From NCBI RefSeq assembly GCF_024502345.1, contig NZ_JALDNN010000001.1: 64,000 nt of DNA. One strand, written 5' to 3'. The position numbers were made by a program, and so were the translations under genes. Source of the stretch: Escherichia coli. Its GTDB lineage: Bacteria > Pseudomonadota > Gammaproteobacteria > Enterobacterales > Enterobacteriaceae. The notes under the pieces were generated by a model. It did no database searches. It was given only the letters and a program-made list of their open reading frames with translations, and was not told where the DNA came from. Shown here in pieces: positions 1-64,000 of this stretch. How positions within the stretch are numbered: the first letter of the stretch is position 1; each line of letters opens with the position of its first letter.

Positions 1-919
1 TTTGCGCTGGAAGCAGTGAGAACGCGCTACCTGTGCCCATATCCAGACCAACCACTTTACCGGTGTATTTCACATCATCGCCGTAAATATCGGTGGTGAT
101 AGTGACCGGCTGACCGATACGCATATTGGCAATCTGCGTCTCTTTAAAGTTGGCATCCACCCACATATTGATGGCTGGAACGACCGCCATCAGCGGCGTC
201 GTTGGGCTAATTTGCGCCCCAGGCTGTACCGCGCGGCGGGAGACATAACCGGTCATCGGACTGACAATACGAGTACGCTCCAGCGCCAGCCAGGCGTTAC
301 GTACTTCGGTGGCAGCCTGTTGCACGGCAGGCTGATCTTCCAGTTTAGTCCCCAGAATCATCGCCTGATTGGCATTGTATTGTTGAATCGCGACGTCCAG
401 TTGCGCCTGGGCACTGGTAACGGCGTCGCGGGCGTGTTGCAGCTCTTCGCGACCAATCAGGTTGGCATTGCCCAGCGGCACACGGCGGTTGTAGTCGCTT
501 TGTGCTTTCGCGAGGGCGATTTTTTGCACCTCAATATTCGCCTGCAACTGTTTGCTGTTAATCATCAGCTGGTGGGTTTGGCGAACGCTGGAAGCCAGTG
601 CAGTTTTGGCTTTTTCAAACGCCTGGCGAGCATCTGTCGGGTCGAGAGTGACCAGCACGTCGCCTTCTTTTACAAAATCGGTGTTATCGGCCCAGACTTT
701 CGTCACGCTGCCAGACACCTGAGACATAATTTGAATTTGATTCCCTGCCACGTATGCGTCATCGGTTTCTTCGAAGTGACGCAGTACCAAAAACCAATAA
801 ATCCCTATCGCTACGGCAATAATTATAAAGAGCAAGGTGAGAAGGAGGAGCAGACGCTTACGTTTGCCGCTCTTCTTTACCGGTTGCTGCGGGGTTTGAG
901 TCTCCGCATTTGCGCTCAT
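1..919 (-). CDS. emrA: Multidrug efflux periplasmic adaptor EmrA, N-terminal part; gene continues beyond window start
   Basis: Reverse-strand ATG at 917-919 translates MSANAETQTPQQPVKKSGKR...; no stop before the window edge. Not in ORF track because it is partial. Confidence 0.85.
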   Translation of the reverse strand, partial: MSANAETQTPQQPVKKSGKRKRLLLLLTLLFIIIAVAIGIYWFLVLRHFEETDDAYVAGNQIQIMSQVSGSVTKVWADNTDFVKEGDVLVTLDPTDARQAFEKAKTALASSVRQTHQLMINSKQLQANIEVQKIALAKAQSDYNRRVPLGNANLIGREELQHARDAVTSAQAQLDVAIQQYNANQAMILGTKLEDQPAVQQAATEVRNAWLALERTRIVSPMTGYVSRRAVQPGAQISPTTPLMAVVPAINMWVDANFKETQIANMRIGQPVTITTDIYGDDVKYTGKVVGLDMGTGSAFSLLPAQ

Positions 920-1045
920 ATTGTTCTCCACGATCTTCTTAACTCATCGGCTGAGCCGACCTGCTTGCCAAAAAGGCCAGCATGTTGCGATGCTGGCCAG
1001 TCATTTTTTCTTTTATAAATCTGGATTTTTGAGCGAGATGACGCG

Positions 1046-1576
1046 TTAGCTCATCGCTTCGAGAACCACACCGTCTTGTTCCATCTGGTCGAGACGGGAG
1101 AGCAATTTGCGGGTGATTTGCTCGAGCTGATCTTTTTCTGTTGTGCTGAGCGCGGACCAGAGTTGATGCAGGCAGTTATGCTGCGGTGGTAAAACCTCGC
1201 GCAAAAACTCGTGACCTTTTTCCGTTAATTGCAGATGCAGGCAGCGGCGATCGTTATCGCTTTCACGACGTTCGATCCAACCGCGTTTTTCCAGTTCATC
1301 GGCAATACGCGTCGCGTTGGTACGGGATGATCCAAGAGCACAACTTAATTCAGAAGGCTGAATACTGTGGTTTTCCTGAGACTCCAGCGTAATCAACGCC
1401 ATAAACAACGTCTCGTTAATCCCCTGAGCCTTCAGCATTTTATTGCGGTTCTCCAGCAGCTTGCTTTGCATGTGCATGCAAAGACGAGTCAGAAGGATCT
1501 CCTGATAAGGAAAATCTTCGTGGCGGCTGGCGCGAAATTTTAGCATTTGTTCAATGGGCGTAAACGAACTATCCAT
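1046..1576 (-). CDS. mprA: MarR-family repressor of emrAB (MprA/EmrR)
   Basis: 176 aa [35 protein letters not shown]..., recognised as MprA; sits directly upstream of emrA. Confidence 0.95.
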
Positions 1577-1666
1577 TTGGGTATGACCTCATTAATTTCA
1601 GCCGATATAGTAACGACAGTGACAAATAAAGTAAATGTATTGTTTTAGAAAAATGATTCTTGTGGG

Positions 1667-2002
1667 TTATATAATCGCCATCACTTTCCAGGCGAGCCCA
1701 TAGGCCAGCGCACTAAGCAGTGTTGGGATGATAATGCTGCGTGTTTTATAGAAACTGGCACCCAGTACCGCGAAGCCGACCAGCGTGGGCACGAAACGGC
1801 GTGTATCGTGCATCACTTCTGGTGCGGTAGAGACAACCAGCAGAGCGCATATCGAGGCGATGCCAATGGTGTCGAGCAAAATACCTACCGCGCCACGTTT
1901 GGTTGGGCGGGCATTACCCACACGCAGGCGCAGCGGCAAATAGCGGAAGCAATAATTCGCCGCGCCAACCAGTAACCCAAGCAGCAGAACCTCATAGCTC
2001 AT
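1667..2002 (-). CDS. ygaH: Branched-chain amino acid exporter small subunit (AzlD-like)
   Basis: 111 aa hydrophobic ORF; overlaps ygaZ stop; conserved ygaZH position. Confidence 0.9.
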
Positions 2003-2729
2003 CGGGCGCTCCTTGCCAGAATGCCTGGATTAACGCAGTGAGGCAGCCACAGACAATGCCTGCCAGAATGGCGACGGGAATAGAAAATAGCGTTACGCCT
2101 GCAAGGGCACCAACTAACGCTGCGGTAACGCAAAGAGATTGTTTGCGCTGGAAAGAGGCGAGCAGGAAACTCATAAAGAGTGCCGGAAGCATAAAACCTA
2201 ATGCTGCTTCAACGGCGGGATAACCTTGCAGCAAGCCGCTGCCGGAGAATGCCCCTATTACCGTACCAAATACCCACGATGACCATGAACTGAAGGCAAT
2301 GCCGATCATCCAGTTCTCGCTCCAGCGGCGATTATTGCGTACCAGTTTTGCGGTGGCGGCGGCAAAAACCTCATCCGTCAGGCCAAACGCCCATAGCGCG
2401 GTTTTCGATTTTTGCAGACGCTGAATAATACGGCTACGCAGTGACGGGCCATACAAAACATGGCGAACATCCATTGCCATGACGGTCAGTGCAGCAACCC
2501 ACAAACTACTCCCTGCTGCCAGCATCGCGGTAATGACGAACTGGCTCGCGCCTGCATAAATGATGCAGGAGAAAAAAACGCTTTCGAGAGGAGAGAATCC
2601 CAGACGGGTCGCATTCAGACCGAACGCAAAGGCCACCGGAATATAACTAATAACAATCGGTAAACTGTCTTTGCATCCTTCCATGAAGGTCGCCGAACCA
2701 GGAGCAGGCTGTGGAGTAGGGCTTTCCAT
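1992..2729 (-). CDS. ygaZ: Branched-chain amino acid exporter large subunit (AzlC-like)
   Basis: 245 aa membrane ORF overlapping ygaH by 11 bp. Confidence 0.9.
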
Positions 2730-2852
2730 AGAGTGTACGCTTAACGATTGTTAATATTATAAATAGACTGAATGAATATCTTAACCTTATCAGACTGATG
2801 GGCTTCTTAACACCCTTATAAGTGTAAAGCCACGAAAACGGTTGCTGATTGC

Positions 2853-4037
2853 TTAATTTGCGGCTTCCTGACGATGAAAACCTCGCCACCAGACCAGTAA
2901 GTTAACCAGGGCAATCGTCGCGCCAGCCAGACAAACGCCAGCCCAACCGCCATGTTGCCAGGCTGAGGCTGAAATTAGCGAACCGGCGGCACCGCCAATA
3001 AAGTAGCTGGTCATGTAACCTGCGGTCAGGCGATTACGCGCATCAGGATGTATTCGATAAATTACCGTCTGGTTAGTGATATGCACGCCCTGTACGGTGA
3101 GGTCCAGCACCAGAATGCCGATAATCAACGCCAGTACGGAAGTGTGACCAAACCAGATTGCCAGCCATGAAAGTAACAGCAGAAGCAGACCGAATGTTGT
3201 GGTGTGGTGCGATTTGCCCTTGTCGGCAAAACCGCCCGCCGGACGAGCGCCCAACGCTCCGGCAGCTCCCGCAAGTCCAAACAGACCAATTACGCCATCG
3301 CTGTAGTTAAAAGGTGGAGCGGCAAGCAAAAAGGCCATCGAGGTCCAGAGAATGCTGAAGTTGGCAAAAGTCAGGCAGCCCAGCAATGCGCGGGTGCGCA
3401 GGATCTTATCGTTGATAAACATGCTGAAAACGGAACCCAACAACTGTGGGTAGTTGAGGTGGGTTTCTGATTTCATTTGTGGCAGACCACGCCATAATGC
3501 TAGCGCCATCAGAGCCATTAACACCGAGGCAACCCAAAAGACGGTGCGCCAGCCGCCGAGGTTTGCCAGTAACCCGGCAACGGTTCGTGCCAGCAATATC
3601 CCCAACAGCAGACCGCTCATAATGGTGCCAACCACTTTGCCGCATTTATCCGGTGAAGCCAGCGTCGCTGCCAGCGGAACCAGAATTTGTGCCACGACTG
3701 AGAATAAACCGGTTAATGCCGTACCGAGGATCATCATCGCCAGTGACTGACTGCTGGCAGTGATTAACATACCGCCCGCTGCCAGTAAGGTCATCGAGAC
3801 AATCAGGCGGCGGCGTTCAAACATATCACCGAGGGGAACAAGAAACAGTAGACCTGCGGCATAGCCCAACTGCGCGGCGGTAACAATAAAGCCCGCCGAA
3901 CTGGCGGAGAGGGAAAAGTTACGCGCAATAGTGTCGAGCAGCGGTTGGGCGTAATAGTTGCTGGCGACCGCCAGACCGGTGGCGATCGACATCAGCACGA
4001 TCAGCGCCGGGCTAAGCTCATGAGTGGGTTTAGTCAT
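2853..4037 (-). CDS. ygaY: MFS transporter, apparently intact
   Basis: 394 aa ORF with multiple hydrophobic segments; position between proX and ygaZ matches ygaY. Confidence 0.8.
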   Translation of the reverse strand: MTKPTHELSPALIVLMSIATGLAVASNYYAQPLLDTIARNFSLSASSAGFIVTAAQLGYAAGLLFLVPLGDMFERRRLIVSMTLLAAGGMLITASSQSLAMMILGTALTGLFSVVAQILVPLAATLASPDKCGKVVGTIMSGLLLGILLARTVAGLLANLGGWRTVFWVASVLMALMALALWRGLPQMKSETHLNYPQLLGSVFSMFINDKILRTRALLGCLTFANFSILWTSMAFLLAAPPFNYSDGVIGLFGLAGAAGALGARPAGGFADKGKSHHTTTFGLLLLLLSWLAIWFGHTSVLALIIGILVLDLTVQGVHITNQTVIYRIHPDARNRLTAGYMTSYFIGGAAGSLISASAWQHGGWAGVCLAGATIALVNLLVWWRGFHRQEAAN

Positions 4038-4227
4038 TATTTTTGTTTATCAGGTGATGATTAAGCTGGAAATCAATAATAGCGGATGTTTATGAATGGG
4101 GGCGAAAGATAGCTTGTTGAAATGTGCGGTGTGGTTTGTAGGCATGATAAGACGCGCCAGCGTCGCATCAGGCATTGTGTACAGAGCGGCGGATGCGGCG
4201 AAAACGCCTTATCCGCCCGAATAAAAA

Positions 4228-5220
4228 TTACTTATGCGCTGCCAGCGCCTCATTCACCCAGCCATCGAACTGCTGCTGGTGGGCTTTGATCCAGCCATCA
4301 ACGTGGCCCTGAATATCGCCTTCTGAGGCTTTGCCGTCATGCATAATGGCGTTCTGGGCGTTAATATCTGCCACTGGCAACTGCATAATGGCAAACAGTT
4401 TCGCTGCTGCCGGGTTTTTCTCGGCCCAGGCTTTATTGGCAACGATATGCATGGTGCTGACCGGGAAGCCGTAATTCGCGCCATTCGGCAGTTTGGTATC
4501 GGCATTTTTATCGCCCGGCAGTGCAGAGAACGGCACCTGCAACCAGACCACATCTTTCCCTGGCTTCAGCTCATTACTCACCCAGTACGGCGTCCAGGTG
4601 TAGTAAAACACCGGTTTGCCCTCTTTGTAGCGACTGATGGTGTCAGCCATCATCGCTGCGTAGTTCCCCTGATTATGCGTCACGGTGTTGGTCAGTTCAT
4701 ACGCAGCAAGCTGGTGGTTGATCGCACCTTCGCAGCCCCAGCCTGGGTTACAACCGGTTAAATCCGCTTTGCCATCACCGTTGGTATCGAACAGTTTGGC
4801 GATCTTCGGATCTTTCAGTTGTGCGATGTTGGTGATTTTGTACTGGTCGGCGGTTTTCTTATCGATCAGGTAACCCTGTGCCGCGCCGTTAACAAATACT
4901 CCTTCACGATAAAATTTCTTATCGCCACCGGCAGCTTCGTACATGTTGTCATGCAGTGGCGTCCAGTTCACGGCGGTGAAGGTTGCATCGCCGGAAGCAA
5001 GCGAGGTGTAGCCAACGTTGTAATCTACTTCGCTGGGTTTGTTGACGGTATAGCCTAATTTCTCCAGCGCACGGCTGACCAGCAGCGTCTGGAAGGTTTC
5101 TTCGGTGATGGTGCTTTGAACTGGATTAACAGTAATGCCTTTGCCCGGCAGATCGGCAGCAAAAGTTTGTGTAGAGATAAGCGTGGCAAACGCTGTCGCA
5201 AAAAGTACGCTATGTCGCAT
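4228..5220 (-). CDS. proX: Glycine betaine/proline ABC transporter periplasmic binding protein
   Basis: Track ORF 4228-5268; internal Met (residue 17, [21 protein letters not shown] signal peptide) gives the 330 aa ProX length. Confidence 0.93.
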
Positions 5221-5276
5221 TGTTATTCCTTTTTTTGGCAGGGTGATATGCCCGGCGTCACCGGGCAAGTGCAGAG

Positions 5277-6341
5277 TTACTTAATGAATGGGCGGGTCAG
5301 CAGACCGACAGGGCCAGTGGTGTACCAGCGACGGTTGCCGCGACTGCGTGAGTCGCGCCCAACGGCCTGCGTCAGGCGATCGAGGATAATGGCGAGGATC
5401 ACAATCCCGACGCCGCCAACGGTGGCAAGCCCCATATCCAGACGACCGATACCGCGAAGTACCATCTGACCCAGCCCGCCGACGGCAATCATCGAGGCGA
5501 TGACCACCATAGAAAGGGCCAGCATCAGCGTCTGGTTAACGCCCGCCATAATGGTCGGCATCGCCAGCGGTAACTGAACTTTGAACAGCATCTGGCGCGG
5601 GCTGGCACCGAATGAGCGCGAGGCTTCAATCAGATCCGCCGGAACCTGGTTAATCCCCAGAATGGTCAGACGGATAATCGGCGGCAGAGCAAAGATGATC
5701 GTCACCACCACGCCCGGCACGTTACCGATACCAAATAGCATGACGATTGGCACCAGATAAACAAACGCTGGAGTGGTCTGCATGGCATCAAGCAGTGGAC
5801 GAATAATTTTCGCCGCTCGCGGACTTCTCGCCAGCCAGATCCCCAACGGCAAACCGATGACGATACAGAACAGCAGGGCGGTTAACACCAGCGCCAGAGT
5901 CACCATTGCCTGCGACCAGGCACCGATTGCGCCGATGGCAATCAGCGAAACCAGCGTCGCCACACCCATTCCGACCCCGGAAATCTGCCAGGCGATGAGA
6001 GCGAAAACGATAATCGCCACCGGTGCGGGCATACCCAGCAGCAATTGCTGGAAACCGTTGAGGATATAATCAACCGGAACGCGCACGCCCTGGAAGACGG
6101 GACGGAAATGGGTAACGACCCAGTCGATCCCTTCAGTGACCCAACTGTCGAGCGGGATCAGCGTTTTATGGAACGGATCGAGAATATTAAAATGCTCGAC
6201 GTTTGGCGCAGGCGTACTGGTCAGCCAGTCAGCATCACCGCCGTCAGTCGGTGCAGTCGTCGGTGTACCCCAGGCGTCTGCGGATTGCGCGGCACTGTCC
6301 GCCGCTGGCGTGGTATCCCACGGATTATTTTGATCAGCCAT
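5277..6341 (-). CDS. proW: Glycine betaine/proline ABC transporter permease
   Basis: 354 aa membrane ORF; proVWX operon order. Confidence 0.95.
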
Positions 6342-7536
6342 TATTTACCCCCTCACGATCTAAAGCGCGCAGCAGCATTCCTTTCGAAATGATGCCGACA
6401 TACTGTTGGTCCTCGTCGACCACGGGCACTGCACAGGGTGCCTGTCCGACATGAGAGAGCAACTCGCTAAGAGGCGTTTGTGCATCGACTGCTAACGGCG
6501 CATCAATCAGCGCCGCATCAAGACCTTGCTGCTGCGTTAACGCGGTTTTAAGCGAATCGATGGAGACTGCGCCGACAAACTTATTACCGCGTTCGATAAC
6601 GTAGCCATATTCACGATCTTCATCCTGCAATAATTTCAGTGCCGAACGTGGGCCGAAGCCAGGAGTTTTACGAATTAAGCCGTTCGGTGTACGACGGGCA
6701 ATATCTTTCGCACTGAATACCTGACTAATATCGACGCCACGGAAGAAGGTACGGACATAATCATTCGCCGGATTATTGAGAATTTCATCCGGTGTGCCGA
6801 CTTGTACCACTTCACCATTTTGCATAATGGCAATTCGGTCGCCAATACGCATGGCTTCATCGAGATCGTGGGAAATAAAGACAATGGTGCGCTGATGTTT
6901 CGCCTGTAATTTTACCAGTTCATCCTGCATCTCGGTGCGAATTAATGGATCGAGCGCCGAGAAGGCTTCGTCCATTAATAATATATCCGGATTAATCGCT
7001 AACGCGCGGGCTAATCCCACACGTTGACGCATCCCGCCAGAGAGTTCATCCGGGTAGCTGTGGGCATAATTTTCCAGCCCGACCTGACGCAGTGCATCAA
7101 GGGCTTTTTCCCGGCGTTCTTCGGCATTAATTCCGGCCAATTCCATACCGAACGCAGTATTGTCCAGCACGGTCATATGCGGCATTAAGGCAAAGGACTG
7201 GAAGACCATCGCAATCTTTTTTCTGCGCACCTCACGGAGTTCGGCGTCGGATATTTTGGCAATATCCACACCATCAATCAGCACTTGCCCGCGGGTGGGT
7301 TCAATCAGGCGATTGAGAAGGCGTACCATTGTGGATTTACCCGAACCGGATAATCCCATGATGACAAATATCTCGCCTTCTTCAATGGCCAGACTGGCGT
7401 CTTTTACGCCAAGCGATAGCCCAGTTTTTTCCAGAATTTGTTCTTTTGAAAGTCCTTGTTCGATATATTTGAAAGCTCGCTGTGGATGCTCACCAAATAT
7501 TTTATAAAGATTTTTAATTTCTAATTTAATTGCCAT
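6334..7536 (-). CDS. proV: Glycine betaine/proline ABC transporter ATPase
   Basis: 400 aa; Walker [13 protein letters not shown] signature LSGGMRQR, C-terminal CBS region. Confidence 0.95.
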
Positions 7537-7760
7537 GCAATAGAAAGATTCCTGTTATTTGTTTATGTCGATACATTACCCAATGGAAATAGTCACTTTT
7601 TTCTACCCTAACATACTGAGAATCTGAGGCAACCCCTGAGGGCAAATGTGGCATGAATATTGATGTGAGCAAATCGCCGGAATTTCCCATGATATAAGGG
7701 CTGAGAGCAAATCGAGAAAAGTTGATATTTTTTGTCAAAGATAGCGAAAAAACGCCTGAA
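7537..7760 (-). promoter_or_regulatory. proU (proVWX) promoter region, AT-rich, osmoregulated
   Basis: AT-rich intergenic DNA immediately upstream of proV; assignment from established knowledge of proU, promoter elements not mapped by me. Confidence 0.5.
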
Positions 7761-7891
7761 TATTGTGGTTTCAGGCGAATAATGCAACAGAGTATCAGTG
7801 TAGATCACCACAAAATATTTGCGTGATAAAAAGCTATTTGGCGGGAATTATTTCCCTGTCGCGGGTAGTGATATTTTTGAAAATAACACCC

Positions 7892-8860
<969 letters not shown>

Positions 8861-9281
8861 TTAAAGTGCACAGGAGACGCAGCCTTCAATTTCAGTGCCT
8901 TACAGCGCCATCTGACGCAGGCGAATGTAATAGAGCGTTTTGATACCTTTGCGCCAGGCGTAAATCTGCGCTTTGTTGATATCGCGAGTGGTGGCGGTAT
9001 CGGGGAAAAACAGCGTCAGCGACAAACCCTGATCGACATGGCGAGTCGCTTCCGCGTAGGTGTCGATGATCTTTTCTGCGCCGATTTCGTAAGCATCCTG
9101 ATACAGCGCCAGATTTTCGTTAGTCATAAACGGGGCAGGGTAGTAAACGCGTCCTGTTTTGCCCTCTTTGCGTATCTCTACTTTCGCCACAATCGGATGA
9201 ATACTCGACGTAGCATGTGATGTAGCCCCCTGAAACACCGGACAGTAGCTGTATCTCCAGATAAGAGATAGGCTTGAATAT

Positions 9282-9677
9282 ATGTCTAACACTAACGCCA
9301 ATTTTGAGATGACCGGGATCCTGTTAGGGCAAGAAGTCCGTAAACGTAAAACTCCTCAGGAGAAGATCGCCATTATCCAGCAGACGATGGAGCCGGGTAT
9401 GAATGTCTCCCATGTCGCCCGCCTGCATGGTATCCAGCCCAGCCTGCTGTTTAAGTGGAAGAAGCAATATCAGGAAGGCAGCCTCACCGCCGTTGCGGCT
9501 GGAGAGGAAGTCGTTCCTGCTTCTGAGCTTACTGCTGCTCTGAAGCAGGTCCGGGAGCTTCAGCGCCTTCTGGGCAAGAAAACGATGGAAGTTGAGATCC
9601 TGAAAGAAGCCGTGGAGTACGGTCAGTCGCGAAAATGGATAGCGCACGCGCCCTTGTTGCCAAAGGACGGGGAATAG
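9282..9677 (+). CDS. IS3-family transposase OrfA (HTH), InsC-like
   Basis: 131 aa; ...[43 protein letters not shown]... resembles IS2 InsC. Confidence 0.85.
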
Positions 9678-10516
9678 CCATGGTCAGCCGGACCATGGGC
9701 GTGTCGCGTGCGCAACTGTCACTGCGGATTAACCGTTCTGCCGACTGGCAGGACAGGCGCTGTAACCGGCGTAATGAAGAAGCAGACGCAGAAATACTGT
9801 CGGCTATCCTCAACATTATCAGCGATATGCCGAGTTATGGTTATCGACGCGTGTGGGGCATCCTGCGCAAGCAACGTCGCACAGAGGGACAGCCACCTGT
9901 GAATGCCAAACGGCTTTACAGGATAATGAGCGAGCATAACCTGTTGTTGTTGCATCACAAACCAGAGCGACCGAAGCGTGAACATAAGGGCAAGATAGCG
10001 GTGGCAGAAAGCGATATGCGCTGGTGTTCAGATGGCTTCGAGTTCGGCTGCGACAACGGCGAAAAACTGCGGGTAACGTTCGCGCTGGACTGCTGCGACC
10101 GTGAGGCCATAGACTGGGCAGCAAGCACGGGAGGCTATGACAGTTCGACCGTGCAGGATGTGATGCTGAGGTCGGTGGAAAAGCGCTTCGGCGACAGGTT
10201 GCCCGACACAGCGGTGCAGTGGCTGACGGATAACGGTTCAGCGTATACCGCGTATGAAACGCGGAGGTTCGCGAGAGAGCTGAATCTGGAGCCCTGCACA
10301 ACAGCGGTGAGCAGCCCGCAGAGTAATGGCATGGCCGAACGGTTCGTGAAAACGATGAAAGAAGACTATATCGCGTTCATGCCAAAACCGGATGTGAGAA
10401 CAGCACTGCGAAACCTTGCAGTAGCGTTCACGCATTACAATGAAAACCACCCGCACAGCGCGCTGGGATATCACTCCCCGAGGGAATACCGGCGGCAGCG
10501 GACATCGTTAACTTAA
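9635..10516 (+). CDS. IS3-family transposase OrfB (DDE integrase core), InsD-like; probably expressed as OrfAB by frameshift
   Basis: 293 aa; ...[30 protein letters not shown]...WLTDNGSAY... resembles IS2 InsD; overlaps orfA in a different frame. Confidence 0.85.
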
Positions 10517-12329
10517 GATACAAAAGCTGTTCGGAGATGGAGGGTCAAGATCATACTCGACGTAGCATGGTTGATATAAGAGATAGAACCGGTTGGCGGC
10601 ACCGCCTGAAGATTCTGGTTGTAAATGCCGTAGCGCATCACGTCGTCGCGCAGTTGCGCCCACATCTCACGGGTAGGTAACGTAATACCGCTGCGGGCAA
10701 ACAGTTCGCCAACTTTCGCCGTTTTCGGCTGCCAGTTACCTTGCAGATATTGGCTAAAATATTCACCACTGGCATAACGTGACTGTTTGAACCCGGCGAA
10801 GGTTTCACCGCGTTCGCGCGCCAGCAACATCGAGGTACGCAGTGCGTGCCAGGTGATGGCATAGAAATAGAGATTGGTGAAATCCAGTGCTTCCGGCGAA
10901 CCATAAGCGATGCCTTCTCGCGCCAGATAGCCGTGTAAATTCATCTGCCCCAGTCCGATGGCGTGTGAGGCGGCATTTCCGGCTTCGATGGACGGCACGC
11001 TGCGGATATGACTCATATCTGACACCGCCGTTAAACCGCGCACGGCAGTCTCTACCGTGCGGGCAAAATCGGGGGAATCCATGGTGTGCGCAATATTCAA
11101 CGAACCTAAATTGCAGGAAATATCATGGCCTGTACGGGCATAGTCGAGATTCTCGTCATACTCTGAGGCGCTGTTAACCTGCAAAATTTCTGAGCAGAGA
11201 TTACTCATATTTATGCGCCCGGCGATAGGGTTAGCACGGTTTACCGTGTCTTCATACATGATGTAGGGATAGCCGGACTCAAACTGGATTTCTGCCAGTC
11301 GCTGGAAGAAATCACGGGCGTTGAGGTATTTTTTGCGAATGCGTTCATCGGCAACCAGTTCGTCATAGTGTTGGCTGATGGCCACATCGGCAAACGGCTT
11401 GCCATAAACTCGCTCTACGTCATAAGGCGAAAACAGCGCCATCTGCGCATTCTCTTTTGCCAGATGGAAAGTGATATCCGGGATCACCACGCCCAGCGAC
11501 AGTGTTTTAATGCGGATTTTCTCGTCGGCATTTTCCCGTTTCGTATCGAGAAAACGCAGAATATCGGGATGATGGGCATGTAAATAGACTGCACCAGCCC
11601 CCTGACGAGCGCCGAGCTGGTTGGCATAGGAAAATGCGTCTTCCAGCATTTTCATCACCGGAATCACGCCAGAAGATTGATTTTCAATACGTTTAATTGG
11701 CGCGCCCGCTTCCCGCAGATTCGACAGCAAAAATGCCACGCCGCCGCCGCGTTTCGACAGTTGCAGTGCGGAATTTACCGCCCGGCCAATCGACTCCATA
11801 TTGTCTTCAATACGCAGCAAAAAACAGGAAACCAGTTCGCCGCGCTGCTGCTTACCACAGTTGAGGAATGTCGGTGTTGCAGGCTGAAAGCGTCCTGACA
11901 GCATCTCATCGGTCAGTTGCGTCGCCAGTGTTTCATCGCCTTGTGCCAGCGTTAGCGCCACCATCGTGACTCGATCGGCAAAATCTTCCAGATAACGCTT
12001 ACCGTCGAATGTCTTCAACGTATAGCTGGTGTAAAACTTCCATGCTCCGAGGAATGTCTGAAAACGAAAACCGCTGGCGTGTGCGTGGGCAAACAGCGTA
12101 ATGACAAAATCGCGAGAGTAGCGGTTGAGGACGTTTTCATCATAGTAACCTTCGTTGACCAGCCAGTTCAGGCGCTGCTGCTGGCTACTGAAGGTCACAC
12201 TGTTCGGACGCACATGTGTCGCCATAAAGGCGTCAACGGCCTGGCGATCTTTATCGAACTGAATGCGACCTGCGCTATCGTAAAGGTTAAGCATCGCATT
12301 CAGCGCGTGGTAATCCATCGTTTCCTGCG

Positions 12330-12740
12330 TCAGGCGTTCTGCGGTTGTCGTTGCCAAAATTCGGTTACTCCTTTACGAACGTTTTCGATATCGCTTTGCG
12401 TACCCATGAGTTCAAAGCGGTACAGCCACGGCACGCCGCATTTCCGGGCTATCACATCTCCGGCGCGGCCATACGCCTCACCAAAGTTGCGATTACCCGA
12501 AGCAATAACGCCGCGAAGCAACGCCCGGTTGTGCTCGTCGTTTAAAAAGCGAATTACCTGTCGTGGCACCGCGCCAGCCGTACCGCCGCCGCCGTAAGAG
12601 GGCACGATCAGGATGTAAGGCTCGTCTACCTGAATCCGTTCCCGCTCATTGAGCGGGATGCGCACCGCGGGCAGACCTAAACGTTCGATAAAACGCTGCG
12701 TGTTTTCGGAGCTGCTGGAGAAGTAGACGAGCTGGCTCAT
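12330..12740 (-). CDS. nrdI: Flavodoxin-like NrdI
   Basis: 136 aa [24 protein letters not shown]... Confidence 0.93.
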
Positions 12741-12982
12741 GCACTGGCCGCGTGTGGCGCTGGATGCAGACGGTTAATCATGTCCGGACGGAAACCAGAC
12801 CAGCTAAGATCGCCAGCAATCACTACCGGCAACTGACGAAAGCCCTGAGCACGCAACGCTTCTGCCGCTTCAGGAACGCGATCGACATTAATCATTTCAA
12901 AATCAAAGCCCCGGTTTTCCATCGCCCGTTTGGTGGCGTGGCACTGAACGCAATCGTTACGAGTGTAAATAGTAATGCGCAT
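12737..12982 (-). CDS. nrdH: Glutaredoxin-like NrdH
   Basis: 81 aa ORF with CVQC redox motif ([18 protein letters not shown]). Confidence 0.93.
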
Positions 12983-13083
12983 GATTCGTATTTCCGTTTA
13001 AAATGAAGATACGGCGCGATGATACGCGTCGGGTTGTCTCTCTGTTGATACAGAGATACTAGATGTAGTTGAAAAAAGATTCA

Positions 13084-13103
13084 ACCACACAATATATAGC
13101 AAA
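13084..13103 (-). promoter_or_regulatory. Putative NrdR box in nrdHIEF promoter
   Basis: CACACAATATATAGCAAATA ~100 bp upstream of nrdH resembles the NrdR-box palindrome (acaCwAtATaTwGtgt); inference. Confidence 0.4.
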
Positions 13104-13229
13104 TAGTGGTCGAAAGTACCCTGGGTATGAGCGTGACGGGGTAGGGGGATTTTTGTGATTCACCAGGCAAAAAGAAACCCCGAAGACAGGCTTCGGGGTC
13201 AAAGACGCGTATTTATTATCATTTTTGCA

Positions 13230-13559
13230 CTACGATTTGCGCATGCTTAACAGTGCGCCGATAAAAATACCTACCGCAGCTGCTGTACCCACGCTACACC
13301 AGGGTCTTTCACGAACAAAAGAATCCGCGCAGCCAACGGCATCGCGTGCGGCTTGCTGGACGCGAGTACGACCATGCATTCGCGCCCTGGTTTCTTTCAG
13401 CAATGCCTGAGCTTTACTGCGTGCGGCTTCAGCTTCCCCTTTGGCGTCGCTGCCCCAGGACTTCAATACAGATTCGAGGCTGTCAGCTAATTGATTGACA
13501 TCATTCTGGATATCCTGCACGCCATCATCAACGTCGTTGCGGTTCGGTCGGTTAAACAT
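13230..13559 (-). CDS. ygaM: ElaB/YqjD-family membrane-anchored stress protein
   Basis: Track ORF 113 aa; start at MFNRPNRNDV gives 109 aa; C-terminal transmembrane helix. Confidence 0.85.
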   Translation of the reverse strand: MFNRPNRNDVDDGVQDIQNDVNQLADSLESVLKSWGSDAKGEAEAARSKAQALLKETRARMHGRTRVQQAARDAVGCADSFVRERPWCSVGTAAAVGIFIGALLSMRKS

Positions 13560-13710
13560 ATGATCCCCCATTAGAATTCGATGTAATTTTCAGTGTAGAC
13601 CATAATTTTCTTAACTGAGGTTCATCGCGGCTTTATGGACTTTTCTGAAAGCGTTGTGAATGCGCAATCAGGTAAGGTAGGCCCGCGGTTGATAATAACG
13701 AGGATCAAAT

Positions 13711-14055
13711 ATGTATTTACGACCAGACGAGGTGGCGCGCGTACTTGAAAAAGTCGGTTTTACTGTCGATGTGGTAACCCAGAAAGCGTATGGTTACCGC
13801 CGTGGGGAAAATTATGTCTATGTTAATCGCGAAGCGCGAATGGGACGTACCGCTCTGGTAATTCATCCAACATTAAAAGAACGCAGTTCGACACTGGCTG
13901 AACCCGCTTCCGATATTAAAACTTGCGATCATTACCAGCAATTTCCGCTCTATTTAGCAGGCGAGCGACACGAGCATTACGGTATCCCGCATGGCTTTAG
14001 TTCGCGTGTTGCGCTTGAACGTTATTTGAATGGTTTATTTGGCGAAGCCAGTTAA
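13711..14055 (+). CDS. ygaC: DUF2002 family protein
   Basis: 114 aa [24 protein letters not shown]... Confidence 0.9.
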
Positions 14056-14091
14056 AGACGCGACTGGCGATGCCAGTCGCGAAAAGAAGAG

Positions 14092-14541
14092 TCAGGCTTT
14101 TACCTGCTGGTAACGGCTGACTTTAAACAGTCGGCGGCAATAATCGAGGAAGTAGCCATAAACCGCCCCCATCAACATCGAAACAACGATGTTTGAACTG
14201 ACCGCCGCCATAATCTGATGCCAGTCTGCGCCCACCACTAACAAGATCGCCACATACACCGGTGACTGGAACGTCACATAAGCCAGGATATCCGCCAGAT
14301 TTTTTATCCAGCCCGACGGGCTAACTTTGCGTGCCGCGCGCATAAACAGATCACGGTACATACCGTATGGCCATGCAATTAAGATGTTCACCGGAATCGC
14401 TACCAATCTGGAATAAAAAGACTGTTCGAAGCTCATTCCGGAGAGGAAAACTTCAATACACATGTTCACGACAGAACAGTAAACAACCATCGCGAACGTA
14501 TCTGCAACTGCATGACGCAAGCGTGACTGCGGTGAGAACAT
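14092..14541 (-). CDS. alaE: L-alanine exporter
   Basis: 149 aa membrane [24 protein letters not shown]... Confidence 0.92.
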
Positions 14542-15208
14542 GCTAATGCTCCTTAATAAAAGCGTAATGGGATGTTAATGGAGATGAAAACAGTGGATCT
14601 CATTGCCATCTGCATTTTCGCATAGCGTATATCGCTGGCTATGACTAATCAATTAGTGAAAAATTTTTATTTAGTCAGTTTTTGTAGATAAAATATTCCG
14701 TAACGGCTCGTTTTTTGTACATTGTGGATTTTTACATGCCGATATGATTTATTTTCAATTAAATCAATTAGATATGACCTTTCCTTTAATTTCACTAATG
14801 AAAGTTTGGGGGTGAGGTAACGCTATAAGCGTAGAGAATTCGGTGTATGTCGTGACCGTGTCATTTACAGTATTTTTTATGCCAGAAAATGTACATTAAC
14901 AGCAGAAAGCACCAGTGAGGGGTGTTTTCTTTTATTCTGTTATATTGCATTTTTATTCACTTCGGTTTTGTCAGGCTTGCGGAATTAGCGAGCAGAGAGC
15001 GCCGTTCTGTTCACCAATAATCTAAATTACTCATCAAAATGGCTAATATATAATCTTGAAATTATTCTGAGAGTTTCAGAAAATAACAGCTGAAATAATC
15101 TCGCGCAGGACTGTAAATAGATTAAATTTTGTGGAAATATAATAAGTGATCGCTTACACTACGCGACGAAATACTTTTTTGTTTTGGCGTTAAAAGGTTT
15201 TCTTTATT

Positions 15209-15613
15209 ATGTCCGTAATGTTACAAAGTTTAAATAACATTCGCACTCTCCGTGCGATGGCTCGCGAATTCTCCATTGACGTTCTTGAAGAAATGCTCGA
15301 AAAATTCAGGGTTGTCACTAAAGAAAGACGTGAAGAAGAAGAACAGCAGCAGCGTGAACTGGCTGAGCGTCAGGAAAAAATTAGCACTTGGCTGGAGCTG
15401 ATGAAGGCTGACGGAATTAACCCGGAAGAGTTATTAGGTAATAGCTCTGCTGCTGCACCACGCGCTGGTAAAAAACGCCAGCCGCGTCCGGCGAAATATA
15501 AATTCACCGATGTTAACGGTGAAACTAAAACCTGGACCGGTCAGGGCCGTACACCGAAGCCAATTGCTCAGGCGCTGGCAGAAGGTAAATCTCTCGACGA
15601 TTTCCTGATCTAA
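15209..15613 (+). CDS. stpA: H-NS paralog, DNA-binding protein StpA
   Basis: 134 aa [36 protein letters not shown]..., recognised as StpA; preceded by a ~670-bp AT-rich leader. Confidence 0.96.
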
Positions 15614-15659
15614 TTACGGAGGCCGGATGTCGCTGCTAGGGCGCGTCCGGCGTCGCTTC

Positions 15660-16184
15660 TCAAGCTCGTTGGTTCCACGGCATCTTATCTAACAACCTTG
15701 CCATTCCACAAAAACCGCTGATTCCTGCAAACAGTAACCCGGCACCAACAAAGCCACTTAATAAGAAGAAACCGCTATTTACGGTATAACCCAGTACAAC
15801 GCCGATTAATATTAAACCACCCGCAGCGATCTGCACCTGGCGCATTAACGGCAAGGGTTGAGATTTATTTACCGCTACTGGCAATCCAGCTCTTTTCCAG
15901 CCATCAATCCCATCTTCGAGTAAAAATATTTCTGCGGGGGCGGCAATCGCTGCTAATTTATCGGCGTTATTACTGGTGCGTTTACCTGCCTGGCAGTGGA
16001 ATATAATTTGCTCGCGACGTAATTTAGGTGGAAGACCTGACTGTTCCAGCACGGATAATGGAGCCAGATCTGCTTCAGGAATATGTTCACGAAGATATTC
16101 ATCAGCGTCACGAATATCGATTAACTTTGCGCCGCGTGCGATTAATTCTTGTGCATCATGCGGCGAAATGGTTGTCAAAGCCAT
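15660..16184 (-). CDS. ygaP: Rhodanese-domain inner membrane protein
   Basis: 174 aa; rhodanese active-site Cys region plus C-terminal transmembrane segments. Confidence 0.9.
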
Positions 16185-16193
16185 AGTGACTCC

Positions 16194-16493
16194 TTACGGA
16201 CAATAGACATTTTTCAGGGTGGCGATAATGGCATTTACCGCCTCATTTTTAATGGAATATAGAATGCGTTGGGCATCCCGTTGGCTGTCGATAAGCCCTT
16301 CGTCCCGCATACGAGCGAGATGCTGTGATGTCGCAGAGGCACTCAGTCCGGTAATGCGCGTCAGCTCTCCCGCCCTAGTGCCGGGGGAACCGCTAAGCAT
16401 GCACAGAATCAGCAATCGTTTAGGATGGCTCATTGCTTTCAATAAGGCCACTGCCTGTTCGGCACTGGCCTGTAATTGCGCGAGTTCAGTCAT
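16194..16493 (-). CDS. ygaV: ArsR-family transcriptional repressor
   Basis: 99 aa ORF with ArsR-type HTH; upstream of ygaP. Confidence 0.9.
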   Translation of the reverse strand: MTELAQLQASAEQAVALLKAMSHPKRLLILCMLSGSPGTRAGELTRITGLSASATSQHLARMRDEGLIDSQRDAQRILYSIKNEAVNAIIATLKNVYCP

Positions 16494-16675
16494 ATTTATT
16501 TAAGTATTTTCTAAATTAAGTAAACTCTAAACTAAAAATGCAACATATACCAGCCTCAGCAGCGTAAATGAGAGTAAAAGCGTAAGCTGAAACTGGCAGG
16601 CTCCGCTAAAATTACTACGCTTAAGAGATAAAATCTCTTTTTAAACAATGAGTAATTTTCTTATAGGGAGTACAT

Positions 16676-16834
16676 ATGGGTTTCTGGAGAATCGTCATCA
16701 CCATCATTCTGCCGCCGCTCGGCGTGCTGCTCGGTAAAGGGTTCGGTTGGGCGTTCATTATTAATATTCTGCTGACACTGCTTGGGTATATCCCCGGTTT
16801 GATTCACGCGTTCTGGGTGCAAACCCGCGATTAA
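16676..16834 (+). CDS. yqaE: Small membrane protein, Pmp3/YqaE family (52 aa)
   Basis: ATG at 16676 after GGGAG RBS; translates MGFWRIVITIILPPLGVLLGKGFGWAFIINILLTLLGYIPGLIHAFWVQTRD. Below the ORF-track size cutoff. Confidence 0.85.
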   Translation: MGFWRIVITIILPPLGVLLGKGFGWAFIINILLTLLGYIPGLIHAFWVQTRD

Positions 16835-16917
16835 ACCTGTGCTCACCCCCGCGGCGTTAACGCGCCGCGTTCCTCTGCTACACTTTCTGAGTGTTTCCGT
16901 TAACGAATGAGGTAGCT

Positions 16918-17367
16918 ATGGGTCTGTTCAATTTTGTGAAAGATGCCGGAGAAAAACTCTGGGACGCGGTTACAGGTCAGCACGATAAAGACGATCAGGC
17001 GAAGAAGGTGCAGGAGCATCTGAGCAAAACCGGTATACCTGATGCCGATAAAGTGAACATTCAAATTGCCGACGGCAAAGCGACGGTCACTGGTGACGGC
17101 CTGAGTCAGGAGGCGAAGGAGAAAATCCTTGTTGCGGTGGGGAATATTTCCGGTATTGCCAGTGTTGATGATCAGGTGAAAACGGCGACACCAGCCACTG
17201 CCAGCCAGTTTTATACCGTTAAGTCTGGCGACACTCTGAGTGCCATTTCCAAACAGGTCTACGGTAACGCTAATCTGTACAATAAAATCTTCGAAGCGAA
17301 TAAACCGATGCTAAAAAGCCCGGATAAAATTTATCCGGGGCAAGTGTTGCGTATTCCGGAAGAGTAG
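16918..17367 (+). CDS. kbp: BON/LysM-domain potassium-binding protein Kbp (YgaU)
   Basis: Track ORF 16891-17367; start at [15 protein letters not shown] gives 149 aa; C-terminal LysM-like [18 protein letters not shown]. Confidence 0.9.
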
Positions 17368-18030
17368 TTAATTGCCAGCCATCGCCTGCTGGATAATGGG
17401 AATTGGCGTCAGTAAATGCTGGCGCATTAACTCACTGGCGCGCGCGGTATCTCGCGCCAGTACCGCCGCAGTCAGGGTCTGGTGCTGATCGTGTTTATCC
17501 TCCAGCATTTCCACCGAAAGCACCGTTCGCCGCAGCCAGATAAATCGATAGCGCGCCGCCAGATCAAACAACCGTTCACGCATTTGCAGCAAATAGTGAG
17601 AACCACAGCCCGCCACAATTGCTGTATGAAACGCCTGATGACGCAGATCCCACTCATCAAGCATTTTCTCGCTGGCGTCACAGGCTTCCAGCTTACTGAG
17701 CAGATGCGCTTTTGCGAGAACGTCTGCCTCCCATTCATCGCCACCGCGGGCAATCGCCAGACTGACCAGCATCGCTTCCATATTGGCGCGGGCGTCGAAA
17801 ATATCGAGCAGCTCCTGCTCTGACATAGACGCCACCCGATACCCTTTTTGATTCACCACCGTGACCAGCCGTTCCGCCACCAGTTGAGAAAGTGCTTCCC
17901 GCAACGGCCCAACGCCAAGTGCATAACGCGATGTCAGCAAACTCATCCGTAATTTTTCATCCGGTTGAAAATTACCGCGAATAATATCGTTCTTCAGCCA
18001 GCGATAGCCATCCAGAGACGTAATGGTCAT
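17368..18030 (-). CDS. csiR: GntR-family regulator CsiR (GabC)
   Basis: Track ORF 226 aa; start at MTITSLDGYRWL gives 220 aa. Confidence 0.9.
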   Translation of the reverse strand: MTITSLDGYRWLKNDIIRGNFQPDEKLRMSLLTSRYALGVGPLREALSQLVAERLVTVVNQKGYRVASMSEQELLDIFDARANMEAMLVSLAIARGGDEWEADVLAKAHLLSKLEACDASEKMLDEWDLRHQAFHTAIVAGCGSHYLLQMRERLFDLAARYRFIWLRRTVLSVEMLEDKHDQHQTLTAAVLARDTARASELMRQHLLTPIPIIQQAMAGN

Positions 18031-18050
18031 GGTGTGACTCCTGATCATTA

Positions 18051-19451
18051 TCAGCGCGTATTATGAACGGGTGTTTTTTGCCACAATACCAGCTTTTTCC
18101 AGCGAGCCATAATTGGCACGGTACAGATAATCCCTATCGCTAATAAGCCGGTGGAGATCACTTCTAACTGTTGCGCCGGACGGAATAGCATCACTACCAA
18201 CACAAAGGTAATAAAGCCGATGACCAGCCAGGTGAGCCAAGGATAAAGCCACATTCGCAAGCGAATTTCGCTTCCTTCTGCTCGCAGAATTTTGCGCATC
18301 CGCAACTGTGAAACGGCGATGACTAAATAAACCAGCAGGGCGATAGCGCCGGAGCTGTCGATCAGAAATTTAAATACCTTCGCAGGCGCGTAATAGTTCA
18401 CCACCACCGTTAAGAATGCCGCGCCGGTGGAGAGTAACACCGCCACGTACGGGGTTTTACTGCGGTTGATTTTACCCATTACCGCAGGCGCATCTCCGCG
18501 ACGGCTTAAGGAGTAGAGCATCCTGGAAGCGGTATACAGAGCCGAGTTCAGGCAACTGGTTACGGAAAGTAATATCACGCAGTCCATGATCAATTTCGCA
18601 TGGGGAATATTGAGCAATTCCAGTACCGAGCGATAAGAACCGACGGCTTTTAGTCCGGGCATATTCCACGGAATTAATGCCACGACGACAAAAATAGAAC
18701 ATAAATAGAAGATAGAAATACGCCAGATAACCGAGTTGGTGGCGCGGACAATATGTTTTTCCGGCGTGTCGGATTCCGCGGCGGCAATGGTGACAATTTC
18801 TGCGCCCATAAACGAGAACATGGTGATCAACATCGCGCTTAATACCGCACCGAAGCCGTTGGGCATAAAGCCGCCGCTATCCCACAATCTTGAGATCCCG
18901 CTCACGTCGGCATACGGGTAAAAACCGCTAATTGCGACTGCACCAAGGAAAATAAAGGCCAGGATAGCGATGACTTTGCACAGCGCCAGCCAGAACTCAA
19001 ATTCGCCGTAGTTTTTAACGCTTAATAAATTACTGCCAGTTAAGGCAAGGGTAATGACGAGGGAAAATAACCAGATGGGAATGCCTGGAACCCACGAGTG
19101 CAGGATCATGGCGGCGATGTTGGCTTCCAGCGGGATAACCAGTACCCAAAACCACCAGTACAACCAGCCGATGGTATAACCCGCCCAACGACCAATAGCT
19201 TTATCGGCATAGGTGGAAAACGAACCGGTATCGGGCGTGGCAACCGCCATTTCCGCCAACATCCGCATAATCATAACCACCAGTAGCCCGGCGAACAGAT
19301 AGGCCAGTAATACCGCCGGGCCCGCTTCGGCGATGGCGACGCTGGAACCGACAAACAGACTTGCGCCGATAACACCGGCAATAGACAACATGGTGACGTG
19401 GCGTGATTTCAGCCCGCCGCCTAACTCATGTGGTTGCGATGATTGCCCCAT
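18051..19451 (-). CDS. gabP: GABA permease (APC family)
   Basis: Track ORF 487 aa; internal start MGQSSQPHELGGGLKSRHVTMLSIAG gives 466 aa. Confidence 0.93.
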   Translation of the reverse strand: MGQSSQPHELGGGLKSRHVTMLSIAGVIGASLFVGSSVAIAEAGPAVLLAYLFAGLLVVMIMRMLAEMAVATPDTGSFSTYADKAIGRWAGYTIGWLYWWFWVLVIPLEANIAAMILHSWVPGIPIWLFSLVITLALTGSNLLSVKNYGEFEFWLALCKVIAILAFIFLGAVAISGFYPYADVSGISRLWDSGGFMPNGFGAVLSAMLITMFSFMGAEIVTIAAAESDTPEKHIVRATNSVIWRISIFYLCSIFVVVALIPWNMPGLKAVGSYRSVLELLNIPHAKLIMDCVILLSVTSCLNSALYTASRMLYSLSRRGDAPAVMGKINRSKTPYVAVLLSTGAAFLTVVVNYYAPAKVFKFLIDSSGAIALLVYLVIAVSQLRMRKILRAEGSEIRLRMWLYPWLTWLVIGFITFVLVVMLFRPAQQLEVISTGLLAIGIICTVPIMARWKKLVLWQKTPVHNTR

Positions 19452-19540
19452 CCTGAATCCTCTCGAAAGTGTGTCACTTGGGAGAGCGCCCCGACATTTC
19501 CCGCGTCGGGTCACGCGTTTAATTGTTATTGATTCTTTTT

Positions 19541-19950
19541 GCCGGAGAGCGGCTCCGCCTTATCCGGCCGACATAGATTTATTCCTGTTCACGTACAGAT
19601 TGTCGGATGCGGCGTAAACGCCTTATCCGACCTGGATCCCCGTAGGCCGGACAAGACGCGCAGCGTCGCCTCCGGCATGGGTGCGCCGATTGTCGGATGC
19701 GGCGCAAACGCCTTATCCGACCTACATTTCCGTAGGCCGGACAAGACGCGTAAGCGTCGCCTCCGGCATGGTGCGCCGAATGTCGGATGCGGCGTTAACG
19801 CCTTATCCAACCTACACTCTCGTAGGCCGGACAAGACGCGCAGCGTCGCCTCCGGCATGGTGCGCCGATTGTCGGATGCGGCGTTAACGCCTTATCCGAC
19901 CTACACTCTCGTAGGCCGGACAAGACGCGCAGCGTCGCCTCCGGCATGGG
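19541..19950. repeat. REP/BIME array, ~4.5 tandem units of ~90 bp
   Basis: Units TGTCGGATGCGGCG.AAACGCCTTATCCGACCT...CGTAGGCCGGACAAGACGCG.AGCGTCGCCTCCGGCATGG recur at 19601, 19691, 19781, 19870; palindromic REP consensus; gabP-gabT intergenic. Confidence 0.85.
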
Positions 19951-19957
19951 GGCGGTG

Positions 19958-21238
19958 CTACTGCTTCGCCTCAGCAAAACACTGGCCGATGATCTCCAGA
20001 CCCTGACGGATCTGAGCGTCTTCAATGGTGAGCGGTACAAGGATGCGCAGCACGTTGTAATACGGGCCGCAGGAGAGAAGAATCAGGCCCTTATCGCGGG
20101 CGCGCGCCACGATCTCGGCGGTGAGTTTTGCGTCCGGTTTGCTGTGATCGCCATCTTCAAACAGCTCGATGGCGATCATCGCCCCCAGACCGCGTACGTC
20201 GCCGATCTCCGTGTGTTTTTCGGCGATCGCCAGCAATCCGTCTTTCAGCTTCTGCCCCAGATCGTTGGCTTTCTGCAGCAGATTTTCCTGCTCGAACACC
20301 TTCAACACTTCCAGCGCCGCCACGCAGGCAATCGGATTACCGGCATAGGTGCCGCCCAGCCCGCCTGGAGCGACGGCATCCATCACTTCCGCGCGCCCGG
20401 TGACGCCCGCCAGCGGGAAACCGCCTGCGATCGATTTCGCAAACGTGGTGAGATCCGGCGCCACGCCCATTTGCTCCATCGCAAACAGCGTGCCGGTACG
20501 CCCTGCGCCGCTCTGCACTTCATCGGCAATCAGCATGATCCCGTGCTCGTCACACAGCGTGCGTAAACGCTGCATAAAAGCAGGCGTCGCGGCGTAGAAA
20601 CCGCCTTCGCCCTGAACCGGCTCAATCACGATGGCGGCGATATCTTCCGGCGCAGCGTCATTTTTAAAAATTCGGTGAATGCTAGCGATAGCGTCATCTT
20701 CACTGATGCCGTGCAGCGGGCAAGGATAAAGCGCGCGATAAACGTGCCCAGGCATCAGCCCCATGCCCGCAGAGTACGGATTCACCTTGCCGGTCAGCGC
20801 CAGCGTGTAATGCGTGCGCCCGTGGTACGCGCCGCTAAAGGCGATAGTTCCGCTACGTTTGGTGGCGGCGCGGGCGATTTTCACCGCGTTTTCCACCGCT
20901 TCGGAACCGGTCGTAACCAGCAGCGTTTTCTTGGCGAAATCGCCTGGCACCTTCTGATTCATAATCTCGCACAGCTCCAGATACGGCTCGTAGGCCAGCA
21001 CCTGGAAGCAGGTGTGCGACAGTTTTTTCAACTGCGCTTCCACTGCCGCAACCACTTTCGGATGCAGGTGCCCGGTATTGAGCACCGCAATGCCGCCCGC
21101 GAAATCAAGATACTCACGGCCTTCAACGTCCCACACCCGGCAGTTTTCCGCGCGATCAGCGAAAATGGGGTGAATTTGCCCAACGCCACGAGGAATTGCC
21201 TGACTGCGGCGCTGCATTAACTCTTTATTGCTGCTCAT
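19958..21238 (-). CDS. gabT: 4-aminobutyrate aminotransferase
   Basis: 426 aa ORF MSSNKELMQRRSQAIPRGVGQIHPIFADRAEN... Confidence 0.96.
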   Translation of the reverse strand: MSSNKELMQRRSQAIPRGVGQIHPIFADRAENCRVWDVEGREYLDFAGGIAVLNTGHLHPKVVAAVEAQLKKLSHTCFQVLAYEPYLELCEIMNQKVPGDFAKKTLLVTTGSEAVENAVKIARAATKRSGTIAFSGAYHGRTHYTLALTGKVNPYSAGMGLMPGHVYRALYPCPLHGISEDDAIASIHRIFKNDAAPEDIAAIVIEPVQGEGGFYAATPAFMQRLRTLCDEHGIMLIADEVQSGAGRTGTLFAMEQMGVAPDLTTFAKSIAGGFPLAGVTGRAEVMDAVAPGGLGGTYAGNPIACVAALEVLKVFEQENLLQKANDLGQKLKDGLLAIAEKHTEIGDVRGLGAMIAIELFEDGDHSKPDAKLTAEIVARARDKGLILLSCGPYYNVLRILVPLTIEDAQIRQGLEIIGQCFAEAKQ

Positions 21239-21251
21239 TCGCGTTCTCCAG

Positions 21252-22700
21252 TTAAAGACCGATGCACATATATTTGATTTCTAAGTAATCTTCGATGCCA
21301 TACTTCGAACCTTCACGACCCAGACCCGAGGCTTTAATGCCGCCGAACGGGGCCACTTCATTGGAAATAATCCCGGTATTGATGCCGACGATGCCGTACT
21401 CCAGCGCCTCGCCCACGCGGAAGACGCGACTTAAATCACGGGCATAGAAATAGGCGGCAAGGCCAAACTCGGTGTCATTGGCTTGCGCGATCACATCGGC
21501 TTCATCTTTAAAACGGAACAGCGGGGCGAGGGGGCCGAAGGTCTCTTCTTTCGACACTTTGGCGTTGGCCGGCACGTCCACCAGAATGGTGGGCTGGAAG
21601 AAGTTACCGCCGCGTTCGTGTGCTTTACCACCGCAAACCACGCGTGCGCCTTTCTCCAGCGCATCGGCAATATGCTCTTCTACTTTTGCTACTGCTTTTT
21701 CATCAATCAGCGGCCCGATAGTGACGCCTTTCTCCAGCCCGTCACCGATGTGCAGTTTGCTCACCGCCTGCTGCAATTTTTCGGCAAAGCGGTCATACAC
21801 GCCGTCCTGCACGTATAAACGGTTGGCGCAGACGCAGGTTTGCCCGGCGTTGCGGAATTTCGAGGCCAGTGCGCCTTCCACGGCTTTATCGAGATCGGCA
21901 TCGTCAAAGACGATAAACGGCGCGTTGCCGCCCAGCTCCAGCGACACTTTTTTGATGTCTTTCGCGCACTGTTCCATTAACTGGCGGCCAATTCCGGTCG
22001 AACCGGTAAACGACAGCTTGCGCACCAGCGGATTGCTGGTCAGTTCGTTACCCACCGCGCCCGCCGAACCGGTGACCACGTTAAATACACCAGCCGGAAT
22101 GCCCGCGCGGATCGCCAGTTCTGCCAGCGCCAGCGCAGAGAACGGCGTCTGACTGGCGGGCTTCAGCACCATCGTGCAGCCTGCCGCCAGCGCCGGACCG
22201 GCTTTGCGGGTAATCATCGCCGCCGGGAAGTTCCACGGCGTGATAGCCGCGGTGACGCCAATCGGCTGCTTGATAACAATCAGGCGTTTATCGGCCTGAT
22301 GACCGGGAATGGTGTCGCCATAAATACGTTTGCCTTCTTCGGCAAACCACTCAATAAAGGAGGCGGCGTAGCTGATTTCGCCTTTCGCTTCTGCCAGTGG
22401 TTTGCCCTGTTCGAGGGTCATCAGGCGCGCTAAATCGTCCTGATGCTCCATCATCAAATTGAACCAGTTGCGCAGAATGTTGGCGCGTTCTTTGGCGGTG
22501 AGCGCACGCCAGGCGGGCAGGGCGCGGTTGGCGGCGTCGATAGCAGCGCGGGTTTCATCAGCGCCCATTTTGGGTACGCTACCCAGCTTGTCGCCGTTCG
22601 CCGGATTGGTGACGTCGATGACCTCGCCATTGTTGGCGTCCAGCCATTCCCCGTTAATCAACGCCTGCTGGCGGAATAAGTTACTGTCGTTAAGTTTCAT
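21252..22700 (-). CDS. gabD: Succinate-semialdehyde dehydrogenase (NADP+)
   Basis: 482 aa aldehyde dehydrogenase family ORF. Confidence 0.96.
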   Translation of the reverse strand: MKLNDSNLFRQQALINGEWLDANNGEVIDVTNPANGDKLGSVPKMGADETRAAIDAANRALPAWRALTAKERANILRNWFNLMMEHQDDLARLMTLEQGKPLAEAKGEISYAASFIEWFAEEGKRIYGDTIPGHQADKRLIVIKQPIGVTAAITPWNFPAAMITRKAGPALAAGCTMVLKPASQTPFSALALAELAIRAGIPAGVFNVVTGSAGAVGNELTSNPLVRKLSFTGSTGIGRQLMEQCAKDIKKVSLELGGNAPFIVFDDADLDKAVEGALASKFRNAGQTCVCANRLYVQDGVYDRFAEKLQQAVSKLHIGDGLEKGVTIGPLIDEKAVAKVEEHIADALEKGARVVCGGKAHERGGNFFQPTILVDVPANAKVSKEETFGPLAPLFRFKDEADVIAQANDTEFGLAAYFYARDLSRVFRVGEALEYGIVGINTGIISNEVAPFGGIKASGLGREGSKYGIEDYLEIKYMCIGL

Positions 22701-22722
22701 CGCTACATCCTGTTTTCAAAGG

Positions 22723-23991
22723 TTATTGATTAAATGCGGCGTGTAAGGCATCCACACTACGTGCCGCTCGCAGCGTGCGTCCGGGGTTACTCTGGCTTGC
22801 CAACAGCGTTTGTACCTTGCTGACAATATGCGCACCAATAGGAATTGCTGATGTCGCTGCCGGGGAGGGCGCATTGCAGGTGTGGATCGTGCGCGGGGTG
22901 GTGACAAACAGAAAATCGTCAATCAGCTTGCCGTCCGGCGATACCGCCTGCGCCCGCACACCGGCGGGCCAGGGCTGGAGATCGCTTAACGAAAGCCGGG
23001 GACAATACTTTTGCACCAGCCGCAGATAGCCGCTTTTGCACAGCGAGTTTTTCATCTCGCCCAGTCCTGAGCGTAGATGGTTTTGCAGCACCCGGCGAAT
23101 CCCCGACGAGCCCAAAATCTCCAGCGTGTCGCTAAATGAGAAGTCGCGCTTGCGATAGCCTTCGCGTTTGAACGCCAGCACTGCGTTTGGCCCAACGGTG
23201 ACGCTACCGTCGATCATGCGGGTGAGATGAACGCCTAAAAACGGCATTGCCGGGTCGGGGATGGGGTAAATCAGGTGGTTAACAATCTGGTTATGCTCCG
23301 GCGCCAGGCGGAAATACTCGCCACGGAACGGGCAGATAATAAAGCCCGGTTCGAGGCCGAGCATTTTCACCAGCCGGTCAGCCATCAGCCCGGAACAGCT
23401 AATCAGCGTTGACGCTTCGTATTCGCCACCCTGATGGGTACGTATCACCACGCCGTTTTTATGCTCACTAAGGCCGCTGACTTCGGCGTTATAGATAATC
23501 TCGCCGCCTCTGGCCTGGAAGATTTTTGCCATCGCCGCCGTGACTTCGCGGTAGCTGACAATGCCGCTGGACGGCACAAAAATACCGCCAAGCCCGGTGA
23601 TATTCGGTTCGCGCTCGCGCAGTTCATCGGCGTTTAACCACTCGCGCTCGATACCGTTCGCGGCCGTGCGTTCCCATAAGGCGCGCATCCGTTCCATTTC
23701 GAGTTCAGACGTGGCGACCAGCATCTTGCCGCAGTTGTCGTAGCGAATGCCGTTTTGATCGCAAAAGGCTTTGGTGGCGCGGTTTCCCGCCAGGCAAAAC
23801 TGCGCCTTCAGACTGCCGGGCGTGTAATAAACCCCGGCATGGATCACGCCGCTGTTGTGGCCCGTCTGGTGACAGGCCGGGCCGGACTCTTTTTCCAGCA
23901 ACGCAATGCGGGCATCCGGGTAGACATCAATCAGTTGCATGGCGGTCGACATGCCGATGATGCCACCGCCAATAATCACAAAATCATACAT
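22723..23991 (-). CDS. lhgO: L-2-hydroxyglutarate dehydrogenase/oxidase (YgaF)
   Basis: 422 aa FAD-binding ORF; N-terminal MYDFVIIGGGIIGMSTA Rossmann motif. Confidence 0.93.
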   Translation of the reverse strand: MYDFVIIGGGIIGMSTAMQLIDVYPDARIALLEKESGPACHQTGHNSGVIHAGVYYTPGSLKAQFCLAGNRATKAFCDQNGIRYDNCGKMLVATSELEMERMRALWERTAANGIEREWLNADELREREPNITGLGGIFVPSSGIVSYREVTAAMAKIFQARGGEIIYNAEVSGLSEHKNGVVIRTHQGGEYEASTLISCSGLMADRLVKMLGLEPGFIICPFRGEYFRLAPEHNQIVNHLIYPIPDPAMPFLGVHLTRMIDGSVTVGPNAVLAFKREGYRKRDFSFSDTLEILGSSGIRRVLQNHLRSGLGEMKNSLCKSGYLRLVQKYCPRLSLSDLQPWPAGVRAQAVSPDGKLIDDFLFVTTPRTIHTCNAPSPAATSAIPIGAHIVSKVQTLLASQSNPGRTLRAARSVDALHAAFNQ

Positions 23992-24009
23992 CCGCTCAAT
24001 TCCTTTGCG

Positions 24010-25101
<1,092 letters not shown>

Positions 25102-25323
25102 CTATTGTGATCAAAAACAACAAATTAGTAACATTTAACGTAGGGTATTAAGGCAAAGTGAGACAGGAAATGAATAACTAAAGCAACAGGTTAGGGGGGA
25201 ATTACCATCAGAGAACAGATTATCTGGTCGATAAAAAACGGTAAATGGCTTCACTGCAAAATGACCGTCAGTAAACTAAACATATTATCTGCCCCGTTTT
25301 AGCGGGGCAGATATAACATTAAA

Positions 25324-27012
25324 TTACAAATAGAGATAGTTCAGCGGTTCTCCTGTTTTCCCTAAAAGAAGAGCGCTACGCCCAGGAATATTGATATTTA
25401 GAGTTCCGCCTCTAAGCATAAATGCTTTACCAGGGGGGATAATTTTTCGGGTATTATTAATAATAATGTTAACGCTATTACTCCCCATGTTTTTATATTT
25501 TCCAGGTTGCAATTTGTTAGGCCAGGCACCTTCAACTTCTTCGTTTCCTTTATTTATTATAACTAGTCCATCATGAGGAGAGTGATTAATGTTCACCGAA
25601 TCCCCACGACTAAAGGCCAGAACGTTTTTAGTTGCAAATACACCCTCAAATGCGCTCCATATTCCTGCTTTATCTATATATAATGCGTGGAATTCATTGT
25701 AGAGCTGCTGATAGGTAGAGCAACCTTTATTAAGCCACGCCTCACCGCCGACACGCGTCGACCCATCATAATTTTTAATTTCAGTCGTTGATTTTAATAC
25801 TTGGCCATCCCAGTAAACTAAAGGCCTGCTGAACGGGAGAGCGGCCATATATGCCATTGCTAATTGTTCATCTTGTTGATGGTTAAATAGAAAGTCATTG
25901 AAAAGATTGCCATTGTTAGGAAAAACGTGGTTAATGTTAATCAATATCCGTCTTTTTGATGGGATGCTTGAGATTGTTGAACCCGGTTTTGATGCAAGGG
26001 TTTGGAGATCGCCACCAAATGAAAAAGCTTTTATCGTCTTCATGAGCAATGAAAAATCAATGGCGCTTAAATCATCTCTTTCATAAAGCAGCGATGACAT
26101 TTGTTGTTCATCCAACTGACAAGTTACCAGATATTCCATGTAATTCATAACGGCTTTTTCATGATATTTTGGGTTAAATAAGTTAGTATTGTGTAATCGC
26201 TCATTATAATTTTTAAGCGGTGGGGTTATTGATCTTTCTATTTGTTCATGTTTTGAGTGTTTTGCCGCATCATAACGTAAACCTCGTACGCCATATTTTC
26301 GCATTTCACGAACGTATTGATTTTGCAGCATAATAACCTGGTCACTTTTGGGGGTTGTTTTAGGCATTCCATTTAAACGCTTTTCTTTTAATGCATGGAG
26401 GTTTTCCCATTCATCCTTAGAAATATTATCTTTACTTGCTTCGAAGTCTTTTGCAGTGAGATGTATATCTTCTGGATGGATTTGTTTACGTTCTTTTGTT
26501 ACTGGATCTATAGTAAATGGAATCAAAACCTGACCTTGCCAATAGCCAGGGATACCACCTTCTATATCTTTACTGATCTTCGCTCGTATATCAGCAGAGG
26601 GATAATCCAGGTCATTTTTACCACTACCCCCGATTCCCATAAAGTTAAAGGTATAATCAGGAATGATATCGATACCAAATTTTTTAGCATCTTTAACCAA
26701 TGCGATAAAATCCTGCAAATCTCCCATTGGATTATGGATGGTACAAAGATCTTCGGGTTGATAAGCGTGAAACCAGTAACCTTTTTCTTCTTCGGGAGTT
26801 TCTGGTCCGTCGGCGCGGAAAGTTGTCACTGGAGGGATTTGTATATACCCATAATGGCAACGTGCAAACTCAGACATATTTTCCCTGATTTGCTGGTAGG
26901 TGGCATTAAAAGCATGAAGAATCGCTTCGCCAGGTTTTTTGGGGGTGATGATTTCACATTGTGATTTCTGAACAGCAGTAAGGGATTTACGCTCAAGTGT
27001 TTGCCGTAGATG
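25324..27012 (-). pseudogene. ygaQ: YgaQ-like glycoside-hydrolase-family protein, N-terminally truncated by IS3
   Basis: 517 aa ORF (25324-26877) with no upstream partner; coding region abuts IS3 left end at 27013. Confidence 0.7.
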
Positions 27013-27068
27013 TGATCTTACCCAGCAATAGTGGACACGCGGCTAAGTGAGTAAACTCTCAGTCAGAG

Positions 27069-27377
27069 GTGACTCACATGACAAAAACAGTATCAACCAG
27101 TAAAAAACCCCGTAAACAGCATTCGCCTGAATTTCGCAGTGAAGCCCTGAAGCTTGCTGAACGCATCGGTGTTACTGCCGCAGCCCGTGAACTCAGCCTG
27201 TATGAATCACAGCTCTACAACTGGCGCAGTAAACAGCAAAATCAGCAGACGTCTTCTGAACGTGAACTGGAGATGTCTACCGAGATTGCACGTCTCAAAC
27301 GCCAGCTGGCAGAACGGGATGAAGAGCTGGCTATCCTCCAAAAGGCCGCGACATACTTCGCGAAGCGCCTGAAATGA
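27069..27377 (+). CDS. insE: IS3 transposase OrfA (InsE)
   Basis: ...[53 protein letters not shown]...; probable true start at the second Met. Confidence 0.9.
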
Positions 27378-28240
27378 AGTATGTCTTTATTGAAAAACAT
27401 CAGGCTGAGTTCAGCATCAAAGCAATGTGCCGCGTGCTCCGGGTGGCCCGCAGCGGCTGGTATACGTGGTGTCAGCGGCGGACAAGGATAAGCACGCGTC
27501 AGCAGTTCCGCCAACACTGCGACAGCGTTGTCCTCGCGGCTTTTACCCGGTCAAAACAGCGTTACGGTGCCCCACGCCTGACGGATGAACTGCGTGCTCA
27601 GGGTTACCCCTTTAACGTAAAAACCGTGGCGGCAAGCCTGCGCCGTCAGGGACTGAGGGCAAAGGCCTCCCGGAAGTTCAGCCCGGTCAGCTACCGCGCA
27701 CACGGCCTGCCTGTGTCAGAAAATCTGTTGGAGCAGGATTTTTACGCCAGTGGCCCGAACCAGAAGTGGGCAGGAGACATCACGTACTTACGTACAGATG
27801 AAGGCTGGCTGTATCTGGCAGTGGTCATTGACCTGTGGTCACGTGCCGTTATTGGCTGGTCAATGTCGCCACGCATGACGGCGCAACTGGCCTGCGATGC
27901 CCTGCAGATGGCGCTGTGGCGGCGTAAGAGGCCCCGGAACGTTATCGTTCACACGGACCGTGGAGGCCAGTACTGTTCAGCAGATTATCAGGCGCAACTG
28001 AAGCGGCATAATCTGCGTGGAAGTATGAGCGCAAAAGGTTGCTGCTACGATAATGCCTGCGTGGAAAGCTTCTTTCATTCGCTGAAAGTGGAATGTATCC
28101 ATGGAGAACACTTTATCAGCCGGGAAATAATGCGGGCAACGGTGTTTAATTATATCGAATGTGATTACAATCGGTGGCGGCGGCACAGTTGGTGTGGCGG
28201 CCTCAGTCCGGAACAATTTGAAAACCAGAACCTCGCTTAG
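27374..28240 (+). CDS. insF: IS3 transposase OrfB (InsF), DDE
   Basis: 288 aa [35 protein letters not shown]... Confidence 0.9.
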
Positions 28241-28324
28241 GCCTGTGTCCATATTACGTGGGTAGGATCATAATGCTTTGGTTGCTGGCGTATCTGACAG
28301 CTTCTTCGGCGTGAAGGTCGTTGT

Positions 28325-29381
28325 GGCTTTGTTGAATAAATCAGATTTCGGGTAAGTCTCCCCCGTAGCGGGTTGTGTTTTCAGGCAATACGCACGCTTT
28401 CAGGCATACCTGCTTTCGTCATTTTGTTCAGCGCTCGTACCAGGGCCATAGCCTCTGCAACCTGACCATCGTAGTCACGCAGTGTCAGTGAACCCCCGAA
28501 CAGCTGTTTTACCCGGTACATCGCCGTTTCCGCTATCGAGCGACGGTTGTAATCTGTTGTCCATTTCCACCGCGCATTACTCCCGGTCATTCGCTGATTA
28601 GCCACTGCACGGTTACGGTCTGCATATTCACCGGGCCAGTAACCCGCACCTTTTCGGGGAGGGATAAGCGCGCTGATTTTCTTACGCCGCAGTTCATCGT
28701 GACATAGCCGGGTATCGTAAGCGCCATCGGCGGCGGCTGACCTGATTTTCCGGTGGGTTTGCCGGATTAACCCGGGGAAGGCCTCTGAGTCCGTAACGTT
28801 GTTCAGCGACAGGTCAGCGCAGATGATTTCATGTGTTTTACTGTCAACGGCGAGATGCAGCTTACGCCAGATACGGCGGCGTTCCTGGCCATGCTTTTTG
28901 ACTTTCCACTCGCCTTCACCGAAGACCTTCAGCCCGGTGGAATCAATTACCAGGTGTGCGATTTCACCCCGGGTGGGCGTTTTGAAACTGACATTAACCG
29001 ACTTTGCCCGCCTGCTGACACAGCTGTAATCCGGGCAGCGTAGCGGAACGTTCATCAGAGAAAAAATGGAATCAATAAAGCCCTGCGCAGCGCGCAGGGT
29101 CAGCCTGAATACGCGTTTAATGACCAGCACAGTCGTGATGGCAAGGTCAGAATAGCGCTGAGGTCTGCCTCGTGAAGAAGGTGTTGCTGACTCATACCAG
29201 GCCTGAATAGCTTCATCATCCAGCCAGAAAGTTATGGAGCCACGGTTGATGAGGGCTTTATTGTAGGTGGGCCAGTTGGTGATTTTGAACTTTTGCTTTG
29301 CCACGGAACGGTCTGCGTTGTCGGGAAGATACGTGATCTGATCCTTCAACTCAGCAAAAGTTCGATTTATTCAACAAAGCC
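28325..29381 (-). mobile_element. IS903-family element, complete (1057 bp)
   Basis: 18-bp terminal inverted repeats GGCTTTGTTGAATAAATC at both ends; flanking 9-mers differ (GGTCGTTGT vs TGTCCCCAT). Confidence 0.93.
28381..29349 (-). CDS. IS903-family DDE transposase
   Basis: 322 aa track ORF; YREK-type signature (YNRRSIAETAMYRVKQ); true start may be an internal GTG. Confidence 0.9.
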   Translation of the reverse strand: MKDQITYLPDNADRSVAKQKFKITNWPTYNKALINRGSITFWLDDEAIQAWYESATPSSRGRPQRYSDLAITTVLVIKRVFRLTLRAAQGFIDSIFSLMNVPLRCPDYSCVSRRAKSVNVSFKTPTRGEIAHLVIDSTGLKVFGEGEWKVKKHGQERRRIWRKLHLAVDSKTHEIICADLSLNNVTDSEAFPGLIRQTHRKIRSAAADGAYDTRLCHDELRRKKISALIPPRKGAGYWPGEYADRNRAVANQRMTGSNARWKWTTDYNRRSIAETAMYRVKQLFGGSLTLRDYDGQVAEAMALVRALNKMTKAGMPESVRIA

Positions 29382-29480
29382 TGTCCCCATTTGTAAATGG
29401 CTATGCTTAGTCCACATAGGTTAATGGTGTGATTATTAATTCTTTAACTAAATCAAGATAGTTAATGCATCATGGGAGAG

Positions 29481-29900
29481 TTATGCGGCAATAACTTTGC
29501 ATTTTTGAGACGAAACATAGTCACTCCACCATTGCATGAGAACCACCCGTTCAGTGAGATACTCTGCACGATTGTAGGCTGCAATTATTTCATCTTTCTT
29601 CGAGTGGGCAAGGGCGGCTTCTAAGACATCAGTCCTAAACTTGCCAGACTCCTCAGCAGCCGTTCTAGCAATGGATCGCATACCGTGAGCTACAAGCTCA
29701 CCTCCGAAACCCATACGGATTATGGCCGCATTAGCTGTTTGTTCATGCATGTGATTGAGTGGAGCTTTGATACTGGGGAACACCCACTCTCTATGCCCGC
29801 TGATGACTTTCATTAAATCCAAAACTCGCAAAGCTTCTTTGCTCAGTGGAACTTTGTGAGGCTTCTTCATTTTCATAAACTCCGCCGGGATGTTCCACAT
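29481..29900 (-). pseudogene. Tyrosine integrase, 3' fragment (C-terminal ~139 aa)
   Basis: Aligns with the C-terminus of the intact integrase at 45621-46862 (...HGMRSIARTAA...ALAHSKKDEIIAAYNRAEYLTERVVLMQWWSDYV); no upstream integrase-coding sequence; AT-rich. Confidence 0.75.
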
Positions 29901-30062
29901 GCCAGTTTCAATATCAATAGCCGCCTTTCGACGGTGTAGTGGGGAGAGTATTGCTTACAAACGTAATGAAATTGTTTGAGTAGCTAGGCTACTGCATAGG
30001 ATTATTTTGTTCTGTTAATATATCCGTTAATATAGATAGATTGATCCAATTGAGTTTAAGGA

Positions 30063-31772
30063 ATGAGTATGTTTCAGATATCAGCTGGAGTGTTCTTTGA
30101 TTTAGATAAAATAGAAAAACACGATGGCGCATTTGTTTTTTATTCAAATGTTGATGTGTCTTTCTCGGTGGAAAACACCTCCCCTCTTTTTAAAGCAAAT
30201 AAAATAAGTCATGATGGTATAAACTGTTATGTGGTAAACTATACTCTCCTGACCGAAAAACCAGAACGAATTGAAGCTGGAGTCGTAGTTAGGGCTGGTG
30301 ATGAGGATTATAGGCAACAATTTATTTTATTATGGGAATTCTATTTTGATTGTGTGGCTAGAGTAGAAAAAGAATCGGTTAAAAAAATATGTGCATTATC
30401 AAATTTTAATAAACATCACTCAAAAATTGCGCTTGAAGTTGCCCCATATTTAGTGGAGATTAACCGAAGAGTTTCATTTGATGATGTCTCTGGGTTTTCT
30501 GCTTTTATTAAAGATGTAGTGAATCTAAATAGATCTGCCTTTAAATCTTTAATGGCAGCGTTAAAAATAATTAGTGATTCAAAAGAATCATTGTCAACCA
30601 ACTTTGACCTGACTTATTCCATGTTAGTCTATGCCTTGGAGTCTTTGTCTCAAAGAAATGATAACTATAAGTCTGATTGGGATGACTACGATCAAAAAAC
30701 CAGAGGTGAATTAGAGTCTGTATTTGAGCATATGCCTGGTGAGGATGTTTGTAAAATTAAATCAATACTTATTGAAGGCAAACAATTCAGATTACAAAAA
30801 AGGTTCAAAGATTTTATACTGAAAAATCTTGAAGAAAATTATTTCAATGAAACAGAGAGATATCCAATCCGCTATAGCTTCCTTAGTAGAGCTTTAGATA
30901 ATTTATACAAAATCAGGTCTTCTTTTGTCCATGAGCTTAAGCCACTTGATGCAATGATCTCGAAAGCCTACAATCCTGTTGGTGATTGTCTGGTTCTTTT
31001 TGGCGAACCTCACTTCAGTTACTCTGGATTGCTTCGACTTCTTCGCCATGTGATAATAAATTTTTGCCGTAAAAACTACAGTCAAAAAAGAGAGTATGTT
31101 AATTGGGTGATGGAAACATCGGGTGTAATGGTTGCAGAGATATCTGCACAATATTGGCTCTGGAATGCAGACGGATTTACAGCTAAAAGTATAGCGAAGT
31201 GGTTTAGTGAATACCTAAATATGTTAAATTTAGGCGAAGTCACTGATTTGCAGTCTATCATGGACAAAATTGAGATAATCTATGACCAATCCAAAAAAGA
31301 ATATAAAAATGGGTTGTTGTATTTTTATTTCTTATATAACTTAATGCATAATGGAAATAAGGGTGAATGGCTTGAGTTTGCGAACAAGCGAAGTTCTATA
31401 CTTGTTTGTGATATATATTGGTATTCATGCTCTCCATATTTATATAAATCATTTACTAATGTTTCAAATGGTATTGCTGATATAAAAACATTGAGAAACT
31501 TTTTGTCTTGTTTTAACGAATATGATAAAAATAAATTTAAGCCAAATCGTTTAAATCTCCCTGCAATGACCGAAGTAATTATGTTGGCTTGCGCAGCAAA
31601 TTCATTCTTCAGAATTGGAATGTATCAAGACTATGTTTTAATGGGCAATAGAGCGATGAGAGAAATTGCTTCAGTAAAAGATGTATTTTATTATATAAAA
31701 GAACGATTAAGTAATTCACAACTTATTGAATTGGACGAGTGCTTGAGATTGTATAGAAAAAAAGGGGGCTAA
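30063..31772 (+). CDS. Hypothetical protein, 569 aa, AT-rich, no family recognised
   Basis: Single long ORF with strong AT bias; GAGT-containing RBS-like sequence before the ATG; bracketed by integrase 3' remnants and inverted IS903 copies. Confidence 0.75.
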   Translation: MSMFQISAGVFFDLDKIEKHDGAFVFYSNVDVSFSVENTSPLFKANKISHDGINCYVVNYTLLTEKPERIEAGVVVRAGDEDYRQQFILLWEFYFDCVARVEKESVKKICALSNFNKHHSKIALEVAPYLVEINRRVSFDDVSGFSAFIKDVVNLNRSAFKSLMAALKIISDSKESLSTNFDLTYSMLVYALESLSQRNDNYKSDWDDYDQKTRGELESVFEHMPGEDVCKIKSILIEGKQFRLQKRFKDFILKNLEENYFNETERYPIRYSFLSRALDNLYKIRSSFVHELKPLDAMISKAYNPVGDCLVLFGEPHFSYSGLLRLLRHVIINFCRKNYSQKREYVNWVMETSGVMVAEISAQYWLWNADGFTAKSIAKWFSEYLNMLNLGEVTDLQSIMDKIEIIYDQSKKEYKNGLLYFYFLYNLMHNGNKGEWLEFANKRSSILVCDIYWYSCSPYLYKSFTNVSNGIADIKTLRNFLSCFNEYDKNKFKPNRLNLPAMTEVIMLACAANSFFRIGMYQDYVLMGNRAMREIASVKDVFYYIKERLSNSQLIELDECLRLYRKKGG

Positions 31773-31932
31773 CCCCTTTTATTTTTAACGTATTCTCCCC
31801 ACCAATCCATCAATTCAATTCGCTGCACGAGATAAGTAGAACGATTGTATGCTTTTCTAACTTCATTTTTATCACTGTGGGCTAAGGCAGACTCGATAAC
31901 ATCAGGATTTAATCCAGCTTCATTCATGGCTG
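31769..31932 (-). pseudogene. Tyrosine integrase, 3' remnant (~50 codons), truncated by IS903
   Basis: Reverse strand translates ...AMNEAGLNPDVIESALAHSDKNEVRKAYNRSTYLVQRIELMDWWGEYVKNKRG*; abuts IS903 end at 31933. Confidence 0.55.
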
Positions 31933-32673
31933 GGCTTTGTTGAATAAATCGAACTTTTGCTGAGTTGAAGGATCAGATCACGTATCTTCCCGACAACGCA
32001 GACCGTTCCGTGGCAAAGCAAAAGTTCAAAATCACCAACTGGCCCACCTACAATAAAGCCCTCATCAACCGTGGCTCCATAACTTTCTGGCTGGATGATG
32101 AAGCTATTCAGGCCTGGTATGAGTCAGCAACACCTTCTTCACGAGGCAGACCTCAGCGCTATTCTGACCTTGCCATCACGACTGTGCTGGTCATTAAACG
32201 CGTATTCAGGCTGACCCTGCGCGCTGCGCAGGGCTTTATTGATTCCATTTTTTCTCTGATGAACGTTCCGCTACGCTGCCCGGATTACAGCTGTGTCAGC
32301 AGGCGGGCAAAGTCGGTTAATGTCAGTTTCAAAACGCCCACCCGGGGTGAAATCGCACACCTGGTAATTGATTCCACCGGGCTGAAGGTCTTCGGTGAAG
32401 GCGAGTGGAAAGTCAAAAAGCATGGCCAGGAACGCCGCCGTATCTGGCGTAAGCTGCATCTCGCCGTTGACAGTAAAACACATGAAATCATCTGCGCTGA
32501 CCTGTCGCTGAACAACGTTACGGACTCAGAGGCCTTCCCCGGGTTAATCCGGCAAACCCACCGGAAAATCAGGTCAGCCGCCGCCGATGGCGCTTACGAT
32601 ACCCGGCTATGTCACGATGAACTGCGGCGTAAGAAAATCAGCGCGCTTATCCCTCCCCGAAAAGGTGCGGGTT
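31933..32673 (+). mobile_element. IS903-family element, truncated second copy (~741 bp), inverted relative to copy 1
   Basis: Starts with GGCTTTGTTGAATAAATCGAACTTTTGCTGAG; identical to copy 1 up to ...AAAGGTGCGGGTT, then diverges into the yfjP-like fragment. Confidence 0.9.
31965..32673 (+). pseudogene. IS903-family transposase, C-terminally truncated
   Basis: First ~236 codons identical to the copy-1 transposase; track ORF continues in unrelated out-of-frame sequence. Confidence 0.8.
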
Positions 32674-33094
32674 GCATCACACCGTTCCAGAACTGCTCGT
32701 CCACCGACAGCGCACGGTCATCAGCTTTGATGACCCACAGCACCAGGTCAAGCTCTGGCAGCATACGCCGGTACAGGGCGCGGTATTCATGGTCCCGTTG
32801 TCCGTTCTCTCCCACGCCCGGTAAATCAACAATCACCAGACTGTGACGACCACTGCGCAGCCGGAAGCGCAGTATGTCGCGGGTGCAGGCGTTCACATCA
32901 CTGACGGCGGAGACTTCCCCCCGAAAGAGTTCGTTACAGAGCGACGACTTACCGGCACCACTCTTGCCCATGATGCCAATCACCGGCTCGTAGTGGGTCA
33001 GATTCTGAATACGTTCAAGAATAAGCTGGCGAAGCGTATCGGGAAGCGACGCCAGCGGTTTTTCCAGGGCCTGAAGGCCATCAGTTTTATTCAT
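32674..33094 (-). pseudogene. yfjP: YfjP/YkfA/YeeP-family GTPase, N-terminal fragment
   Basis: MNKTDGLQALEKPLASLPDTLRQLILERIQNLTHYEPVIGIMGKSGAGKSSLCNELF... (P-loop GKSGAGKS); cut short at the IS903 junction. Confidence 0.75.
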
Positions 33095-33726
33095 ACAGGG
33101 TTCTCAGCGTGAAAAACAAAAATCCCCGCGCTCCGGTCAGGGAGGCGGGGGATTCACGGAGATAATATCTATCTGAATTTATTTAGAATATAAGCAGGCT
33201 CATGTAACTGTAGCAGTGTCAACTTTACATCACAGCTCATGTTGGCTGGTGGTATTTTGCCAATAGTAGACATTTACGCCTAGGTTTAGATATCGAAATT
33301 AGTACACCAATATAGATACAGCAAAGAGGGAACTGATTTGTCTGCGCGAGACTAGAACCGTTGCCCCCTGTGGTTCGATGGATTGCAGGAAAATCATTTC
33401 CGGTGCTGAAGAGAGCCTCCGATACAACCTGAGAATATTTTAAGAACATCAAAATGAATGACGTAATTTACTCAAAGGCGATTGCCTAATATGTCATGAT
33501 ATTAGTAGCATTTAATTGCGTGAAAGTTTGTATATTCTTTTGAATTTATCTCAAAGCTAAAACCTCGTCAAAAATACACAAAAGGGTTTTGAGAAACAAG
33601 AGCCTGATGCTGAATCTGCTACAGAGCTGGGTTCTGTTCTGTTAAACTTGCGGTTAAAAATTTCCAAGAAAACCTAGGATATGACATGAGTTCACTGCAC
33701 ACCAGTAGTAGCAGCAGGGCGGTCAC

Positions 33727-36540
33727 ATGCCAATGGAGAGCTGTACGCAAATGAACGCCGTAGAAATTGAACAAGCCATCACGGATCTTGCAGAGCAACC
33801 CTTTGATCCTATAGAGTTTCCTTATGCTTTTCTTGAAGCCTTTGGTAACAAGGAAACGACTGTCAAACGCTTGCGCGCCGGTGCATCAAACAAATCCGAC
33901 TTGGGCGGTGTTCTCCAGAGCAATAATATTCACATTCTGACCTGCGAAGCAGGGACTGTGACTCAGATGTTGGCCGCGCTCAAGGCTAGCCCTGCGACAA
34001 CTAAAGCCAAGGCGAAGTTCATCCTGGCTACAGATGGCAAAGATTTCGAAGCTGAAGACCTCGTTAGCGGTCAGACTGTCGCTTGCGCCTTTAAAGACTT
34101 CCCAGATCACTTCGGCTTTTTCTTGCCATTAGCAGGCATTAGCACAGTTCGTCAGATTTGTGAGAACTCCTTTGACATTCGGGCCACTAGCCGGCTGAAT
34201 CGTCTGTATGTCGAGTTGTTGAAAGATAACCCTACCTGGGGGACGGCGGAGCGACGTCATGACATGAACAAATTCATGACTCGGCTGATCTTTTGTTTTT
34301 TCGCTGAGGATACTGACATTTTCGTGGGTAAGGGACGCTTTACTGAAACCGTTGCGCAGATGAGTACAAGAGATTCGTCGAATACGCATGAAGTTATCGC
34401 TACCTTGTTTCGTGCCATGAACACCAGTAACAAAGATAGAGCCGCCGCTGGCATCCCGCGCTGGGCCAATGAGTTTCCTTATGTCAACGGACGCTTGTTC
34501 TCTGGGAGTAATGATGTACCACTGTTCAGTAAGATTGCACGGTCTTATTTGCTCCATGTGGGTAGCCTTGACTGGACCAAGATTAATCCGGATATCTTTG
34601 GCTCGATGATTCAGGCAATTGCCGAAGACGAAGAACGCGGAGAGCTGGGGATGCATTACACCAGCGTACCCAACATCTTAAAAGTTTTGAATCCACTATT
34701 TCTGGACGACCTGCGCGCAAAGCTGGATGAGGCGGGTGACAATCCGCGTATGTTGCTTAACCTGCGTAAGCGCATTTCCCACATCCGTGTGTTCGACCCA
34801 GCGTGCGGTTCTGGTAACTTTTTGGTTATCGCGTACAAGGAAATGCGTGCCATTGAGGCCGAAATCAACAAGCGGCGTAATGAGCCAGATCGCGCCTCGG
34901 ATATCCCACTTACCAACTTTCGCGGGATTGAACTAAGAGATTTCCCGGCAGAGATCGCCCGCCTTGCGCTTGTTATCGCTGAGTACCAATGTGATGTACT
35001 GTACCGTGGGCTGCGGTTGGCCTTGGCTGAGCTTCTTCCGTTACGCAACGAAAATTGGATTACCTGTGGCAATGCACTACGGCTCGACTGGTTAAGAATT
35101 TGCCCGCCGACAGGAACAGGTGTGAAATTACATGGCGATGACTTGTTTGGATCTCCGCTTGATCAGGCAGAGATCGACTTTGAGAATGAAGGCGGAGAGA
35201 CATACATTTGCGGTAACCCACCATACCTTGGTTCAAAGTGGCAGACGGATGAACATAAAGCTGATCTTGGCACAATCTTTTCTGGTCGCGTGAAAAATTG
35301 GAAATCGCTCGATTATGTTGCTGGCTGGTTCCTGAAAGCCGCTGACTATGGTAGCCAGACAAGTTCCCAGGCTGCTTTTGTTGCCACTAATTCAATCAGC
35401 CAAGGGCAGCAAGTGTCGATTCTGTGGCCGGAAATATTCAAGGCAGGACAAGAGATTAGTTTCGCTTACACGAGCTTTAAGTGGTCGAACCTCGCTACTC
35501 ACAACGCCGGGGTCACAGTTGTTATCATCGGAATTTCTAACTGTGTAGGAAAGTCGCGACGCCTCTTTTCGGCTGGAGGAGACAATGGTGCGACGACGTG
35601 TCGTGAGGTGGAGCGCATCAACGCCTATTTGATCGCTGGCCCTAACATCATTGTGGAGGGGGACAGTTGTCCAGCCGACAGTCTTGCAACGATGCAGTTC
35701 GGTAACCACCCGTACTATGGTGCATCACTGATCTTTTCGAGATCTGAAGCACAGCAGATGATGTCTGTCGATCCGCGTACGGCGCGTTTTATTCGCCCAC
35801 TATATGGCTCCCAAGAGTTCATTTCCGCTGTGCCACGAGCCTGTCTATGGATTAACGACGATGAGGCTGACGAAGCGGGGACGATTCCTCTGATAGCTGA
35901 GCGTATGAGCGCCGTAGCAAGTGCTAGACGTGCAAAAAAACAAGACAAGGCAGCCCAGAAACTGGCTAAGACTCCATATCGCTTTCGCGACCAGCAGACA
36001 TCTACGAATCATATTCTTGTGGTTCCTCGAGTCAGTTCAGAGAACCGTCCTTGCTTGCCGGTTGGATTACTTGACTCTGACTCTATCGTTCAAGATCAAG
36101 CATTCGCCCTTTACGACGCTCCTCTCTGGAACCTCGCCATCATAGCGAGTCGCCTGCATCTAGTTTGGATCGCCACGGTTTGTGGAAAGTTAGAGACACG
36201 CTACCGCTATTCAAACACCCTCGGCTGGAATACTTTCCCGCTCCCAACACTCACTGAGAAAAATAAGGCAGACCTCACGCGCTGTGCAGAGGATATTCTT
36301 CTGACTAGGGAGCATCACTTCCCTGCAACCATTGCAGACCTTTATGACCCCGAGAAGATGCCAGACGACCTGCGTATTGTGCACGAGCGTAATGACGAAG
36401 TGCTTGAGCGTATTTACATTGGGCGCCGCTTTAAGAATGACACAGAGCGGCTTGAGAAGCTGTTTGACCTTTATACTAAGATGGCCGCTTCAACTGCATC
36501 GGGCAAAAGCAATAAACGTAAAGTGGGAACCAATGCATGA
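33727..36540 (+). CDS. MmeI/PglX-like gamma-class N6-adenine DNA methyltransferase, 937 aa; no recognisable N-terminal PD-ExK motif
   Basis: Motif X-like HYTS, motif I VFDPACGSGNFLV, motif IV ICGNPPYLG; other blocks (RLIFCFFAEDTDIF, FPYVNGRLF, AFVATNSISQGQQVSILWP, LETRYRYSNTLGWNTFP) resemble the MmeI/PglX family from memory. Start could be Met-9 (33751). Confidence 0.85.
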   Translation: MPMESCTQMNAVEIEQAITDLAEQPFDPIEFPYAFLEAFGNKETTVKRLRAGASNKSDLGGVLQSNNIHILTCEAGTVTQMLAALKASPATTKAKAKFILATDGKDFEAEDLVSGQTVACAFKDFPDHFGFFLPLAGISTVRQICENSFDIRATSRLNRLYVELLKDNPTWGTAERRHDMNKFMTRLIFCFFAEDTDIFVGKGRFTETVAQMSTRDSSNTHEVIATLFRAMNTSNKDRAAAGIPRWANEFPYVNGRLFSGSNDVPLFSKIARSYLLHVGSLDWTKINPDIFGSMIQAIAEDEERGELGMHYTSVPNILKVLNPLFLDDLRAKLDEAGDNPRMLLNLRKRISHIRVFDPACGSGNFLVIAYKEMRAIEAEINKRRNEPDRASDIPLTNFRGIELRDFPAEIARLALVIAEYQCDVLYRGLRLALAELLPLRNENWITCGNALRLDWLRICPPTGTGVKLHGDDLFGSPLDQAEIDFENEGGETYICGNPPYLGSKWQTDEHKADLGTIFSGRVKNWKSLDYVAGWFLKAADYGSQTSSQAAFVATNSISQGQQVSILWPEIFKAGQEISFAYTSFKWSNLATHNAGVTVVIIGISNCVGKSRRLFSAGGDNGATTCREVERINAYLIAGPNIIVEGDSCPADSLATMQFGNHPYYGASLIFSRSEAQQMMSVDPRTARFIRPLYGSQEFISAVPRACLWINDDEADEAGTIPLIAERMSAVASARRAKKQDKAAQKLAKTPYRFRDQQTSTNHILVVPRVSSENRPCLPVGLLDSDSIVQDQAFALYDAPLWNLAIIASRLHLVWIATVCGKLETRYRYSNTLGWNTFPLPTLTEKNKADLTRCAEDILLTREHHFPATIADLYDPEKMPDDLRIVHERNDEVLERIYIGRRFKNDTERLEKLFDLYTKMAASTASGKSNKRKVGTNA

Positions 36541-38582
36541 GCAACAAGATTAGATCTGTACCGTCAGTTTCTGTTACCTACTCACGCAACGGAGCATCGA
36601 CCAAGGCTAATTCTCTTGGGATGCGTCCTATGCAAGAAAGGGCTTATGAGAAGCGCGGAGAACAATATCTTCTCATAAAGTCGCCGCCCGCCTCTGGCAA
36701 GAGTCGTGCGCTGATGTTCGTCGCACTCGATAAACTCGCAAACCAGGGGATCAAACAGGCAATCATTGTCGTGCCGGAAAAATCTATCGGCGCGAGCTTC
36801 AACGATGAACCGCTATCGCAGTTTGGATTCTGGGCTGATTGGCATGTTGAACCTAAGTGGAATCTGTGCAACGCCCCCGGTAACGACAACGGCGGCAAGG
36901 TAAAATCTTTCGGCTCTTTTCTTGAAAGTAGCGACAAGGTGCTTGTTTGTACACACGCAACCTTTCGCTTCGCGGTCGATGCCTACGGTGTAGAGGCGTT
37001 TGACGATCGCCTGATCGCCGTCGATGAATTTCACCATGTGTCCGCTAACCCGGATAACAAGCTTGGTCAGCATCTGGGACAGTTCATTGAGCGTGACAAG
37101 ACGCACATCGTGGCCATGACCGGCTCCTACTTCCGGGGAGATGCGGAAGCCGTTTTGGCTCCTCAGGATGAGTCTAGGTTCGATACCGTCACCTACACCT
37201 ACTACGAACAACTCAACGGTTACGAATACCTCAAACAGCTTGATATCGGATACTTCTTTTATAGTGGATCATACATTGATGACATCCTCAATGTCCTCGA
37301 TCCTGACAAGAAAACGATTATCCATATTCCCAACGTCAATTCGCGCGAGAGTACGAAGGATAAAATTAAGGAGGTGGAGCACATTCTGAGCGAGCTTGGC
37401 GATTGGCAAGGTGCGGATCCTACGACTGGTTTTCAGCTAGTCAAGCGCCCCGATGGCCATGTGTTGCGTATTGCTGACCTGGTGGACCCAGCCAGTCAAG
37501 GCAAGATTCAGGAAAGCCTCCGAGCTCCAGAAATGAAGACAGACCGTGACTATGTAGACATCATTATTGCACTTGGTATGGCGAAGGAAGGTTTCGACTG
37601 GATCTGGTGCGAACATGCGCTGACTGTTGGCTACCGTGCCAGCCTGACTGAGATCGTGCAGATTATCGGTCGCGCTACTCGCGACGCGCCGGGTAAAACC
37701 CGCGCGAGATTTACTAACTTGATCGCCGAGCCCGACGCTGTAGAGGGCGCAGTAACTGAGGCAGTCAACGATACCTTGAAAGCTATCGCGGCGAGCCTGT
37801 TGATGGAACAGGTACTGGCTCCGCGCTTCGAGTTCAAGCCCAAGAATCCTGAAATCGGTCCGACTCCAGGCTTTGATTATGGTGATGGAGGATATGACCC
37901 GGATAGCTGCAATTTTGGTGTTAATGAGCAGACAGGGACGTATCAAATCGAGATTAAGGGACTTGCCGAGCCTAGGAGCAAAGAGGCGGCACGTATCTGC
38001 CAGGAAGATTTAAACGAAGTGATCGCGGCCTTTGTGCAGGATAAGCCCGCCATCGAACGAGGCCTGTTCGATGAAGAGCTGATCCCTGAAGAGTTAACAC
38101 AGGTTCGTATGGGTAAGATCATCAAAGAAAAGTATCCTGAACTTGATGCTGAAGATCAGGAGGCTGTACGTCAGCATGCTATCGCCGCCCTTAACCTCAC
38201 GCAGCAGGCCAAGCGTCTTGCTACCGGTGAAAACGATGGGACGCTCAATACTGCTCTTATTGACGGAGTGCGTCGCTTTGCAATGGATGTGCGCGATTTA
38301 GACATAGACCTTATCGACCGCATCAATCCCTTTGGTGAAGCCTACGCTATCCTTGCTAAGACGATGAGTGAAGACAGTTTGAAGCAGGTCGCGGCGGCCA
38401 TCTCGGCCAAGCGTACTTCGATCACGCCTGAAGATGCCAAGGTGATCGCCAAGCGTGCCGCTGAATTCAAACGTGAACGTGGGCGCCTCCCATCGTTAAC
38501 TTCGCTGGATGCTTGGGAAAAACACCTTGCTGAAGGTGCAGCCGCGTTTATGCGTTTTAGGGCGGAGGGACGTTATGAGTAA
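36537..38582 (+). CDS. SF2 DExH-box helicase (ResIII-like), 681 aa, with ~270 aa C-terminal region of unknown function
   Basis: Motif I PPASGKS, motif II AVDEFHHV, motif III MTGS, motif VI QIIGRATRD; ATG overlaps the methyltransferase stop (ATGA). Confidence 0.85.
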   Translation: MSNKIRSVPSVSVTYSRNGASTKANSLGMRPMQERAYEKRGEQYLLIKSPPASGKSRALMFVALDKLANQGIKQAIIVVPEKSIGASFNDEPLSQFGFWADWHVEPKWNLCNAPGNDNGGKVKSFGSFLESSDKVLVCTHATFRFAVDAYGVEAFDDRLIAVDEFHHVSANPDNKLGQHLGQFIERDKTHIVAMTGSYFRGDAEAVLAPQDESRFDTVTYTYYEQLNGYEYLKQLDIGYFFYSGSYIDDILNVLDPDKKTIIHIPNVNSRESTKDKIKEVEHILSELGDWQGADPTTGFQLVKRPDGHVLRIADLVDPASQGKIQESLRAPEMKTDRDYVDIIIALGMAKEGFDWIWCEHALTVGYRASLTEIVQIIGRATRDAPGKTRARFTNLIAEPDAVEGAVTEAVNDTLKAIAASLLMEQVLAPRFEFKPKNPEIGPTPGFDYGDGGYDPDSCNFGVNEQTGTYQIEIKGLAEPRSKEAARICQEDLNEVIAAFVQDKPAIERGLFDEELIPEELTQVRMGKIIKEKYPELDAEDQEAVRQHAIAALNLTQQAKRLATGENDGTLNTALIDGVRRFAMDVRDLDIDLIDRINPFGEAYAILAKTMSEDSLKQVAAAISAKRTSITPEDAKVIAKRAAEFKRERGRLPSLTSLDAWEKHLAEGAAAFMRFRAEGRYE

Positions 38583-39753
38583 TTCTGATTTAGACGATTT
38601 GGCGGCAGAACTTGCTGAATTTGCACCACCGGAGAAGAAAAAAGGACGTCCAGCCAGCGAGGAACGCATCATCGCAGGTTTTGAGGAAATCCAGCGCTTC
38701 GCTGACCAACATGGACGTGCGCCGCAACACGGCGAAGAGCGTGAGATCTTTGAGCGCCTCTATGCAGTGCGGCTCGACCGGCTACGCAGTCTCCCAGACT
38801 GCCGTGCCTTGCTAGAGCCGCTGGATCATCAAGGCTTATTGGCTGGAGGGGGTGATGTAGCGGAGTCAGCGGACGAAATTATCGATATCGATAATTTGGC
38901 TGCCGAACTGACGGATGTTTCCAGCGAGGATGATATCACAGTCTTGCGTCATGTTCGTGCTAGCGCCGAAAAGCGTGCTGTACAAGGGATCGCGGATCGC
39001 AAGCCGTGCGAGGATTTTGATACATTCAAACCGCTATTTGAACAGGTGCGCAGTGATCTAAGTTCAGGGTTAAGAGTGACCCGACCTTTTGGACAGTATG
39101 CAACGATTGAAGTGGGCCATTGGTTCATCCTGGATGGTCAAACGGCTTATGTGGCTGAGGAAGGTGAAGAGTTCGATTCTCCACAGGGGAAGAAAGATGC
39201 TCGGCTGCGTGTCATTTATTCGAATGGTACAGAAAGTAACCTGCTTCGGCTGTCATTAGTTCGTGCTTTGTATAAAGACGAAACAGCACGTCGAATTACC
39301 GATCCAGACATGGGGCCTTTATTCAGCGATGCTCTAGAAGAGAGCGATCTAGAAAGTGGCACCATTTATGTATTGCGTTCGCTATCAGATAACCCTTATG
39401 TGGCCGAACATCGTGATGTTATTCACAAGATTGGTGTGACTGGCGGCAAGGTCGAGACTCGTATTGCTAATGCTGAACACGATTCCACCTATCTGTTGGC
39501 GAAGGTAGAGGTGGTCGCTTCATACAAACTCGCAGGTATCAACCGCACCCGGATGGAAAACCTGTTTCACAGGTTGTTTGCACCCGCAAGGCTTAACATT
39601 ACCATTAACGACCGTTTCGGCCATCCAGTACAGCCCGAGGAATGGTTTCTCGTTCCGTTATTCGTTATCGATGAGGCTGTTGCACGTATTAAGGATGGTA
39701 GCATCATTGGGTATGTTTATGACCCCATGTCTGCGAAACTGGTGAAGGCATAG
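38575..39753 (+). CDS. GIY-YIG-like / T5orf172-like domain protein, ~392 aa (tentative domain call)
   Basis: GGAGG RBS then ATG at 38575 overlapping helicase stop (ATGAGTAA); C-terminal region GTIYVLRS...YVAEHRDVIHKIGVTGGKVETRIAN resembles GIY...YIG-R; acidic N-terminus. Confidence 0.65.
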   Translation: MSNSDLDDLAAELAEFAPPEKKKGRPASEERIIAGFEEIQRFADQHGRAPQHGEEREIFERLYAVRLDRLRSLPDCRALLEPLDHQGLLAGGGDVAESADEIIDIDNLAAELTDVSSEDDITVLRHVRASAEKRAVQGIADRKPCEDFDTFKPLFEQVRSDLSSGLRVTRPFGQYATIEVGHWFILDGQTAYVAEEGEEFDSPQGKKDARLRVIYSNGTESNLLRLSLVRALYKDETARRITDPDMGPLFSDALEESDLESGTIYVLRSLSDNPYVAEHRDVIHKIGVTGGKVETRIANAEHDSTYLLAKVEVVASYKLAGINRTRMENLFHRLFAPARLNITINDRFGHPVQPEEWFLVPLFVIDEAVARIKDGSIIGYVYDPMSAKLVKA

Positions 39754-39868
39754 TGAAGTGACACACTGAATTTGGCCACCTGTTCTGAGGTGAGTATATC
39801 ACCTCAGAACAGCACAGGAATAAAAGATACTGATTTGAATGTACCTATACTTTGCGATGTGAGGATCA

Positions 39869-40660
39869 ATGAATAGTAACCTGACCAAGATATGTTACCG
39901 TGGTGAGACTGGTGAAAGTGATCTAAGAACGTTGATACTTGGTGAGATTCTATATATCTCACTACGAGATGTTTTAATCACGCTGAATAAAGAAAATAGA
40001 GAAATCAACGCTGATTACACAGTAAAATCGATGGCTGGAATAATCAGGGCGCAATTACAGGCTCTTGACCCTGATGAGTATATTACTACAGATGCTGAAA
40101 ATGGTGTTTTTGAAGGTCAGAAAGAGATCTTCGTCACCCAGCCAGGTTTGTATCGAGTCATGTCAAGTGACCGAAGCGCTGCCGGTAAGCGCTTTCAAAA
40201 ATGGTTATTTCATGAAGTCATACCATCATTGACTAAGCATGGTGTATACCCGCCTCCGCCAGAAGCGAAAGGTTCAGCCCTTGCACAAATGGCTGAGATA
40301 CTTGCTCAAAATTCGCGAGCACTTGCTGACGCAATCCATAAACACGAAAAACTGGCCGAAGATGTCTCACAGGTTAAAGGTAAAGTTGCCAACGTTGAAA
40401 GCCGTCTGGAACTGTTAGAATCAGGTCCTTCCACTGTAACTGAAGATATGCATACTCTTGATAGCCGTCTCGCTTATTTGGACATGAGCATGGAAGAAAA
40501 GCATACCACCGAGACATTAGCCTGGTGCGAGAATATTTCTGTTCAAAATAACAGGAAGGTGATTCGCAAGGACTGTAGGGAGAATTCGCTCTTTACAACG
40601 CAGACTATCGACGAAGCAATCGCTATCATGACTGAAAGTGGAAAAATCACACCAAATTGA
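39869..40660 (+). CDS. Bro-N domain protein (phage antirepressor-like), 263 aa
   Basis: ...GLYRVMSSDRSAAGKRFQKWLFHEVIPSLTKHG matches the Bro-N/Ant hallmark (F..W...EV.PSI); coiled-coil-like C-terminal half. Confidence 0.7.
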   Translation: MNSNLTKICYRGETGESDLRTLILGEILYISLRDVLITLNKENREINADYTVKSMAGIIRAQLQALDPDEYITTDAENGVFEGQKEIFVTQPGLYRVMSSDRSAAGKRFQKWLFHEVIPSLTKHGVYPPPPEAKGSALAQMAEILAQNSRALADAIHKHEKLAEDVSQVKGKVANVESRLELLESGPSTVTEDMHTLDSRLAYLDMSMEEKHTTETLAWCENISVQNNRKVIRKDCRENSLFTTQTIDEAIAIMTESGKITPN

Positions 40661-40748
40661 AGATCCTGGGGTTCAGATTATCTGCTGGCTATCTTATTGA
40701 GCTCTGACGTAAAATAGGCCTTCCCACAAAGAGAAGGCCATTGCCGAC

Positions 40749-41375
40749 TTACAGATCGATTTGGCTACAGCCGAAGTTACGGTCTCCTTCACCAAACACT
40801 TTGCTTTCGACTTTGGTGAGGTAATCCAGTCGGGTTAACAGCGCTTGGTAGTTATGCTGGAAGTCAGCATTATTGGTATCCAGCACGTACTTACAGTTGT
40901 CAGGAAAATGGACCAGACCAGGGTGATCATCCAGTTTCAGTCCCAGGGCGCTGTACCACGCTCCCGTAATCATCCCTCTCAGGTTATCGTGCTGATCGTA
41001 ATCCCCGAGGTGGTAGTAAGCGTCTTTGTTGAACAACAGGCAAATGTGGTAGTGGCATTTACCTGACTCAGAATACTCTTTCGCCCATATAATAAATAAA
41101 GGGCAACGGTAGATGCGTTTACCTTCACGCTCCTTACGGGTACGGTCAGCCTCCAGTTTAGCTCTGAGGGAATCACGCATTCGGGATATCACCCCTGGTT
41201 CAAGATTAGGGAAACAGCAGATATTGTCTCCGTTATCGACTATCTTCGGATAATGCAGATCGACACGTACCGCCGTTAACCTGGGGTAACGGTTAGTCAA
41301 ATAACATAATAATTTTTTAATCTTGATCTGATATTCGAGGATATGTACTCCATGAGTACCTTGATATGTTTTCAT
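40749..41375 (-). CDS. YagK/YfjJ-family protein (inovirus Gp2-like)
   Basis: 208 aa ORF with Cys/His-rich stretch (CHYHICLLFNKDAYYH); family assignment from memory of CP4-57/CP4-6 yfjJ/yagK. Confidence 0.6.
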   Translation of the reverse strand: MKTYQGTHGVHILEYQIKIKKLLCYLTNRYPRLTAVRVDLHYPKIVDNGDNICCFPNLEPGVISRMRDSLRAKLEADRTRKEREGKRIYRCPLFIIWAKEYSESGKCHYHICLLFNKDAYYHLGDYDQHDNLRGMITGAWYSALGLKLDDHPGLVHFPDNCKYVLDTNNADFQHNYQALLTRLDYLTKVESKVFGEGDRNFGCSQIDL

Positions 41376-41646
41376 AATATATATCTGTATTTGGTCCTAC
41401 GGTCTATAGCAGACCGTACAGGGATGCCATACAGGCAGGGCTATTCCTGGTCACTGTTGTCGGTATATACTGGTATCAGATCTTAGTACGGATATACTGA
41501 TCTGATTACTACTCTTACTGGTGAATACAGGTAGTAAGAGTACACAATGCCATTATATAATACCTATCCAACATCTAAATTTGAGACGAAGGTAGCCCCA
41601 GCCTGTGATGGCTGTTAAAAAGTTACTCTGCAATTAGCTTCTGGAA

Positions 41647-42216
41647 TTAACCGATGATTCCGTTATTCCAGTGCCGCTTCACAGTCGATAAACTGATACT
41701 CAATTTCTTTGCAATCTCAGCCTGAGTAAATCCACCTTTCTTAAGTATTGTGATATCACGTCGGTATTTGCTTCCCTCCTTTCGTCCTAATTTCTTCTTA
41801 ACATGTCGATATCGGCTTTTAGTTGATTTCAGATTGTGAATGTCAATCGTATCCTGACGAGCAATCAAAAAAGACAAGCAACTTTCAGCAGAAGGCTCTA
41901 TCCTTGAAGCTGGATGGTAGCTGTAGATAAAAATTTCTTTTTGAAGGCAAAAAAATAAAATATTCTGTAAGTCCTCCACAGTTCTGCCAAGACAGCTTAG
42001 ATCTGGAATGACAAGCGTGTCCTGCCGGTTCATTTCATGATGAATCAATTGTCTGAGTAAACGTTGCTCTGAAACAACCTCTTTAATATCTACCTGCTCG
42101 ATCACAACATGTTCAGGTAGAATATTAAATTTTTGGCATATCTCAGCAAGTGAGTGATGATCTGTAATGCTTTCTTGCTGTTCGCTACTGCATATGGTGT
42201 AAAAAAATGAACGCAT
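41647..42216 (-). CDS. Serine recombinase-like protein (resolvase/invertase fold), possibly catalytically altered
   Basis: From internal Met: MRSFFYTICSSEQQ (cf. YARVSTxxQ), LVIPDLSCLGRTVEDL (cf. DRLGR), C-terminal HTH GFTQAEIAKKLSISLSTVKRH. Track ORF extends to 42345. Confidence 0.6.
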   Translation of the reverse strand: MRSFFYTICSSEQQESITDHHSLAEICQKFNILPEHVVIEQVDIKEVVSEQRLLRQLIHHEMNRQDTLVIPDLSCLGRTVEDLQNILFFCLQKEIFIYSYHPASRIEPSAESCLSFLIARQDTIDIHNLKSTKSRYRHVKKKLGRKEGSKYRRDITILKKGGFTQAEIAKKLSISLSTVKRHWNNGIIG

Positions 42217-42371
42217 CTGATGCACTCCGGTGTCATAAATTATTCTTTGATACCTGAACAATGTCATTTTGTATAAAAAATAACCAAAAATAGAGCGTGA
42301 TTGCCAGCGATACTTTGAGTGGTAAAGTAGTATTTTACCTCTCATAATTGTTTGTCCTTCTTTGTTACCTC

Positions 42372-43085
42372 TTAGGTTCTGCTCTCCTGTGAGTATGGGT
42401 TTATAATGATGTCATCCGGTGCATTAACACGGTTGGAAACATTTGTTTTACGGATCACTGGCAGCATAACCACCATCTCATTGACATGGTAAATATCAAT
42501 CCAACAAACAACCGGATAAGGCATAACAATCCCCTTTCTTCTAAGAACTTCATTTATCCCGAATATAATTAATTGGGATGTTGACAAGAGTAGAGTCTGC
42601 CCGACATCAAAGTAATAATCCTCAAAGGTTGTTCTATGAATAAGAATAATGTTTGAATATCCCAAGACACTTTGATGCTTTACATTAAAATGTCGTTGAT
42701 TGTAAATGTAAATGGCTTTTTCCATATCGTAATTTTCCCTCAGCGAGGATAGCCTTTCACGTATAACTGTTTTTTCATCTTTCCCCATGAATTCATCATT
42801 AGCGTTCAGTTTAAAGTAATCTGTAATTGGGATTTTTAATGGACTCATGATGTTCGTTTTCCAGATTAACGAACAGTATTCTTCCAGAGTCACTTCTTTT
42901 TCACCTCGATTTCGAATAATTCTTTCATTTATAGTGAATCTTAGTAGATCGTTTTTTAGCTCCTTTATTAGCCATTGATAGCGAAGACATTGCTCGAATA
43001 TATGTACCGTCAACGCCACAGAGTCTGATATGACTGAGGAAAGAGATTTATTATTCATCCTGGCATAATGCTCAAGAGTTTCCAT
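42372..43085 (-). CDS. Hypothetical protein, 237 aa, AT-rich
   Basis: Long ORF with no recognised motifs; between resolvase-like gene and alpA. Confidence 0.55.
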   Translation of the reverse strand: METLEHYARMNNKSLSSVISDSVALTVHIFEQCLRYQWLIKELKNDLLRFTINERIIRNRGEKEVTLEEYCSLIWKTNIMSPLKIPITDYFKLNANDEFMGKDEKTVIRERLSSLRENYDMEKAIYIYNQRHFNVKHQSVLGYSNIILIHRTTFEDYYFDVGQTLLLSTSQLIIFGINEVLRRKGIVMPYPVVCWIDIYHVNEMVVMLPVIRKTNVSNRVNAPDDIIINPYSQESRT

Positions 43086-43245
43086 CTCAGATTCATTTTT
43101 GTGCGTAAAAGTGTATTTTTTATTGGAAATGTTTTTTACTCCTTATAATTAACATTGCTATTAATTAATCCTGTTTGTAAAGGAGAAGTTTATTAATAAG
43201 TAAAAGTCCGCCTGCATCAAGACACGATGAAAATGTCTTCCTTTC

Positions 43246-43458
43246 TTACTCTATTGCCCGGGTTCGTTGTAAAATCCATTCGTCTATTTCAGCCTCTATC
43301 CAGCCGACAGATTGCAGCCCCAGACGACGTTGTTTCGGGAACGTTGGGTCATAGCGTGGCGATTTCGGATTGATCCAGTCATAGATTGTTGAACGTGACA
43401 AGCCCGTTTTGTCAATTACTGTAGAAAGACGAAGTATTTTAACATTAGATTTGTTCAT
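43246..43458 (-). CDS. alpA: AlpA-family prophage regulatory protein (excisionase-like HTH)
   Basis: 70 aa: MNKSNVKILRLSTVIDKTGLSRSTIYDWINPKSPRYDPTFPKQRRLGLQSVGWIEAEIDEWI, characteristic AlpA sequence. Confidence 0.85.
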   Translation of the reverse strand: MNKSNVKILRLSTVIDKTGLSRSTIYDWINPKSPRYDPTFPKQRRLGLQSVGWIEAEIDEWILQRTRAIE

Positions 43459-43649
43459 AGCTGATTACCTCAAATCGAAGTGCTCTGGATGATGTGAGAT
43501 TAGCTTTAAGGCAGCCAATCTAAAATGTATGTGCCAAAAAAACTTTTTTTTACGAACGGGAAATAAATATCCTATTGAAATTTAATGATTTTATTTTTTT
43601 TCTGTCGGGTCCATCAGAACGGTGTGAATTCAGTTACAGCCTTCCGGTC

Positions 43650-44570
43650 CGGTAATGGGCCAGTTATATGTTGAGTGGCTGCGCTTCGATGACTTCTGTT
43701 TCAGTGGGCTGGTCTATCTCCGACGTGCTGTGGCAGGTAGCGGTTCAGCAGTAGCCATTATTCGTTCTGCTCCGTCAGTACCGCACCCAGCAGCCGCAAG
43801 ATGCTCTCTTCATTGGGAAGATACCTACCACTGTCAACGCCAAGATTGTTGGCCGTTTCGTCCGCATCCCCTATTGGTCATTAATGTTGTCCGCTTTCCG
43901 CCGTTTCATCTCTTTGTTCAGGCGCTCCAGCGTGTTTGTGGAGTGGGTTTTTCACTTGGTGTGCTTTCGGGAGGCCGAAGGACGCCAGCACGTCTGCCTC
44001 TGCTTCGTCCATCACCCCGGTGACCGCCGGGTTGCTTTTCTCCCATTGACCGGCAACCTTGCACAGGTGGCATGGGCGCTTTTCTCGTCGGTCTGCACGA
44101 ACACCTGTTGCAGCGCCGCACGGACCACCGACTGGTTTGCACGGCTGACGCGGCTCAGCACGTTGCGCATGAAGTGGACCCGGCAGCGCTGCCAGCTGGC
44201 GGAGAACATCTGCCTATCGCCGCCTTCAGGCTCAGCAGGAAGGTCAGCCAGGATGCCGTTTATCCATGCTTCCTGGATAACCGCGTTGAGCGCCTTCTCA
44301 GACAATCTGTGGGCCTCCAGGAAGGGCGGGAAGTACGTCCCTTTAAGCAGCTTCGGAATACGCAGGTCCACAGCGTGCCGAGCTGGCGGGGACTGACGGT
44401 CACGATAGCCGTTGTGGTAGGTTTCGCGCTCATCGCTGCGCTAGTGGGCTCCGCGTTGATGTGCTGAGTGACATCTGCTTCCATAATGCAGTTGAGCATA
44501 AATTCGGTGAGTTCACGCAGAAAATCCTCGCCGCCGAGTAGCATCAGGGTGTTGCTGAATGTCATGCTGT
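43650..44570 (-). pseudogene. IS256-family (mutator-type) transposase, frameshifted remnant
   Basis: Reverse-strand ORF pieces ...LRELTEFMLNCIMEADVTQHINAEP..., ...RLSEKALNAVIQEAWINGI..., ...VHFMRNVLSRVSRANQS... resemble IS256-family blocks in different frames; GC-rich. Confidence 0.55.
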
Positions 44571-44784
44571 TGTCATTCCGAATTTACACCACGCCCTAAG
44601 ACTCTACCTTATTTTCTTTGCAAAGCAGGCTGCTTGTGCAAGTTGTACATGTAGTTAACAGGCAGTAAGTATGGCAAACCATTATTTCATGTCTTCACAT
44701 CTGGTTCTTCATTCAGTTAAGTAGTAAAAATGAAAGGGATGTCAGAGCAAGAACAGATGACGTTGTGTAACTGACCAATGAAGG

Positions 44785-45558
44785 ATGATATGGAATATGC
44801 TTGATATTTTTTGCTCGGAATTTGAAGAAAAAAGAAACAAATTAAAGACCTACCTTGAAAGCTCGGGATTTCTTTATAGGCATTCTATCATCAAAAAAAT
44901 GTCTCTTTTGGATGGTATGGATGAAAGCCAGAATTTTGAGTTGTTGCAGGCGAAACAATATAATCGTGATGATATACAATGCTGGGAGTATATTAGCTCT
45001 AAGTGGACCGTCGTTCCTATTATGATGGGTTCGCAAAGCCTTAAACACTTTTTTACATGGAATTTTAAGGCCGCTGGGATATTTCAGCGATATGGAAAGG
45101 ATATGTGGGATATCAACAAGATAATTGCAGTTAAATCTTTATTGTTTGCTAGTTCAGTCTTAGGTAGTTGCCTTGGGGTTGCAGGCTATGGCCCGTTGCT
45201 GCCTTCGGAGCTTGCATTAGACAAAAAGAAGCTAACTAAGAAAAAACAGTCAGCAAGAATGGGAGGGATATCTAAGGCTGAATTATATCTCCCGATAAAA
45301 GAAGAGACGATAAGATTGCTCCACCAAAATGTTCCTGTGGATGGTAGATGGAAAAATAAAACGGTTGCAGCAAAGGCAATAGAGGCAGATTTAGTCATCT
45401 TTGTACAAAATTTGAAATCTCAAAACCAAAATCTGGATCTTAATGAAGAAGATATTATTACAGTCGTCAAACGTTGGGAACGCAATGATGAAAGAGTAAA
45501 GGCTGCATTTGAGGGAACGGTGAAGCAAAAAATCTCTGGCAAGAAGGGCTCGGGTTAG
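44785..45558 (+). CDS. Hypothetical protein, 257 aa, AT-rich, integrase-proximal
   Basis: Long ORF with no recognised motifs; AAGGA RBS favours the second ATG (44797); convergent with integrase. Confidence 0.65.
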   Translation: MIWNMLDIFCSEFEEKRNKLKTYLESSGFLYRHSIIKKMSLLDGMDESQNFELLQAKQYNRDDIQCWEYISSKWTVVPIMMGSQSLKHFFTWNFKAAGIFQRYGKDMWDINKIIAVKSLLFASSVLGSCLGVAGYGPLLPSELALDKKKLTKKKQSARMGGISKAELYLPIKEETIRLLHQNVPVDGRWKNKTVAAKAIEADLVIFVQNLKSQNQNLDLNEEDIITVVKRWERNDERVKAAFEGTVKQKISGKKGSG

Positions 45559-45587
45559 AACTTCTCATTATTTTTTCCAAAAATAAG

Positions 45588-45612
45588 AACCGCGCCTTTG
45601 AAGGCGCGGATT
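45588..45612 (-). terminator. Probable intrinsic terminator downstream of the integrase gene
   Basis: Hairpin CCGCGCCTT-TGAA-AAGGCGCGG followed (reverse strand) by a T-rich run. Confidence 0.5.
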
Positions 45613-45620
45613 AAGTAGAA

Positions 45621-46862
45621 TCAAACAACAAGTTTTAATGCACCGGCACTAGATTCTACCATGCTTCCTTTATCTGCTCTTTTAACAAAATCAGCCCACC
45701 ATTGCATCATCGGCCTACGTTGCTCAAGATAATCACTGCGGTTATAAGCGCGACGTACCTCATTTTTGTCTACATGAGCAAGTGCGGCTTCAATGACATC
45801 AGGAGGAAATCCTTGCTCATTGAGGGCTGTACTGGCGATAGAACGCAAACCATGTGAAACCAGCACTCCCCCTAAACCGGCACGCTTGAGTGCAGCATTC
45901 ACGGTTTGACTGTTCATCGGCTGAGTGGGCTTAATGCGGCTTGGAAAAATAAAATCTCGGCCACCACTGAGCGGCTTCATCATTTCCAGAATAGCCAGAG
46001 CCCCATCAGATAATGGAACGGTATGGTCCCGGTTCATTTTCATTCGGGCTGCTGGAATTTTCCATTCGTTAGCATCAAAATCGATCTCATTCCACCGAGC
46101 TTCTGCGGCTTCTGCGGGGCGGGTGATGGTGAGAAGTTGCCACATGAACAGACACCGCGTAGACAGGCTGATACTGGCCGTACGCATAGTTTGCATCAAC
46201 TGAGGCAACTGATCCGGACGAATACTGGGCATGTTCTTTTTCTGAGGTTTCTCGAAGGCTTTGCCAATATTAACACTGGGAACTGCATCAATCAGGCCCG
46301 TGTTTTGGGCATAAATCATGACTTCATTGATCCGTTGGCAAAGACGGCGGACAGTTTCCAGTGCTCCTCGGGCCTGAACGGGTTGAACGGCTTGAACCAG
46401 TGTATGGGCTTTAATATCTGTAACGCTTACGTTGCCAATTGCGGGAAATATATCTCTTTCAAGCGAACGCCAGATATCATCAGCATAGTCCTCGGTTACA
46501 CTGGCTTTCTTCACATTCCACCAACGCTCGGCAACTAACAAGAAAGTGTTGGTTTTGGCCTCCTGAGAATTTCTTATCTGTTCTTTTTGGTATTCCTGAG
46601 GATCGATTCCTTTTGCCAGTAATACTTTGGATTCAGCTCTGAGCTTACGAGCATCGGAAAGCGAGACAGCAGGATAGGAACCGAAGCTCTGTTTAGTTCG
46701 CTGTTTTGTCAGAGGTCGGTAATAACGGAATTGCCAGAGCTTACTGCCACTGGATTTGATTAGCAGCGTCAGTCCGTCACCATCATACAACTGATAATCG
46801 GCATCTTTAGATTTGGCTGCTTTGATTTCCGTATCCGTTAACGGCTTGGTTTTTCTTGCCAC
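45621..46862 (-). CDS. intA: P4/CP4-57-type tyrosine integrase (IntA-like)
   Basis: 413 aa: MARKTKPLTDTEIKAAKSKDADYQLYDGDGLTLLIKSSGSKLWQFRYY...; C-terminal catalytic region HGLRSIASTA...AHVDKNEVRRAYNRSDY; adjacent to ssrA 3' end. Confidence 0.93.
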   Translation of the reverse strand: MARKTKPLTDTEIKAAKSKDADYQLYDGDGLTLLIKSSGSKLWQFRYYRPLTKQRTKQSFGSYPAVSLSDARKLRAESKVLLAKGIDPQEYQKEQIRNSQEAKTNTFLLVAERWWNVKKASVTEDYADDIWRSLERDIFPAIGNVSVTDIKAHTLVQAVQPVQARGALETVRRLCQRINEVMIYAQNTGLIDAVPSVNIGKAFEKPQKKNMPSIRPDQLPQLMQTMRTASISLSTRCLFMWQLLTITRPAEAAEARWNEIDFDANEWKIPAARMKMNRDHTVPLSDGALAILEMMKPLSGGRDFIFPSRIKPTQPMNSQTVNAALKRAGLGGVLVSHGLRSIASTALNEQGFPPDVIEAALAHVDKNEVRRAYNRSDYLEQRRPMMQWWADFVKRADKGSMVESSAGALKLVV

Positions 46863-47044
46863 GGTGGAGTCTCCATGCTTTTAGGCCCAACAAAGACCAT
46901 AGATCTTTTCGTTGGGCCTATCAATGGGCCTAAAACAATTAGCTTAGGTAGGATCAAATCAGATAGCGCTGGACATAAAAAAGCCCGTAAGTCGTTGTGA
47001 CTACGGGTTTTTTGGTTTTTCTTGGATTGCTTTGGAATAAAATT

Positions 47045-47407
47045 TGGTGGAGCTGGCGGGAGTTGAACCCGCGTCCGAAATTCCTACATCCTCGGTACTA
47101 CATGCTTAGTCAGTCTTTACATTCGCTTGCCAGCTGCGGACGGACACGCCACTAACAAACTAGCCTGATTAAGTTTTAACGCTTCAACCCCAGGCAGGGC
47201 TTCCACGCGATCTCTTTTGGGTTTGACCTCTCTTGATCCCCGTCCTAAGAGCGGAGGCTAGGGAGAGAGGGCTCTAAGCAGGTTATTAAGCTGCTAAAGC
47301 GTAGTTTTCGTCGTTTGCGACTATTTTTTGCGGCTTTTTACGAGGCCAACCGCCCCTCGGCATGCACCTTGGGTTTCGCAAATCCCGTCGAATCCAGAAT
47401 CAGCCCC
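47045..47407 (-). ncRNA. ssrA: tmRNA (SsrA), 363 nt
   Basis: Reverse complement begins GGGGCTGATTCTGGATTCGACGGG and ends GGTTCAACTCCCGCCAGCTCCACCA; terminator-like hairpin follows at ~46975-47015. Confidence 0.97.
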
Positions 47408-47621
47408 AATGTGTAAAGGTAAGTATACCAGATTTATGAGCGCCATGACCAGCCTCAATGGCGTTATCGTTAAAGATTTAGCACCCATGTAGCCTGATTT
47501 TTATTCGATTAAGCAATGGAATGGCAACATTTGTGTCGGATGTGATAACCAATAAGATGTTCATTCGCGCCGCCGGAGAGGGAGGCGCGGTGAGGAACTG
47601 GTCAATAATTGGAGTGCAGGT

Positions 47622-48104
47622 TTAACGGTGGGCGTTTTTCATGATACGCGCTTTATCCACCTGCCATTCGCGCTCTTTGATATCTGAACGTTTATCGTGC
47701 TGTTTCTTACCTTTGGCGACGCCGATTTTCACTTTGCACCAGGCATTTTTCCAGTACAGGGAGAGCGCCACTACGGTATAGCCTTCTCGATTGACGCGAC
47801 CGTACAATGAGTCCAGTTCGCGCTGGTTGAGAAGTAACTTGCGGGTACGGGTAGGGTCGCACACCACATGCGTGGAGGCCACGGCCATTGGCGTGATGTT
47901 AGCGCCAAACAGAAATGCCTCTCCGTCACGCAGAAGGACGTAGCTGTCGCTGATATTGGCTTTTCCTGCGCGCAGGGATTTAACCTCCCAGCCTTGCAGG
48001 GCAAGTCCCGCTTCGAACTCTTCTTCGATAAAGTATTCGTGACGGGCGCGCTTGTTAAGCGCGATGGTCGCTGAACCAGGTTTATGTGCTTTTTTCTTCG
48101 TCAT
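47622..48104 (-). CDS. smpB: SsrA-binding protein
   Basis: 160 aa [37 protein letters not shown]... Confidence 0.96.
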
Positions 48105-48235
48105 AAGCGTCGTGAATCATCGGTAATCTGAAATCGAAAACACCCCATATCAATCCTGCGGGGGACAAGGCTCTATCTTAGCATGAACCCGATGTTACCC
48201 AGCGCCGGGATAGCGTTTTTTTTACAGCAGGATAA

Positions 48236-48712
48236 ATGATATTATTTGTTGGATTTTTGTTGATGGAAATTGTTATGCCTCAGATTAGCCGGACCGCACT
48301 GGTACCCTACAGCGCGGAGCAAATGTATCAGTTAGTGAATGACGTTCAGTCTTATCCTCAGTTTTTGCCGGGTTGTACCGGAAGTCGGATTCTGGAGTCC
48401 ACTCCTGGGCAGATGACTGCGGCGGTAGATGTCTCTAAGGCTGGGATCAGCAAAACGTTTACTACCCGCAACCAGTTGACCAGTAACCAAAGTATTCTTA
48501 TGAATCTGGTGGATGGGCCGTTCAAGAAATTGATTGGTGGATGGAAGTTTACGCCGCTGAGCCAGGAGGCGTGTCGTATCGAGTTTCATCTCGACTTTGA
48601 GTTTACCAATAAGTTGATTGAACTCGCCTTTGGTCGCGTGTTTAAAGAGCTGGCGTCTAATATGGTCCAGGCTTTTACGGTTCGTGCGAAAGAGGTTTAC
48701 AGTGCCAGGTAA
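48236..48712 (+). CDS. ratA: Ribosome association toxin RatA (SRPBCC fold)
   Basis: 158 aa ORF; conserved position next to smpB. Confidence 0.9.
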
Positions 48713-48992
48713 AATTGCCGTTGAGGTGGCTTATGCGCTACCTGAGAAGCAGTACCTGCAGCGAGTGACGCTGCAGAAGGGCGCGACGGTTGAAGAAGCT
48801 ATTCGCGCCAGTGGCTTGCTGGAATTGCGTACCGATATCGATTTAACTAAAAACAAAGTCGGCATTTACAGCCGTCCGGCAAAACTAAGCGATAGTGTGC
48901 ATGATGGCGATCGGGTGGAGATTTATCGCCCTCTCATTGCCGATCCGAAAGAGCTTCGCAGGCAACGAGCAGAAAAATCAGCGAATAAATAA
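48702..48992 (+). CDS. ratB: RatB (YfjF), 96 aa, GTG start
   Basis: In-frame GTG at 48702 gives [20 protein letters not shown]...; track ORF extended upstream to an out-of-context ATG. Confidence 0.85.
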
Positions 48993-49053
48993 CAGACAGA
49001 AAAAAGGTGCTCATTGAGCACCTTTTTTAACGTCTTTGAGAGCAACTTTATTA

Positions 49054-49395
49054 TTAGTTACCACTCAGCGCAGGTTTGTTATCAATATTGGTCAACACAC
49101 CGCTACTGTTAAAGGTTAGCGTCAGCGTTTGCTGCGTTACACCTTCATGACCTGGTTGCTGGCGGAAGACATAGAACCAGGTATTCGTACCAAATGGATC
49201 GGACATCAGCGGTGTACCCAATGCGTACGCAACTTGTTGTTGCGTCATGCCAACACGTATTTTGGATACGTCGTTAGCGGTCAGATAGTTCCCCTGGTTG
49301 ATGTCAGGACGGTAAACCACTCGCTCCAGAGTGGAACAGCCTGCGGTCAACATCAATAGTACTGCTGCTGCAGCAGTCAGCGTTTTACAGCGCAT
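49054..49395 (-). CDS. bamE: Outer membrane lipoprotein BamE (SmpA)
   Basis: 113 aa; lipobox LTAGC. Confidence 0.95.
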
Positions 49396-49543
49396 AGTGA
49401 TTTGATTCCTTTTCGGGCCCGAGCAGTACGTGGCTCATCTGTAATATGCCGATGATAATAGACCTTTCATCACTTTAAAACCTTTTGCTTTCCAGTCTTA
49501 CGGCGTTTTGCTGTTTACTCTGACCGTGAAGCAGGGAAAAAGT

Positions 49544-51205
49544 TTACGCCGCAAGCAGTTCTTTCGCATTCGCCAGTGTGTTACGTGTGACTTCACTGCC
49601 ACCAAGCAGGCGCGCCAGCTCTTGTAACCGCGCTTTTTTATCCAGAGATTGCATATGCGTTTCTGTCATCGCACCATCGGTTTCTTTGCTGACAAAATAG
49701 TGTTGATGACCACATCCCGCGACTTGTGGCAGGTGGGTAACACACATCACCTGAGTTGATTCGCCGAGTTGACGCAGCAGTTTGCCGACAACTGCCGCTG
49801 TTGGACCGCTAATCCCTACATCCACTTCATCAAAAATCAGTGCCGGGGTTTCCATTTTACGCGCCGTGATGACCTGAATTGCCAATGCGATGCGGGACAA
49901 TTCACCACCGGATGCGACTTTGGCAATAGGCTGCATTGGCTGACCTGGGTTGGTGGTTACCCGAAACTCAATACGATCGGCGCCGTCAGCGCCCAGGTGA
50001 TGCTCGTCAAATTTGACATCAATCGTAAACTGCCCATGCGGCATTGAGAGCGCATGCATACTGTCGGTGATCAGCTGTGCAAGTTCTTCTGCATAATGCT
50101 GGCGTTGCTGGTGTAATGCGCGCGCCGTTTCCAGTGCCTGCTGATGATGTTTCGTTACCGCCAGCGCGAGCGTTTCTTGTGAGTCGGCCTGATCGTCCAG
50201 TTGCTGCTGTTCTTCCAGTAGCGACTGGTAATACTGTGGCAATGTCTCAGGGCTGACGTGATGTTTACGTGCCAGCGAAATCTGTTTTGAGATGCGCTGT
50301 TCAAGTTCAAACAGTCGGTTGGGATCGAGATCCAGACGATCGCAGTAGTGGCGCAGTTCGTCGCTGGCTTCAACAATCTGGATGGTAGCTTCTTCCAGCA
50401 TATCAAGTACGCCGGACAGTTTGCTGTCCATGCCAATCAATTCGCTAACCAGTTGTTTAGCCGTGTAAAGCTGACTTTGCAGGTTTGCGTCTTCACCGTC
50501 GGCCATTAATGCCAATGCATTCTGGCTGGTGGTCAGCAATTGACCGCTGTTCGCCAGACGTTTGTACTCTTCGTCGATTTGCTCAAACTCTCCGGGCTGC
50601 GGATTAAATTCGTTAAGTTCTTTTAATTGGTATTGCAGCAGTTCCGCACGGGCAGCGCGTTCCTGACTTAACTGTTGATGATGCGCGAGGTCACGGCAGC
50701 TTTGATGCCACAACTGATAACGTGCGGTCATTTCCTGGAGTAGAGAGGTTTCATTGGCATAGCCATCAAGCAGGAACTTTTGGTGCTCGGGTTTGGTGAG
50801 TAACTGATGAGCGTGCTGACCATGGATCTGAATCAGCAACTGACCCAGTTCGCGCAGTTGTGACAGAGGAACAGCTGTACCGTTGATGAAACCACGGGAG
50901 CGACCATCGCTGCTGATCACGCGACGAAGCAAACATTCATGCCCGTCTTCAAGCTGGTTTTCTTCCAGCCAGCGCAGAGCCGCTGGCGTATCTTTCAGAG
51001 AAAAACGGGCGCACAGGTCAGCGCGAGCAGCGCCGGTACGCACCATGTCGGCTTCAGCGCGACCACCGAGACAAAGACCGAGGGCATCTATTGCAATAGA
51101 TTTACCCGCGCCGGTCTCGCCAGTTATTACGGTCATGCCGCTATGAAAATCAATCTCAAGCTCACGAACGATAGCAAAGTTGCTGATGGTCAGTTGTGCC
51201 AACAT
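49544..51205 (-). CDS. recN: DNA repair protein RecN (SMC-like ATPase)
   Basis: 553 aa; Walker A GETGAGKS. Confidence 0.96.
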
Positions 51206-51213
51206 AGTCGTTT

Positions 51214-51273
51214 TCCTGTATGAAAAACCATTACTGTTATTGTGTACAGTATAAACTGGTTTTATATACAGTA
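51214..51273 (-). promoter_or_regulatory. Three LexA (SOS) boxes in recN promoter
   Basis: CTGT-N8-ACAG-type motifs: TCCTGTATGAAAAACCATTA, TACTGTTATTGTGTACAGTA, AACTGGTTTTATATACAGTA. Confidence 0.75.
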
Positions 51274-51290
51274 AAGAGGCTGGCGTAAAA

Positions 51291-52169
51291 TTAGAATAAT
51301 TTTTTTGACCAGCCGAGCTTGGTGCTTAATGTATTGAAATAACTGTAATCTTTCGGATGAATCAGATTCAGATGGTAATCACAGCGACGAATCAGGACAT
51401 CTTCACCTTCCTGAATCGGCAGTGCTATCTGGCTGTCGCAACTGATTTCCAGGTCGTTACGGCGATGCGAAAAACGCAGACGGATCGTGCTGCTGCTGTT
51501 TATGACCAGTGGTCGTGCTGACAACGTATGCGGGAACATGGGCACCAGGGTAATCGCATCCAGAGAGGGGGTCAGAATAGGACCGCCTGCAGAGAGGGAA
51601 TAGGCGGTGGAGCCTGTTGGCGTCGAAATAATTAGTCCATCAGATCGCTGAGAAAACGCAAAGATCTCGTCGATATACACTTCGAACTCAATCATATGCG
51701 CCACTTTGCCTGGATGAAGCACCACTTCATTTATCGCGGTGCTGATGCGTTTCTGGCAATCTTGCTGACAGACTTGCGCTTCCAGCAAAAAACGTTTCTC
51801 GCTGATGTAGTGGCCTTCCAGCACATCGGCTAACTGTTGCTGGGCGTTATCGGGGTCAAGGTCAGTCAGGAAACCCAGGTTGCCACGGTTGATTCCAATA
51901 ACTTTAATATCGTAACGGGCGAGTGTGCGTGCCGCGCCCAGCATATTACCGTCGCCACCAACGACTACCGCGAGATCAGCTAGTTGCCCAATCTCCGCGA
52001 GCGTGCCAGTTTTCACATTCTTCAGTTGCAGTTCGTGAGCGATTTGTTGCTCAACGATGACCTCGTAACCTTTTGTGCACAGCCAGCGGTAGAGCATTTC
52101 ATGTGTTGTCAGTGCAGTGGGGTGCCGTGGGTGTCCCACAATGCCAATACACTTGAAATGATTATTCAT
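51291..52169 (-). CDS. nadK: NAD kinase
   Basis: 292 aa; GGDGN motif. Confidence 0.95.
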
Positions 52170-52258
52170 TTTTCCGAGGTCCTTGTTGCGAAGATTGATG
52201 ACAATGTGAGTGCTTCCCTTGAAACCCTGAAACTGATCCCCATAATAAGCGAAGTTAG

Positions 52259-52885
<627 letters not shown>

Positions 52886-52939
52886 TTTCTGTTTTCGTAA
52901 TAATTCACGGCCCTGCATGCGAATGCAGGGCCGTTTTCG

Positions 52940-54202
52940 TTACTCCGCCACACTCTCGCGCAGCGGTTTCACAGGAAAAACTTTTACCTGCTTAATCATA
53001 TTGTCCTGTACGTCGAGAATATCGATATCGTACTCGCCAATACGCACGCGGGTGCCTGCGACAGGGATCTCTTCCAGTGCCTCAAGAATGACGCCATTAA
53101 CCGTGCGGGCATCATCTTCCGGTAGATGCCAGTTAAAGGCTTTGTTGATTTCCCGCACGTTGGCAGTGCCATCAATAATCACCGAACCGTCGTTTTGCGG
53201 CGTGACTTCTTCGGCAAGTGTTGGCGACATCGACGTAGTGAAATCGCCGACAATCTCTTCCAGAATATCTTCAACCGTCACTAGCCCCTGAATGTCTCCA
53301 TACTCGTTGACGACCAGGCCGACTTTCTTTTTGTTGCGCTGAAACTTCACCAACTGCGTGCTGAGCGGCGTACCTTCCGGCACAAAATAGATCTCGTCCG
53401 CGGCGCGCAGCATGGTTTCTTTGGTGAACTCTTTTTTCTCCGACATCAACCGCCAGGCTTCACGTACTCGCAGCATACTGATGGCGTCGTCCAGCGAATC
53501 ACGGTAGAGCACGATGCGCCCGTGAGGTGAGTGGGAGAGTTGGCGCAGAATAGATTTCCAGTCATCGTTGATATCAATACCGATAATTTCACTGCGCGGC
53601 ACCATGATGTCATCAACGGTCATTTTTTCCAGATCGAGCACCGACAGCAGCATATCCTGATTGCGACGGGAAATTTGTGAGCGTGATTCGTGCACGATAG
53701 TGCGCAACTCTTCTTTGCTCAAAGAGCCGCTAACCACGATATCGGTTTTGATACCCATCATGCGCATCAGCATACGGGTGATAGCATTCAGCAACCAGAC
53801 CAGCGGCATCATCAAAATTTGCAGCGGAGCCAGCAGAAAACTACTCGGATAAGCGACTTTTTCCGGGTACAGCGCGGCAATGGTTTTCGGCAATACCTCA
53901 GCAAATACCAGTACGACAAAAGTCAGCACACCAGTCGCAATTGCCACGCCTGCATCACCGTACAAACGCATCCCAACAATAGTGCCGAGCGCGGAGGCAA
54001 GAATATTGACCAGGTTATTGCCGATTAACACCAGGCTTATCAGGCGGTCTGGCTTACGCAGCAATTTTTCGACGCGTTTGGCCGAGCGATTATCCTGTTT
54101 CGCCATATGTCGAAGACGATAGCGGTTGAGGGTCATCATTCCGGTTTCGGACCCGGAAAAATAGGCTGAAATGACCACCATGATGATCAGAATAATGATC
54201 AA
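52940..54202 (-). CDS. yfjD: CNNM/CorB-family inner membrane protein (DUF21 + CBS + CorC_HlyC)
   Basis: 420 aa ORF with N-terminal hydrophobic segments. Confidence 0.9.
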   Translation of the reverse strand: MIIILIIMVVISAYFSGSETGMMTLNRYRLRHMAKQDNRSAKRVEKLLRKPDRLISLVLIGNNLVNILASALGTIVGMRLYGDAGVAIATGVLTFVVLVFAEVLPKTIAALYPEKVAYPSSFLLAPLQILMMPLVWLLNAITRMLMRMMGIKTDIVVSGSLSKEELRTIVHESRSQISRRNQDMLLSVLDLEKMTVDDIMVPRSEIIGIDINDDWKSILRQLSHSPHGRIVLYRDSLDDAISMLRVREAWRLMSEKKEFTKETMLRAADEIYFVPEGTPLSTQLVKFQRNKKKVGLVVNEYGDIQGLVTVEDILEEIVGDFTTSMSPTLAEEVTPQNDGSVIIDGTANVREINKAFNWHLPEDDARTVNGVILEALEEIPVAGTRVRIGEYDIDILDVQDNMIKQVKVFPVKPLRESVAE

Positions 54203-54246
54203 CGTAGTAGTAGAAATGTGTTCCAGGGGAAACTCCTTTTCTGGGT

Positions 54247-55038
54247 TTAGCTGATTAACTGCTGGACAATTCGGCTGCCGAAGTAGGCCAGTGTCAGAAT
54301 GACTGCACCCGCAACGTTAAACCAGACGACGCGGCGTCCACGCCATCCTTCATGATAATGTCCCCACAGCAGCACAATATAGACAAACCACGCCACGATA
54401 GAGAGCACAGCCTTGTCGATATTTTCCATGCTAAATAAGTTGTGCATGTAGAACAGGCCAGTGCAAAGCGTGAGCGTTAGCAGCACCACGCCAATCTGCG
54501 TGATGTGGAACATTTTACGCTCGATACTCATCAATGGCGGCATTTCCTGGTTAAACGCCAGTTTCTTGTTCTTCAGTTGGTAATCAATCCACGCCAGTTG
54601 CAGCGCGTACAGGGCGGCGATAATTAGCGTGGCATAGGAAAAGAGCGATAAGCCAATGTGCACCAGCATCCCAGGCGTAGCTTCCAGATGGGTGATGTAT
54701 TCATTGGGCATGAAGGTTGCCAGCGCCAGGTTGATAAGCGCAAAGGCATAGACAATGGGTAGCAGCAACCAGCCACGATTGCGAGAAGCCACAATGGTCA
54801 TTACCGTACAGATCATCAAACTGACCAATGAACCAACGTTCAGCAGGCTGAGGTTTTGTCCGCTATCACCGTCGGGCAGGATGCGGGCTTCCAGAGCGAT
54901 TGCGTGGCAGACCAGCGCAATGACCGCAGAAATAATAGCCATGCGCCGCCAGCCGCCGTTTTTTTGCAGCAGACCGGGAACAATCAGCGCAAGACTGACG
55001 GAGTAGGCGACAAGCGCGAGCAGAGCAAAAACGGGCAT
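54247..55038 (-). CDS. ypjD: Inner membrane protein, cytochrome c assembly-like family
   Basis: Track ORF 288 aa; internal start MPVFALLALVAYS gives 263 aa. Confidence 0.85.
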   Translation of the reverse strand: MPVFALLALVAYSVSLALIVPGLLQKNGGWRRMAIISAVIALVCHAIALEARILPDGDSGQNLSLLNVGSLVSLMICTVMTIVASRNRGWLLLPIVYAFALINLALATFMPNEYITHLEATPGMLVHIGLSLFSYATLIIAALYALQLAWIDYQLKNKKLAFNQEMPPLMSIERKMFHITQIGVVLLTLTLCTGLFYMHNLFSMENIDKAVLSIVAWFVYIVLLWGHYHEGWRGRRVVWFNVAGAVILTLAYFGSRIVQQLIS

Positions 55039-55204
55039 AGTAATGTCGACAGTTTGAGCAATAAGAAAGAGAAGCAGTATAGCGTCAGGTGAACGCTGCT
55101 CCAACCGTTGCATAACAACAAAGACGCCTTCATGTTATACTGCGGCAAAATACTGATGATGTGTCGCGATTGCGGCCAACCGTTTCCACCCCAGGCGAGA
55201 GACA

Positions 55205-56566
55205 ATGTTTGATAATTTAACCGATCGTTTGTCGCGCACGCTGCGCAATATCAGTGGCCGTGGACGCCTCACTGAAGACAACGTAAAAGATACGCTGCGC
55301 GAAGTGCGCATGGCGCTGCTGGAGGCGGACGTCGCTCTGCCGGTAGTGCGTGAGTTTATCAATCGCGTAAAAGAGAAAGCGGTTGGTCATGAAGTTAATA
55401 AGAGCCTGACGCCGGGGCAGGAGTTCGTCAAAATCGTCCGTAACGAACTGGTTGCGGCGATGGGCGAAGAGAACCAGACCCTGAACCTGGCTGCGCAACC
55501 GCCTGCGGTCGTACTGATGGCGGGCCTGCAAGGTGCTGGTAAAACAACCAGCGTTGGTAAACTCGGTAAGTTCCTGCGCGAGAAGCACAAGAAGAAAGTG
55601 CTGGTGGTTTCTGCCGACGTTTATCGCCCGGCGGCAATCAAACAGCTTGAGACGCTGGCAGAGCAGGTGGGCGTTGATTTCTTCCCTTCTGATGTTGGTC
55701 AGAAGCCGGTAGATATCGTTAACGCGGCGCTGAAAGAAGCCAAACTGAAATTCTACGACGTGCTGCTGGTGGATACCGCTGGTCGTCTGCACGTTGACGA
55801 AGCGATGATGGACGAGATCAAACAAGTCCATGCGTCGATTAACCCGGTTGAAACCCTGTTTGTGGTTGACGCCATGACCGGTCAGGATGCGGCCAATACG
55901 GCAAAAGCATTCAATGAAGCGTTACCGCTTACCGGCGTAGTGTTGACCAAAGTGGACGGCGATGCCCGCGGCGGTGCGGCGCTCTCTATTCGTCACATCA
56001 CTGGCAAACCGATCAAGTTCCTCGGTGTTGGCGAGAAAACTGAGGCGCTGGAGCCGTTCCATCCGGACCGCATTGCGTCGCGTATTCTCGGCATGGGCGA
56101 CGTACTGTCGCTGATCGAAGATATCGAAAGCAAAGTTGACCGCGCGCAGGCAGAGAAATTAGCCAGCAAGCTAAAAAAAGGCGACGGCTTCGATCTCAAC
56201 GACTTTCTTGAGCAGCTGCGCCAGATGAAAAATATGGGCGGCATGGCTAGCCTGATGGGCAAGCTGCCGGGCATGGGGCAGATCCCGGATAACGTCAAGT
56301 CGCAGATGGACGATAAAGTGCTGGTGCGTATGGAAGCCATCATCAACTCGATGACGATGAAAGAACGCGCTAAGCCAGAAATCATCAAAGGTTCGCGTAA
56401 ACGCCGTATTGCTGCCGGTTGCGGTATGCAGGTGCAGGACGTTAACCGTCTTCTGAAACAGTTCGACGACATGCAGCGCATGATGAAGAAAATGAAGAAG
56501 GGCGGAATGGCGAAGATGATGAGAAGCATGAAAGGGATGATGCCACCGGGATTTCCTGGTCGCTAA
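55205..56566 (+). CDS. ffh: Signal recognition particle protein Ffh
   Basis: 453 aa; GTPase motif GLQGAGKTT; Met-rich C-terminus. Confidence 0.97.
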   Translation: MFDNLTDRLSRTLRNISGRGRLTEDNVKDTLREVRMALLEADVALPVVREFINRVKEKAVGHEVNKSLTPGQEFVKIVRNELVAAMGEENQTLNLAAQPPAVVLMAGLQGAGKTTSVGKLGKFLREKHKKKVLVVSADVYRPAAIKQLETLAEQVGVDFFPSDVGQKPVDIVNAALKEAKLKFYDVLLVDTAGRLHVDEAMMDEIKQVHASINPVETLFVVDAMTGQDAANTAKAFNEALPLTGVVLTKVDGDARGGAALSIRHITGKPIKFLGVGEKTEALEPFHPDRIASRILGMGDVLSLIEDIESKVDRAQAEKLASKLKKGDGFDLNDFLEQLRQMKNMGGMASLMGKLPGMGQIPDNVKSQMDDKVLVRMEAIINSMTMKERAKPEIIKGSRKRRIAAGCGMQVQDVNRLLKQFDDMQRMMKKMKKGGMAKMMRSMKGMMPPGFPGR

Positions 56567-56624
56567 ATGACCTTATGCGACAGAGTTATTAACTGCTGAT
56601 TGCATTTTCTCCAGAAATCAGTAA

Positions 56625-56951
<327 letters not shown>

Positions 56952-56969
56952 TCTGTCACGGTGGTCATG

Positions 56970-57518
56970 ATGAGCAAACAACTCACCGCGCAAGCACCTG
57001 TTGATCCCATCGTTTTGGGAAAAATGGGTTCGTCTTACGGTATTCGTGGGTGGCTCAGAGTGTTTTCTTCCACCGAAGACGCCGAAAGCATTTTTGACTA
57101 TCAGCCCTGGTTTATCCAGAAGGCGGGTCAGTGGCAGCAAGTCCAGCTGGAAAGCTGGAAGCACCACAATCAGGACATGATCATCAAGCTGAAAGGCGTT
57201 GACGATCGTGATGCGGCGAACCTGCTGACGAATTGTGAAATTGTCGTGGATTCATCGCAGCTGCCTCAGCTTGAAGAGGGTGACTACTACTGGAAAGACC
57301 TGATGGGCTGCCAGGTAGTAACCACTGAAGGCTACGATCTCGGTAAAGTCGTCGATATGATGGAAACCGGATCTAATGACGTTCTCGTCATTAAGGCAAA
57401 CCTGAAAGATGCGTTTGGTATCAAGGAACGTCTCGTACCGTTCCTCGATGGGCAGGTTATCAAGAAAGTCGATCTCACTACTCGTTCAATCGAAGTAGAT
57501 TGGGATCCTGGTTTTTAA
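56970..57518 (+). CDS. rimM: 16S rRNA processing protein RimM
   Basis: Start at [20 protein letters not shown] gives 182 aa. Confidence 0.93.
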
Positions 57519-57548
57519 ACCACCGGATAAACGGTAAAAGACGGCGCT

Positions 57549-58316
57549 ATGTGGATTGGCATAATTAGCCTGTTTCCTGAAATGTTCCGCGCAATTACCG
57601 ATTACGGGGTAACTGGCCGGGCAGTTAAAAATGGCCTGCTGAGCATCCAGAGCTGGAGTCCTCGCGATTTCACGCATGACCGGCACCGTACCGTGGACGA
57701 TCGTCCTTACGGCGGCGGACCGGGGATGTTAATGATGGTGCAACCCTTGCGGGACGCCATTCATGCAGCAAAAGCCGCGGCGGGTGAAGGCGCAAAGGTG
57801 ATTTATCTTTCACCACAGGGACGCAAGCTTGATCAAGCGGGCGTCAGCGAACTGGCAACGAATCAAAAATTGATTCTGGTGTGCGGTCGCTACGAAGGTA
57901 TAGATGAGCGCGTGATCCAAACCGAAATTGACGAAGAATGGTCAATCGGCGATTACGTTCTCAGTGGTGGTGAGTTACCAGCAATGACGCTGATTGACTC
58001 CGTTTCCCGGTTTATTCCGGGAGTACTGGGACATGAAGCCTCGGCAACGGAAGATTCCTTTGCTGAAGGATTGCTGGATTGCCCGCACTATACGCGGCCT
58101 GAGGTGTTAGAAGGGATGGAAGTTCCGCCAGTGTTACTGTCGGGCAACCATGCCGAGATACGTCGCTGGCGTTTGAAACAGTCGCTGGGCCGTACCTGGC
58201 TTAGAAGACCTGAACTTCTGGAAAACCTGGCTCTGACTGAAGAGCAAGCAAGGTTGCTGGCGGAGTTCAAAACGGAACACGCACAACAGCAACATAAACA
58301 TGATGGGATGGCGTAA
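57549..58316 (+). CDS. trmD: tRNA (guanine37-N1)-methyltransferase
   Basis: 255 aa [32 protein letters not shown]... Confidence 0.96.
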
Positions 58317-58354
58317 GCCCCCGAGATATCAGTTTACCCAGGATAAGAGATTAA

Positions 58355-58705
<351 letters not shown>

Positions 58706-58734
58706 GATTTCGCTTAAGCGACATCCTGTTAAGA

Positions 58735-58764
58735 AGGGCTGGCCAATTGGCTGGCCCTTTTTTT
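58735..58764 (+). terminator. Rho-independent terminator after rplS
   Basis: Hairpin GGGCTGGCC-AATT-GGCTGGCCC followed by TTTTTTT. Confidence 0.7.
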
Positions 58765-58781
58765 ATCTGTTTGCTCGTGTT

Positions 58782-59264
58782 TTAAGGGGTAGTAATCACC
58801 ACTGCTACGCGGCGGTTCTCGGCGCGGCCCTGGGCGGTCTTGTTACTGGCTATGGGATATTTTTTTCCTAAACCCTGTGTGGTGAGATTGCTGCGTGGAA
58901 TTTGTCCACCCATAGCCCATGCATCGGCCACGACATTCGCCCGTTTCAATGATAAGCCTTCGTTGTAACTGTCTTCACCATAGTTATCGGTGTGTCCATC
59001 CATACGGGCATGTGTTAGCCCTGTCGAGGCCAATTTGGCTGCCATGGTTTGGATCTGTTGCTGGCTTTCCGGGAGCAATTTGTAGTCATTTTTTGCGAAC
59101 AGAATGGCATCTGATAAGCCCAGCGACCAGTCGCCGGCGGATTCAGTAAATCCATAAGATTGCATAGCGGCGACTTGCTCAGGAGTAAACTTTCCCTGAG
59201 GGGACTGGCAGCCAGTCAGTATTAGTGAGGTGAAAATCAGGGGTGCTACCAGGTGCTTTATCAT
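58782..59264 (-). CDS. yfiB: OmpA-family outer membrane lipoprotein YfiB
   Basis: 160 aa; lipobox LTGC; OmpA-like C-terminal domain. Confidence 0.93.
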   Translation of the reverse strand: MIKHLVAPLIFTSLILTGCQSPQGKFTPEQVAAMQSYGFTESAGDWSLGLSDAILFAKNDYKLLPESQQQIQTMAAKLASTGLTHARMDGHTDNYGEDSYNEGLSLKRANVVADAWAMGGQIPRSNLTTQGLGKKYPIASNKTAQGRAENRRVAVVITTP

Positions 59265-59279
59265 ATCGATATATCCTTG

Positions 59280-60506
59280 TTATCTCACCAGCTTTTCGGC
59301 ACGCTGGTGTTTGGCCTGATACATATTGTGATCGGCAAGCTCTTGTAATTTTTCCGCAGAGGCGTGCGCAATGGTCATCGCGTAACCAATGCTTAATGTC
59401 ATAGTGGTCAGATGGCCATTATGAAGATCAAACGGGCGATTAAAGATTTGTGTCAGTGCTGAGCATATCTGCTGCACTTCAGATTCCGACTGTACATCAT
59501 AGAGCACCATAGCGAATTCATCGCCGCCCAGGCGGTATGCTTTATGTCGCAGCCCGCCAAATTCAGCTAACCGTTTTGCGATTTCAATCAAGACTCTATC
59601 GCCCGTCGCATGACCCCAGGTATCATTGATATATTTGAAATTATCGCCATCAAGAAATAGTAACGCCGACGTTTTTCGGGCATCGGAATTGTTCATCAAC
59701 GTATTGATGCCGCTACGAAACGCTGCGCGGTTAGCCAGCCCGGTTAATGGGTCATGTAGCGCGGTACGCAGAAGCTGCGCATTTTTGGCCTGTAAACGAA
59801 GCTGCCACTCTTCCATTTCATCCAGCAGACTGTTGAAGTCGAGAGCGAAGCGGTGAAACTCAGCGATACGTTCTTCCGAAACTCGTCGGGAAAAATTGCG
59901 GTTGGAACGCACATCATGTACGACATTGGTGATATTTTTCAGTGCTTCCACCAGGCCATTGTGCAAATGGCGGGTGAGGGTAATTGCGATGCCTGATGCC
60001 AGCAGAATACAACCGGTCAGTACGGCGAGCGAAAACCAGATAAAATGGCTGATTGAACTGTCGCGAGCGGTTAAGCGTACTTCGCCAATGGTTTCACCAT
60101 TGTGACGAATCGGCTGAATGATGGGGGCGGGGAAGAGCCAGTGGCTTATGAAATTGCTGAAAGTATCGCCTGGATCCTTACGGGTGTAATGCCAGGACGC
60201 CAGAATATTTTGCTGCTTATCACGTACTTCTGCAGTTGAAAATTGCCCTTGCTGGCCCAGCGCTGCCAGTGTTTCAGTTGCTGCAGGGCCATCGGCAAAA
60301 ACGACAGCTGCTTCCAGACTGTAAGTCATTGTTGCTGCTGTCAGTGCCAGGTTTTTTTGCGCGTACTGTTTCAGGGTCAGCACCGAGGTCACGGAAAGCA
60401 GCAACCAGATCAGCATCATAGTGATAAATATGCTGGTCATACTGATGTTGCGTAATGCTCTTTTAAACGTGGGGCGCTTATTAAGAGAATTATCGTTATC
60501 CATCAT
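59280..60506 (-). CDS. dgcN: Diguanylate cyclase DgcN (YfiN), HAMP-GGDEF
   Basis: 408 aa; GGDEF motif (RLGGDEF). Confidence 0.93.
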
Positions 60507-61014
60507 TTTTCTTCCGTGCGAGCATTAAGACATCCGGGTTGACCTTTACACCGCTACGCGATAAGGCATCCAGGTTTACGGCAAATCTGACGTCATTATT
60601 GTGGATGATCAGACAAAAGGCGCTACCAATAATGCACTCGGTATTTTGTTCGGCAATTAATAATAACGCCTTTGACGGATATTGTTCGGTTAATTCCATC
60701 TGGAATGTCGGTGACTCGTTGCCAAAATAAAAACCATTGCAGCCTGAAATCATCGCCTCTTGTTGAGTGTGAATGATGACAGGCAGATAAGGCAAAGATG
60801 TCGCGGCATTCTCTTGTAGGGCGGTACTAAAACGTGAAGATGAAAAGATACATAACTTTGGTGGCCCTGATAGCGCAGGCCAGCGGGTGTAACTGACAAT
60901 ACCGGAAACCATCATACGCACGTTTTTCGCAACGTCAGAAGGCTCCTGAGCGAGTATTGGTGCTCCCGTCAGCAGGAGAATCAGCAGTAAGAACAGTCGG
61001 TGAGAAAAACGCAT
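60496..61014 (-). CDS. yfiR: Periplasmic repressor of DgcN, YfiR
   Basis: 172 aa with signal peptide; overlaps dgcN start. Confidence 0.93.
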
Positions 61015-61163
61015 TCAGGGATCCCCACCATCTTCGCTCGAAATGCATCGATATTTTTTCAGAATGCTCATTAAAATATCATTATTTCATGCGGTCGTCA
61101 TCATTGTGAGAAATAAAACATAATGAGTAAAATCTTATGTTTAATTTATTTGTGGGGTTTTAA

Positions 61164-61529
61164 TTAATTTAATCGTATTGCGCTGGCATTTTCATCAGCC
61201 CCTTTTTGCCATACTTCATGCAGTTGGCTGGCATTTTCAACATTGTTGCAGCTGGCAGGAAAGCTTTTACCGGAAAGTCCTCGGGCATAAGTAAAATCGG
61301 TCTGGCAAGTTTTCTTTTGTCCTTCGGCATATCCTTTAAGGTATAGACCGCGATCCGCCTGTGAATCGCTAAATGCATCGTCATCTTTTATGGCGCTGCC
61401 CGATATCGCATCTTCCATACCAACATCATACCAGTCGGTGCTGGTCAAGGTTGGCGCGTGAGTATAAGGATCAATCTGGCATCCGCTAACCAGTAAAGCC
61501 AACAAGGGGGCGATAAACTTTTTCATCAT
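61164..61529 (-). CDS. yfiL: Lipoprotein YfiL
   Basis: Start at MMKKFIAPLLALLVSGCQ (lipobox VSGC) within the 134 aa track ORF. Confidence 0.8.
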   Translation of the reverse strand: MMKKFIAPLLALLVSGCQIDPYTHAPTLTSTDWYDVGMEDAISGSAIKDDDAFSDSQADRGLYLKGYAEGQKKTCQTDFTYARGLSGKSFPASCNNVENASQLHEVWQKGADENASAIRLN

Positions 61530-61574
61530 TTCTTTCTCCTTTTTCAAAGCATAGCGGATTGTTTTCAAAGGTGG

Positions 61575-61644
61575 TGTAAATTTATCTATACAGAATCAAG
61601 GGTTGAAAGCGCGAATAAATTGCTTATGTAAAGAAAAATGTACG
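61575..61644 (+). promoter_or_regulatory. aroF promoter region with TyrR boxes
   Basis: TGTAAATTTATCTATACA and TGTAAAGAAAAATGTACG match the TyrR-box pattern TGTAAA-N6-TTTACA to differing degrees. Confidence 0.6.
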
Positions 61645-61738
61645 AAATATGGATTGAAAACTTTACTTTATGTGTTATCGTTACGTCATCCTCGCTGAGG
61701 ATCAACTATCGCAAACGAGCATAAACAGGATCGCCATC

Positions 61739-62809
61739 ATGCAAAAAGACGCGCTGAATAACGTACATATTACCGACGAACAGGTTTTAATGACTCCGGC
61801 ACAACTGAAGGCCGCTTTTCCATTAAGCCTGCAACAAGAAGCCCAGATTGCTGACTCGCGTAAAACCATTTCAGATATTATCGCCGGGCGCGATCCTCGT
61901 CTGCTGGTAGTATGTGGTCCTTGTTCCATTCATGATCCGGAAACTGCTCTGGAATATGCTCGTCGATTTAAAGCCCTTGCCGCAGAGGTCAGCGATAGCC
62001 TCTATCTGGTAATGCGCGTCTATTTTGAAAAACCCCGTACCACTGTCGGCTGGAAAGGGTTAATTAACGATCCCCATATGGATGGCTCTTTTGATGTAGA
62101 AGCCGGGCTGCAGATCGCGCGTAAATTGCTGCTTGAGCTGGTGAATATGGGACTGCCACTGGCGACGGAAGCGTTAGATCCGAATAGCCCGCAATACCTG
62201 GGCGATCTGTTTAGCTGGTCAGCAATTGGTGCTCGTACAACGGAATCGCAAACTCACCGTGAAATGGCCTCCGGGCTTTCCATGCCGGTTGGTTTTAAAA
62301 ACGGCACCGACGGCAGTCTGGCAACAGCAATTAACGCTATGCGCGCCGCCGCCCAGCCGCACCGTTTTGTTGGCATTAACCAGGCAGGGCAGGTTGCGTT
62401 GCTACAAACTCAGGGGAATCCGGACGGGCATGTCATCCTGCGCGGTGGTAAAGCGCCGAACTATAGCCCTGCGGATGTTGCGCAATGTGAAAAAGAGATG
62501 GAACAGGCGGGACTGCGCCCGTCTCTGATGGTAGATTGCAGCCACGGTAATTCCAATAAAGATTATCGCCGTCAGCCTGCGGTGGCAGAATCCGTGGTTG
62601 CTCAAATCAAAGATGGCAATCGCTCAATTATTGGTCTGATGATCGAAAGTAATATCCACGAGGGCAATCAGTCTTCCGAGCAACCGCGCAGTGAAATGAA
62701 ATACGGTGTATCCGTAACCGATGCCTGCATTAGCTGGGAAATGACCGATGCCTTGCTGCGTGAAATTCATCAGGATCTGAACGGGCAGCTGACGGCTCGC
62801 GTGGCTTAA
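61739..62809 (+). CDS. aroF: DAHP synthase, Tyr-sensitive
   Basis: Start at [15 protein letters not shown] gives 356 aa. Confidence 0.95.
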
Positions 62810-62819
62810 GAGGTTTATT

Positions 62820-63941
62820 ATGGTTGCTGAATTGACCGCATTACGCGATCAAATTGATGAAGTCGATAAAGCGCTGCTGAATTTATTAGCGAAGCGTCTG
62901 GAACTGGTTGCTGAAGTGGGCGAGGTGAAAAGCCGCTTTGGACTGCCTATTTATGTTCCGGAGCGAGAGGCATCTATGTTGGCCTCGCGTCGTGCAGAGG
63001 CGGAAGCTCTGGGTGTACCGCCAGATCTGATTGAGGATGTTTTGCGTCGGGTGATGCGTGAATCTTACTCCAGTGAAAACGACAAAGGATTTAAAACACT
63101 TTGTCCGTCACTGCGTCCGGTGGTTATCGTCGGCGGTGGCGGTCAGATGGGACGCCTGTTCGAGAAGATGCTGACACTATCGGGTTATCAGGTGCGGATT
63201 CTGGAGCAACATGACTGGGATCGAGCGGCTGATATTGTTGTCGATGCCGGAATGGTGATTGTTAGTGTGCCAATCCACGTTACTGAGCAAGTTATCGGCA
63301 AATTACCGCCTTTACCGAAAGATTGTATTCTGGTTGATCTGGCATCAGTGAAAAATGGACCGTTACAGGCCATGCTGGCGGCGCACGATGGCCCGGTACT
63401 GGGGTTGCACCCGATGTTCGGCCCGGACAGCGGTAGCCTGGCAAAGCAAGTTGTGGTCTGGTGTGATGGACGTAAGCCGGAAGCATACCAATGGTTTCTG
63501 GAGCAAATTCAGGTCTGGGGCGCTCGGTTGCATCGTATTAGCGCTGTCGAGCACGATCAGAATATGGCGTTTATTCAGGCTCTGCGCCACTTTGCTACTT
63601 TTGCTTACGGGCTGCACCTGGCAGAAGAAAATGTTCAGCTTGAGCAACTTCTGGCGCTCTCTTCGCCGATTTACCGCCTTGAGCTGGCGATGGTCGGGCG
63701 ACTGTTTGCTCAGGATCCGCAGCTTTATGCCGACATCATTATGTCGTCAGAGCGTAATCTGGCGTTAATCAAACGTTACTATAAGCGTTTCGGCGAGGCG
63801 ATTGAGTTGCTGGAGCAGGGCGATAAGCAGGCGTTTATTGACAGTTTCCGCAAGGTGGAGCACTGGTTCGGCGATTACGCACAGCGTTTTCAGAGTGAAA
63901 GCCGCGTGTTATTGCGTCAGGCGAATGACAATCGCCAGTAA
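62820..63941 (+). CDS. tyrA: Chorismate mutase / prephenate dehydrogenase (T-protein)
   Basis: 373 aa [33 protein letters not shown]... Confidence 0.96.
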
Positions 63942-63948
63942 TAATCCA

Positions 63949-63981
63949 GTGCCGGATGATTCACATCATCCGGCACCTTTT
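63949..63981. terminator. Rho-independent terminator after tyrA, probably bidirectional
   Basis: Perfect 12-bp stem GTGCCGGATGAT-TCAC-ATCATCCGGCAC followed by CTTTTCATC. Confidence 0.8.
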
Positions 63982-64000
63982 CATCAGGTTGGATCAACAG

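Follow-up and report, generated by a model that had tools for sequence, protein, structure and literature searches.

The window, by which we mean the whole 64-kb stretch of DNA that was analysed, contains an open reading frame of 569 aa (30063-31772, plus strand) that lies between the remnants of two integrase genes. This arrangement raises the questions of where the gene came from, how it was left between these remnants, and what its product might do. The presence of the ORF was confirmed and, as the preliminary description had noted, the GC content of this large gene is low (0.33; GC3 0.29) compared to that of the window (0.49) and of the flanking IS and island DNA (0.5-0.59). The actual gene most likely comprises positions 30069-31772 and encodes 567 aa, because the second ATG (M-[FL]-Q-I) is the start of all homologues in the alignment A1 (28 of 28), because a Shine-Dalgarno sequence (AAGGA, 30058-30062) ends 6 nt before it, and because the orthologue of E. 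coli ATCC 8739 was annotated by RefSeq with 567 aa. The features of the locus are compiled in Table 1.

Table 1. Features of the locus, with positions in the window.
Feature	Position	Strand	Basis or remark
Complete IS903-type (IS5-family) IS, 1,057 bp	28325-29381	-	Terminal inverted repeats GGCTTTGTTGAATAAATC; NF033579 transposase, E 6e-107
int-A 3' fragment (coding 29481-29919) plus 99 bp of downstream sequence	29382-29919	-	5' part deleted; NF007246, DNA homology
Deletion junction, 4-bp microhomology AATA	29916-29919	.	Three-way comparison of the window, L001 and L003; shared by int-A and the P4 cargo upstream region
Remainder (153 bp) of the non-coding DNA that natively precedes the cargo gene	29916-30068	+	Includes AAGGA 30058-30062
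Intact HEPN-TPR gene, P4 hotspot cargo	30069-31772	+	567 aa; orthologue of WP_000486482, E. coli ATCC 8739
N-terminal domain, aa 1-127	30069-30449	+	Beta-sheet, then helices; AlphaFold2 strands at 15-75
Central HEPN domain, aa 128-345	30450-31103	+	Long insertions separate the core helices
LVYALESLS helix	30624-30650	+	E191-S192-L193 invariant; counterpart of the ApeA WIA[IL]ESL helix
R283-S-S-F-V-H288, HEPN R-x4-H catalytic motif	30915-30932	+	Alignment
TPR-like all-helical repeat domain, C-terminal, aa 372-565	31182-31763	+	
Bidirectional terminator-like hairpin AAAAGGGGGCTAACCCCTTTT	31760-31780	.	Lies across the stop codons at which cargo gene and P4 integrase converge
P4-like satellite integrase, last 164 bp	31769-31932	-	4-bp overlap with the cargo stop, also present in intact satellites; truncated by the IS end
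Truncated IS903-type copy, 741 of 1,057 bp	31933-32673	+	100% identical, inverted versus 28641-29381

Cargo of a P4-like satellite

The segment 29916-31932 is 99.8% identical to the corresponding DNA of ATCC 8739 (5 of 2,017 nt differ). The ORF is of full length, and its product differs from WP_000486482 in 2 of 567 aa; both substitutions (A21T, Y343S) look conservative. In ATCC 8739, the gene is part of an intact P4-like satellite with the order psu - cos - gene - int - ssrA. The same psu/cos-int slot at ssrA is also used in E. coli NS-NP030, and a P4-like element of Pectobacterium contains in this slot a homologue with 69% protein identity. Furthermore, psu, cos and the gene are contiguous in 16 genomes. 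The conserved P4 backbone ends at position 13864 of locus L001, 137 bp before the retained segment; the variable cassette of ATCC 8739 begins this distance farther upstream, just past cos. These findings bear out the earlier proposal of a cargo gene in a hotspot next to an integrase. In the window, P4-derived DNA is limited to the above 2,017 bp, and the satellite backbone (alpha/primase, sid, delta, psu, cos, full int, att) is absent around the gene.

The slot between psu and int of P4 is an anti-phage hotspot according to Rousset 2022, and the same study contains the gene itself. It was entered as NC_010468, WP_000486482 (Table S1A), listed as #38 'HEPN_Apea' with 42 occurrences and the remark 'Likely a RNAse' (Table S1B), and cloned as pFR83 'HEPN-TPR' (Table S2B). 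The published entry and the gene of the window are the same gene, with the differences given above, and in both cases the gene and the P4 integrase converge with an overlap of 4 bp. However, the satellite of ATCC 8739 is intact and adjoins ssrA, whereas here the cargo and 164 bp of int are flanked by IS903-type copies, at a distance of about 15 kb from ssrA. HEPN-TPR appears only under 'additional tested systems'; the seven validated systems do not include it. The tests comprised eight coliphages in MG1655 as well as P2 and four P2-like phages in E. coli C; in the latter host, TIR-NLR alone protected (Rousset 2022). A literature search for 'HEPN-TPR' or the accession WP_000486482 yielded no paper text. 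The exact gene, its hotspot location and the HEPN assignment are thus already in the literature, and the gene is a known, albeit unproven, defence candidate.

Remnants on both sides of the gene

The integrase remnants of the preliminary description were confirmed. In the integrase model NF007246 (413 positions), the 139-aa ORF 29481-29900 covers positions 267-395 (E 9e-48) and the 52-aa ORF 31769-31927 covers positions 347-395 (E 3e-19). Over their common C-terminal stretch, the two fragments are approximately 57% identical, as counted by eye from the translations; judged by their sequences, they are the 3' ends of two different integrases. The statement that they lie on the same strand applies to the two fragments, both of which are on the minus strand, but not to the ORF, relative to which they are convergent or antiparallel. 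The left fragment, int-A, is found with 100% identity in many E. coli. The full-length int-A gene (1,230 bp) adjoins ssrA in strain LR-64-1, where the content of the ssrA island, which includes serine recombinase and ParB genes, is unrelated. The ssrA gene of the window (47045-47407) has a different, intact integrase alongside.

The 2,551-bp block 29382-31932 is enclosed by two inverted IS copies that are 100% identical to each other and that we take to be of the IS903 type on the basis of the sequence of the inverted repeats and of the length. A 9-bp target duplication of the complete left copy is absent, as its 9-bp flanks differ. The truncated right copy abuts a likewise truncated YfjP/YeeP-type GTPase gene. 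A functional IS903-type composite transposon was rejected as an explanation, since the right copy is cut to 741 bp and the flanks of the left copy differ. An inversion between the IS copies was also rejected, since the gene and both integrase fragments keep their native orientation relative to ssrA. The arrangement of the window is absent from the complete E. coli genomes in the collection searched.

In the preliminary description, the two remnants had been interpreted as marks of successive cargo-cassette replacement at one integrase-adjacent slot. This interpretation would agree with the position of one cargo gene between the 3' ends of two different integrases and with the rapid swapping of cargo for which P4 hotspots are known. 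However, the left fragment agrees at 100% identity with the integrase of another ssrA island, the content of which is unrelated, and the junction of this fragment with the P4-derived DNA consists merely of a 4-bp microhomology that is located in the cargo's own upstream region, 137 bp inside the cassette and not at a cassette boundary. The right fragment is what an IS end has left of the cargo's own P4 integrase. Target duplications are missing from the IS903-type copies, one of which is incomplete. We therefore regard serial replacement as extremely improbable. The sequence pattern is rather that of elements which would have been stacked at ssrA and which would then have decayed by deletion and IS903-type activity.

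Domain architecture and relation to ApeA

The gene had initially been regarded as an orphan that lacks an assignable motif. Both statements have to be revised: the family comprises 70 clusters according to a word-indexed search and 1,012 representative clusters according to an exhaustive search, and the hexapeptide RSSFVH corresponds to the R-x4-H catalytic motif of HEPN domains. Single-sequence searches with the 567-aa protein gave no match in Pfam, nothing useful in NCBIfam and only matches with E > 0.1 in PHROGs; phmmer and profile searches of PDB sequences gave nothing useful either, and a Foldseek comparison of the whole protein with the PDB gave no match below E 0.26. The AlphaFold2 models have a mean pLDDT of 84. 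All 29 aligned sequences, with identities down to 18%, contain R283, S284 and H288. Likewise invariant is Y280, which precedes the motif as it does in ApeA (Y-R-x-R-N-x-I-V-H). The protein combines the alpha-helical HEPN core fold with the conserved R-x4-6-H motif of the superfamily; another trait of this superfamily is metal-independent RNase activity in a composite dimeric active site. The closest solved minimal HEPN structure is HepT, both for this protein and for ApeA. The extreme N-terminus is strongly conserved in the alignment (M1, Q3, I4, G7, F9, S26, N27), and no sequence relative of the N-terminal domain was identified. The TPR-like C-terminal domain is presumed to be a sensor or interaction domain.

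Based on sequence, the similarity to known HEPN families is weak. HEPN_Apea (PF18739) is the sole Pfam family that recurs among the HEPN domains of the homologues; it matches 7 of 22 of them at E <= 0.1 and one of 22 at E <= 0.001. The Cas13-ApeA domain model of PADLOC detects the protein of the window (E 7e-6); of ten other homologues tested, it detects three. Similar to ApeA (Gao et al. 2020), the gene is a single gene on mobile elements whose product has a length of about 570-600 aa and possesses one HEPN domain with long insertions, and both proteins contain the helix motif [AI][LI]ESL and the catalytic motif Y-x-x-R-[SN]-x-[FI]-V-H. ApeA is all-helical and consists of an NTD, a Mid domain and a C-terminal HEPN domain, the catalytic Arg being located at positions 502-521 of approximately 583-600 aa (Juozapaitis et al. 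2026 preprint; Drobysheva et al. 2026 preprint). Here, in contrast, HEPN is central (R283 of 567), the N-terminus is beta-rich, and a TPR-like domain is added at the C-terminus.

Taken as a true ApeA system, the protein would work like Ec1ApeA and Ec2ApeA: it would assemble into a doughnut-shaped decamer, in which the binding of a small ligand, for example a 5'-phosphorylated deoxydinucleotide, to a pocket between NTD and HEPN triggers the cleavage of tRNA anticodon loops. The label HEPN_Apea of Rousset 2022, the PADLOC domain match, the shared motifs and the UniRef name of one homologue ('Apea-like HEPN domain-containing protein') argue for this assignment. However, the full-length PADLOC model of ApeA, PDLC02157, does not match the protein of the window even at an E limit of 1, whereas it matches residues 20-534 of P0214 with E 2e-12. 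P0214 is a protein of the Ec2ApeA clade, whose members were found by means of a partial sequence from a preprint supplement; it is 99% identical to Ec2ApeA across the first 399 aa. A comparison of the family with ApeA by means of hhalign was not significant (E 0.26 for the full length, 0.13 for the HEPN domain), although the sole alignment sets both R-x4-H motifs in register. Furthermore, a ligand pocket is not recognizable, no pocket residue of ApeA can be aligned, and the order and type of the domains deviate as described. Canonical membership was rejected on the basis of hhalign and the full-length model, and we consider it very unlikely that the protein acts as an ApeA in this strict sense.

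Other HEPN systems were compared as well. The HEPN domains of the minimal HEPN toxins and Abi HEPN proteins (HepT/MntA, AbiV, AbiA and Csm6) comprise 130-150 aa and are partnered with an antitoxin, a reverse-transcriptase-type polymerase or a CARF sensor, whereas the 567-aa protein is a single polypeptide with flanking domains of its own and no partner gene. As with PrrC, RloC and DARNA, the expected logic is that of a HEPN RNase which stays latent until infection provides a cue for its activation; however, their sensors are an ABC-ATPase (PrrC, RloC) or rely on ssDNA sensing (DARNA), and a sequence relationship with the three is not detectable. An effector followed by C-terminal TPR-like repeats is also found in Avs/TIR-NLR proteins of the same P4 hotspot and in the LA2681-family HEPN-TPR fusions (Anantharaman et al. 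2013). Such repeats could bind a phage protein or peptide. The STAND NTPase domain of Avs/TIR-NLR is absent from the HEPN-TPR protein, and Pfam gave no match of the LA2681-type HEPN in the protein of the window.

Proposed function and expression

The family extends over Proteobacteria, Firmicutes, Actinobacteria and cyanobacteria, and homologues are located in satellites, prophages and plasmids. The homologue of Vibrio navarrensis adjoins Gabija genes and an Avs-like protease-NTPase, that of Aeromonas is located in an integrase island next to SIR2 and HerA, and that of Lacrimispora is inserted between terL and portal of a prophage. Plasmid-borne homologues occur in Bacillus, Paenibacillus, Acinetobacter, Ralstonia and Bradyrhizobium. 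The earlier suggestion of a defence gene is consistent with the P4 hotspot slot, with the Gabija and SIR2-HerA neighbours, and with the HEPN fold and its invariant motif; it was not new, however, as the gene had been tested and not validated by Rousset 2022.

We consider it reasonably probable that the gene is psu/cos-int cargo of a P4-like satellite and was stranded by deletions and IS903-type activity, and that its three-part product is an ApeA-like HEPN RNase with a role in defence. According to this model, a single-gene cargo would have resided in the hotspot of a P4-like satellite formerly integrated at ssrA, in front of which other ssrA-targeting islands were later stacked. Deletions and IS903-type activity would then have stripped the satellite down to the cargo gene together with 153 bp in front of it and the 164-bp 3' end of int. 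The product, in which a conserved beta-rich domain, an ApeA-like HEPN domain with R283-x4-H288 and a TPR-like domain follow each other, would be held inactive in uninfected cells. The TPR-like domain, the N-terminal domain or both may detect an infection cue, whereupon paired HEPN domains would build a composite active site and cut RNA, either in tRNA anticodon loops or in other RNAs of the host or the phage. Translation and phage growth would be halted, either via abortive infection or by direct restriction. Precedents exist, as activation leads to cleavage of tRNA anticodon loops in the single-protein HEPN systems ApeA and DARNA, and Ec1ApeA cleaves phage genomic RNA too. The analysis shows where the gene came from, its context, the fold, the conservation of the motif and the distribution of the family; from these we infer that the protein is an RNase, that it has a trigger and that it confers defence. 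Among the conceivable functions, RNA-cleaving defence has the highest probability.

The chances seem about even that the family with its beta-domain, HEPN and TPR units is not a subtype of ApeA but a distinct, still unnamed single-protein immune system, in which the TPR-like or N-terminal domain would recognize a phage protein or peptide and thereby unleash the HEPN RNase. If so, the negative result of 2022 would reflect a narrow range of triggers or low native expression. Members of this large family occur in several phyla, where mobile elements carry them or known defence systems are their neighbours, and their nuclease motif is invariant; the sole reported test was negative. Confirmation of defence would establish a new sensor-effector architecture among the HEPN RNase defences.

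The same negative test, together with the survival of the gene here after loss of the rest of the satellite, could also be explained by a function that serves the element itself, for example as an element-stabilizing HEPN toxin (addiction) or as a factor in the interplay of P4 with its helper P2. However, neither a small antitoxin gene nor an MNT gene adjoins the gene in the window or in the homologue loci inspected, and a toxin-antitoxin pair was rejected because no partner ORF is conserved at any of these loci. A role confined to P4 is made less plausible by members of the family that are found elsewhere, namely on plasmids, in defence islands and in a prophage of Firmicutes. Moreover, the gene is inactivated in some strains by an IS1 insertion (H13) or a truncation (H19), and its loss is therefore tolerated. 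A selfish or satellite-specific function in place of defence appears unlikely, and defence remains the preferred explanation. For the present genome, the locus is an example of a cargo that has outlived its vehicle, and it illustrates one route by which satellite cargo becomes resident content of a chromosomal island.

Whether the stranded copy is active is a separate question. It may be poorly expressed, because its upstream region has been cut to 153 bp and a crude consensus scan found no sigma-70 promoter on the plus strand of 29916-30068. We attribute a modest chance to the possibility that the gene is a silent relic, which would be intact merely because the decay is recent and unexpressed since the deletion removed its promoter; the heavy decay of the neighbouring region would fit this assumption. 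However, the promoter scan was crude and read-through from adjacent DNA is possible, the reading frame is complete with just the two substitutions mentioned, and both the ribosome-binding site and the terminator hairpin have been kept.

Protein family and predicted fold

The large AT-rich ORF flagged in the preliminary description was recovered in the six-frame ORF list of the window, and its GC content (0.33; GC3 0.29) is lower than that of the window (0.49). The homologue N-termini, a ribosome-binding site and the length of the orthologue from strain ATCC 8739 make the second ATG (30069) the most likely start, which yields a protein of 567 aa. At this position, M-[FL]-Q-I forms the N-terminus in 28 of 28 homologues (alignment A1), AAGGA is located 6 nt 5' of the ATG, and the RefSeq annotation of the orthologue likewise gives 567 aa. 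The retained upstream region contains a short hairpin-forming inverted repeat, either a possible operator or a coincidental match.

Features of the window around the HEPN-TPR gene
Feature	Coordinates	Strand	Remarks
Second AT-rich gene	25324-26877	-	517 aa; GC ~0.37
IS903-type copy, complete	28325-29381		bounds the block on the left
Integrase 3' fragment, left	29481-29900	-	139-aa ORF; positions 267-395 of the 413-position NF007246
Inverted repeat	29981-29993		GTAGC-TAG-GCTAC
HEPN-TPR gene, full ORF	30063-31772	+	569 aa
Integrase 3' fragment, right	31769-31927	-	52-aa ORF; positions 347-395 of NF007246
IS903-type copy, cut	31933-32673		741 of 1,057 bp; bounds the block on the right
YfjP/YeeP-type GTPase gene	32612-33094	-	3' end lost
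Genes right of the cut IS	33727-39753		937-aa protein gene, then 681-aa and 414-aa ORFs
ssrA	47045-47407		third integrase, intact, beside it

Single-sequence library searches with the window protein were almost silent; only the PADLOC domain model 'Cas13-ApeA' gave a match (E 7e-6, aa 150-275). The protein is nevertheless not the orphan it had been taken for. A word-indexed search gave 70 clusters in Enterobacterales, Vibrio, Photobacterium, Aeromonas, Ferrimonas, Lacrimispora and Cellulomonas, and an exhaustive profile search with the HEPN domain gave 1,012 representative clusters (E <= 0.001), of which 355 reached E <= 1e-30. Among the best 150 of the 1,012, almost every full-length protein measures ~550-680 aa and has the domain at about residues 120-365; shorter sequences among them resemble fragments.

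The alignment of 29 sequences contains fifteen invariant residues. These include E191-S192-L193 within LVYALESLS as well as Y280, R283, S284 and H288 within LYKIRSSFVHE. The catalytic motif predicted from the sequence, R-x4-H, is thus invariant, contrary to the earlier remark that no motif could be assigned. In the extreme N-terminus (aa 1-27, 30069-30150), M1, Q3, I4, G7, F9 and S26-N27 match the catalytic motif in conservation throughout the family, down to 18% identity, which suggests a function, for example in gating or oligomerisation.

AlphaFold2, supplied with the same alignment, produced a model (mean pLDDT 84) in which a beta-sheet domain at the N-terminus is followed by a helical middle part and by C-terminal helical repeats. 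Foldseek returned no match for the whole protein. Of 22 homologue domains, 7 matched HEPN_Apea at E <= 0.1 (best 8.6e-4); no other Pfam family recurred. Because of this domain layout, the motif and the recurrence of HEPN_Apea, the protein is a fusion of a beta-domain, a HEPN fold and a TPR-like C-terminus, in agreement with the label 'HEPN-TPR' of Rousset et al.

Satellite origin and genomic surroundings of relatives

In a megablast search of 5,426 complete E. coli genomes, the query proved to be a mosaic. For the segment 29916-31932, 18 records including ATCC 8739 show 99.7-99.9% identity, and 29400-29919 matches without a difference a common integrase gene located elsewhere. The gene belongs to a P4-like satellite in ATCC 8739 and NS-NP030, in the order primase, ..., delta, psu, (cos), gene, int, ssrA, where gene and int are convergent and overlap by 4 bp. 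When the psu-to-gene region was queried, the conserved P4 backbone ended at position 13864 of the ATCC 8739 locus (L001) in ~2,250 genomes, and only 16 genomes ran on into the HEPN-TPR cargo; the gene therefore occupies the variable psu/cos-int slot. The same slot of a Pectobacterium P4-like element at ssrA holds a 69%-identical homologue, and an 87%-identical one is found near ssrA/smpB in Enterobacter asburiae. These data establish the satellite-hotspot origin of the gene; Rousset et al. 2022 (PMC9122126) had defined psu-int in P4-like satellites as an anti-phage hotspot.

An IS1A insertion splits the gene in one strain of E. coli (NZ_CP144926.1), and in another (NZ_AP018395.1) its 3' third is all that remains. 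It is dispensable and decaying in some lineages.

Other relatives are associated with mobile elements and defence islands. The Vibrio navarrensis homologue adjoins GajA/GajB-type genes, transposases and a trypsin-NTPase Avs-like gene, and that of Aeromonas media lies in an integrase-bounded island next to SIR2 and HerA. The Klebsiella homologue has a resolvase and a umuD-like gene as companions in a variable patch, and the Ferrimonas one lies beside DUF4145 and a kinase/phosphatase pair. Further homologues are carried by plasmids of Bacillus thuringiensis, Paenibacillus, Acinetobacter, Ralstonia and Bradyrhizobium and by one gut phage contig. A Lacrimispora prophage contains a full-length, 23%-identical homologue between terL (large terminase) and portal (L013 7001-8701), a position in a Firmicutes prophage that is unusual for an accessory gene. 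Overall, the distribution is that expected of an accessory conflict gene and not of a structural or housekeeping gene. The feature is real, and the gene had been correctly flagged as a defence candidate. In the Vibrio navarrensis locus (L007 3131-7492), the GajA-type gene of the neighbouring Gabija-like pair is split by an rve-family transposase.

Relation to ApeA and predicted function

Canonical ApeA proteins comprise ~583-600 aa and are all helical, with N-terminal and Mid domains followed at the C-terminus by a split HEPN whose catalytic residue is R502 in Ec2ApeA and R521 in Ec1ApeA. They form decamers or dodecamers and cut tRNA anticodon loops; the activators of Ec2ApeA are 5'-phosphorylated deoxydinucleotides, and Ec1ApeA additionally cuts ssRNA phage genomes. 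For comparison, full-length proteins of the Ec2ApeA clade were retrieved with a partial sequence from a preprint supplement, and 20 were aligned. The full-length PADLOC ApeA model matched the clade member P0214 (E 2e-12) and did not match the window protein, and hhalign of the two families gave E 0.26 with full-length proteins and 0.13 with their HEPN domains. The sole alignment obtained places the two R-x4-H motifs in register, and two motifs recur in both families, Y-x-x-R-[SN]-x-[FI]-V-H around the catalytic residues and [AI][LI]ESL in a helix that precedes them, which favours a shared HEPN lineage. In contrast to ApeA with its C-terminal HEPN, however, the window protein has a beta-rich N-terminus, a middle HEPN and a TPR-like C-terminus. 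Model, hhalign and architecture thus make a canonical ApeA very unlikely, and membership in the ApeA system was rejected. In our reading, it is probably a different protein that carries an ApeA-like HEPN domain.

A catalogue entry for the gene and a single test of it are already published. In Rousset et al. 2022 (PMC9122126), Table S1A contains NC_010468 / WP_000486482, and Table S1B gives, as system #38 'HEPN_Apea' (42 occurrences, 'Likely a RNAse'), the ATCC 8739 protein sequence, from which the window protein differs in two residues (A21T, Y343S). The same sequence appears in Table S2B as plasmid pFR83 'HEPN-TPR' (P4 locus, one gene, E. coli ATCC 8739); according to the methods, Table S2A holds the validated systems and S2B 'additional tested systems'. 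Of the P4 systems tested in that study, seven gave protection from one or more of eight coliphages, and P2-like phages were countered by the TIR-NLR system only. Literature searches found no later paper on the gene. What remains of interest is the HEPN-TPR family itself, widespread and uncharacterised.

We infer that the protein may be a latent RNase switched on by an infection cue, which would be sensed via the TPR-like and/or the N-terminal domain. Dimerisation of HEPN would build a composite site, and cleavage of tRNA or other RNA would lead to translation arrest. A defence RNase is, on balance, the probable role. Confidence is not higher because the published test was negative; a narrow phage range is common, however, and 12 of 19 P4 systems also failed in that study. 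An addiction or satellite-specific role appears unlikely. That the gene is a silent relic in its source genome is possible, if doubtful, and would be compatible with a defence RNase.

Origin of the present layout

NF007246 matches and a mutual identity of ~57% over the common stretch (counted by eye from the ORF translations) identify the flanking fragments as the 3' ends of two different integrases, as had been proposed. Both are on the same strand, as described; this strand is opposite to that of the ORF. Base-by-base comparison located the junctions. The left fragment (29382-29919) matches int-A, a full-length integrase adjoining ssrA in strain LR-64-1, whose island carries serine recombinase and ParB genes. 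Its junction with P4 DNA is a 4-bp microhomology (AATA, 29916-29919) that lies within the cargo cassette, 137 bp from its edge and 153 bp 5' of the start codon. Of the P4 integrase, the last 164 bp are kept, cut by the IS end at 31933. No inversion is needed, since the gene and both fragments keep their native orientation relative to ssrA. The simplest history is that several ssrA-targeting elements integrated one after another and that deletions and IS903-type activity then eroded the stack. The double-integrase layout is ordinary island decay. Serial cassette replacement, suggested by the tandem remnants, is extremely unlikely: the left fragment stems from a separate ssrA island, the junction lies inside the cassette, and the right fragment is the P4 integrase cut by an IS.

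The two IS903-type copies, inverted and 100% identical, enclose the whole block. The complete copy lacks a 9-bp target-site duplication (28316-28324 GGTCGTTGT vs 29382-29390 TGTCCCCAT), a sign that insertion was followed by recombination or a neighbouring deletion. The GTPase gene has lost its 3' end where the cut copy abuts; both are broken, and therefore a deletion removed part of each. The arrangement 25000-47500 was not found over at least 80% of the 22.5-kb query in any of the 5,426 genomes; the best match was strain 2013C-4282 (65% coverage, 97% identity).

Directly right of the cut IS, the 937-aa protein matches the PADLOC Type IIG restriction-methyltransferase model nearly end to end (E 4e-284), and the genes of this stretch in related E. 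coli loci include an annotated DEAD/DEAH helicase and a GIY-YIG nuclease. This stretch is probably the island's first defence candidate, implied by the preliminary description. The second AT-rich gene, between IS3 and glaH/lhgO/gabDT, had no NCBIfam or PADLOC match; its relatives carry the annotation 'alpha amylase C-terminal domain-containing protein'.

Follow-up and report, generated by a model that had tools for sequence, protein, structure and literature searches.

The 656 bp that separate a truncated GTPase gene from a DNA methyltransferase gene in a 64,000-nucleotide stretch of Escherichia coli DNA (hereafter, the window) probably form a mosaic spacer, with a promoter-operator-terminator leader of the GTPase gene on the left and the upstream region of the methyltransferase on the right; we put the probability of this reading at roughly 0.6. 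A preliminary description of the region had treated it as a single 630-bp leader of the methyltransferase operon. Judged by comparison with relatives, it is rather a patchwork of three unrelated pieces between two diverging genes, and its GC-rich hairpin had been assigned to the wrong gene. The gap itself is an ordinary mosaic spacer at an insertion-sequence hotspot. Few unannotated non-coding elements recur in E. coli as often as the GTPase leader, which stands before a barely studied gene family.

Extent and mosaic make-up of the gap

What are the limits of the gap? Its left neighbour is what remains of a yfjP/ykfA-family GTPase gene, a 5' fragment with about 141 of the 291 codons, located at 32670-33094 on the minus strand with its ATG at 33094-33092. 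It had rightly been called a fragment: the homology to full-length GTPase genes ends at 32670, where a partial IS903B element (IS5 family; 31905-32673; 98-99% identity to annotated IS903B transposase genes) begins and cuts off the gene. The remaining piece shows Pfam MMR_HSR1 and Dynamin_N matches and is 100% identical to a related locus, L001, whose gene has the full 876 bp. The GTPase leader is orphaned in the window because IS903B truncates the gene and removes the rest of the operon. On the right, the methyltransferase had been taken to start at 33727; PGAP places the start at 33751, and the alignment to Pfam MmeI_N begins at residue 1. Relatives with unrelated upstream DNA retain the N-terminus MNAVEIEQAI, which supports the start at 33751. 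The gap therefore runs from 33095 to 33750.

The gap contains no convincing open reading frame, as had been stated. The longest in any frame has 71 amino acids and a TTG start on the minus strand, and the remaining frames that lie entirely inside the gap have at most 42. A Pfam search gave no match for the 71-residue frame or for a 59-residue frame overlapping the methyltransferase start, and in both E. coli genomes in which the sequence is present (99.8-100% identity) PGAP annotates no feature in the gap. The region had also been described correctly as AT-rich, with a GC content of 0.41 in 33095-33726 and 0.34 in 33425-33654, compared with 0.49 for the window.

The whole gap is intact in only two of 5,426 E. 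coli genomes. When 33095-33726 is compared with other genomes, the matches to its positions 1-218 and to its positions 344-632 fall in different genome sets; the left 200-250 bp accompany the GTPase gene, and the right 325 bp the methyltransferase. Relatives have insertion sequences (an IS66 remnant, IS5) between the GTPase-side and methyltransferase-side pieces. On these comparisons the mosaic origin of the gap is well established. The gap lies in a CP4-57-like genomic island, at the point where the conserved backbone gives way to variable cargo.

Between these two pieces lies a junction segment (about 33341-33424) that is found in only two of the 5,426 E. coli genomes. Relatives carry the IS66 remnant or IS5 at the same site, where insertion sequences are present in most of them. 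Judging from these relatives, the middle 85-134 bp or so are lineage-specific filler at an insertion-sequence hotspot. The segment is present as a single copy in its two genomes, and a search for the flanking inverted repeats of an insertion sequence or miniature element found none. Junction debris, which had been offered earlier as an alternative for the whole region, is thus a suitable description of the middle stretch but not of the left 92 nt, which are conserved across genera.

Sliding-window folding of both strands found excess structure only within 33075-33199, and none on either strand in 33200-33750. Nothing outside 33075-33199 is structured, and therefore there is no riboswitch-like methyltransferase leader. 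A covariance-model scan had been proposed earlier for this region; run with Rfam 15 over 32000-35000 at E values up to 10, it matched no family and returned chance-level matches only, the best overlap being NsiR1 (16.4 bits against a gathering threshold of 39, E = 7.1). Two long-range inverted repeats in the gap (I2 and I4) have short arms in crossed order and were regarded as chance.

The conserved leader of the GTPase gene

The whole conserved leader, from the promoter spacer to the ATG, occupies 33092-33183 on the minus strand, where covariance model R1 scores 118.3 bits (E = 2e-20). How widely is it distributed? Among 36 leader loci from Escherichia, Salmonella, Klebsiella, Citrobacter, Enterobacter, Yersinia, Serratia, Photorhabdus, Erwinia, Hafnia, and Arsenophonus, the 92-nt layout precedes the GTPase ATG in 35. 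Model R1 gives one match per source in 42 out of 42, always at a GTPase start. The module occurs at about 8,900 places and in 77% of complete E. coli genomes, K-12 included; it is never annotated in those genomes, matches no Rfam family, and is not described in the papers that a literature search could reach. Across genera, the left 92 nt are conserved more strongly than the GTPase protein itself (65-90% identity).

In 33 distinct leaders, conservation rises from about 0.3-0.5 to at least 0.9 exactly at the predicted -35 hexamer, TTCTAA (33183-33188, minus strand; family consensus TTCCAA). With this hexamer included, the GTPase leader spans 33092-33188. A 15-bp spacer leads to the predicted -10 hexamer, TATTAT (33162-33167, minus strand), where GATATyAT is invariant in 35 leaders. 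TTCTAA-15-TATTAT is the putative sigma-70 promoter of the GTPase gene: both hexamers are kept in relatives and the spacer lies within 15-19 bp, although at the short end. In K-12, the RNA polymerase sigma-70 holoenzyme binds the yfjP (yfjPQ) and ykfA spacers in vitro in genomic SELEX, and the authors predicted TTGAAA-15-TATCAT as the yfjPQ/ykfA promoter (PMC3946193). The start-site and 3'-end tables of a K-12 Term-seq study hold no entries for the yfjP or ykfA leaders, which is uninformative if the genes were silent in the conditions used. The sequence upstream of the promoter (33189-33340) is common to closely related islands only, with 96-99% identity to L002-L005 out to 33290-33340 and no conservation across genera.

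Centred on the -10 hexamer is a 25-bp palindrome, TTCA-N3-AGATA-T-TATCT-N3-TGAA (33153-33177), a candidate operator. It has one exact match in the window, compared with 0.03 expected. The palindrome is exact, and always single, in 29 of 50 loci, 27 of which have it just upstream of a GTPase start (a check that covered all but L043 and L044). It is probably the operator for a protein that binds DNA as a dimer. In eight of ten diverse loci tested, the next gene encodes a WYL/HTH regulator.

Downstream, the GTPase ribosome-binding site GAGA (33102-33105, minus strand) lies 7 nt before the ATG, and CTGAG is near-invariant in 35 aligned leaders. Between the promoter and this site stands the GC-rich hairpin ATCCCCGCGCTCCGGTCAGGGAGGCGGGGGAT (33122-33153, minus strand), interpreted here as an intrinsic-terminator or attenuator stem. 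Its presence at about 33120-33155 had been noted before and is borne out: the folding energy is -21.4 kcal/mol (z = -3.8; none of 200 shuffles as good), and nowhere else in the gap does either strand show excess structure. The hairpin is followed directly by an 11-nt T-run, TTTTGTTTTTC (33111-33121, minus strand), so that a U-rich tract, TTTTGTTTTT on the minus strand, lies immediately 3' of the stem. The plus strand has an A-run before the hairpin and no T-run after it. The T-run that makes the hairpin terminator-like is on the minus strand and points toward the GTPase gene.

This layout recurs in all 37 distinct leaders. Each of them forms a hairpin with a folding energy between -9.6 and -21.4 kcal/mol, 7-9 of the 10 nt after the stem are T, and the T-run ends 15-20 nt before the ATG (17-18 nt in the window). 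Five different hairpin sequences form one structure; the K-12 yfjP and ykfA leaders have the matching layout with unrelated stems. In the aligned stems 91.3% of cells are paired, compared with 78.9% in shuffles, and none of 500 shuffles reaches either this level of pairing or the observed covariation score. Compensatory change affects eight of ten pairs, with 30 cells altered on both sides, in an alignment that was fitted to the model structure and so favours pairing. When the 3' partners are slid by 1-3 columns, pairing falls to 29-61%. The leader structure is clearly under selection. Wobble pairs pick no strand, as there are 14 G-U and 13 A-C cells.

We rejected an outer helix, CTCnGTGAA / TTCACnCTGAG, in which the ribosome-binding site would be masked: its arms are 86.8% complementary compared with 85.8% in shuffles, and there is no covariation support. 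The predicted transcription start leaves the greater part of the 5' arm outside the transcript, and the helix is probably a by-product of the DNA palindrome.

It had been proposed that the region carries the promoter and regulatory elements of the methyltransferase operon. This holds in so far as the promoter must lie somewhere in the right-hand part; the hairpin serves the opposite transcription unit. A role for it as a regulator of the methyltransferase is hardly tenable, since at 40 other loci it holds a fixed position in front of GTPase genes, irrespective of the upstream DNA.

Proposed mechanism and alternative explanations

How might such a leader act? We infer from its anatomy a scheme that takes in the transcription start, termination, and operator function. 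GTPase transcription would start near 33154-33155 on the minus strand, and the GC hairpin with its 11-nt T-run would begin within about 10 nt of that point. The two together would form an intrinsic terminator right after the promoter; most transcripts would then stop before the ribosome-binding site, and expression of the operon would depend on read-through. The palindrome would add a second control at the operator. A bolder proposal, which we hold as tentative and rather unlikely, is that the leader before yfjP/ykfA-family GTPase genes is an unrecognised regulated switch, either a promoter-loaded antiterminator or a repressor combined with an attenuator, that gates the conserved backbone operon in a very common family of islands among enterobacteria. 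The operon in question comprises the GTPase, DUF932, a WYL regulator, anti-restriction, RadC, and CbtA/CbeA genes. If the leader is a true switch, it would explain the quiet backbone genes of CP4-57, CP4-6, and CP4-44-type islands.

The arrangement of the hairpin and T-run can be read in other ways. They might form an unregulated insulator, which blocks read-in from the cargo to the island backbone rather than attenuating the GTPase promoter. The element lies exactly on the boundary between backbone and cargo, and in K-12 the genes upstream of yfjP and ykfA, rnlB and perR, share their orientation. However, a conserved promoter lies upstream of the terminator, so that the leader's own transcripts would meet it too; the 28 nt from the T-run to the ATG leave no room for another promoter; and in the window and L001-L005 the upstream gene points away, so that nothing reads in. 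An insulator as the sole function is a minority possibility, if a serious one; insulator and attenuator roles can coexist. Less probable is a hairpin that protects the 5' end of the mRNA, with a U-tract that binds ribosomal protein S1 as a translational enhancer and with termination as an incidental effect. In favour of this, no more than about 10 nt separate the hairpin from the predicted 5' end, and the U-tract adjoins the ribosome-binding site, its end being fixed at 15-20 nt ahead of the ATG; yet a GC stem of 9-12 bp directly followed by 7-9 U is the canonical design of an intrinsic terminator. A promoter followed at once by a terminator is also the layout of a small RNA gene, here for a product of 40-55 nt. 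Such a gene is very improbable: only about 7-10 unpaired nt precede the stem in the main family, the stem sequence turns over completely between lineages and leaves no conserved seed, there is no Rfam match, and the K-12 tables searched hold no 3' end.

Two further explanations concern the gap as a whole. If it were pure junction debris, with nothing functional save the methyltransferase promoter, the lineage-specific middle 85-134 bp, replaced by insertion sequences in relatives, would be expected, as would the lack of excess structure in 33200-33750; moreover, the truncated GTPase gene leaves its leader serving nothing. The cross-genus conservation of the left 92 nt and the compensatory change in the stem would not be expected, even though this copy is orphaned, and the explanation is improbable. 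Could the whole 630 bp still be the 5' leader of the methyltransferase operon, with the hairpin as its regulatory element? The gap does lie upstream of that operon, the promoter has to be in its right-hand part, and its last 96 bp are invariant. Against this, the hairpin travels with GTPase genes regardless of the upstream DNA; the methyltransferase operons of L003, L004, L051, and L052 are separated from the hairpin by insertion sequences or lack it altogether (L051); on the plus strand the hairpin comes after an A-run with no T-run following; and the upstream DNA of L045 and L046 is unrelated. The comparisons have largely refuted this explanation already, and it is hardly tenable. We thus prefer the mosaic spacer with a promoter-operator-terminator leader on its left.

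Comparison with known regulatory systems

Like intrinsic-terminator attenuators, the leader has a GC-rich stem of 9-12 bp, a loop of 4-7 nt, and a U-tract, placed between promoter and ribosome-binding site. It differs from them in having no visible competing anti-terminator fold or leader peptide, because only about 10 nt precede the stem; the leader is too short for an alternative anti-terminator fold.

Another likeness is to the lambda pR'-tR' region with its Q protein and to Pseudomonas aeruginosa PalpB-tB with AlpA, a protein with a 21Q-like fold; both proteins are antiterminators that load at the promoter (PMC7969949, PMC9371919). These too have a promoter that binds RNA polymerase unaided, a conserved embedded element resembling a protein-binding site, and an intrinsic terminator ahead of the first gene in an operon that a mobile element carries. 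There are differences: the element in the GTPase leader departs in position and symmetry from the lambda Q site and the AlpA binding element, being a palindrome over the -10 where theirs lies between -35 and -10; inspection by eye shows no -10-like pause signal in the first transcribed bases; and the terminator is about 10 nt from the predicted start compared with 54 nt for tB. No Q-like or AlpA-like protein was identified, and the neighbouring WYL/HTH protein is not a known antiterminator. The E. coli AlpA was considered as an antiterminator and rejected: it is the P. aeruginosa AlpA that is 21Q-like, and it is not known to be related to the AlpA of E. coli CP4-57, so that the comparison is an analogy only.

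WYL-domain repressors of the BrxR and CapW type control mobile-element and defence operons. The islands resemble these systems in having a WYL/HTH gene in the operon region and an inverted repeat over the promoter. In contrast to them, no copy of the palindrome was detected in front of the WYL gene itself, and ChIP-exo detected no DNA binding by K-12 YfjR (PMC8464067).

The methyltransferase side

The right-hand part of the gap consists of two blocks. The distal one (33425-33654, plus strand) is AT-rich (34% GC), has no excess structure, and is a diverged allele: the version that about 200 E. coli genomes and Klebsiella plasmids carry is 71-79% identical to it. In pVA684-388, IS5 has left a natural version of the upstream region that is 129 bp long. 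The proximal block (33655-33750, plus strand; 96 bp) is near-invariant between the alleles and abuts the methyltransferase start. Identity to L003, L004, and L043 amounts to 95-99% in the bin 33655-33769 and to 93-100% in the one that follows, compared with about 75% for the flanks and the coding sequence. The invariant stretch covers 33655-33885 and thus extends into the coding sequence.

Where is the methyltransferase promoter? It must lie somewhere in this right-hand part, and it is not identifiable by consensus: a consensus scan of the plus strand found none, and a looser sigma-70 scan of the same strand gave only 8-of-12 matches, none of them common to both alleles. Two promoter matches on the minus strand (33571-33543 and 33524-33496) were discarded, as their hexamers differ in the L003 allele. 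Repeat D1 had raised the idea that the AT-rich leader arose by duplication of the 5' end of the methyltransferase gene and then decayed; this was also rejected, as tblastn gave E = 0.25-0.5 and the likeness is not kept in the other allele.

An upstream ORF overlapping the operon start had been reported at 21 codons. It is present and overlaps the real start, and it has 22 codons: MSSLHTSSSSRAVTCQWRAVRK, at 33686-33754 on the plus strand, with an AGGA ribosome-binding site 6 nt before its ATG. Its TGA stop overlaps the methyltransferase ATG as ATGA (33751-33754). By chance such a frame would be expected with a probability of about 0.06, or about 0.005 if the ribosome-binding site is also demanded, in a test chosen after the data had been seen; the TGA itself is forced by the Met-Asn start of the methyltransferase. 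Neither the frame nor the peptide is conserved in diverged relatives, the ORF being restricted to near-identical E. coli/Klebsiella-type leaders; L045 has no such ORF and L046 an unrelated one of 27 codons. The substitutions in the ORF are all non-synonymous, and there is an in-frame indel within a triplet repeat. A conserved peptide is unsupported by the relatives and was rejected as an explanation. If the ORF is translated, it may hand ribosomes to the methyltransferase start through the ATGA overlap. In this it resembles ATGA-coupled short upstream ORFs, with its own AGGA site, its stop over the methyltransferase ATG, and an operon that continues with overlapping stops and starts; it differs from them in that the predicted peptide is unconserved beyond near-identical leaders.

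With the start corrected, the MmeI-family (DnmA-like) DNA methyltransferase gene extends from 33751 to 36540 on the plus strand. The DnmA-YeeB-YeeC cluster consists of an MmeI-like methyltransferase, an SF2 helicase, and a T5orf172 protein (PMC9973331); the same three domain families occur in matching order in the operon to the right of the gap. The comparison covers the operon and not the gap, and PMC9973331 describes no regulatory leader. The methyltransferase has all five Pfam matches MmeI_N, MmeI_hel, MmeI_Mtase, MmeI_TRD, and MmeI_C, and it is also matched by PADLOC REase_MTase_IIG (E = 9e-284) and by MmeI in PDB 5hr4 (E = 4e-138). Its stop is overlapped by the start of a DEAD/ResIII helicase gene (YeeB-like; 36537-38582, plus strand), which is followed by a gene for a GIY-YIG / T5orf172 nuclease-family protein (YeeC-like; 38575-39753, plus strand). 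The annotation thus gains a methyltransferase start at 33751 and an operon recognised as being of the DnmA/YeeB/YeeC type.

The Leader of the GTPase Gene

To which gene does the hairpin in the gap belong? The gap separates a minus-strand fragment of a yfjP/ykfA-family GTPase gene (ATG at 33094) from a plus-strand MmeI-family methyltransferase gene, and the preliminary description presented it as a leader upstream of the methyltransferase operon that contains the GC-rich hairpin, or else as junction debris. The hairpin is real (33122-33153, minus strand; -21.4 kcal/mol, z = -3.8), and it is the only site of excess folding energy within the gap when both strands are scanned. However, it is placed in the leader of the GTPase gene, whose minus-strand elements are, in order, TTCTAA, a 15-bp spacer, TATTAT, ~10 nt, the hairpin, TTTTGTTTTT, CACGCTGAGA, 7 nt, and the ATG. 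K-12 yfjP and ykfA have the identical order of elements, with unrelated stems.

GTPase relatives (proteins 65-90% identical to the query) were sampled at 36 loci from species-representative Enterobacterales genomes, and in 35 of these, one consensus extends over the ~92 nt before the ATG: aTTCCAAATAATTTCAGAyAGATATTATCTCnGTGAATC, hairpin, TTTTTGTTTTT, CACGCTGAGA, 8 nt, ATG. When 33 distinct leaders are compared, the frequency of the most common base climbs from ~0.3-0.5 to at least 0.9 right at the -35 hexamer. A covariance model trained on eight of the leaders finds a single match per source in 42 of 42 sources, always at the GTPase start. These comparisons assign the hairpin to the GTPase gene. 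The K-12 paralogues are found at 7610-7713 of the yfjP locus (L006) and at 2459-2560, minus strand, of the ykfA locus (L050); both show the layout of promoter, hairpin, T-run, and ribosome-binding site, with the hairpin 22-25 nt past the -10. The yeeP gene in CP4-44 is a 5'-truncated pseudogene without the leader.

At least five kinds of stem sequence are seen. The main family has the arms (5'/3') CTCC/GGAG, TTCC/GGAA, ATCC/GGAT, and CCCCCGAAGCC/GGCTCGGGGG, and K-12 has GGCAGAACC/GGTTCTGCC. In a model-based alignment, which is fitted to the model's structure, standard pairs occupy 91.3% of cells versus 78.9% when shuffled (none of 500 shuffles reaches the observed value), and eight of the ten pairs show changes on both sides (30 cells). 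With the 3' partners shifted by 1-3 columns, pairing falls to 29-61%. By these measures, the hairpin structure is under selection. An outer helix masking the ribosome-binding site was rejected; its arms are complementary, yet it is without covariation support.

Intrinsic terminators are classically built as a GC stem followed by a T/U tract. In all 37 distinct leaders, stem energy lies between -9.6 and -21.4 kcal/mol, and 7-9 T are found in the 10 nt after the stem, in a tract that ends 15-20 nt before the ATG. The T-run is present on the GTPase-sense strand only; the wobble count (14 G-U versus 13 A-C) adds no strand information. Judged from its sequence, the stem with its T tract at a fixed place has the design of an intrinsic terminator.

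The K-12 ykfA and yfjPQ upstream spacers were classed as 'constitutive promoters' by genomic SELEX with the sigma-70 holoenzyme, and the promoter predicted by the authors is TTGAAA-15-TATCAT (PMC3946193). This is the same motif as TTCTAA-15-TATTAT in the window. A 25-bp palindrome, TTCA-N3-AGATA-T-TATCT-N3-TGAA (33153-33177), is centred on the -10; it occurs once in the window versus 0.03 expected and is matched exactly in 29 of 50 loci, never more than once in each. In K-12 yfjP and ykfA, the outer TTCA...TGAA arms retain this spacing, but the inner half-site is degenerate. A candidate for binding the palindrome is the WYL/HTH regulator, which is encoded by the gene after the GTPase in eight of the ten diverse loci checked for it. 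This gene (~230 aa; ~3089-3790 in comparison loci L008-L039) follows the GTPase gene after ~170-260 bp, mostly ~215 bp. ChIP-exo detected no DNA binding by K-12 YfjR (PMC8464067).

Proposed Mode of Action

How might such a leader work? Transcription is predicted to start near 33154-33155 on the minus strand, and a strong terminator would be transcribed within ~45 nt of the start, just ahead of the ribosome-binding site. Since most transcripts should end at this terminator, expression of the operon would hinge on read-through. The palindrome may add control by a repressor, or possibly act as a loading site. Termination just after its own promoter is the most likely mode of action. Because the few nucleotides ahead of the stem leave no room for a competing fold, the closest working parallels would be systems in which antitermination is loaded at the promoter, namely lambda pR'-tR' with Q and P. 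aeruginosa PalpB-tB with AlpA. However, the DNA element of the GTPase leader is unlike those of the Q and AlpA systems in position and symmetry, and no defining protein of Q/AlpA-type antitermination was found for it. The K-12 RNA-end tables searched contain no start or 3' end for the yfjP/ykfA leaders.

Matches to the leader number 8,907 and are spread over 4,175 of the 5,426 E. coli genomes searched; among the matches listed, the annotation is either none or merely 'hypothetical protein'. A covariance-model scan, as the preliminary description had suggested, matched no Rfam family to the leader, and no description of it was found in the searchable literature. It is best read as an intrinsic terminator/attenuator beside a promoter, with a candidate operator. 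As a widespread, conserved leader module of island GTPase operons, it is of modest interest and easily testable in K-12.

The Methyltransferase Side

Where does the methyltransferase gene start? The position first proposed, 33727, is corrected to 33751: the PGAP start codon is the equivalent ATG, the Pfam MmeI_N alignment begins at residue 1 of the protein started there, and two loci with unrelated upstream DNA (L045 and L046) keep the N-terminus MNAVEIEQAI with nothing conserved before it. With the start aligned to 33751, the true gap is 33095-33750. In the three-gene operon (33751-39753, plus strand), the stop of one gene overlaps the start of the next; it encodes the MmeI-like methyltransferase, a DEAD/ResIII helicase, and a GIY-YIG/T5orf172 protein, and is of the same type as the DnmA-YeeB-YeeC cluster (PMC9973331). 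PADLOC names the methyltransferase alone (Type IIG) and is without a model for the other two proteins. The PDB comparison leaves methyltransferase residues 1-87 unaligned to the nuclease region of MmeI. Large conjugative plasmids of Klebsiella (L051, L052) also carry the methyltransferase-helicase operon. One of these has IS5 close upstream of the methyltransferase, and another has the GTPase and WYL backbone genes as well.

Promoter scans of the plus strand of the gap found no conserved sigma-70 consensus, and neither an Rfam covariance scan nor sliding folding found structured RNA on this side. Methyltransferase alleles share about 75% identity (50-80%) elsewhere, but in a block at 33655-33885, made up of the final 96 bp of the leader and ~135 bp at the beginning of the gene, identity is 93-100%. 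This block may be a functional or constrained 5' region, or a recombination anchor for allele swapping. The upstream ORF reported to overlap the operon start is present (33686-33754, plus strand) with an AGGA ribosome-binding site, but has 22 codons rather than 21. Its stop overlaps the true methyltransferase start as ATGA, the TGA being dictated by the Met-Asn start. In a test chosen post hoc, shuffles gave a chance estimate of ~0.06, or ~0.005 with the ribosome-binding site also demanded; conservation of the peptide is absent beyond near-identical leaders. Translation of this ORF and its coupling to the methyltransferase are possible.

Mosaic Origin of the Gap

The observations behind the preliminary description were real, with small corrections; the reading given to them is ordinary, and part of it was attached to the wrong gene. 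There is no convincing ORF: none exceeds 71 aa, the 71-aa ORF starts with TTG, neither it nor a 59-aa ORF overlapping the methyltransferase start matches Pfam, and PGAP places no feature in the gap in either of two E. coli genomes carrying the sequence at 99.8-100% identity. The gap is also AT-rich (GC 0.41 overall and 0.34 at 33425-33654, versus 0.49 in the window).

The idea of a single leader gives way to a mosaic. Among 5,426 complete genomes of E. coli, only two have all 632 bp (33095-33726), matches to gap positions 1-218 and 344-632 fall in different genome sets, and pairwise comparison divides the gap into three parts. From 32670 to 33290-33340, identity is 96-99% to DNA adjoining the GTPase genes of other islands (L002-L005). 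The stretch from 33291/33341 to 33424 is confined to the two E. coli genomes with the whole gap. The third part, 33425-33654, is 71-79% identical to the allele preceding the same methyltransferase elsewhere, and from 33655 onward, identity to L003 rises to 99-100%. At the site of the middle stretch, relatives have an IS66 remnant or IS5; the remnant in L003 has its left end (GTAAGCG...) at L003 4051. In L051 (Klebsiella pneumoniae plasmid pVA684-388, 3354-3630), only 129 bp separate an IS5 from the methyltransferase start. On this comparison, the gap marks where island backbone meets cargo and is an insertion-sequence hotspot. Two pairs of short, imperfect inverted repeats (33195-33221 and 33596-33624), ~400 bp apart, have their arms in crossed order and were treated as chance.

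A partial IS903B (IS5 family; 31905-32673) interrupts and truncates the GTPase gene at ~32670, and the leader module in the window is orphaned by it. A plus-strand ORF of 293 aa (31965-32846) crosses out of the insertion sequence and continues antisense to the GTPase fragment, and is therefore not a real gene as listed. Many E. coli genomes contain a segment that is 99.9% identical to 29916-31932 and carries the annotation 'hypothetical protein | integrase domain-containing protein'; because the GC of this stretch is low (0.27-0.40), a different mobile element probably adjoins the IS903B copy.

What the first reader, a model, noticed from the sequence alone, without database searches (positions are those of the whole stretch)
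33727..39753. Candidate undescribed defense operon: MmeI/PglX-like methyltransferase + SF2 helicase + GIY-YIG-like protein
Three co-directional genes with overlapping stop/start codons sit inside a tmRNA-integrated island. Gene 1 (937 aa) has gamma-class N6-adenine methyltransferase motifs (VFDPACGSGNFLV, ICGNPPYLG) and family blocks I recall from MmeI/PglX. Gene 2 (681 aa) has SF2 helicase motifs I, II (DEFH), III and VI. Gene 3 (~392 aa) has a GIY-YIG-like/T5orf172-like C-terminus. There is no PglZ or BrxC (BREX), no DrmB/DrmC (DISARM), and no classical Res nuclease subunit, so the combination matches no defense system I can name. A methyltransferase for self-marking plus helicase and putative nuclease effectors is the architectural logic of RM/BREX-like immunity.
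Basis: partly seen in the sequence, partly recalled or inferred. Interest (0 to 1): 0.9.

Follow-up and report, generated by a model that had tools for sequence, protein, structure and literature searches.

The report
Known YeeA-YeeB-YeeC restriction-like operon
The three genes are real and intact, but they are the E. coli version of the DnmA(YeeA)-YeeB-YeeC operon, a methylase-helicase-nuclease trio first described in 2009 and shown to block phages in one Vibrio strain, so this is not an undescribed defence system, although how it works is still untested.

Summary
Observation confirmed. Three co-directional, overlapping genes lie at 33727-39753, in an island next to tmRNA and its integrase.

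The "undescribed" claim fails. Gene 1 has all five MmeI-family domains but lacks the MmeI E80-x-K82 nuclease motif. Gene 2 is an SF2 helicase. Gene 3 has a T5orf172/GIY-YIG C-terminus. The three proteins are collinear homologues of B. subtilis DnmA (39%), YeeB (49%) and YeeC (35%).

Morgan et al. (2009) described this exact class and proposed a Type I-like restriction-modification system. In V. crassostreae, yeeAB protects against some phages. The B. subtilis copy showed no defence.

New here:
- The trio is syntenic in the 80 loci kept from at least 554 matching genome stretches, and lies on 262 plasmids.
- All three genes are under strong purifying selection (dN/dS about 0.04-0.09).
- Only the target-recognition domain diversifies, at the known MmeI specificity positions.
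- The MmeI code retrodicts DnmA's GACGAG site and predicts 5'-NNG(G/R)AC-3' for this enzyme.
- About half the loci carry unrelated guest defence genes between genes 1 and 2.

Verdict: a new member of a known but mechanistically uncharacterised kind. Interest is moderate.

The parts
33113..33726 (.). Non-coding stretch upstream of gene 1; presumed promoter region, not demonstrated
   Evidence: No ORF of 80 aa or more. The sigma-70 consensus scan found no more sites than shuffled sequence. Sequence read.
33727..36540 (+). Gene 1: YeeA/DnmA-type MmeI-family N6-adenine DNA methyltransferase with target-recognition domain (937 aa from 33727; likely start ATG 33751, 929 aa)
   Evidence: Five MmeI Pfam domains. 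PADLOC PDLC03598 matched full length, E=4e-284. E=4e-138 to MmeI 5HR4 over residues 96-935. 39% identity over 919 aa to B. subtilis DnmA.
33751..34227 (+). Gene 1 N-terminal domain (aa 9-167): MmeI_N fold without the catalytic E-x-K; inferred docking or regulatory module
   Evidence: Pfam MmeI_N E=5e-33. No phmmer similarity to any PDB chain, including MmeI residues 1-107. In hhalign, MmeI E80 and K82 align to window positions 71 and 73, which are A/L/V and C/A/S across 72 orthologs. dN/dS is 0.01-0.04.
34723..35568 (+). Gene 1 gamma-class m6A methyltransferase domain (aa 333-614), with motif I FDPACGSGNFL and motif IV NPPY
   Evidence: Pfam MmeI_Mtase E=1e-115. Motifs read.
35638..36252 (+). 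Gene 1 target-recognition domain (aa 638-842), the hypervariable part. Specificity residues are R768/D790, Q791/R827 and E823/R825
   Evidence: Pfam MmeI_TRD E=5e-79. Mean identity to 71 orthologs is 0.47, against 0.73-0.82 for the other domains. dN is about 0.5, against about 0.05. Mapping to the MmeI specificity positions.
36537..38582 (+). Gene 2: YeeB-type SF2 helicase/translocase (681 aa)
   Evidence: Weak Pfam DEAD/ResIII. 49% identity over 620 aa to YeeB of B. subtilis, E=0. About 43% to V. crassostreae YeeB. Motifs I, II, III and VI are invariant across Proteobacteria and Firmicutes. The AF2 core is a two-RecA-lobe SF2 fold, and Foldseek hits include HsdR of EcoR124I, WRN/RecQ and MDA5.
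38575..39753 (+). Gene 3: YeeC-type protein (392 aa) with helical N-terminal and beta-rich middle domains of unknown function and a C-terminal T5orf172/GIY-YIG nuclease domain
   Evidence: Pfam T5orf172 and MUG113. 35% identity over 372 aa to B. subtilis YeeC, E=2e-56. 2,402 cluster representatives at E<=1e-3. AF2 mean pLDDT 88.
39352..39753 (+). Gene 3 GIY-YIG-type domain (aa 260-392). Invariant residues: Y265 (GxIY), K285-I-G287, R296, E328, E356-W357
45621..47407 (-). Context: P4-type integrase (45621-46862) and tmRNA gene ssrA (47045-47407), marking the island's integration end
   Evidence: ARAGORN tmRNA with tag ANDENYALAA. NCBIfam PRK09692 integrase, 900 bits. The same layout is annotated in E. 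coli 2013C-4282.

Best explanation
This is an intact E. coli member of the DnmA(YeeA)-YeeB-YeeC family: an MmeI-derived, three-subunit, Type I-like restriction-modification system carried as cargo of an ssrA-integrated island.

Shown here:
- Gene 1 keeps the MmeI methyltransferase, target-recognition and C-terminal domains.
- Its N-terminal domain has lost the MmeI E-x-K catalytic residues, yet is the most constrained part of the protein.
- Genes 2 and 3 keep all SF2 motor motifs and the GIY-YIG core residues.
- All three genes are translationally coupled, syntenic across phyla and under strong purifying selection.
- Only the recognition domain diversifies, at the positions that set MmeI specificity.

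Inferred mechanism:
- Gene 1 recognises a short asymmetric site, predicted 5'-NNG(G/R)AC-3', and methylates the adenine on one strand to mark self DNA.
- On unmethylated foreign DNA, the bound gene 1 protein uses its repurposed N-terminal domain to recruit or license the YeeB ATP-driven motor and the YeeC nuclease, which cut the DNA.
- Nuclease activity would depend on the methyltransferase subunit, as in Type I systems. That would explain why a dnmA deletion is viable in B. subtilis.
For: Family membership:
- Homology to the real B. subtilis operon (locus L087): DnmA 39% over 919 aa, YeeB 49% over 620 aa, YeeC 35% over 372 aa.
- About 43% and 32% identity to V. crassostreae YeeB and YeeC.
- The same gene order holds in 80 of 80 fetched loci, and around a YeeC homologue only 37% identical to gene 3.

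Nuclease-dead N-domain:
-, matching the class definition of Morgan 2009.

All three genes functional:
- dN/dS is 0.05 for gene 2, 0.09 for gene 3 and 0.01-0.04 for the gene 1 N-domain, with dS often saturated.
- Catalytic motifs are invariant.

R-M-type specificity diversification:
- TRD identity is 0.47 against 0.73-0.82 elsewhere.
- The 72 orthologs show 40 different residue combinations at MmeI positions 751/773, 774/810 and 806/808, built mostly from the same residue pairs as the published code.
- The code applied to DnmA gives NNCGAG, matching its measured GACGAG site.

Defence context:
- Guest genes of known defence-candidate families sit between genes 1 and 2 in about half the loci.
- The helicase is on 262 plasmids and almost absent from phages.

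Experiment in the literature:
- yeeAB inactivation in V. crassostreae 7F1_18 restored sensitivity to one phage group.
Against: - No biochemical demonstration of cleavage, translocation or complex formation exists for any member.
- In B. subtilis, deleting dnmA, yeeB or yeeC changed neither plasmid transformation nor infection by three phages, and the DnmA motif is not depleted in phage genomes. That YeeB is C-terminally short, at 599 aa against about 640 in other Firmicutes and 681 here.
- The Vibrio knock-outs were plasmid insertions that could be polar, and yeeC was not tested.
- Structure searches do not tie the helicase specifically to HsdR-type translocases; WRN, DEAD-box and MDA5 score equally.
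- The role of the N-domain as a docking module is pure inference.
- The predicted recognition motif rests on transferring a code from nuclease-active MmeI enzymes. It was validated here on one case only (DnmA).
Confidence: 0.7

Rival explanations
1. Gene 1 is an ordinary stand-alone Type IIG/IIL restriction-modification enzyme like MmeI, cutting with its own N-terminal nuclease. The helicase and T5orf172 genes are unrelated neighbours. This is what PADLOC-style annotation implies.
For: Full-length match to PADLOC REase_MTase_IIG PDLC03598, E=4e-284. All five MmeI Pfam domains, including MmeI_N. E=4e-138 to MmeI.
Against: The first 95 residues show no sequence similarity to MmeI. In the profile alignment, MmeI E80 and K82 fall on A/L/V and C/A/S in all 72 orthologs, and no conserved E-x-K exists nearby. 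B. subtilis DnmA lacked endonuclease activity under the conditions used for other MmeI homologues. The helicase and nuclease genes follow gene 1 in 80 of 80 loci, often with overlapping codons.
Confidence: 0.03
2. The operon is an evolutionary relic. Gene 1 survives as an orphan epigenetic methyltransferase regulating host genes, and genes 2 and 3 are inactive leftovers. This is the interpretation proposed for B. subtilis and assumed for S. mutans DnmA.
For: In B. subtilis there was no restriction of plasmid or three phages, and m6A affects promoter activity. The S. mutans DnmA preprint treats the enzyme as regulatory.
Against: Here all three ORFs are full length, with invariant catalytic motifs. 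dN/dS is 0.04-0.09 for genes 2 and 3, which is incompatible with decaying relics. Specificity residues diversify combinatorially, which is not expected for a housekeeping regulator. The locus sits on a mobile island and on many conjugative plasmids. It is present in only 98 of 5,426 complete E. coli genomes. The window's YeeB and YeeC have the full length of the active Vibrio proteins, unlike the shorter B. subtilis ones.
Confidence: 0.1
3. It is a methylation-marked defence that does not work by simple cleavage of unmodified DNA. Options are BREX-like replication exclusion, or a helicase-nuclease triggered by phage replication intermediates, with methylation serving only as a self-mark or regulator.
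For: Gene 1 is structurally related to PglX/BrxX (weak hits). The DnmA motif is not avoided by Bacillus phages, and the authors argue any defence must differ from canonical R-M. The Vibrio system protected only against one phage subgroup.
Against: No PglZ, BrxC, BrxL or Drm genes were found among the neighbours scanned, and no conserved fourth gene exists in 78 loci. BREX MTase models score far below cut-off (26 bits against 500). A conserved GIY-YIG catalytic core argues for DNA cutting.
Confidence: 0.15
4. It is a categorically new, previously undescribed defence system.
For: Genes 2 and 3 match no PADLOC or NCBIfam family. No named system in the searched literature covers the trio.
Against: The trio was described and interpreted in 2009 and studied in 2020-2023. 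Direct homology to that operon was shown here.
Confidence: 0.02

Closest known systems
B. subtilis dnmA(yeeA)-yeeB-yeeC operon (Morgan 2009; Nye 2020; Fernandez 2023)
   Same: Same three genes in the same order. DnmA is 39%, YeeB 49% and YeeC 35% identical, collinear over nearly full length. Same Pfam architecture. The N-domain lacks PD-ExK. Both sit in a horizontally acquired region.
   Different: B. subtilis YeeB is C-terminally shorter (599 against 681 aa) and YeeC is 382 against 392 aa. The specificity residues differ: S/N, L/R, K/D giving GACGAG, against R/D, Q/R, E/R here. The B. subtilis genes are separated by short gaps, whereas the window genes overlap. The B. subtilis copy showed no defence.
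V. crassostreae 7F1_18 yeeA/yeeB(/yeeC) (Piel et al. 2021 preprint)
   Same: Gammaproteobacterial member on a strain-specific mobile region. YeeB is about 43% identical over residues 11-677 and YeeC about 32% over residues 5-391, so the full-length forms match. It is the only member with a reported anti-phage phenotype.
   Different: Different host and island. The identities come from a machine-read figure, so they are approximate. The recognition site is unknown for both.
MmeI and the Type IIL/IIG family (PDB 5HR4)
   Same: Methyltransferase, TRD and C-terminal domains are homologous (E=4e-138). The specificity-determining positions are shared and vary with largely the same residue pairs. There is no second methyltransferase gene nearby, so single-strand modification is likely.
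   Different: The catalytic E80-x-K82 of the N-terminal nuclease is absent. Cleavage is presumably delegated to a separate ATP-dependent motor and a GIY-YIG nuclease. The enzyme is not stand-alone.
Type I R-M systems (for example EcoR124I HsdM/HsdS/HsdR)
   Same: Separate modification/recognition and motor/nuclease functions. An SF2 motor with HsdR among its best structural matches. A hypervariable recognition module. Unrelated guest defence genes inserted inside the operon (the comparison with Type I and BREX operons rests on my own knowledge). Viability of the methylase deletion in B. subtilis fits nuclease dependence on the M subunit.
   Different: Recognition and methylation lie in one MmeI-type polypeptide with a short asymmetric site, not HsdM2S1 with a bipartite site. 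The motor and nuclease are two proteins, and the nuclease is GIY-YIG rather than PD-ExK. No sequence-level membership.
Type ISP enzymes (LlaGI, LlaBIII)
   Same: Nuclease, SF2 motor, gamma-class m6A methyltransferase and TRD acting on asymmetric sites with one-strand methylation (from established knowledge; Morgan 2009 also mentions such single-chain relatives).
   Different: There all modules are fused in one chain, in the order nuclease-motor-MTase-TRD, with a Mrr/PD-ExK nuclease. Here there are three chains in the order MTase/TRD, motor, GIY-YIG nuclease. Not tested by sequence here.
BREX PglX/BrxX and DISARM DrmMI methyltransferases
   Same: Related gamma-class MTase core (weak hits). Self-marking of asymmetric sites.
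   Different: Scores are far below family cut-offs. No PglZ, BrxC, BrxL or DrmA/B/C was found in the locus.

Membership tests
DnmA/YeeA-YeeB-YeeC class (MmeI homologues of 'group 2', Morgan 2009) | MmeI-homologous protein with similarity along the methyltransferase, TRD and C-terminal regions | tested here: met
   Pfam MmeI_hel, MmeI_Mtase, MmeI_TRD and MmeI_C. phmmer to 5HR4 E=4e-138. 39% identity over 919 aa to DnmA.
DnmA/YeeA-YeeB-YeeC class (MmeI homologues of 'group 2', Morgan 2009) | N-terminal domain lacks the PD-(D/E)xK motif aligned with MmeI D70, E80 and K82 | tested here: met
   MmeI residues 1-205 verified against 5HR4. In hhalign, E80 and K82 align with positions 71 and 73, which are A/L/V and C/A/S in 72 orthologs. 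Only the D70 equivalent (D58) is kept in this clade, and even that is lost in DnmA.
DnmA/YeeA-YeeB-YeeC class (MmeI homologues of 'group 2', Morgan 2009) | Immediately followed by a YeeB-like DEAD-type helicase gene | tested here: met
   49% identity over 620 aa to a protein named 'YeeB [Bacillus subtilis]'. 4-nt overlap with gene 1.
DnmA/YeeA-YeeB-YeeC class (MmeI homologues of 'group 2', Morgan 2009) | Then a YeeC-like conserved protein with GIY-YIG/T5orf172 motifs | tested here: met
   35% identity over 372 aa, E=2e-56, to the gene after yeeB in B. subtilis. Pfam T5orf172/MUG113. GxIY...KIG...R...E...EWF conserved.
DnmA/YeeA-YeeB-YeeC class (MmeI homologues of 'group 2', Morgan 2009) | No second DNA methyltransferase gene flanking | tested here: met
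   None among the ORFs of 80 aa or more that were scanned between 27 and 47 kb with NCBIfam and PADLOC.
DnmA/YeeA-YeeB-YeeC class (MmeI homologues of 'group 2', Morgan 2009) | Site-specific m6A on one strand of an asymmetric site | not testable with these tools
   Only a prediction from the MmeI code: NNG(G/R)AC.
DnmA/YeeA-YeeB-YeeC class (MmeI homologues of 'group 2', Morgan 2009) | Anti-phage or restriction activity | not testable with these tools
   The literature is mixed: positive in V. crassostreae, negative in B. subtilis.
Type IIG/IIL single-chain R-M enzymes (MmeI family proper) | Catalytic D...E-x-K endonuclease motif in the N-terminal domain | tested here: not met
Type IIG/IIL single-chain R-M enzymes (MmeI family proper) | Stand-alone gene with no consistently flanking partner genes (Morgan 2009) | tested here: not met
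   Helicase and nuclease follow in 80 of 80 loci.
BREX | PglX methyltransferase scoring above the family cut-off | tested here: not met
   NF033452 scored 25.8 bits against a cut-off of 500.
BREX | PglZ phosphatase and BrxC ATPase in the locus | tested here: not met
   No such hit among the 16 window proteins scanned. No conserved fourth gene in 78 related loci.
DISARM | DrmA helicase, DrmB (DUF1998) and DrmC (PLD) alongside the DrmMI/MII methylase | tested here: not met
   Only partial DrmMI hits on gene 1 (108 bits, C-terminal half). Genes 2 and 3 have no Drm hits.
Type I R-M | HsdM, a separate HsdS, and HsdR with a fused PD-ExK nuclease | tested here: not met
   No NCBIfam or PADLOC Hsd hit of significance. 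HsdR appears only as one of many SF2 structural matches. The trio works like Type I at most and is not a member.

The most novel reading that the evidence does not exclude
The YeeABC trio may be a distinct, biochemically uncharacterised type of ATP-dependent restriction-modification system. An MmeI-type subunit with a nuclease-dead but highly constrained N-terminal domain would act as the site sensor and allosteric licence for a separate SF2 motor and a GIY-YIG nuclease, with protection by methylation of only one strand. The E. coli copy, which is full length like the active Vibrio one, would be a tractable model, with programmable specificity through the known MmeI code. The slot between genes 1 and 2 would be a dedicated docking site for back-up defence genes.
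Probability: 0.5. Interest if true: 0.55.

Novelty: new member of a known kind. Interest (0 to 1): 0.35.

Why it matters
The operon itself is not a discovery. The class has been in the literature since 2009, and annotation pipelines already flag gene 1, although as the wrong R-M type.

It still matters modestly for four reasons.

1. The class is widespread. At least 554 stretches of the one-genome-per-species collection and 262 plasmids carry it, yet no one has shown how it cuts DNA. The only two functional tests disagree.
2. This E. coli copy is intact and full length. It also comes with a concrete, testable predicted recognition motif, which makes the open question directly testable in a standard host.
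3. PADLOC labels such genes 'Type IIG', and other catalogues probably do the same (not tested). That over-counts single-chain enzymes and hides a three-gene system.
4. The guest-gene slot between genes 1 and 2 is a ready source of candidate defence genes.

Tried and rejected
- **PADLOC and NCBIfam on genes 2 and 3.** Only noise-level hits (PbeA, dnd_restrict_1), so no named family.
- **PDB sequence searches with gene 2, gene 3 and the gene 1 N-domain.** Nothing significant.
- **Foldseek with the helicase model** (mean pLDDT 68). Generic SF2 matches that do not discriminate HsdR-like from RecQ, DEAD-box or RIG-I-like motors.
- **Search for a second copy of the tmRNA 3' end (attL).** None at up to 3 mismatches in the window, so the far island boundary is not defined.
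- **Promoter and terminator consensus scan of 33000-40800.** No excess over shuffles.
- **Literature searches for a newer named system covering the trio.** None found. The NAR 2026 domain-centric screen does not mention it.
- **A conserved fourth gene up- or downstream.** Rejected: the largest cluster covers 4 of 78 loci.
- **BREX, DISARM, Type I and plain Type IIG.** Considered and rejected; see the membership tests.
- **dS was saturated in most cross-genus comparisons.** dN/dS is therefore reliable only for the closest pair, Buttiauxella L003.

Full report
**Observation**

The window holds three co-directional ORFs at 33727-36540, 36537-38582 and 38509-39753.
- Genes 1 and 2 share ATGA.
- Gene 3 most likely starts at ATG 38575, 8 nt before the gene 2 stop and 5 nt after a GAGGGA ribosome-binding site. 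This gives 392 aa, as in RefSeq annotation of identical E. coli loci.
- Gene 1 probably starts at ATG 33751 (929 aa), because ortholog similarity begins at residue 8-9 and RefSeq uses that start.
- tmRNA (47045-47407, minus strand) and a complete P4-type integrase (45621-46862) lie downstream.
- The same island layout is annotated in E. coli 2013C-4282 and KCJ3K291, whose trio is 98-100% identical at the protein level.

**What the proteins are**

- Gene 1 has all five Pfam domains of the MmeI family: N, helical spacer, MTase, TRD and C.
- It matches MmeI (PDB 5HR4) at E=4e-138 from residue 96 onward.
- It matches one PADLOC 'REase_MTase_IIG' model end to end (E=4e-284).
- BREX and DISARM methylase models hit only weakly, far below their cut-offs.
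- Gene 2 is an SF2 ATPase with weak DEAD/ResIII Pfam hits.
- Gene 3 has a T5orf172/MUG113 C-terminus.
- Neither gene 2 nor gene 3 matches any PADLOC or NCBIfam family.

**It is already described**

Morgan et al. 2009 (PMC2731913) split MmeI homologues into two groups.
- One group has the PD-ExK motif (MmeI D70, E80, K82) and no conserved neighbours.
- The other lacks the motif, "such as YeeA from Bacillus subtilis". Its members are "invariably" followed by a YeeB-like DEAD helicase and a YeeC-like GIY-YIG protein.

The authors proposed that the MmeI-like subunit supplies specificity and protective modification, while the helicase and endonuclease subunits cut. This would be a link to Type I systems, but with single-strand modification.

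Later work:
- Nye et al. 2020 showed that YeeA (renamed DnmA) makes m6A at GACGAG. They found no effect on growth or plasmid transformation.
- Fernandez et al. 2023 showed conserved dnmA-yeeB-yeeC synteny across bacteria. They found no protection against three Bacillus phages and concluded it is a relic.
- In Vibrio crassostreae 7F1_18, inactivating yeeA/yeeB restored sensitivity to one phage group.

**Direct test of membership**

- Fig. S5 of the 2023 paper, held as text, gave approximate YeeB and YeeC sequences for both species.
- Using the B. subtilis YeeB transcript as a query recovered a database protein named 'YeeB [Bacillus subtilis]'.
- From its encoding contig I fetched the real operon (L087).
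- Gene 1 is 39% identical to DnmA over 919 aa, collinear from residue 1.
- Gene 2 is 49% identical to YeeB over 620 aa.
- Gene 3 is 35% identical to YeeC over 372 aa (E=2e-56).
- Against the V. crassostreae transcripts, gene 2 is about 43% identical (residues 11-677) and gene 3 about 32% identical (residues 5-391).
- The E. coli proteins therefore have the full length of the active Vibrio ones. B. subtilis YeeB is C-terminally short: 599 aa, against about 640 in other Firmicutes.

**The missing nuclease motif**

- I verified the MmeI N-terminal sequence against 5HR4.
- The first 171 residues of gene 1 find nothing in the PDB, even at E<=10.
- A profile of 72 orthologs aligns to MmeI 1-205 (hhalign probability 97%).
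- In that alignment D58 falls on MmeI D70.
- MmeI E80 and K82 fall on positions 71 and 73, which are A/L/V and C/A/S in the orthologs.
- No conserved E/D-x-K exists in the neighbourhood.
- DnmA lacks even the D.
- Yet this domain is the most constrained part of gene 1: identity 0.80 and dN/dS 0.01-0.04.
- It therefore has a function other than catalysis. I infer partner docking or licensing.

**Distribution and selection**

- The best 80 loci are 78-97% identical over the full length. They span Gamma-, Beta-, Alpha- and Deltaproteobacteria, Acidobacteria, and MAGs labelled Bacteroidetes and Gemmatimonadetes.
- Every locus with enough flank has gene 1, gene 2 and gene 3 in that order and strand.
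- A YeeC homologue only 37% identical to gene 3 sits in the same trio.
- Gene 3 has 2,402 cluster representatives at E<=1e-3.
- The helicase is on 262 plasmids, 118 of them conjugative, and is essentially absent from phage genomes.
- Within E. coli, 98 of 5,426 complete genomes carry genes 2 and 3, all on the chromosome.
- The high identity is not just recent transfer. dS is above 1.5 or saturated in most pairs while dN is 0.05-0.1. In the unsaturated Buttiauxella pair, dN/dS is 0.05 for gene 2 and 0.09 for gene 3.
- SF2 motifs I (PPASGKS), II (DEFHH), III (TGS) and VI (QIIGRxTRD) are invariant from Proteobacteria to Firmicutes.
- In gene 3, Y265, K285, G287, R296, E328, E356 and W357 are invariant in 76 diverse homologues.

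**Specificity diversification, the strongest functional clue**

- Among the 72 orthologs the TRD averages 47% identity to the window protein, against 73-82% for the other domains. Its dN is about tenfold higher.
- Morgan & Luyten 2009 (PMC2731914) showed that MmeI-family specificity is set by residue pairs at three sites:
  - E751/N773 set position 3.
  - A774/R810 set position 4.
  - E806/R808 set position 6.
- Mapping these positions shows that DnmA has S/N, L/R and K/D. By the published rules this gives NNCGAG, which matches its measured GACGAG.
- The window protein has R768/D790 (G at position 3), Q791/R827 (a purine at position 4, probably G because of the larger side chain) and E823/R825 (C at position 6).
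- The predicted site is therefore 5'-NNG(G/R)AC-3', with the adenine methylated.
- The 72 orthologs show 40 combinations, built mostly from the same residue pairs: ExR, KxD or RxD; K+S, L+R or A+R; R/K+D or S/A+N.
- This combinatorial turnover on an otherwise frozen scaffold is what an R-M system under phage pressure looks like. It is hard to reconcile with a housekeeping epigenetic regulator.

**Guest genes**

- In about half of the loci, 0.3-2.6 kb is inserted between the gene 1 stop and the gene 2 start. In many loci the guest start overlaps the gene 1 stop.
- The inserted genes belong to many unrelated families.
- Identified families:
  - PADLOC candidate PDC-S02, whose matches overlap the PD_DExK nuclease model.
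  - PADLOC candidate PDC-S05.
  - An OLD/AriA/NsnB-like ATPase.
  - A HEC-05/PDC-M55C-like protein.
  - Several families with no match.
- To my knowledge the same habit is known for Type I R-M and BREX operons. It supports a defence role.
- The window's copy has no guest gene.
- No fourth gene is conserved up- or downstream.

**Structure**

- The gene 3 model is confident (pLDDT 88). It has a helical N-terminal part, a beta-rich middle domain and a C-terminal alpha/beta domain.
- The helicase model is mediocre (pLDDT 68). It matches many SF2 enzymes, including HsdR of EcoR124I, without discrimination.

**Mechanism**

Shown:
- An intact m6A methyltransferase-TRD protein without its own nuclease motif.
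- An intact SF2 motor.
- An intact GIY-YIG-type core.
- Tight operon coupling, co-inheritance, purifying selection and specificity turnover.

Inferred:
- Self DNA is marked on one strand at an asymmetric site.
- On unmarked DNA, the gene 1 protein recruits or activates YeeB and YeeC through its N-terminal domain.
- ATP-driven translocation or unwinding delivers the GIY-YIG nuclease, which cuts the DNA.
- Nuclease action depends on the methylase subunit, which fits the viability of a dnmA deletion.

Rivals:
- Stand-alone Type IIG enzyme: contradicted by the missing motif and the synteny.
- Relic or orphan methylase: contradicted here by selection and intactness.
- A BREX-like, non-cleaving mode: not excluded, but the partner genes are absent.

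**Verdict**

- The finding is real but not novel in kind. It is an unstudied E. coli member of the YeeA/DnmA-YeeB-YeeC class.
- Its value is as a tractable, full-length example of a widespread class whose mechanism has never been shown.
- The predicted recognition site and defined point mutants make the 2009 hypothesis directly testable.

Noticed in passing
Related loci L004-L079, between the gene 1 stop and the gene 2 start (for example L009:4775-5834, L029:3552-5435, L015:4402-6988, L049:3492-5222): About half of the related loci carry one or two co-directional guest genes in this slot, and in many the guest start overlaps the gene 1 stop. Families include PADLOC candidates PDC-S02 and PDC-S05, an OLD/AriA/NsnB-like ATPase and a HEC-05-like protein. 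Unknown families include a 337-366-aa group in 10 loci, a 253-263-aa group in 7 loci and a 447-aa pair. The window's copy has no guest gene.
   Followed up: partly
window 30063-31772 (+): A 569-aa ORF in the most AT-rich part of the window (GC about 0.34). It has no Pfam or NCBIfam match and only a weak PADLOC hit to Cas13-ApeA (E=7e-6, residues 150-275). It is annotated 'hypothetical protein' next to an integrase-domain protein in the 18 complete E. coli genomes that carry it nearly full length. It is a possible orphan island cargo or defence gene.
   Followed up: partly
window 27374-32846: A composite or decayed island structure lies upstream of the operon. It holds an IS3 transposase ORF (27374-28240), a full IS5 transposase (28381-29349, minus strand) and a 139-aa fragment matching the C-terminal third of the same P4-type integrase family as the ssrA-adjacent one (29481-29900, minus strand). 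It also holds a truncated IS5 transposase (31965-32846). This suggests two islands in tandem, or a rearranged one. No second copy of the tmRNA 3' end was found in the window.
   Followed up: partly
Loci L003-L082 compared with window 36537-38582: The YeeB helicase is unusually conserved for a mobile defence gene. It is 78-97% identical across several phyla, with synonymous sites saturated (dS above 1.5) and dN/dS about 0.04. About 190 columns are invariant between Proteobacteria and Firmicutes. The region after residue 430 matched no Pfam domain apart from a weak PMBR hit, and is predicted with low confidence.
   Followed up: partly
L087:6001-7800 (B. subtilis yeeB) compared with P0284-P0390: B. 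subtilis YeeB is 599 aa, whereas nearly all other Firmicutes homologues are 635-645 aa and the E. coli and Vibrio proteins are about 680 aa. The missing C-terminal piece could explain the negative defence assays in B. subtilis, as Fernandez et al. also suggested.
   Followed up: partly
window 39869-40660 (+) and 40749-43085 (-): The gene after the trio is annotated as a BRO-N domain protein in E. coli 2013C-4282, followed by YagK (inovirus Gp2 family), YagL and YagM homologues. These are CP4-type island backbone genes rather than part of the system. They are absent downstream of the identical trio in strain KCJ3K291 and are not conserved in other genera.
   Followed up: partly
Loci L010, L011, L063 (downstream of gene 3); L007, L008, L062; L011, L029, L072 (upstream of gene 1): A few loci have extra large ORFs (about 870-900 aa) directly after gene 3; in L010 and L011 the ORF overlaps the gene 3 stop by 4 nt, but in L063 it lies on the opposite strand. 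Others have a 186-207-aa ORF overlapping the gene 1 start. These are possible lineage-specific accessory subunits. They were not identified.
   Followed up: no
window 36537-38582, residues 628-653: There is a weak Pfam hit to the pseudomurein-binding repeat (PMBR, E=0.019) in the helicase C-terminus. One plasmid record (Roseomonas mucosa) annotates the homologue as 'pseudomurein-binding repeat-containing protein', which is probably a spurious name propagating in databases.
   Followed up: no

Follow-up and report, generated by a model that had tools for sequence, protein, structure and literature searches.

Whether the MmeI-like methyltransferase encoded at positions 33727 to 36540 of the window (the whole stretch of 64,000 nucleotides of Escherichia coli DNA analysed here) carries a nuclease of its own is the first question raised by this locus. 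The second is which proteins would cut DNA in its place if it does not. MmeI has the catalytic residues D70, E80 and K82, cleaves DNA unaided and lacks conserved partner genes. The present protein has the residues G, L and C in place of the triad and is accompanied by two partner genes.

Gene and domain organisation

The reading frame of the methyltransferase is unbroken and the ORF is real, as judged from the ORF list and the translation. Homologs and the RefSeq protein WP_077565017.1 start at M9 (window position 33751), which suggests that the true length is probably 929 rather than 937 AA. Residues are numbered throughout as in the 937 AA ORF of the sequence-only reading, which begins at the first ATG (33727). 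All five MmeI Pfam domains were found, spanning residues 9-921, and both the SAM motif FDPACGSGNF and the catalytic NPPY are seen in the translation. The MmeI_N match (residues 9-167, E 4.8e-33) covers its model end to end (positions 1-181). The features are as follows.

33727..36540, + strand: YeeA/DnmA-type MmeI-family N6-adenine DNA methyltransferase (937 AA ORF)
33751..34251, + strand: MmeI_N-homologous N-terminal domain without PD-ExK catalytic residues (AA 9-175)
34258..34500, + strand: MmeI helical spacer domain (AA 178-258; Pfam MmeI_hel, E 6.2e-25)
34723..35568, + strand: gamma-class N6-adenine methyltransferase domain with motif I and NPPY (AA 333-614; Pfam MmeI_Mtase, E 1.2e-115)
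35638..36252, + strand: target recognition domain, TRD (AA 638-842; Pfam MmeI_TRD, E 4.9e-79)
36256..36489, + strand: MmeI C-terminal domain (AA 844-921; Pfam MmeI_C, E 8.2e-16)

Similarity to MmeI thus extends over the whole length of the protein, as in the family definition of Morgan et al. 2009 (PMC2731913). The MmeI structure (PDB 5hr4) is matched at E 4e-138. The PADLOC profile REase_MTase_IIG (PDLC03598), 912 positions long, scores 943 bits and is covered from position 4 to 910.

The N-terminal domain and its missing catalytic triad

The first half of the N-terminal domain is too diverged from MmeI for pairwise alignment. The alignment with 5hr4 begins only at query residue 96 (MmeI 108), past the catalytic motif, and phmmer searches with the N-terminal 172 residues gave no match among PDB sequences, even at E 10. 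An HMM built exclusively from motif-bearing N-domains aligned no more of the query than residues 93-166, the latter half of its domain (E 1e-8). Pairwise methods cannot therefore position the catalytic columns and group profiles are required. Two independent alignments, a MAFFT L-INS-i alignment of 103 N-termini and an hhalign alignment of one subgroup profile with the other (160 columns, E 2.6e-26, probability 99.7%), place the same segment opposite MmeI 69-86.

33904..33957, + strand: segment GGVLQSNNIHILTCEAGT, opposite MmeI V69-K86 (AA 60-77; located by MAFFT, column counts and profile-profile alignment)

In both alignments D70 of MmeI corresponds to G61 and E80 to L71, while K82 faces a gap in the first and C73 in the second. 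The PD-ExK residues that characterise the MmeI family at these three columns are absent. Other acidic residues conserved in the true MmeI enzymes are also lost (E25 faces a gap and E51 corresponds to R50). The claim of the sequence-only reading that this domain has no PD-ExK motif is borne out, and the alignments with MmeI revealed no intact one.

Two remnants of a catalytic motif were considered and rejected. A regular expression search of the first 200 residues returns a single [DE]xK, D103-G-K105, ruled out as a hidden (D/E)xK since K105 is replaced by A, V or T in 120 close homologs. The other candidate, E74 of the CEAG stretch with D58 as the aspartate, is discarded because both alignments set MmeI E80 at L71. 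Moreover, close homologs have D, E or A at position 74, and 118 of 119 have G at position 76, indicating that no hidden ExK is present.

The distribution of the triad among relatives follows the phylogeny. D, E and K occupy the three columns in all 33 representatives of one clade and in none of the 68 of the other, to which the query belongs (101 full-length representatives in total). The 33 motif-bearing representatives are distant relatives, whereas every close relative falls among the 68 that lack the triad. Since the split follows the clades, loss of the triad is a property of the clade and not a local decay or a chance lesion. The MmeI-like methyltransferase is confirmed to have an N-terminal domain without catalytic residues.

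It is extremely improbable that the motif is missing in appearance only, through a misassigned start, a frameshift or an alignment error. The first ATG is indeed probably not the true start, and phmmer failed to align residues 1-95 to MmeI. However, the frame is continuous, MmeI_N is matched over its entire model, the two alignment methods agree, the same residues occur in 120 homologs from many lineages and near-identical E. coli genomes have the same methyltransferase sequence. In strain KCJ3K291 the operon is 99.9-100% identical. Inspection of the frame, the Pfam matches, the alignments and the homologs gave nothing in favour of such an error.

An N-terminal domain that keeps a relocated metal-binding site, or still cuts DNA through a relocated, non-canonical one, is likewise very unlikely. 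The candidate would be an acidic face formed by D103, D106, E108 and E110 on a β-hairpin (residues 98-111), which would resemble the D...ExE variant of BamHI. Among the 120 close homologs D103, G104, E108 and E110 vary little or not at all and D106 is common, but these sequences are at least 75% identical overall and their invariance carries little weight. D103 and D111 are conserved in both subgroups, and a D-x7-D-x-K pattern (103/111/113) is present in roughly half of the representatives without the motif and in 2 of the 33 that have it. Across the motif-less group as a whole, however, E108 is replaced by L, V or A and E110 by Y, R or K, and the query itself has V113 instead of the lysine. 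In addition, later work found that YeeA/DnmA on its own is a methylation-only enzyme. Nye 2020 (PMC7261158), citing Morgan 2009, states that the B. subtilis protein had no endonuclease activity when assayed under conditions that had served for other MmeI homologs.

Partner genes and relation to known systems

Two genes follow the methyltransferase directly.

36537..38582, + strand: YeeB-type superfamily 2 helicase, 681 AA (Pfam DEAD/ResIII, residues 28-196; RefSeq 'DEAD/DEAH box helicase')
38575..39753, + strand: YeeC-type T5orf172/GIY-YIG-family putative nuclease, 392 AA (RefSeq 'GIY-YIG nuclease family protein')

The methyltransferase stop and the helicase start overlap as ATGA at 36537, and the helicase end overlaps the start of the putative nuclease by 8 nt (38575-38582). 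All three ORFs are full length, end at their own stop codons and have intact catalytic motifs. The helicase motifs are I (SGKS, 53-56), II (DEFH, 163-166), III (TGS, 195-197) and VI (QIIGRATR, 375-382). The putative nuclease is matched by MUG113 (7.5e-13) and T5orf172 (1.2e-10) over residues 262-372 and retains the GIY/YIG-like elements GTIYVL and HKIGVT. The methyltransferase is therefore not the stand-alone gene typical of MmeI, its partners overlapping its 3' end. The island that carries the operon is integrated at ssrA, and in the window IS elements flank the operon, with an IS5 transposase at 31965-32846. In several E. coli genomes an IS66 element interrupts the operon.

The association with the two partners is not restricted to E. 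coli. In a sample of 7 gene neighbourhoods, a helicase gene and then a T5orf172/GIY-YIG gene lie directly downstream in all four motif-less homologs, which are 35-44% identical and whose loci span metagenomic lineages, while they are not found downstream of the motif-bearing homologs P0207 and P0238. One homologous locus also carries a BrxR-type WYL regulator upstream.

A motif-less MmeI homolog with a DEAD-superfamily helicase and a GIY-YIG-family (T5orf172) gene as neighbours corresponds to the published definition of the YeeA/DnmA group, to which we assign the locus (Morgan et al. 2009, PMC2731913). That study described a second group of MmeI homologs, typified by B. subtilis YeeA with YeeB and YeeC, in which the N-terminal endonuclease motif is missing, and proposed for it a model of restriction in trans. 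A methyltransferase of this group is expected to place m6A at an asymmetric site and to have no endonuclease activity by itself. The B. subtilis proteins share with those described here the full-length similarity to MmeI without D70/E80/K82 and the order and orientation of methyltransferase, DEAD-type helicase and GIY-YIG/T5orf172 genes. The host and the setting differ, the present copy occupying an E. coli island at ssrA. B. subtilis YeeB and YeeC are reported to be without the C-terminal stretches of the active Vibrio homologs (mBio 2023, PMC9973331). The yeeAB genes of V. crassostreae 7F1_18 form the same type of methylase-helicase cluster on a strain-specific island. They are the only member of the group with a reported anti-phage phenotype: once they were inactivated, the strain was again sensitive to one phage group (Piel et al., bioRxiv 10.1101/2021.05.05.442762).

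Type IIL enzymes such as MmeI (PDB 5hr4), a family characterised by cleavage about 20 nt from the recognition site, share the five-domain architecture, with a gamma-class N6-adenine methyltransferase and a TRD in one chain. In BREX, PglX/BrxX has a catalytic core related to MmeI and is a partner-dependent specificity factor without its own nuclease. The comparison with PglX drawn in the sequence-only reading holds as a functional analogy but not as a shared pattern in the N-terminal domain, since PglX has no nuclease-type domain and its N-terminus is a helical bundle (PMC11341690), whereas the methyltransferase retains an MmeI_N homolog and has lost the catalytic residues only. Its similarity to PglX is limited to the SAM-binding motif: the best NCBIfam PglX match, BREX_1_MTaseX, reaches 25.8 bits against a cut-off of 500 and covers residues 347-417 only. 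The partners of PglX are BrxA/B/C, PglZ and BrxL, and no BREX component was found among the six neighbouring proteins scanned with PADLOC and NCBIfam. Unlike Type I systems (EcoKI, EcoR124I HsdR), the operon has no separate HsdS. In Type I and Type ISP enzymes a PD-ExK or Mrr domain is fused to the motor, while here the GIY-YIG/T5orf172 nuclease is a polypeptide of its own. The Type ISP enzymes LlaGI and LlaBIII combine nuclease, helicase, methyltransferase and TRD in a single polypeptide, in contrast to the three ORFs of this locus.

Proposed restriction in trans and its alternatives

Comparison with the ECC-1470 allele shows that the proteins do not vary uniformly. The N-terminal domain is 91% identical, the TRD 50%, the helicase 96% and the nuclease 98%. 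Between E. coli alleles the methyltransferase is thus best conserved in its motif-less MmeI_N-like domain and most variable in the TRD. This is the pattern expected if the N-terminal domain must fit conserved partners while specificity diversifies, and the contrast of helicase and nuclease with the TRD argues for purifying selection on the partners together with diversification of specificity. Given the variability of the TRD, the recognition sequence presumably differs from that of B. subtilis YeeA.

We consider it fairly probable, from sequence comparison, that the YeeA/DnmA-type methyltransferase heads a translationally coupled three-gene operon that would restrict DNA in trans with the helicase and the nuclease. 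The methyltransferase, with its own TRD, would mark host sites and recognise unmodified sites on incoming DNA. The conserved but catalytically empty N-terminal domain would provide the coupling surface for the helicase and the nuclease, which would then perform ATP-dependent restriction in trans, as in a Type I-like system. The retained MmeI_N-like domain may act as a signal-transducing adaptor that licenses YeeB and YeeC once an unmethylated site is bound; such a docking role is suggested by its conservation. The domain architecture, the clade-wide loss of the triad, the synteny and the intact motifs are shown, and the parts of the model that we infer are physical coupling through this domain, the cutting of DNA by the GIY-YIG protein and a role of the E. 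coli copy in phage defence. The proposal of the sequence-only reading that the helicase and the GIY-YIG-like protein plausibly provide any restriction activity in trans gains support from the gene overlaps, the intact motifs and the synteny kept in 4 of 4 loci. It nonetheless stays at the level of a proposal, because the literature searched contains no demonstrated cleavage by, or complex of, the three YeeABC-type proteins.

The B. subtilis data count against the restriction model. Strains deleted for dnmA, yeeB or yeeC behaved normally in transformation and towards three phages, and the dnmA-yeeB-yeeC operon restricted neither plasmid uptake nor those phages. The genomes of Bacillus phages show no depletion of the DnmA motif, and m6A influences promoter activity; DnmA has been proposed to be an epigenetic regulator (PMC7261158, PMC9973331). 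These results favour an explanation in which the operon is a non-restricting relic, with the methyltransferase an orphan epigenetic regulator as proposed for DnmA and the downstream genes idle in defence. The IS5 transposase beside the operon and the IS66 interruptions point in the same direction. However, three full-length ORFs that overlap at their stop and start codons and whose catalytic motifs are intact are not what a relic would be expected to show. Nor are partners kept 96-98% identical between alleles with so divergent a TRD, synteny held at 35-44% identity across metagenomic lineages, or a V. crassostreae homolog that defends against phage. We regard the relic as unlikely.

Less likely still is a defence module of helicase and T5orf172 nuclease that works without reading the methylation mark, the methyltransferase having another role. 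Such a module might, for example, respond to intermediates of phage replication or work through abortive infection, with the methyltransferase protecting against or regulating a different activity. This would agree with the absence of motif depletion in Bacillus phages, with the restriction of the V. crassostreae phenotype to one phage subgroup and with the BrxR-type WYL regulator upstream of one homologous locus, as found in many non-RM defence systems. On the other hand, the three genes stay together in the same order, and alleles differ in the TRD in the way that RM specificity subunits do. A site-specific methyltransferase that retains a nuclease-like adaptor domain is most simply explained by discrimination between self and non-self DNA, as in the model of restriction in trans.

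The missing motif and the idea of a nuclease acting in trans are already published for the YeeA/DnmA class and constitute a rediscovery here. The idea has been taken up since 2009 in the DnmA papers of 2020 and 2023 and in the Vibrio study of 2021; the literature searched for a newer named defence system matching the operon yielded none beyond the DnmA/YeeABC papers. What is added is the observation that, within the methyltransferase, the N-terminal domain differs least between E. coli alleles, and the label given to the protein by PADLOC. In PADLOC v2.0.0 it is called a Type IIG 'restriction enzyme-methyltransferase', and models for the helicase and nuclease partners are absent. Automated surveys are therefore likely to record such loci, wrongly, as Type IIG systems standing alone. 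An intact copy on an E. coli island, for which natural alleles exist whose differences lie chiefly in the TRD, would be a convenient model for the YeeABC-type mechanism and for the question of whether these operons represent a genuine and distinct kind of helicase-dependent restriction system.

Architecture of the methyltransferase and its genomic setting

The MmeI-like methyltransferase (the query) carries the complete MmeI architecture in Pfam: MmeI_N (residues 9-167, E 4.8e-33, model matched end to end), MmeI_hel (178-258), MmeI_Mtase (333-614), MmeI_TRD (638-842) and MmeI_C (844-921). Its translation shows FDPACGSGNF, for SAM binding, and the catalytic motif NPPY. It matches 5hr4, the sequence of the solved MmeI structure, at E 4e-138 (HMMER), the pairwise alignment starting only at query residue 96 (MmeI 108). 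Homologs begin at a second in-frame ATG (M9, 33751), as does the gene annotated by RefSeq in an E. coli locus of 99.9% identity; residues are numbered here from 33727, as in the sequence-only reading. The genes considered are:

30063-31772 (+): 569-aa ORF just upstream of the operon
33727-36540 (+): methyltransferase, 937 codons (RefSeq 'class I SAM-dependent DNA methyltransferase')
36537-38582: SF2 helicase, 681 aa, start overlapping the methyltransferase stop (ATGA) (RefSeq 'DEAD/DEAH box helicase')
38575-39753: putative nuclease, 392 aa, start overlapping the helicase gene end by 8 nt (RefSeq 'GIY-YIG nuclease family protein')
39869-40660: BRO-N protein gene of the island, followed, before the integrase gene, by yagK/L/M-like genes
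45621-46862 (-): integrase gene
47045-47407 (-): tmRNA gene

The helicase exhibits motifs I (SGKS), II (DEFH), III (TGS) and VI (QIIGRATR). At its C-terminus the 392-aa protein has a GIY-YIG-related domain (MUG113/T5orf172) that contains GTIYVL and HKIGVT elements. Of 5426 complete E. coli genomes, 98 carry this helicase-nuclease pair, on the chromosome every time. The operon lies within an island integrated at ssrA, with smpB beyond the tmRNA gene (39869-47407); other E. coli strains carry the same three genes in related islands whose flanks differ (IS66, IS26/fosA3, IS100). The 569-aa ORF occupies a patch of 33.6% GC (about 50% around) between IS elements. Pfam gives no match to it, even at E 10, and PADLOC only a weak one to 'Cas13-ApeA' (7e-6); it may encode an uncharacterised toxin or defence protein.

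Loss of the PD-ExK motif

Active MmeI-family members are defined by D70, E80 and K82 (Morgan et al. 2009, PMC2731913), positions fixed here on an MmeI reference whose first 264 residues are 100% identical to 5hr4. HMMER, run exhaustively over 1.84 billion representative proteins, returned 9362 relatives of the query, and the N-termini of the query, MmeI and the 101 full-length relatives among the best 150 were aligned. One group of 33 representatives has D/E/K at all three columns (33/33), together with the conserved E25 and E51; all are at most 37% identical to the query. The other 68, which include every close relative of the query, lack D/E/K and show D, E or G at column 70, mostly K or R at column 80, and a gap or V, L or A at column 82. 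The query itself reads G61, L71 and a gap, or G61, L71 and C73 in an hhalign profile-profile alignment of the two groups (probability 99.7%, E 2.6e-26, 160 columns). The sequence-only reading, which quoted GGVLQSNNIHILTCEAGT (residues 60-77) and reported that the domain has no PD-(D/E)xK motif, is thus borne out at the very place it named. Start-codon and alignment artefacts are excluded, since MmeI_N is matched in full, the two alignments agree and close homologs show the same residues. These comparisons confirm motif loss as a property of the whole clade rather than a chance lesion.

Two possible remnants were rejected. The sole [DE]xK within residues 1-200 is D103-G-K105, and 120 close homologs have A, V or T at position 105. 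In 'CEAG', residue 74 varies among close homologs, and 118 of 119 of them have Gly at position 76.

AlphaFold2, given a 70-sequence alignment, models residues 1-175 with confidence (mean pLDDT 93.2) as a mixed alpha/beta domain, and a Foldseek search with this model returned no significant match. The model lends modest support to a nuclease-type fold; homology to the MmeI nuclease domain is supported chiefly by Pfam and by the profile-profile alignment. An HMM built from motif-bearing domains alone covers no more than the second half of the query domain, so that the half expected to contain the active site is the most diverged. A relocated active site might be sought in an acidic hairpin face invariant in the query sub-branch (D103, E108, E110; D106 frequent), or in the D-x7-D-x-K at 103/111/113 that about half of the wider motif-less representatives carry. 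Such a site is most improbable: the motif-less group as a whole does not conserve these residues, the query has V113 and YeeA showed no nuclease activity. D103 and D111 (residues 103/111/113 correspond to 34033-34065) are conserved in both groups alike, and K at 113 occurs in 33/68 motif-less vs 2/33 motif-bearing representatives among the best 150 of the 9362 relatives.

Partner genes and allelic variation

Genomic context was checked for a small sample of seven representatives. In all four motif-less ones (P0133, P0141, P0171 and P0236; 35-44% identity to the query) a helicase gene (640-700 aa) and then a T5orf172/MUG113 gene (385-440 aa) lie directly downstream. The three motif-bearing ones are P0207 and P0238, with unrelated neighbours, and P0220, whose contig ends at the gene. 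Motif loss thus appears to go with the helicase and T5orf172 partners in this small sample, in agreement with the literature.

Other arrangements were observed among relatives. P0085 (369 aa, metagenomic 1743-bp contig) joins a YeeA-type N-domain and helical spacer (ending ...LPYVNGGLFSGRMDVP) directly to the C-terminal half, with T5orf172, of a YeeC-type protein (HKIGVTG...), and is either a large internal operon deletion or an assembly chimera. A tandem pair of C5 DNA_methylase genes adjoins MmeI-family genes, one motif-bearing and two motif-less, at three unrelated metagenomic loci (L004 3243-5054, L006 1216-3068, L008 4201-5996). At another locus a gene for a BrxR-type regulator (L002 1158-1925; WHD_BrxR/WYL/BrxR_CTD) runs into the start of a YeeA-type methyltransferase gene that has its helicase and T5orf172 genes downstream, which hints that some YeeA-type operons are regulated like BREX and other defence systems.

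Identity between the window and E. coli ECC-1470 alleles (N-domain entry: 33751-34251 vs ECC-1470 locus L012 821-3604)
N-domain: 91%
Helical spacer: 81%
Methyltransferase domain: 77%
TRD: 50%
C-terminal domain: 85%
Helicase: 96%
Nuclease: 98%

Within the methyltransferase, the motif-less N-domain differs least between these two alleles, tracking the near-identity of the partner proteins. The TRD has been exchanged or has diverged, suggesting TRD swapping on a conserved chassis. Such a pattern is expected, short of proof, of an N-domain that serves as a functional interface and of an operon selected as a specificity-switching restriction system.

Proposed restriction in trans and annotation of the family

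Both the missing motif and its interpretation were already published in 2009. Morgan et al. described a second set of MmeI homologs without the endonuclease motif, exemplified by B. subtilis YeeA, whose neighbours are 'invariably' a putative DEAD-type helicase (YeeB-like) and a GIY-YIG-motif protein (YeeC-like). They proposed that the MmeI-like subunit provides specificity and modification while its N-terminal domain contacts the helicase and endonuclease subunits (PMC2731913). The operon is probably a Type I-like restriction-modification system of the YeeABC type, in which the methyltransferase would recognise and modify sites and restriction would come from the helicase and GIY-YIG protein, coupled through the conserved N-domain. 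The sequence-only reading of restriction in trans is accordingly reasonable, its observation being correct; it agrees with Morgan et al. and with the partners downstream of all four motif-less genes, and remains a proposal.

According to Nye et al. 2020 (PMC7261158), YeeA/DnmA methylates GACGAG and showed no endonuclease activity under conditions used for other MmeI homologs, and no restriction of transformation was found in B. subtilis. Synteny is conserved across species and no phage defence was found in B. subtilis (2023 mBio paper, PMC9973331). The main rival is that, as argued for that species, the present copy is a relic and its methyltransferase an orphan enzyme; the intact motifs, overlapping genes and conservation pattern between alleles make this unlikely. 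Still less likely is a helicase-nuclease defence module independent of methylation. In Vibrio crassostreae, yeeAB inactivation restored sensitivity to one phage group (Piel et al., bioRxiv 10.1101/2021.05.05.442762). Literature searches for a newer named system or biochemical characterisation of this operon type returned nothing further.

The likeness to BREX PglX drawn from the sequence holds only as a functional analogy: the N-terminus of PglX is a helical bundle, and the protein lacks a nuclease-type domain (PMC11341690). Its match to the query is confined to the SAM motif region (25.8 bits vs a 500-bit cut-off), and no BREX genes occur among the neighbouring proteins scanned.

The residual value of the finding concerns annotation of a three-gene system described as widespread. 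PADLOC-DB v2.0.0 model PDLC03598 'REase_MTase_IIG' matches the motif-less query over its full length at 943 bits, labelling it a Type IIG restriction enzyme-methyltransferase, and PADLOC v2.0.0 has no model for the helicase and GIY-YIG partners, so that automated defence annotation likely mislabels such loci.
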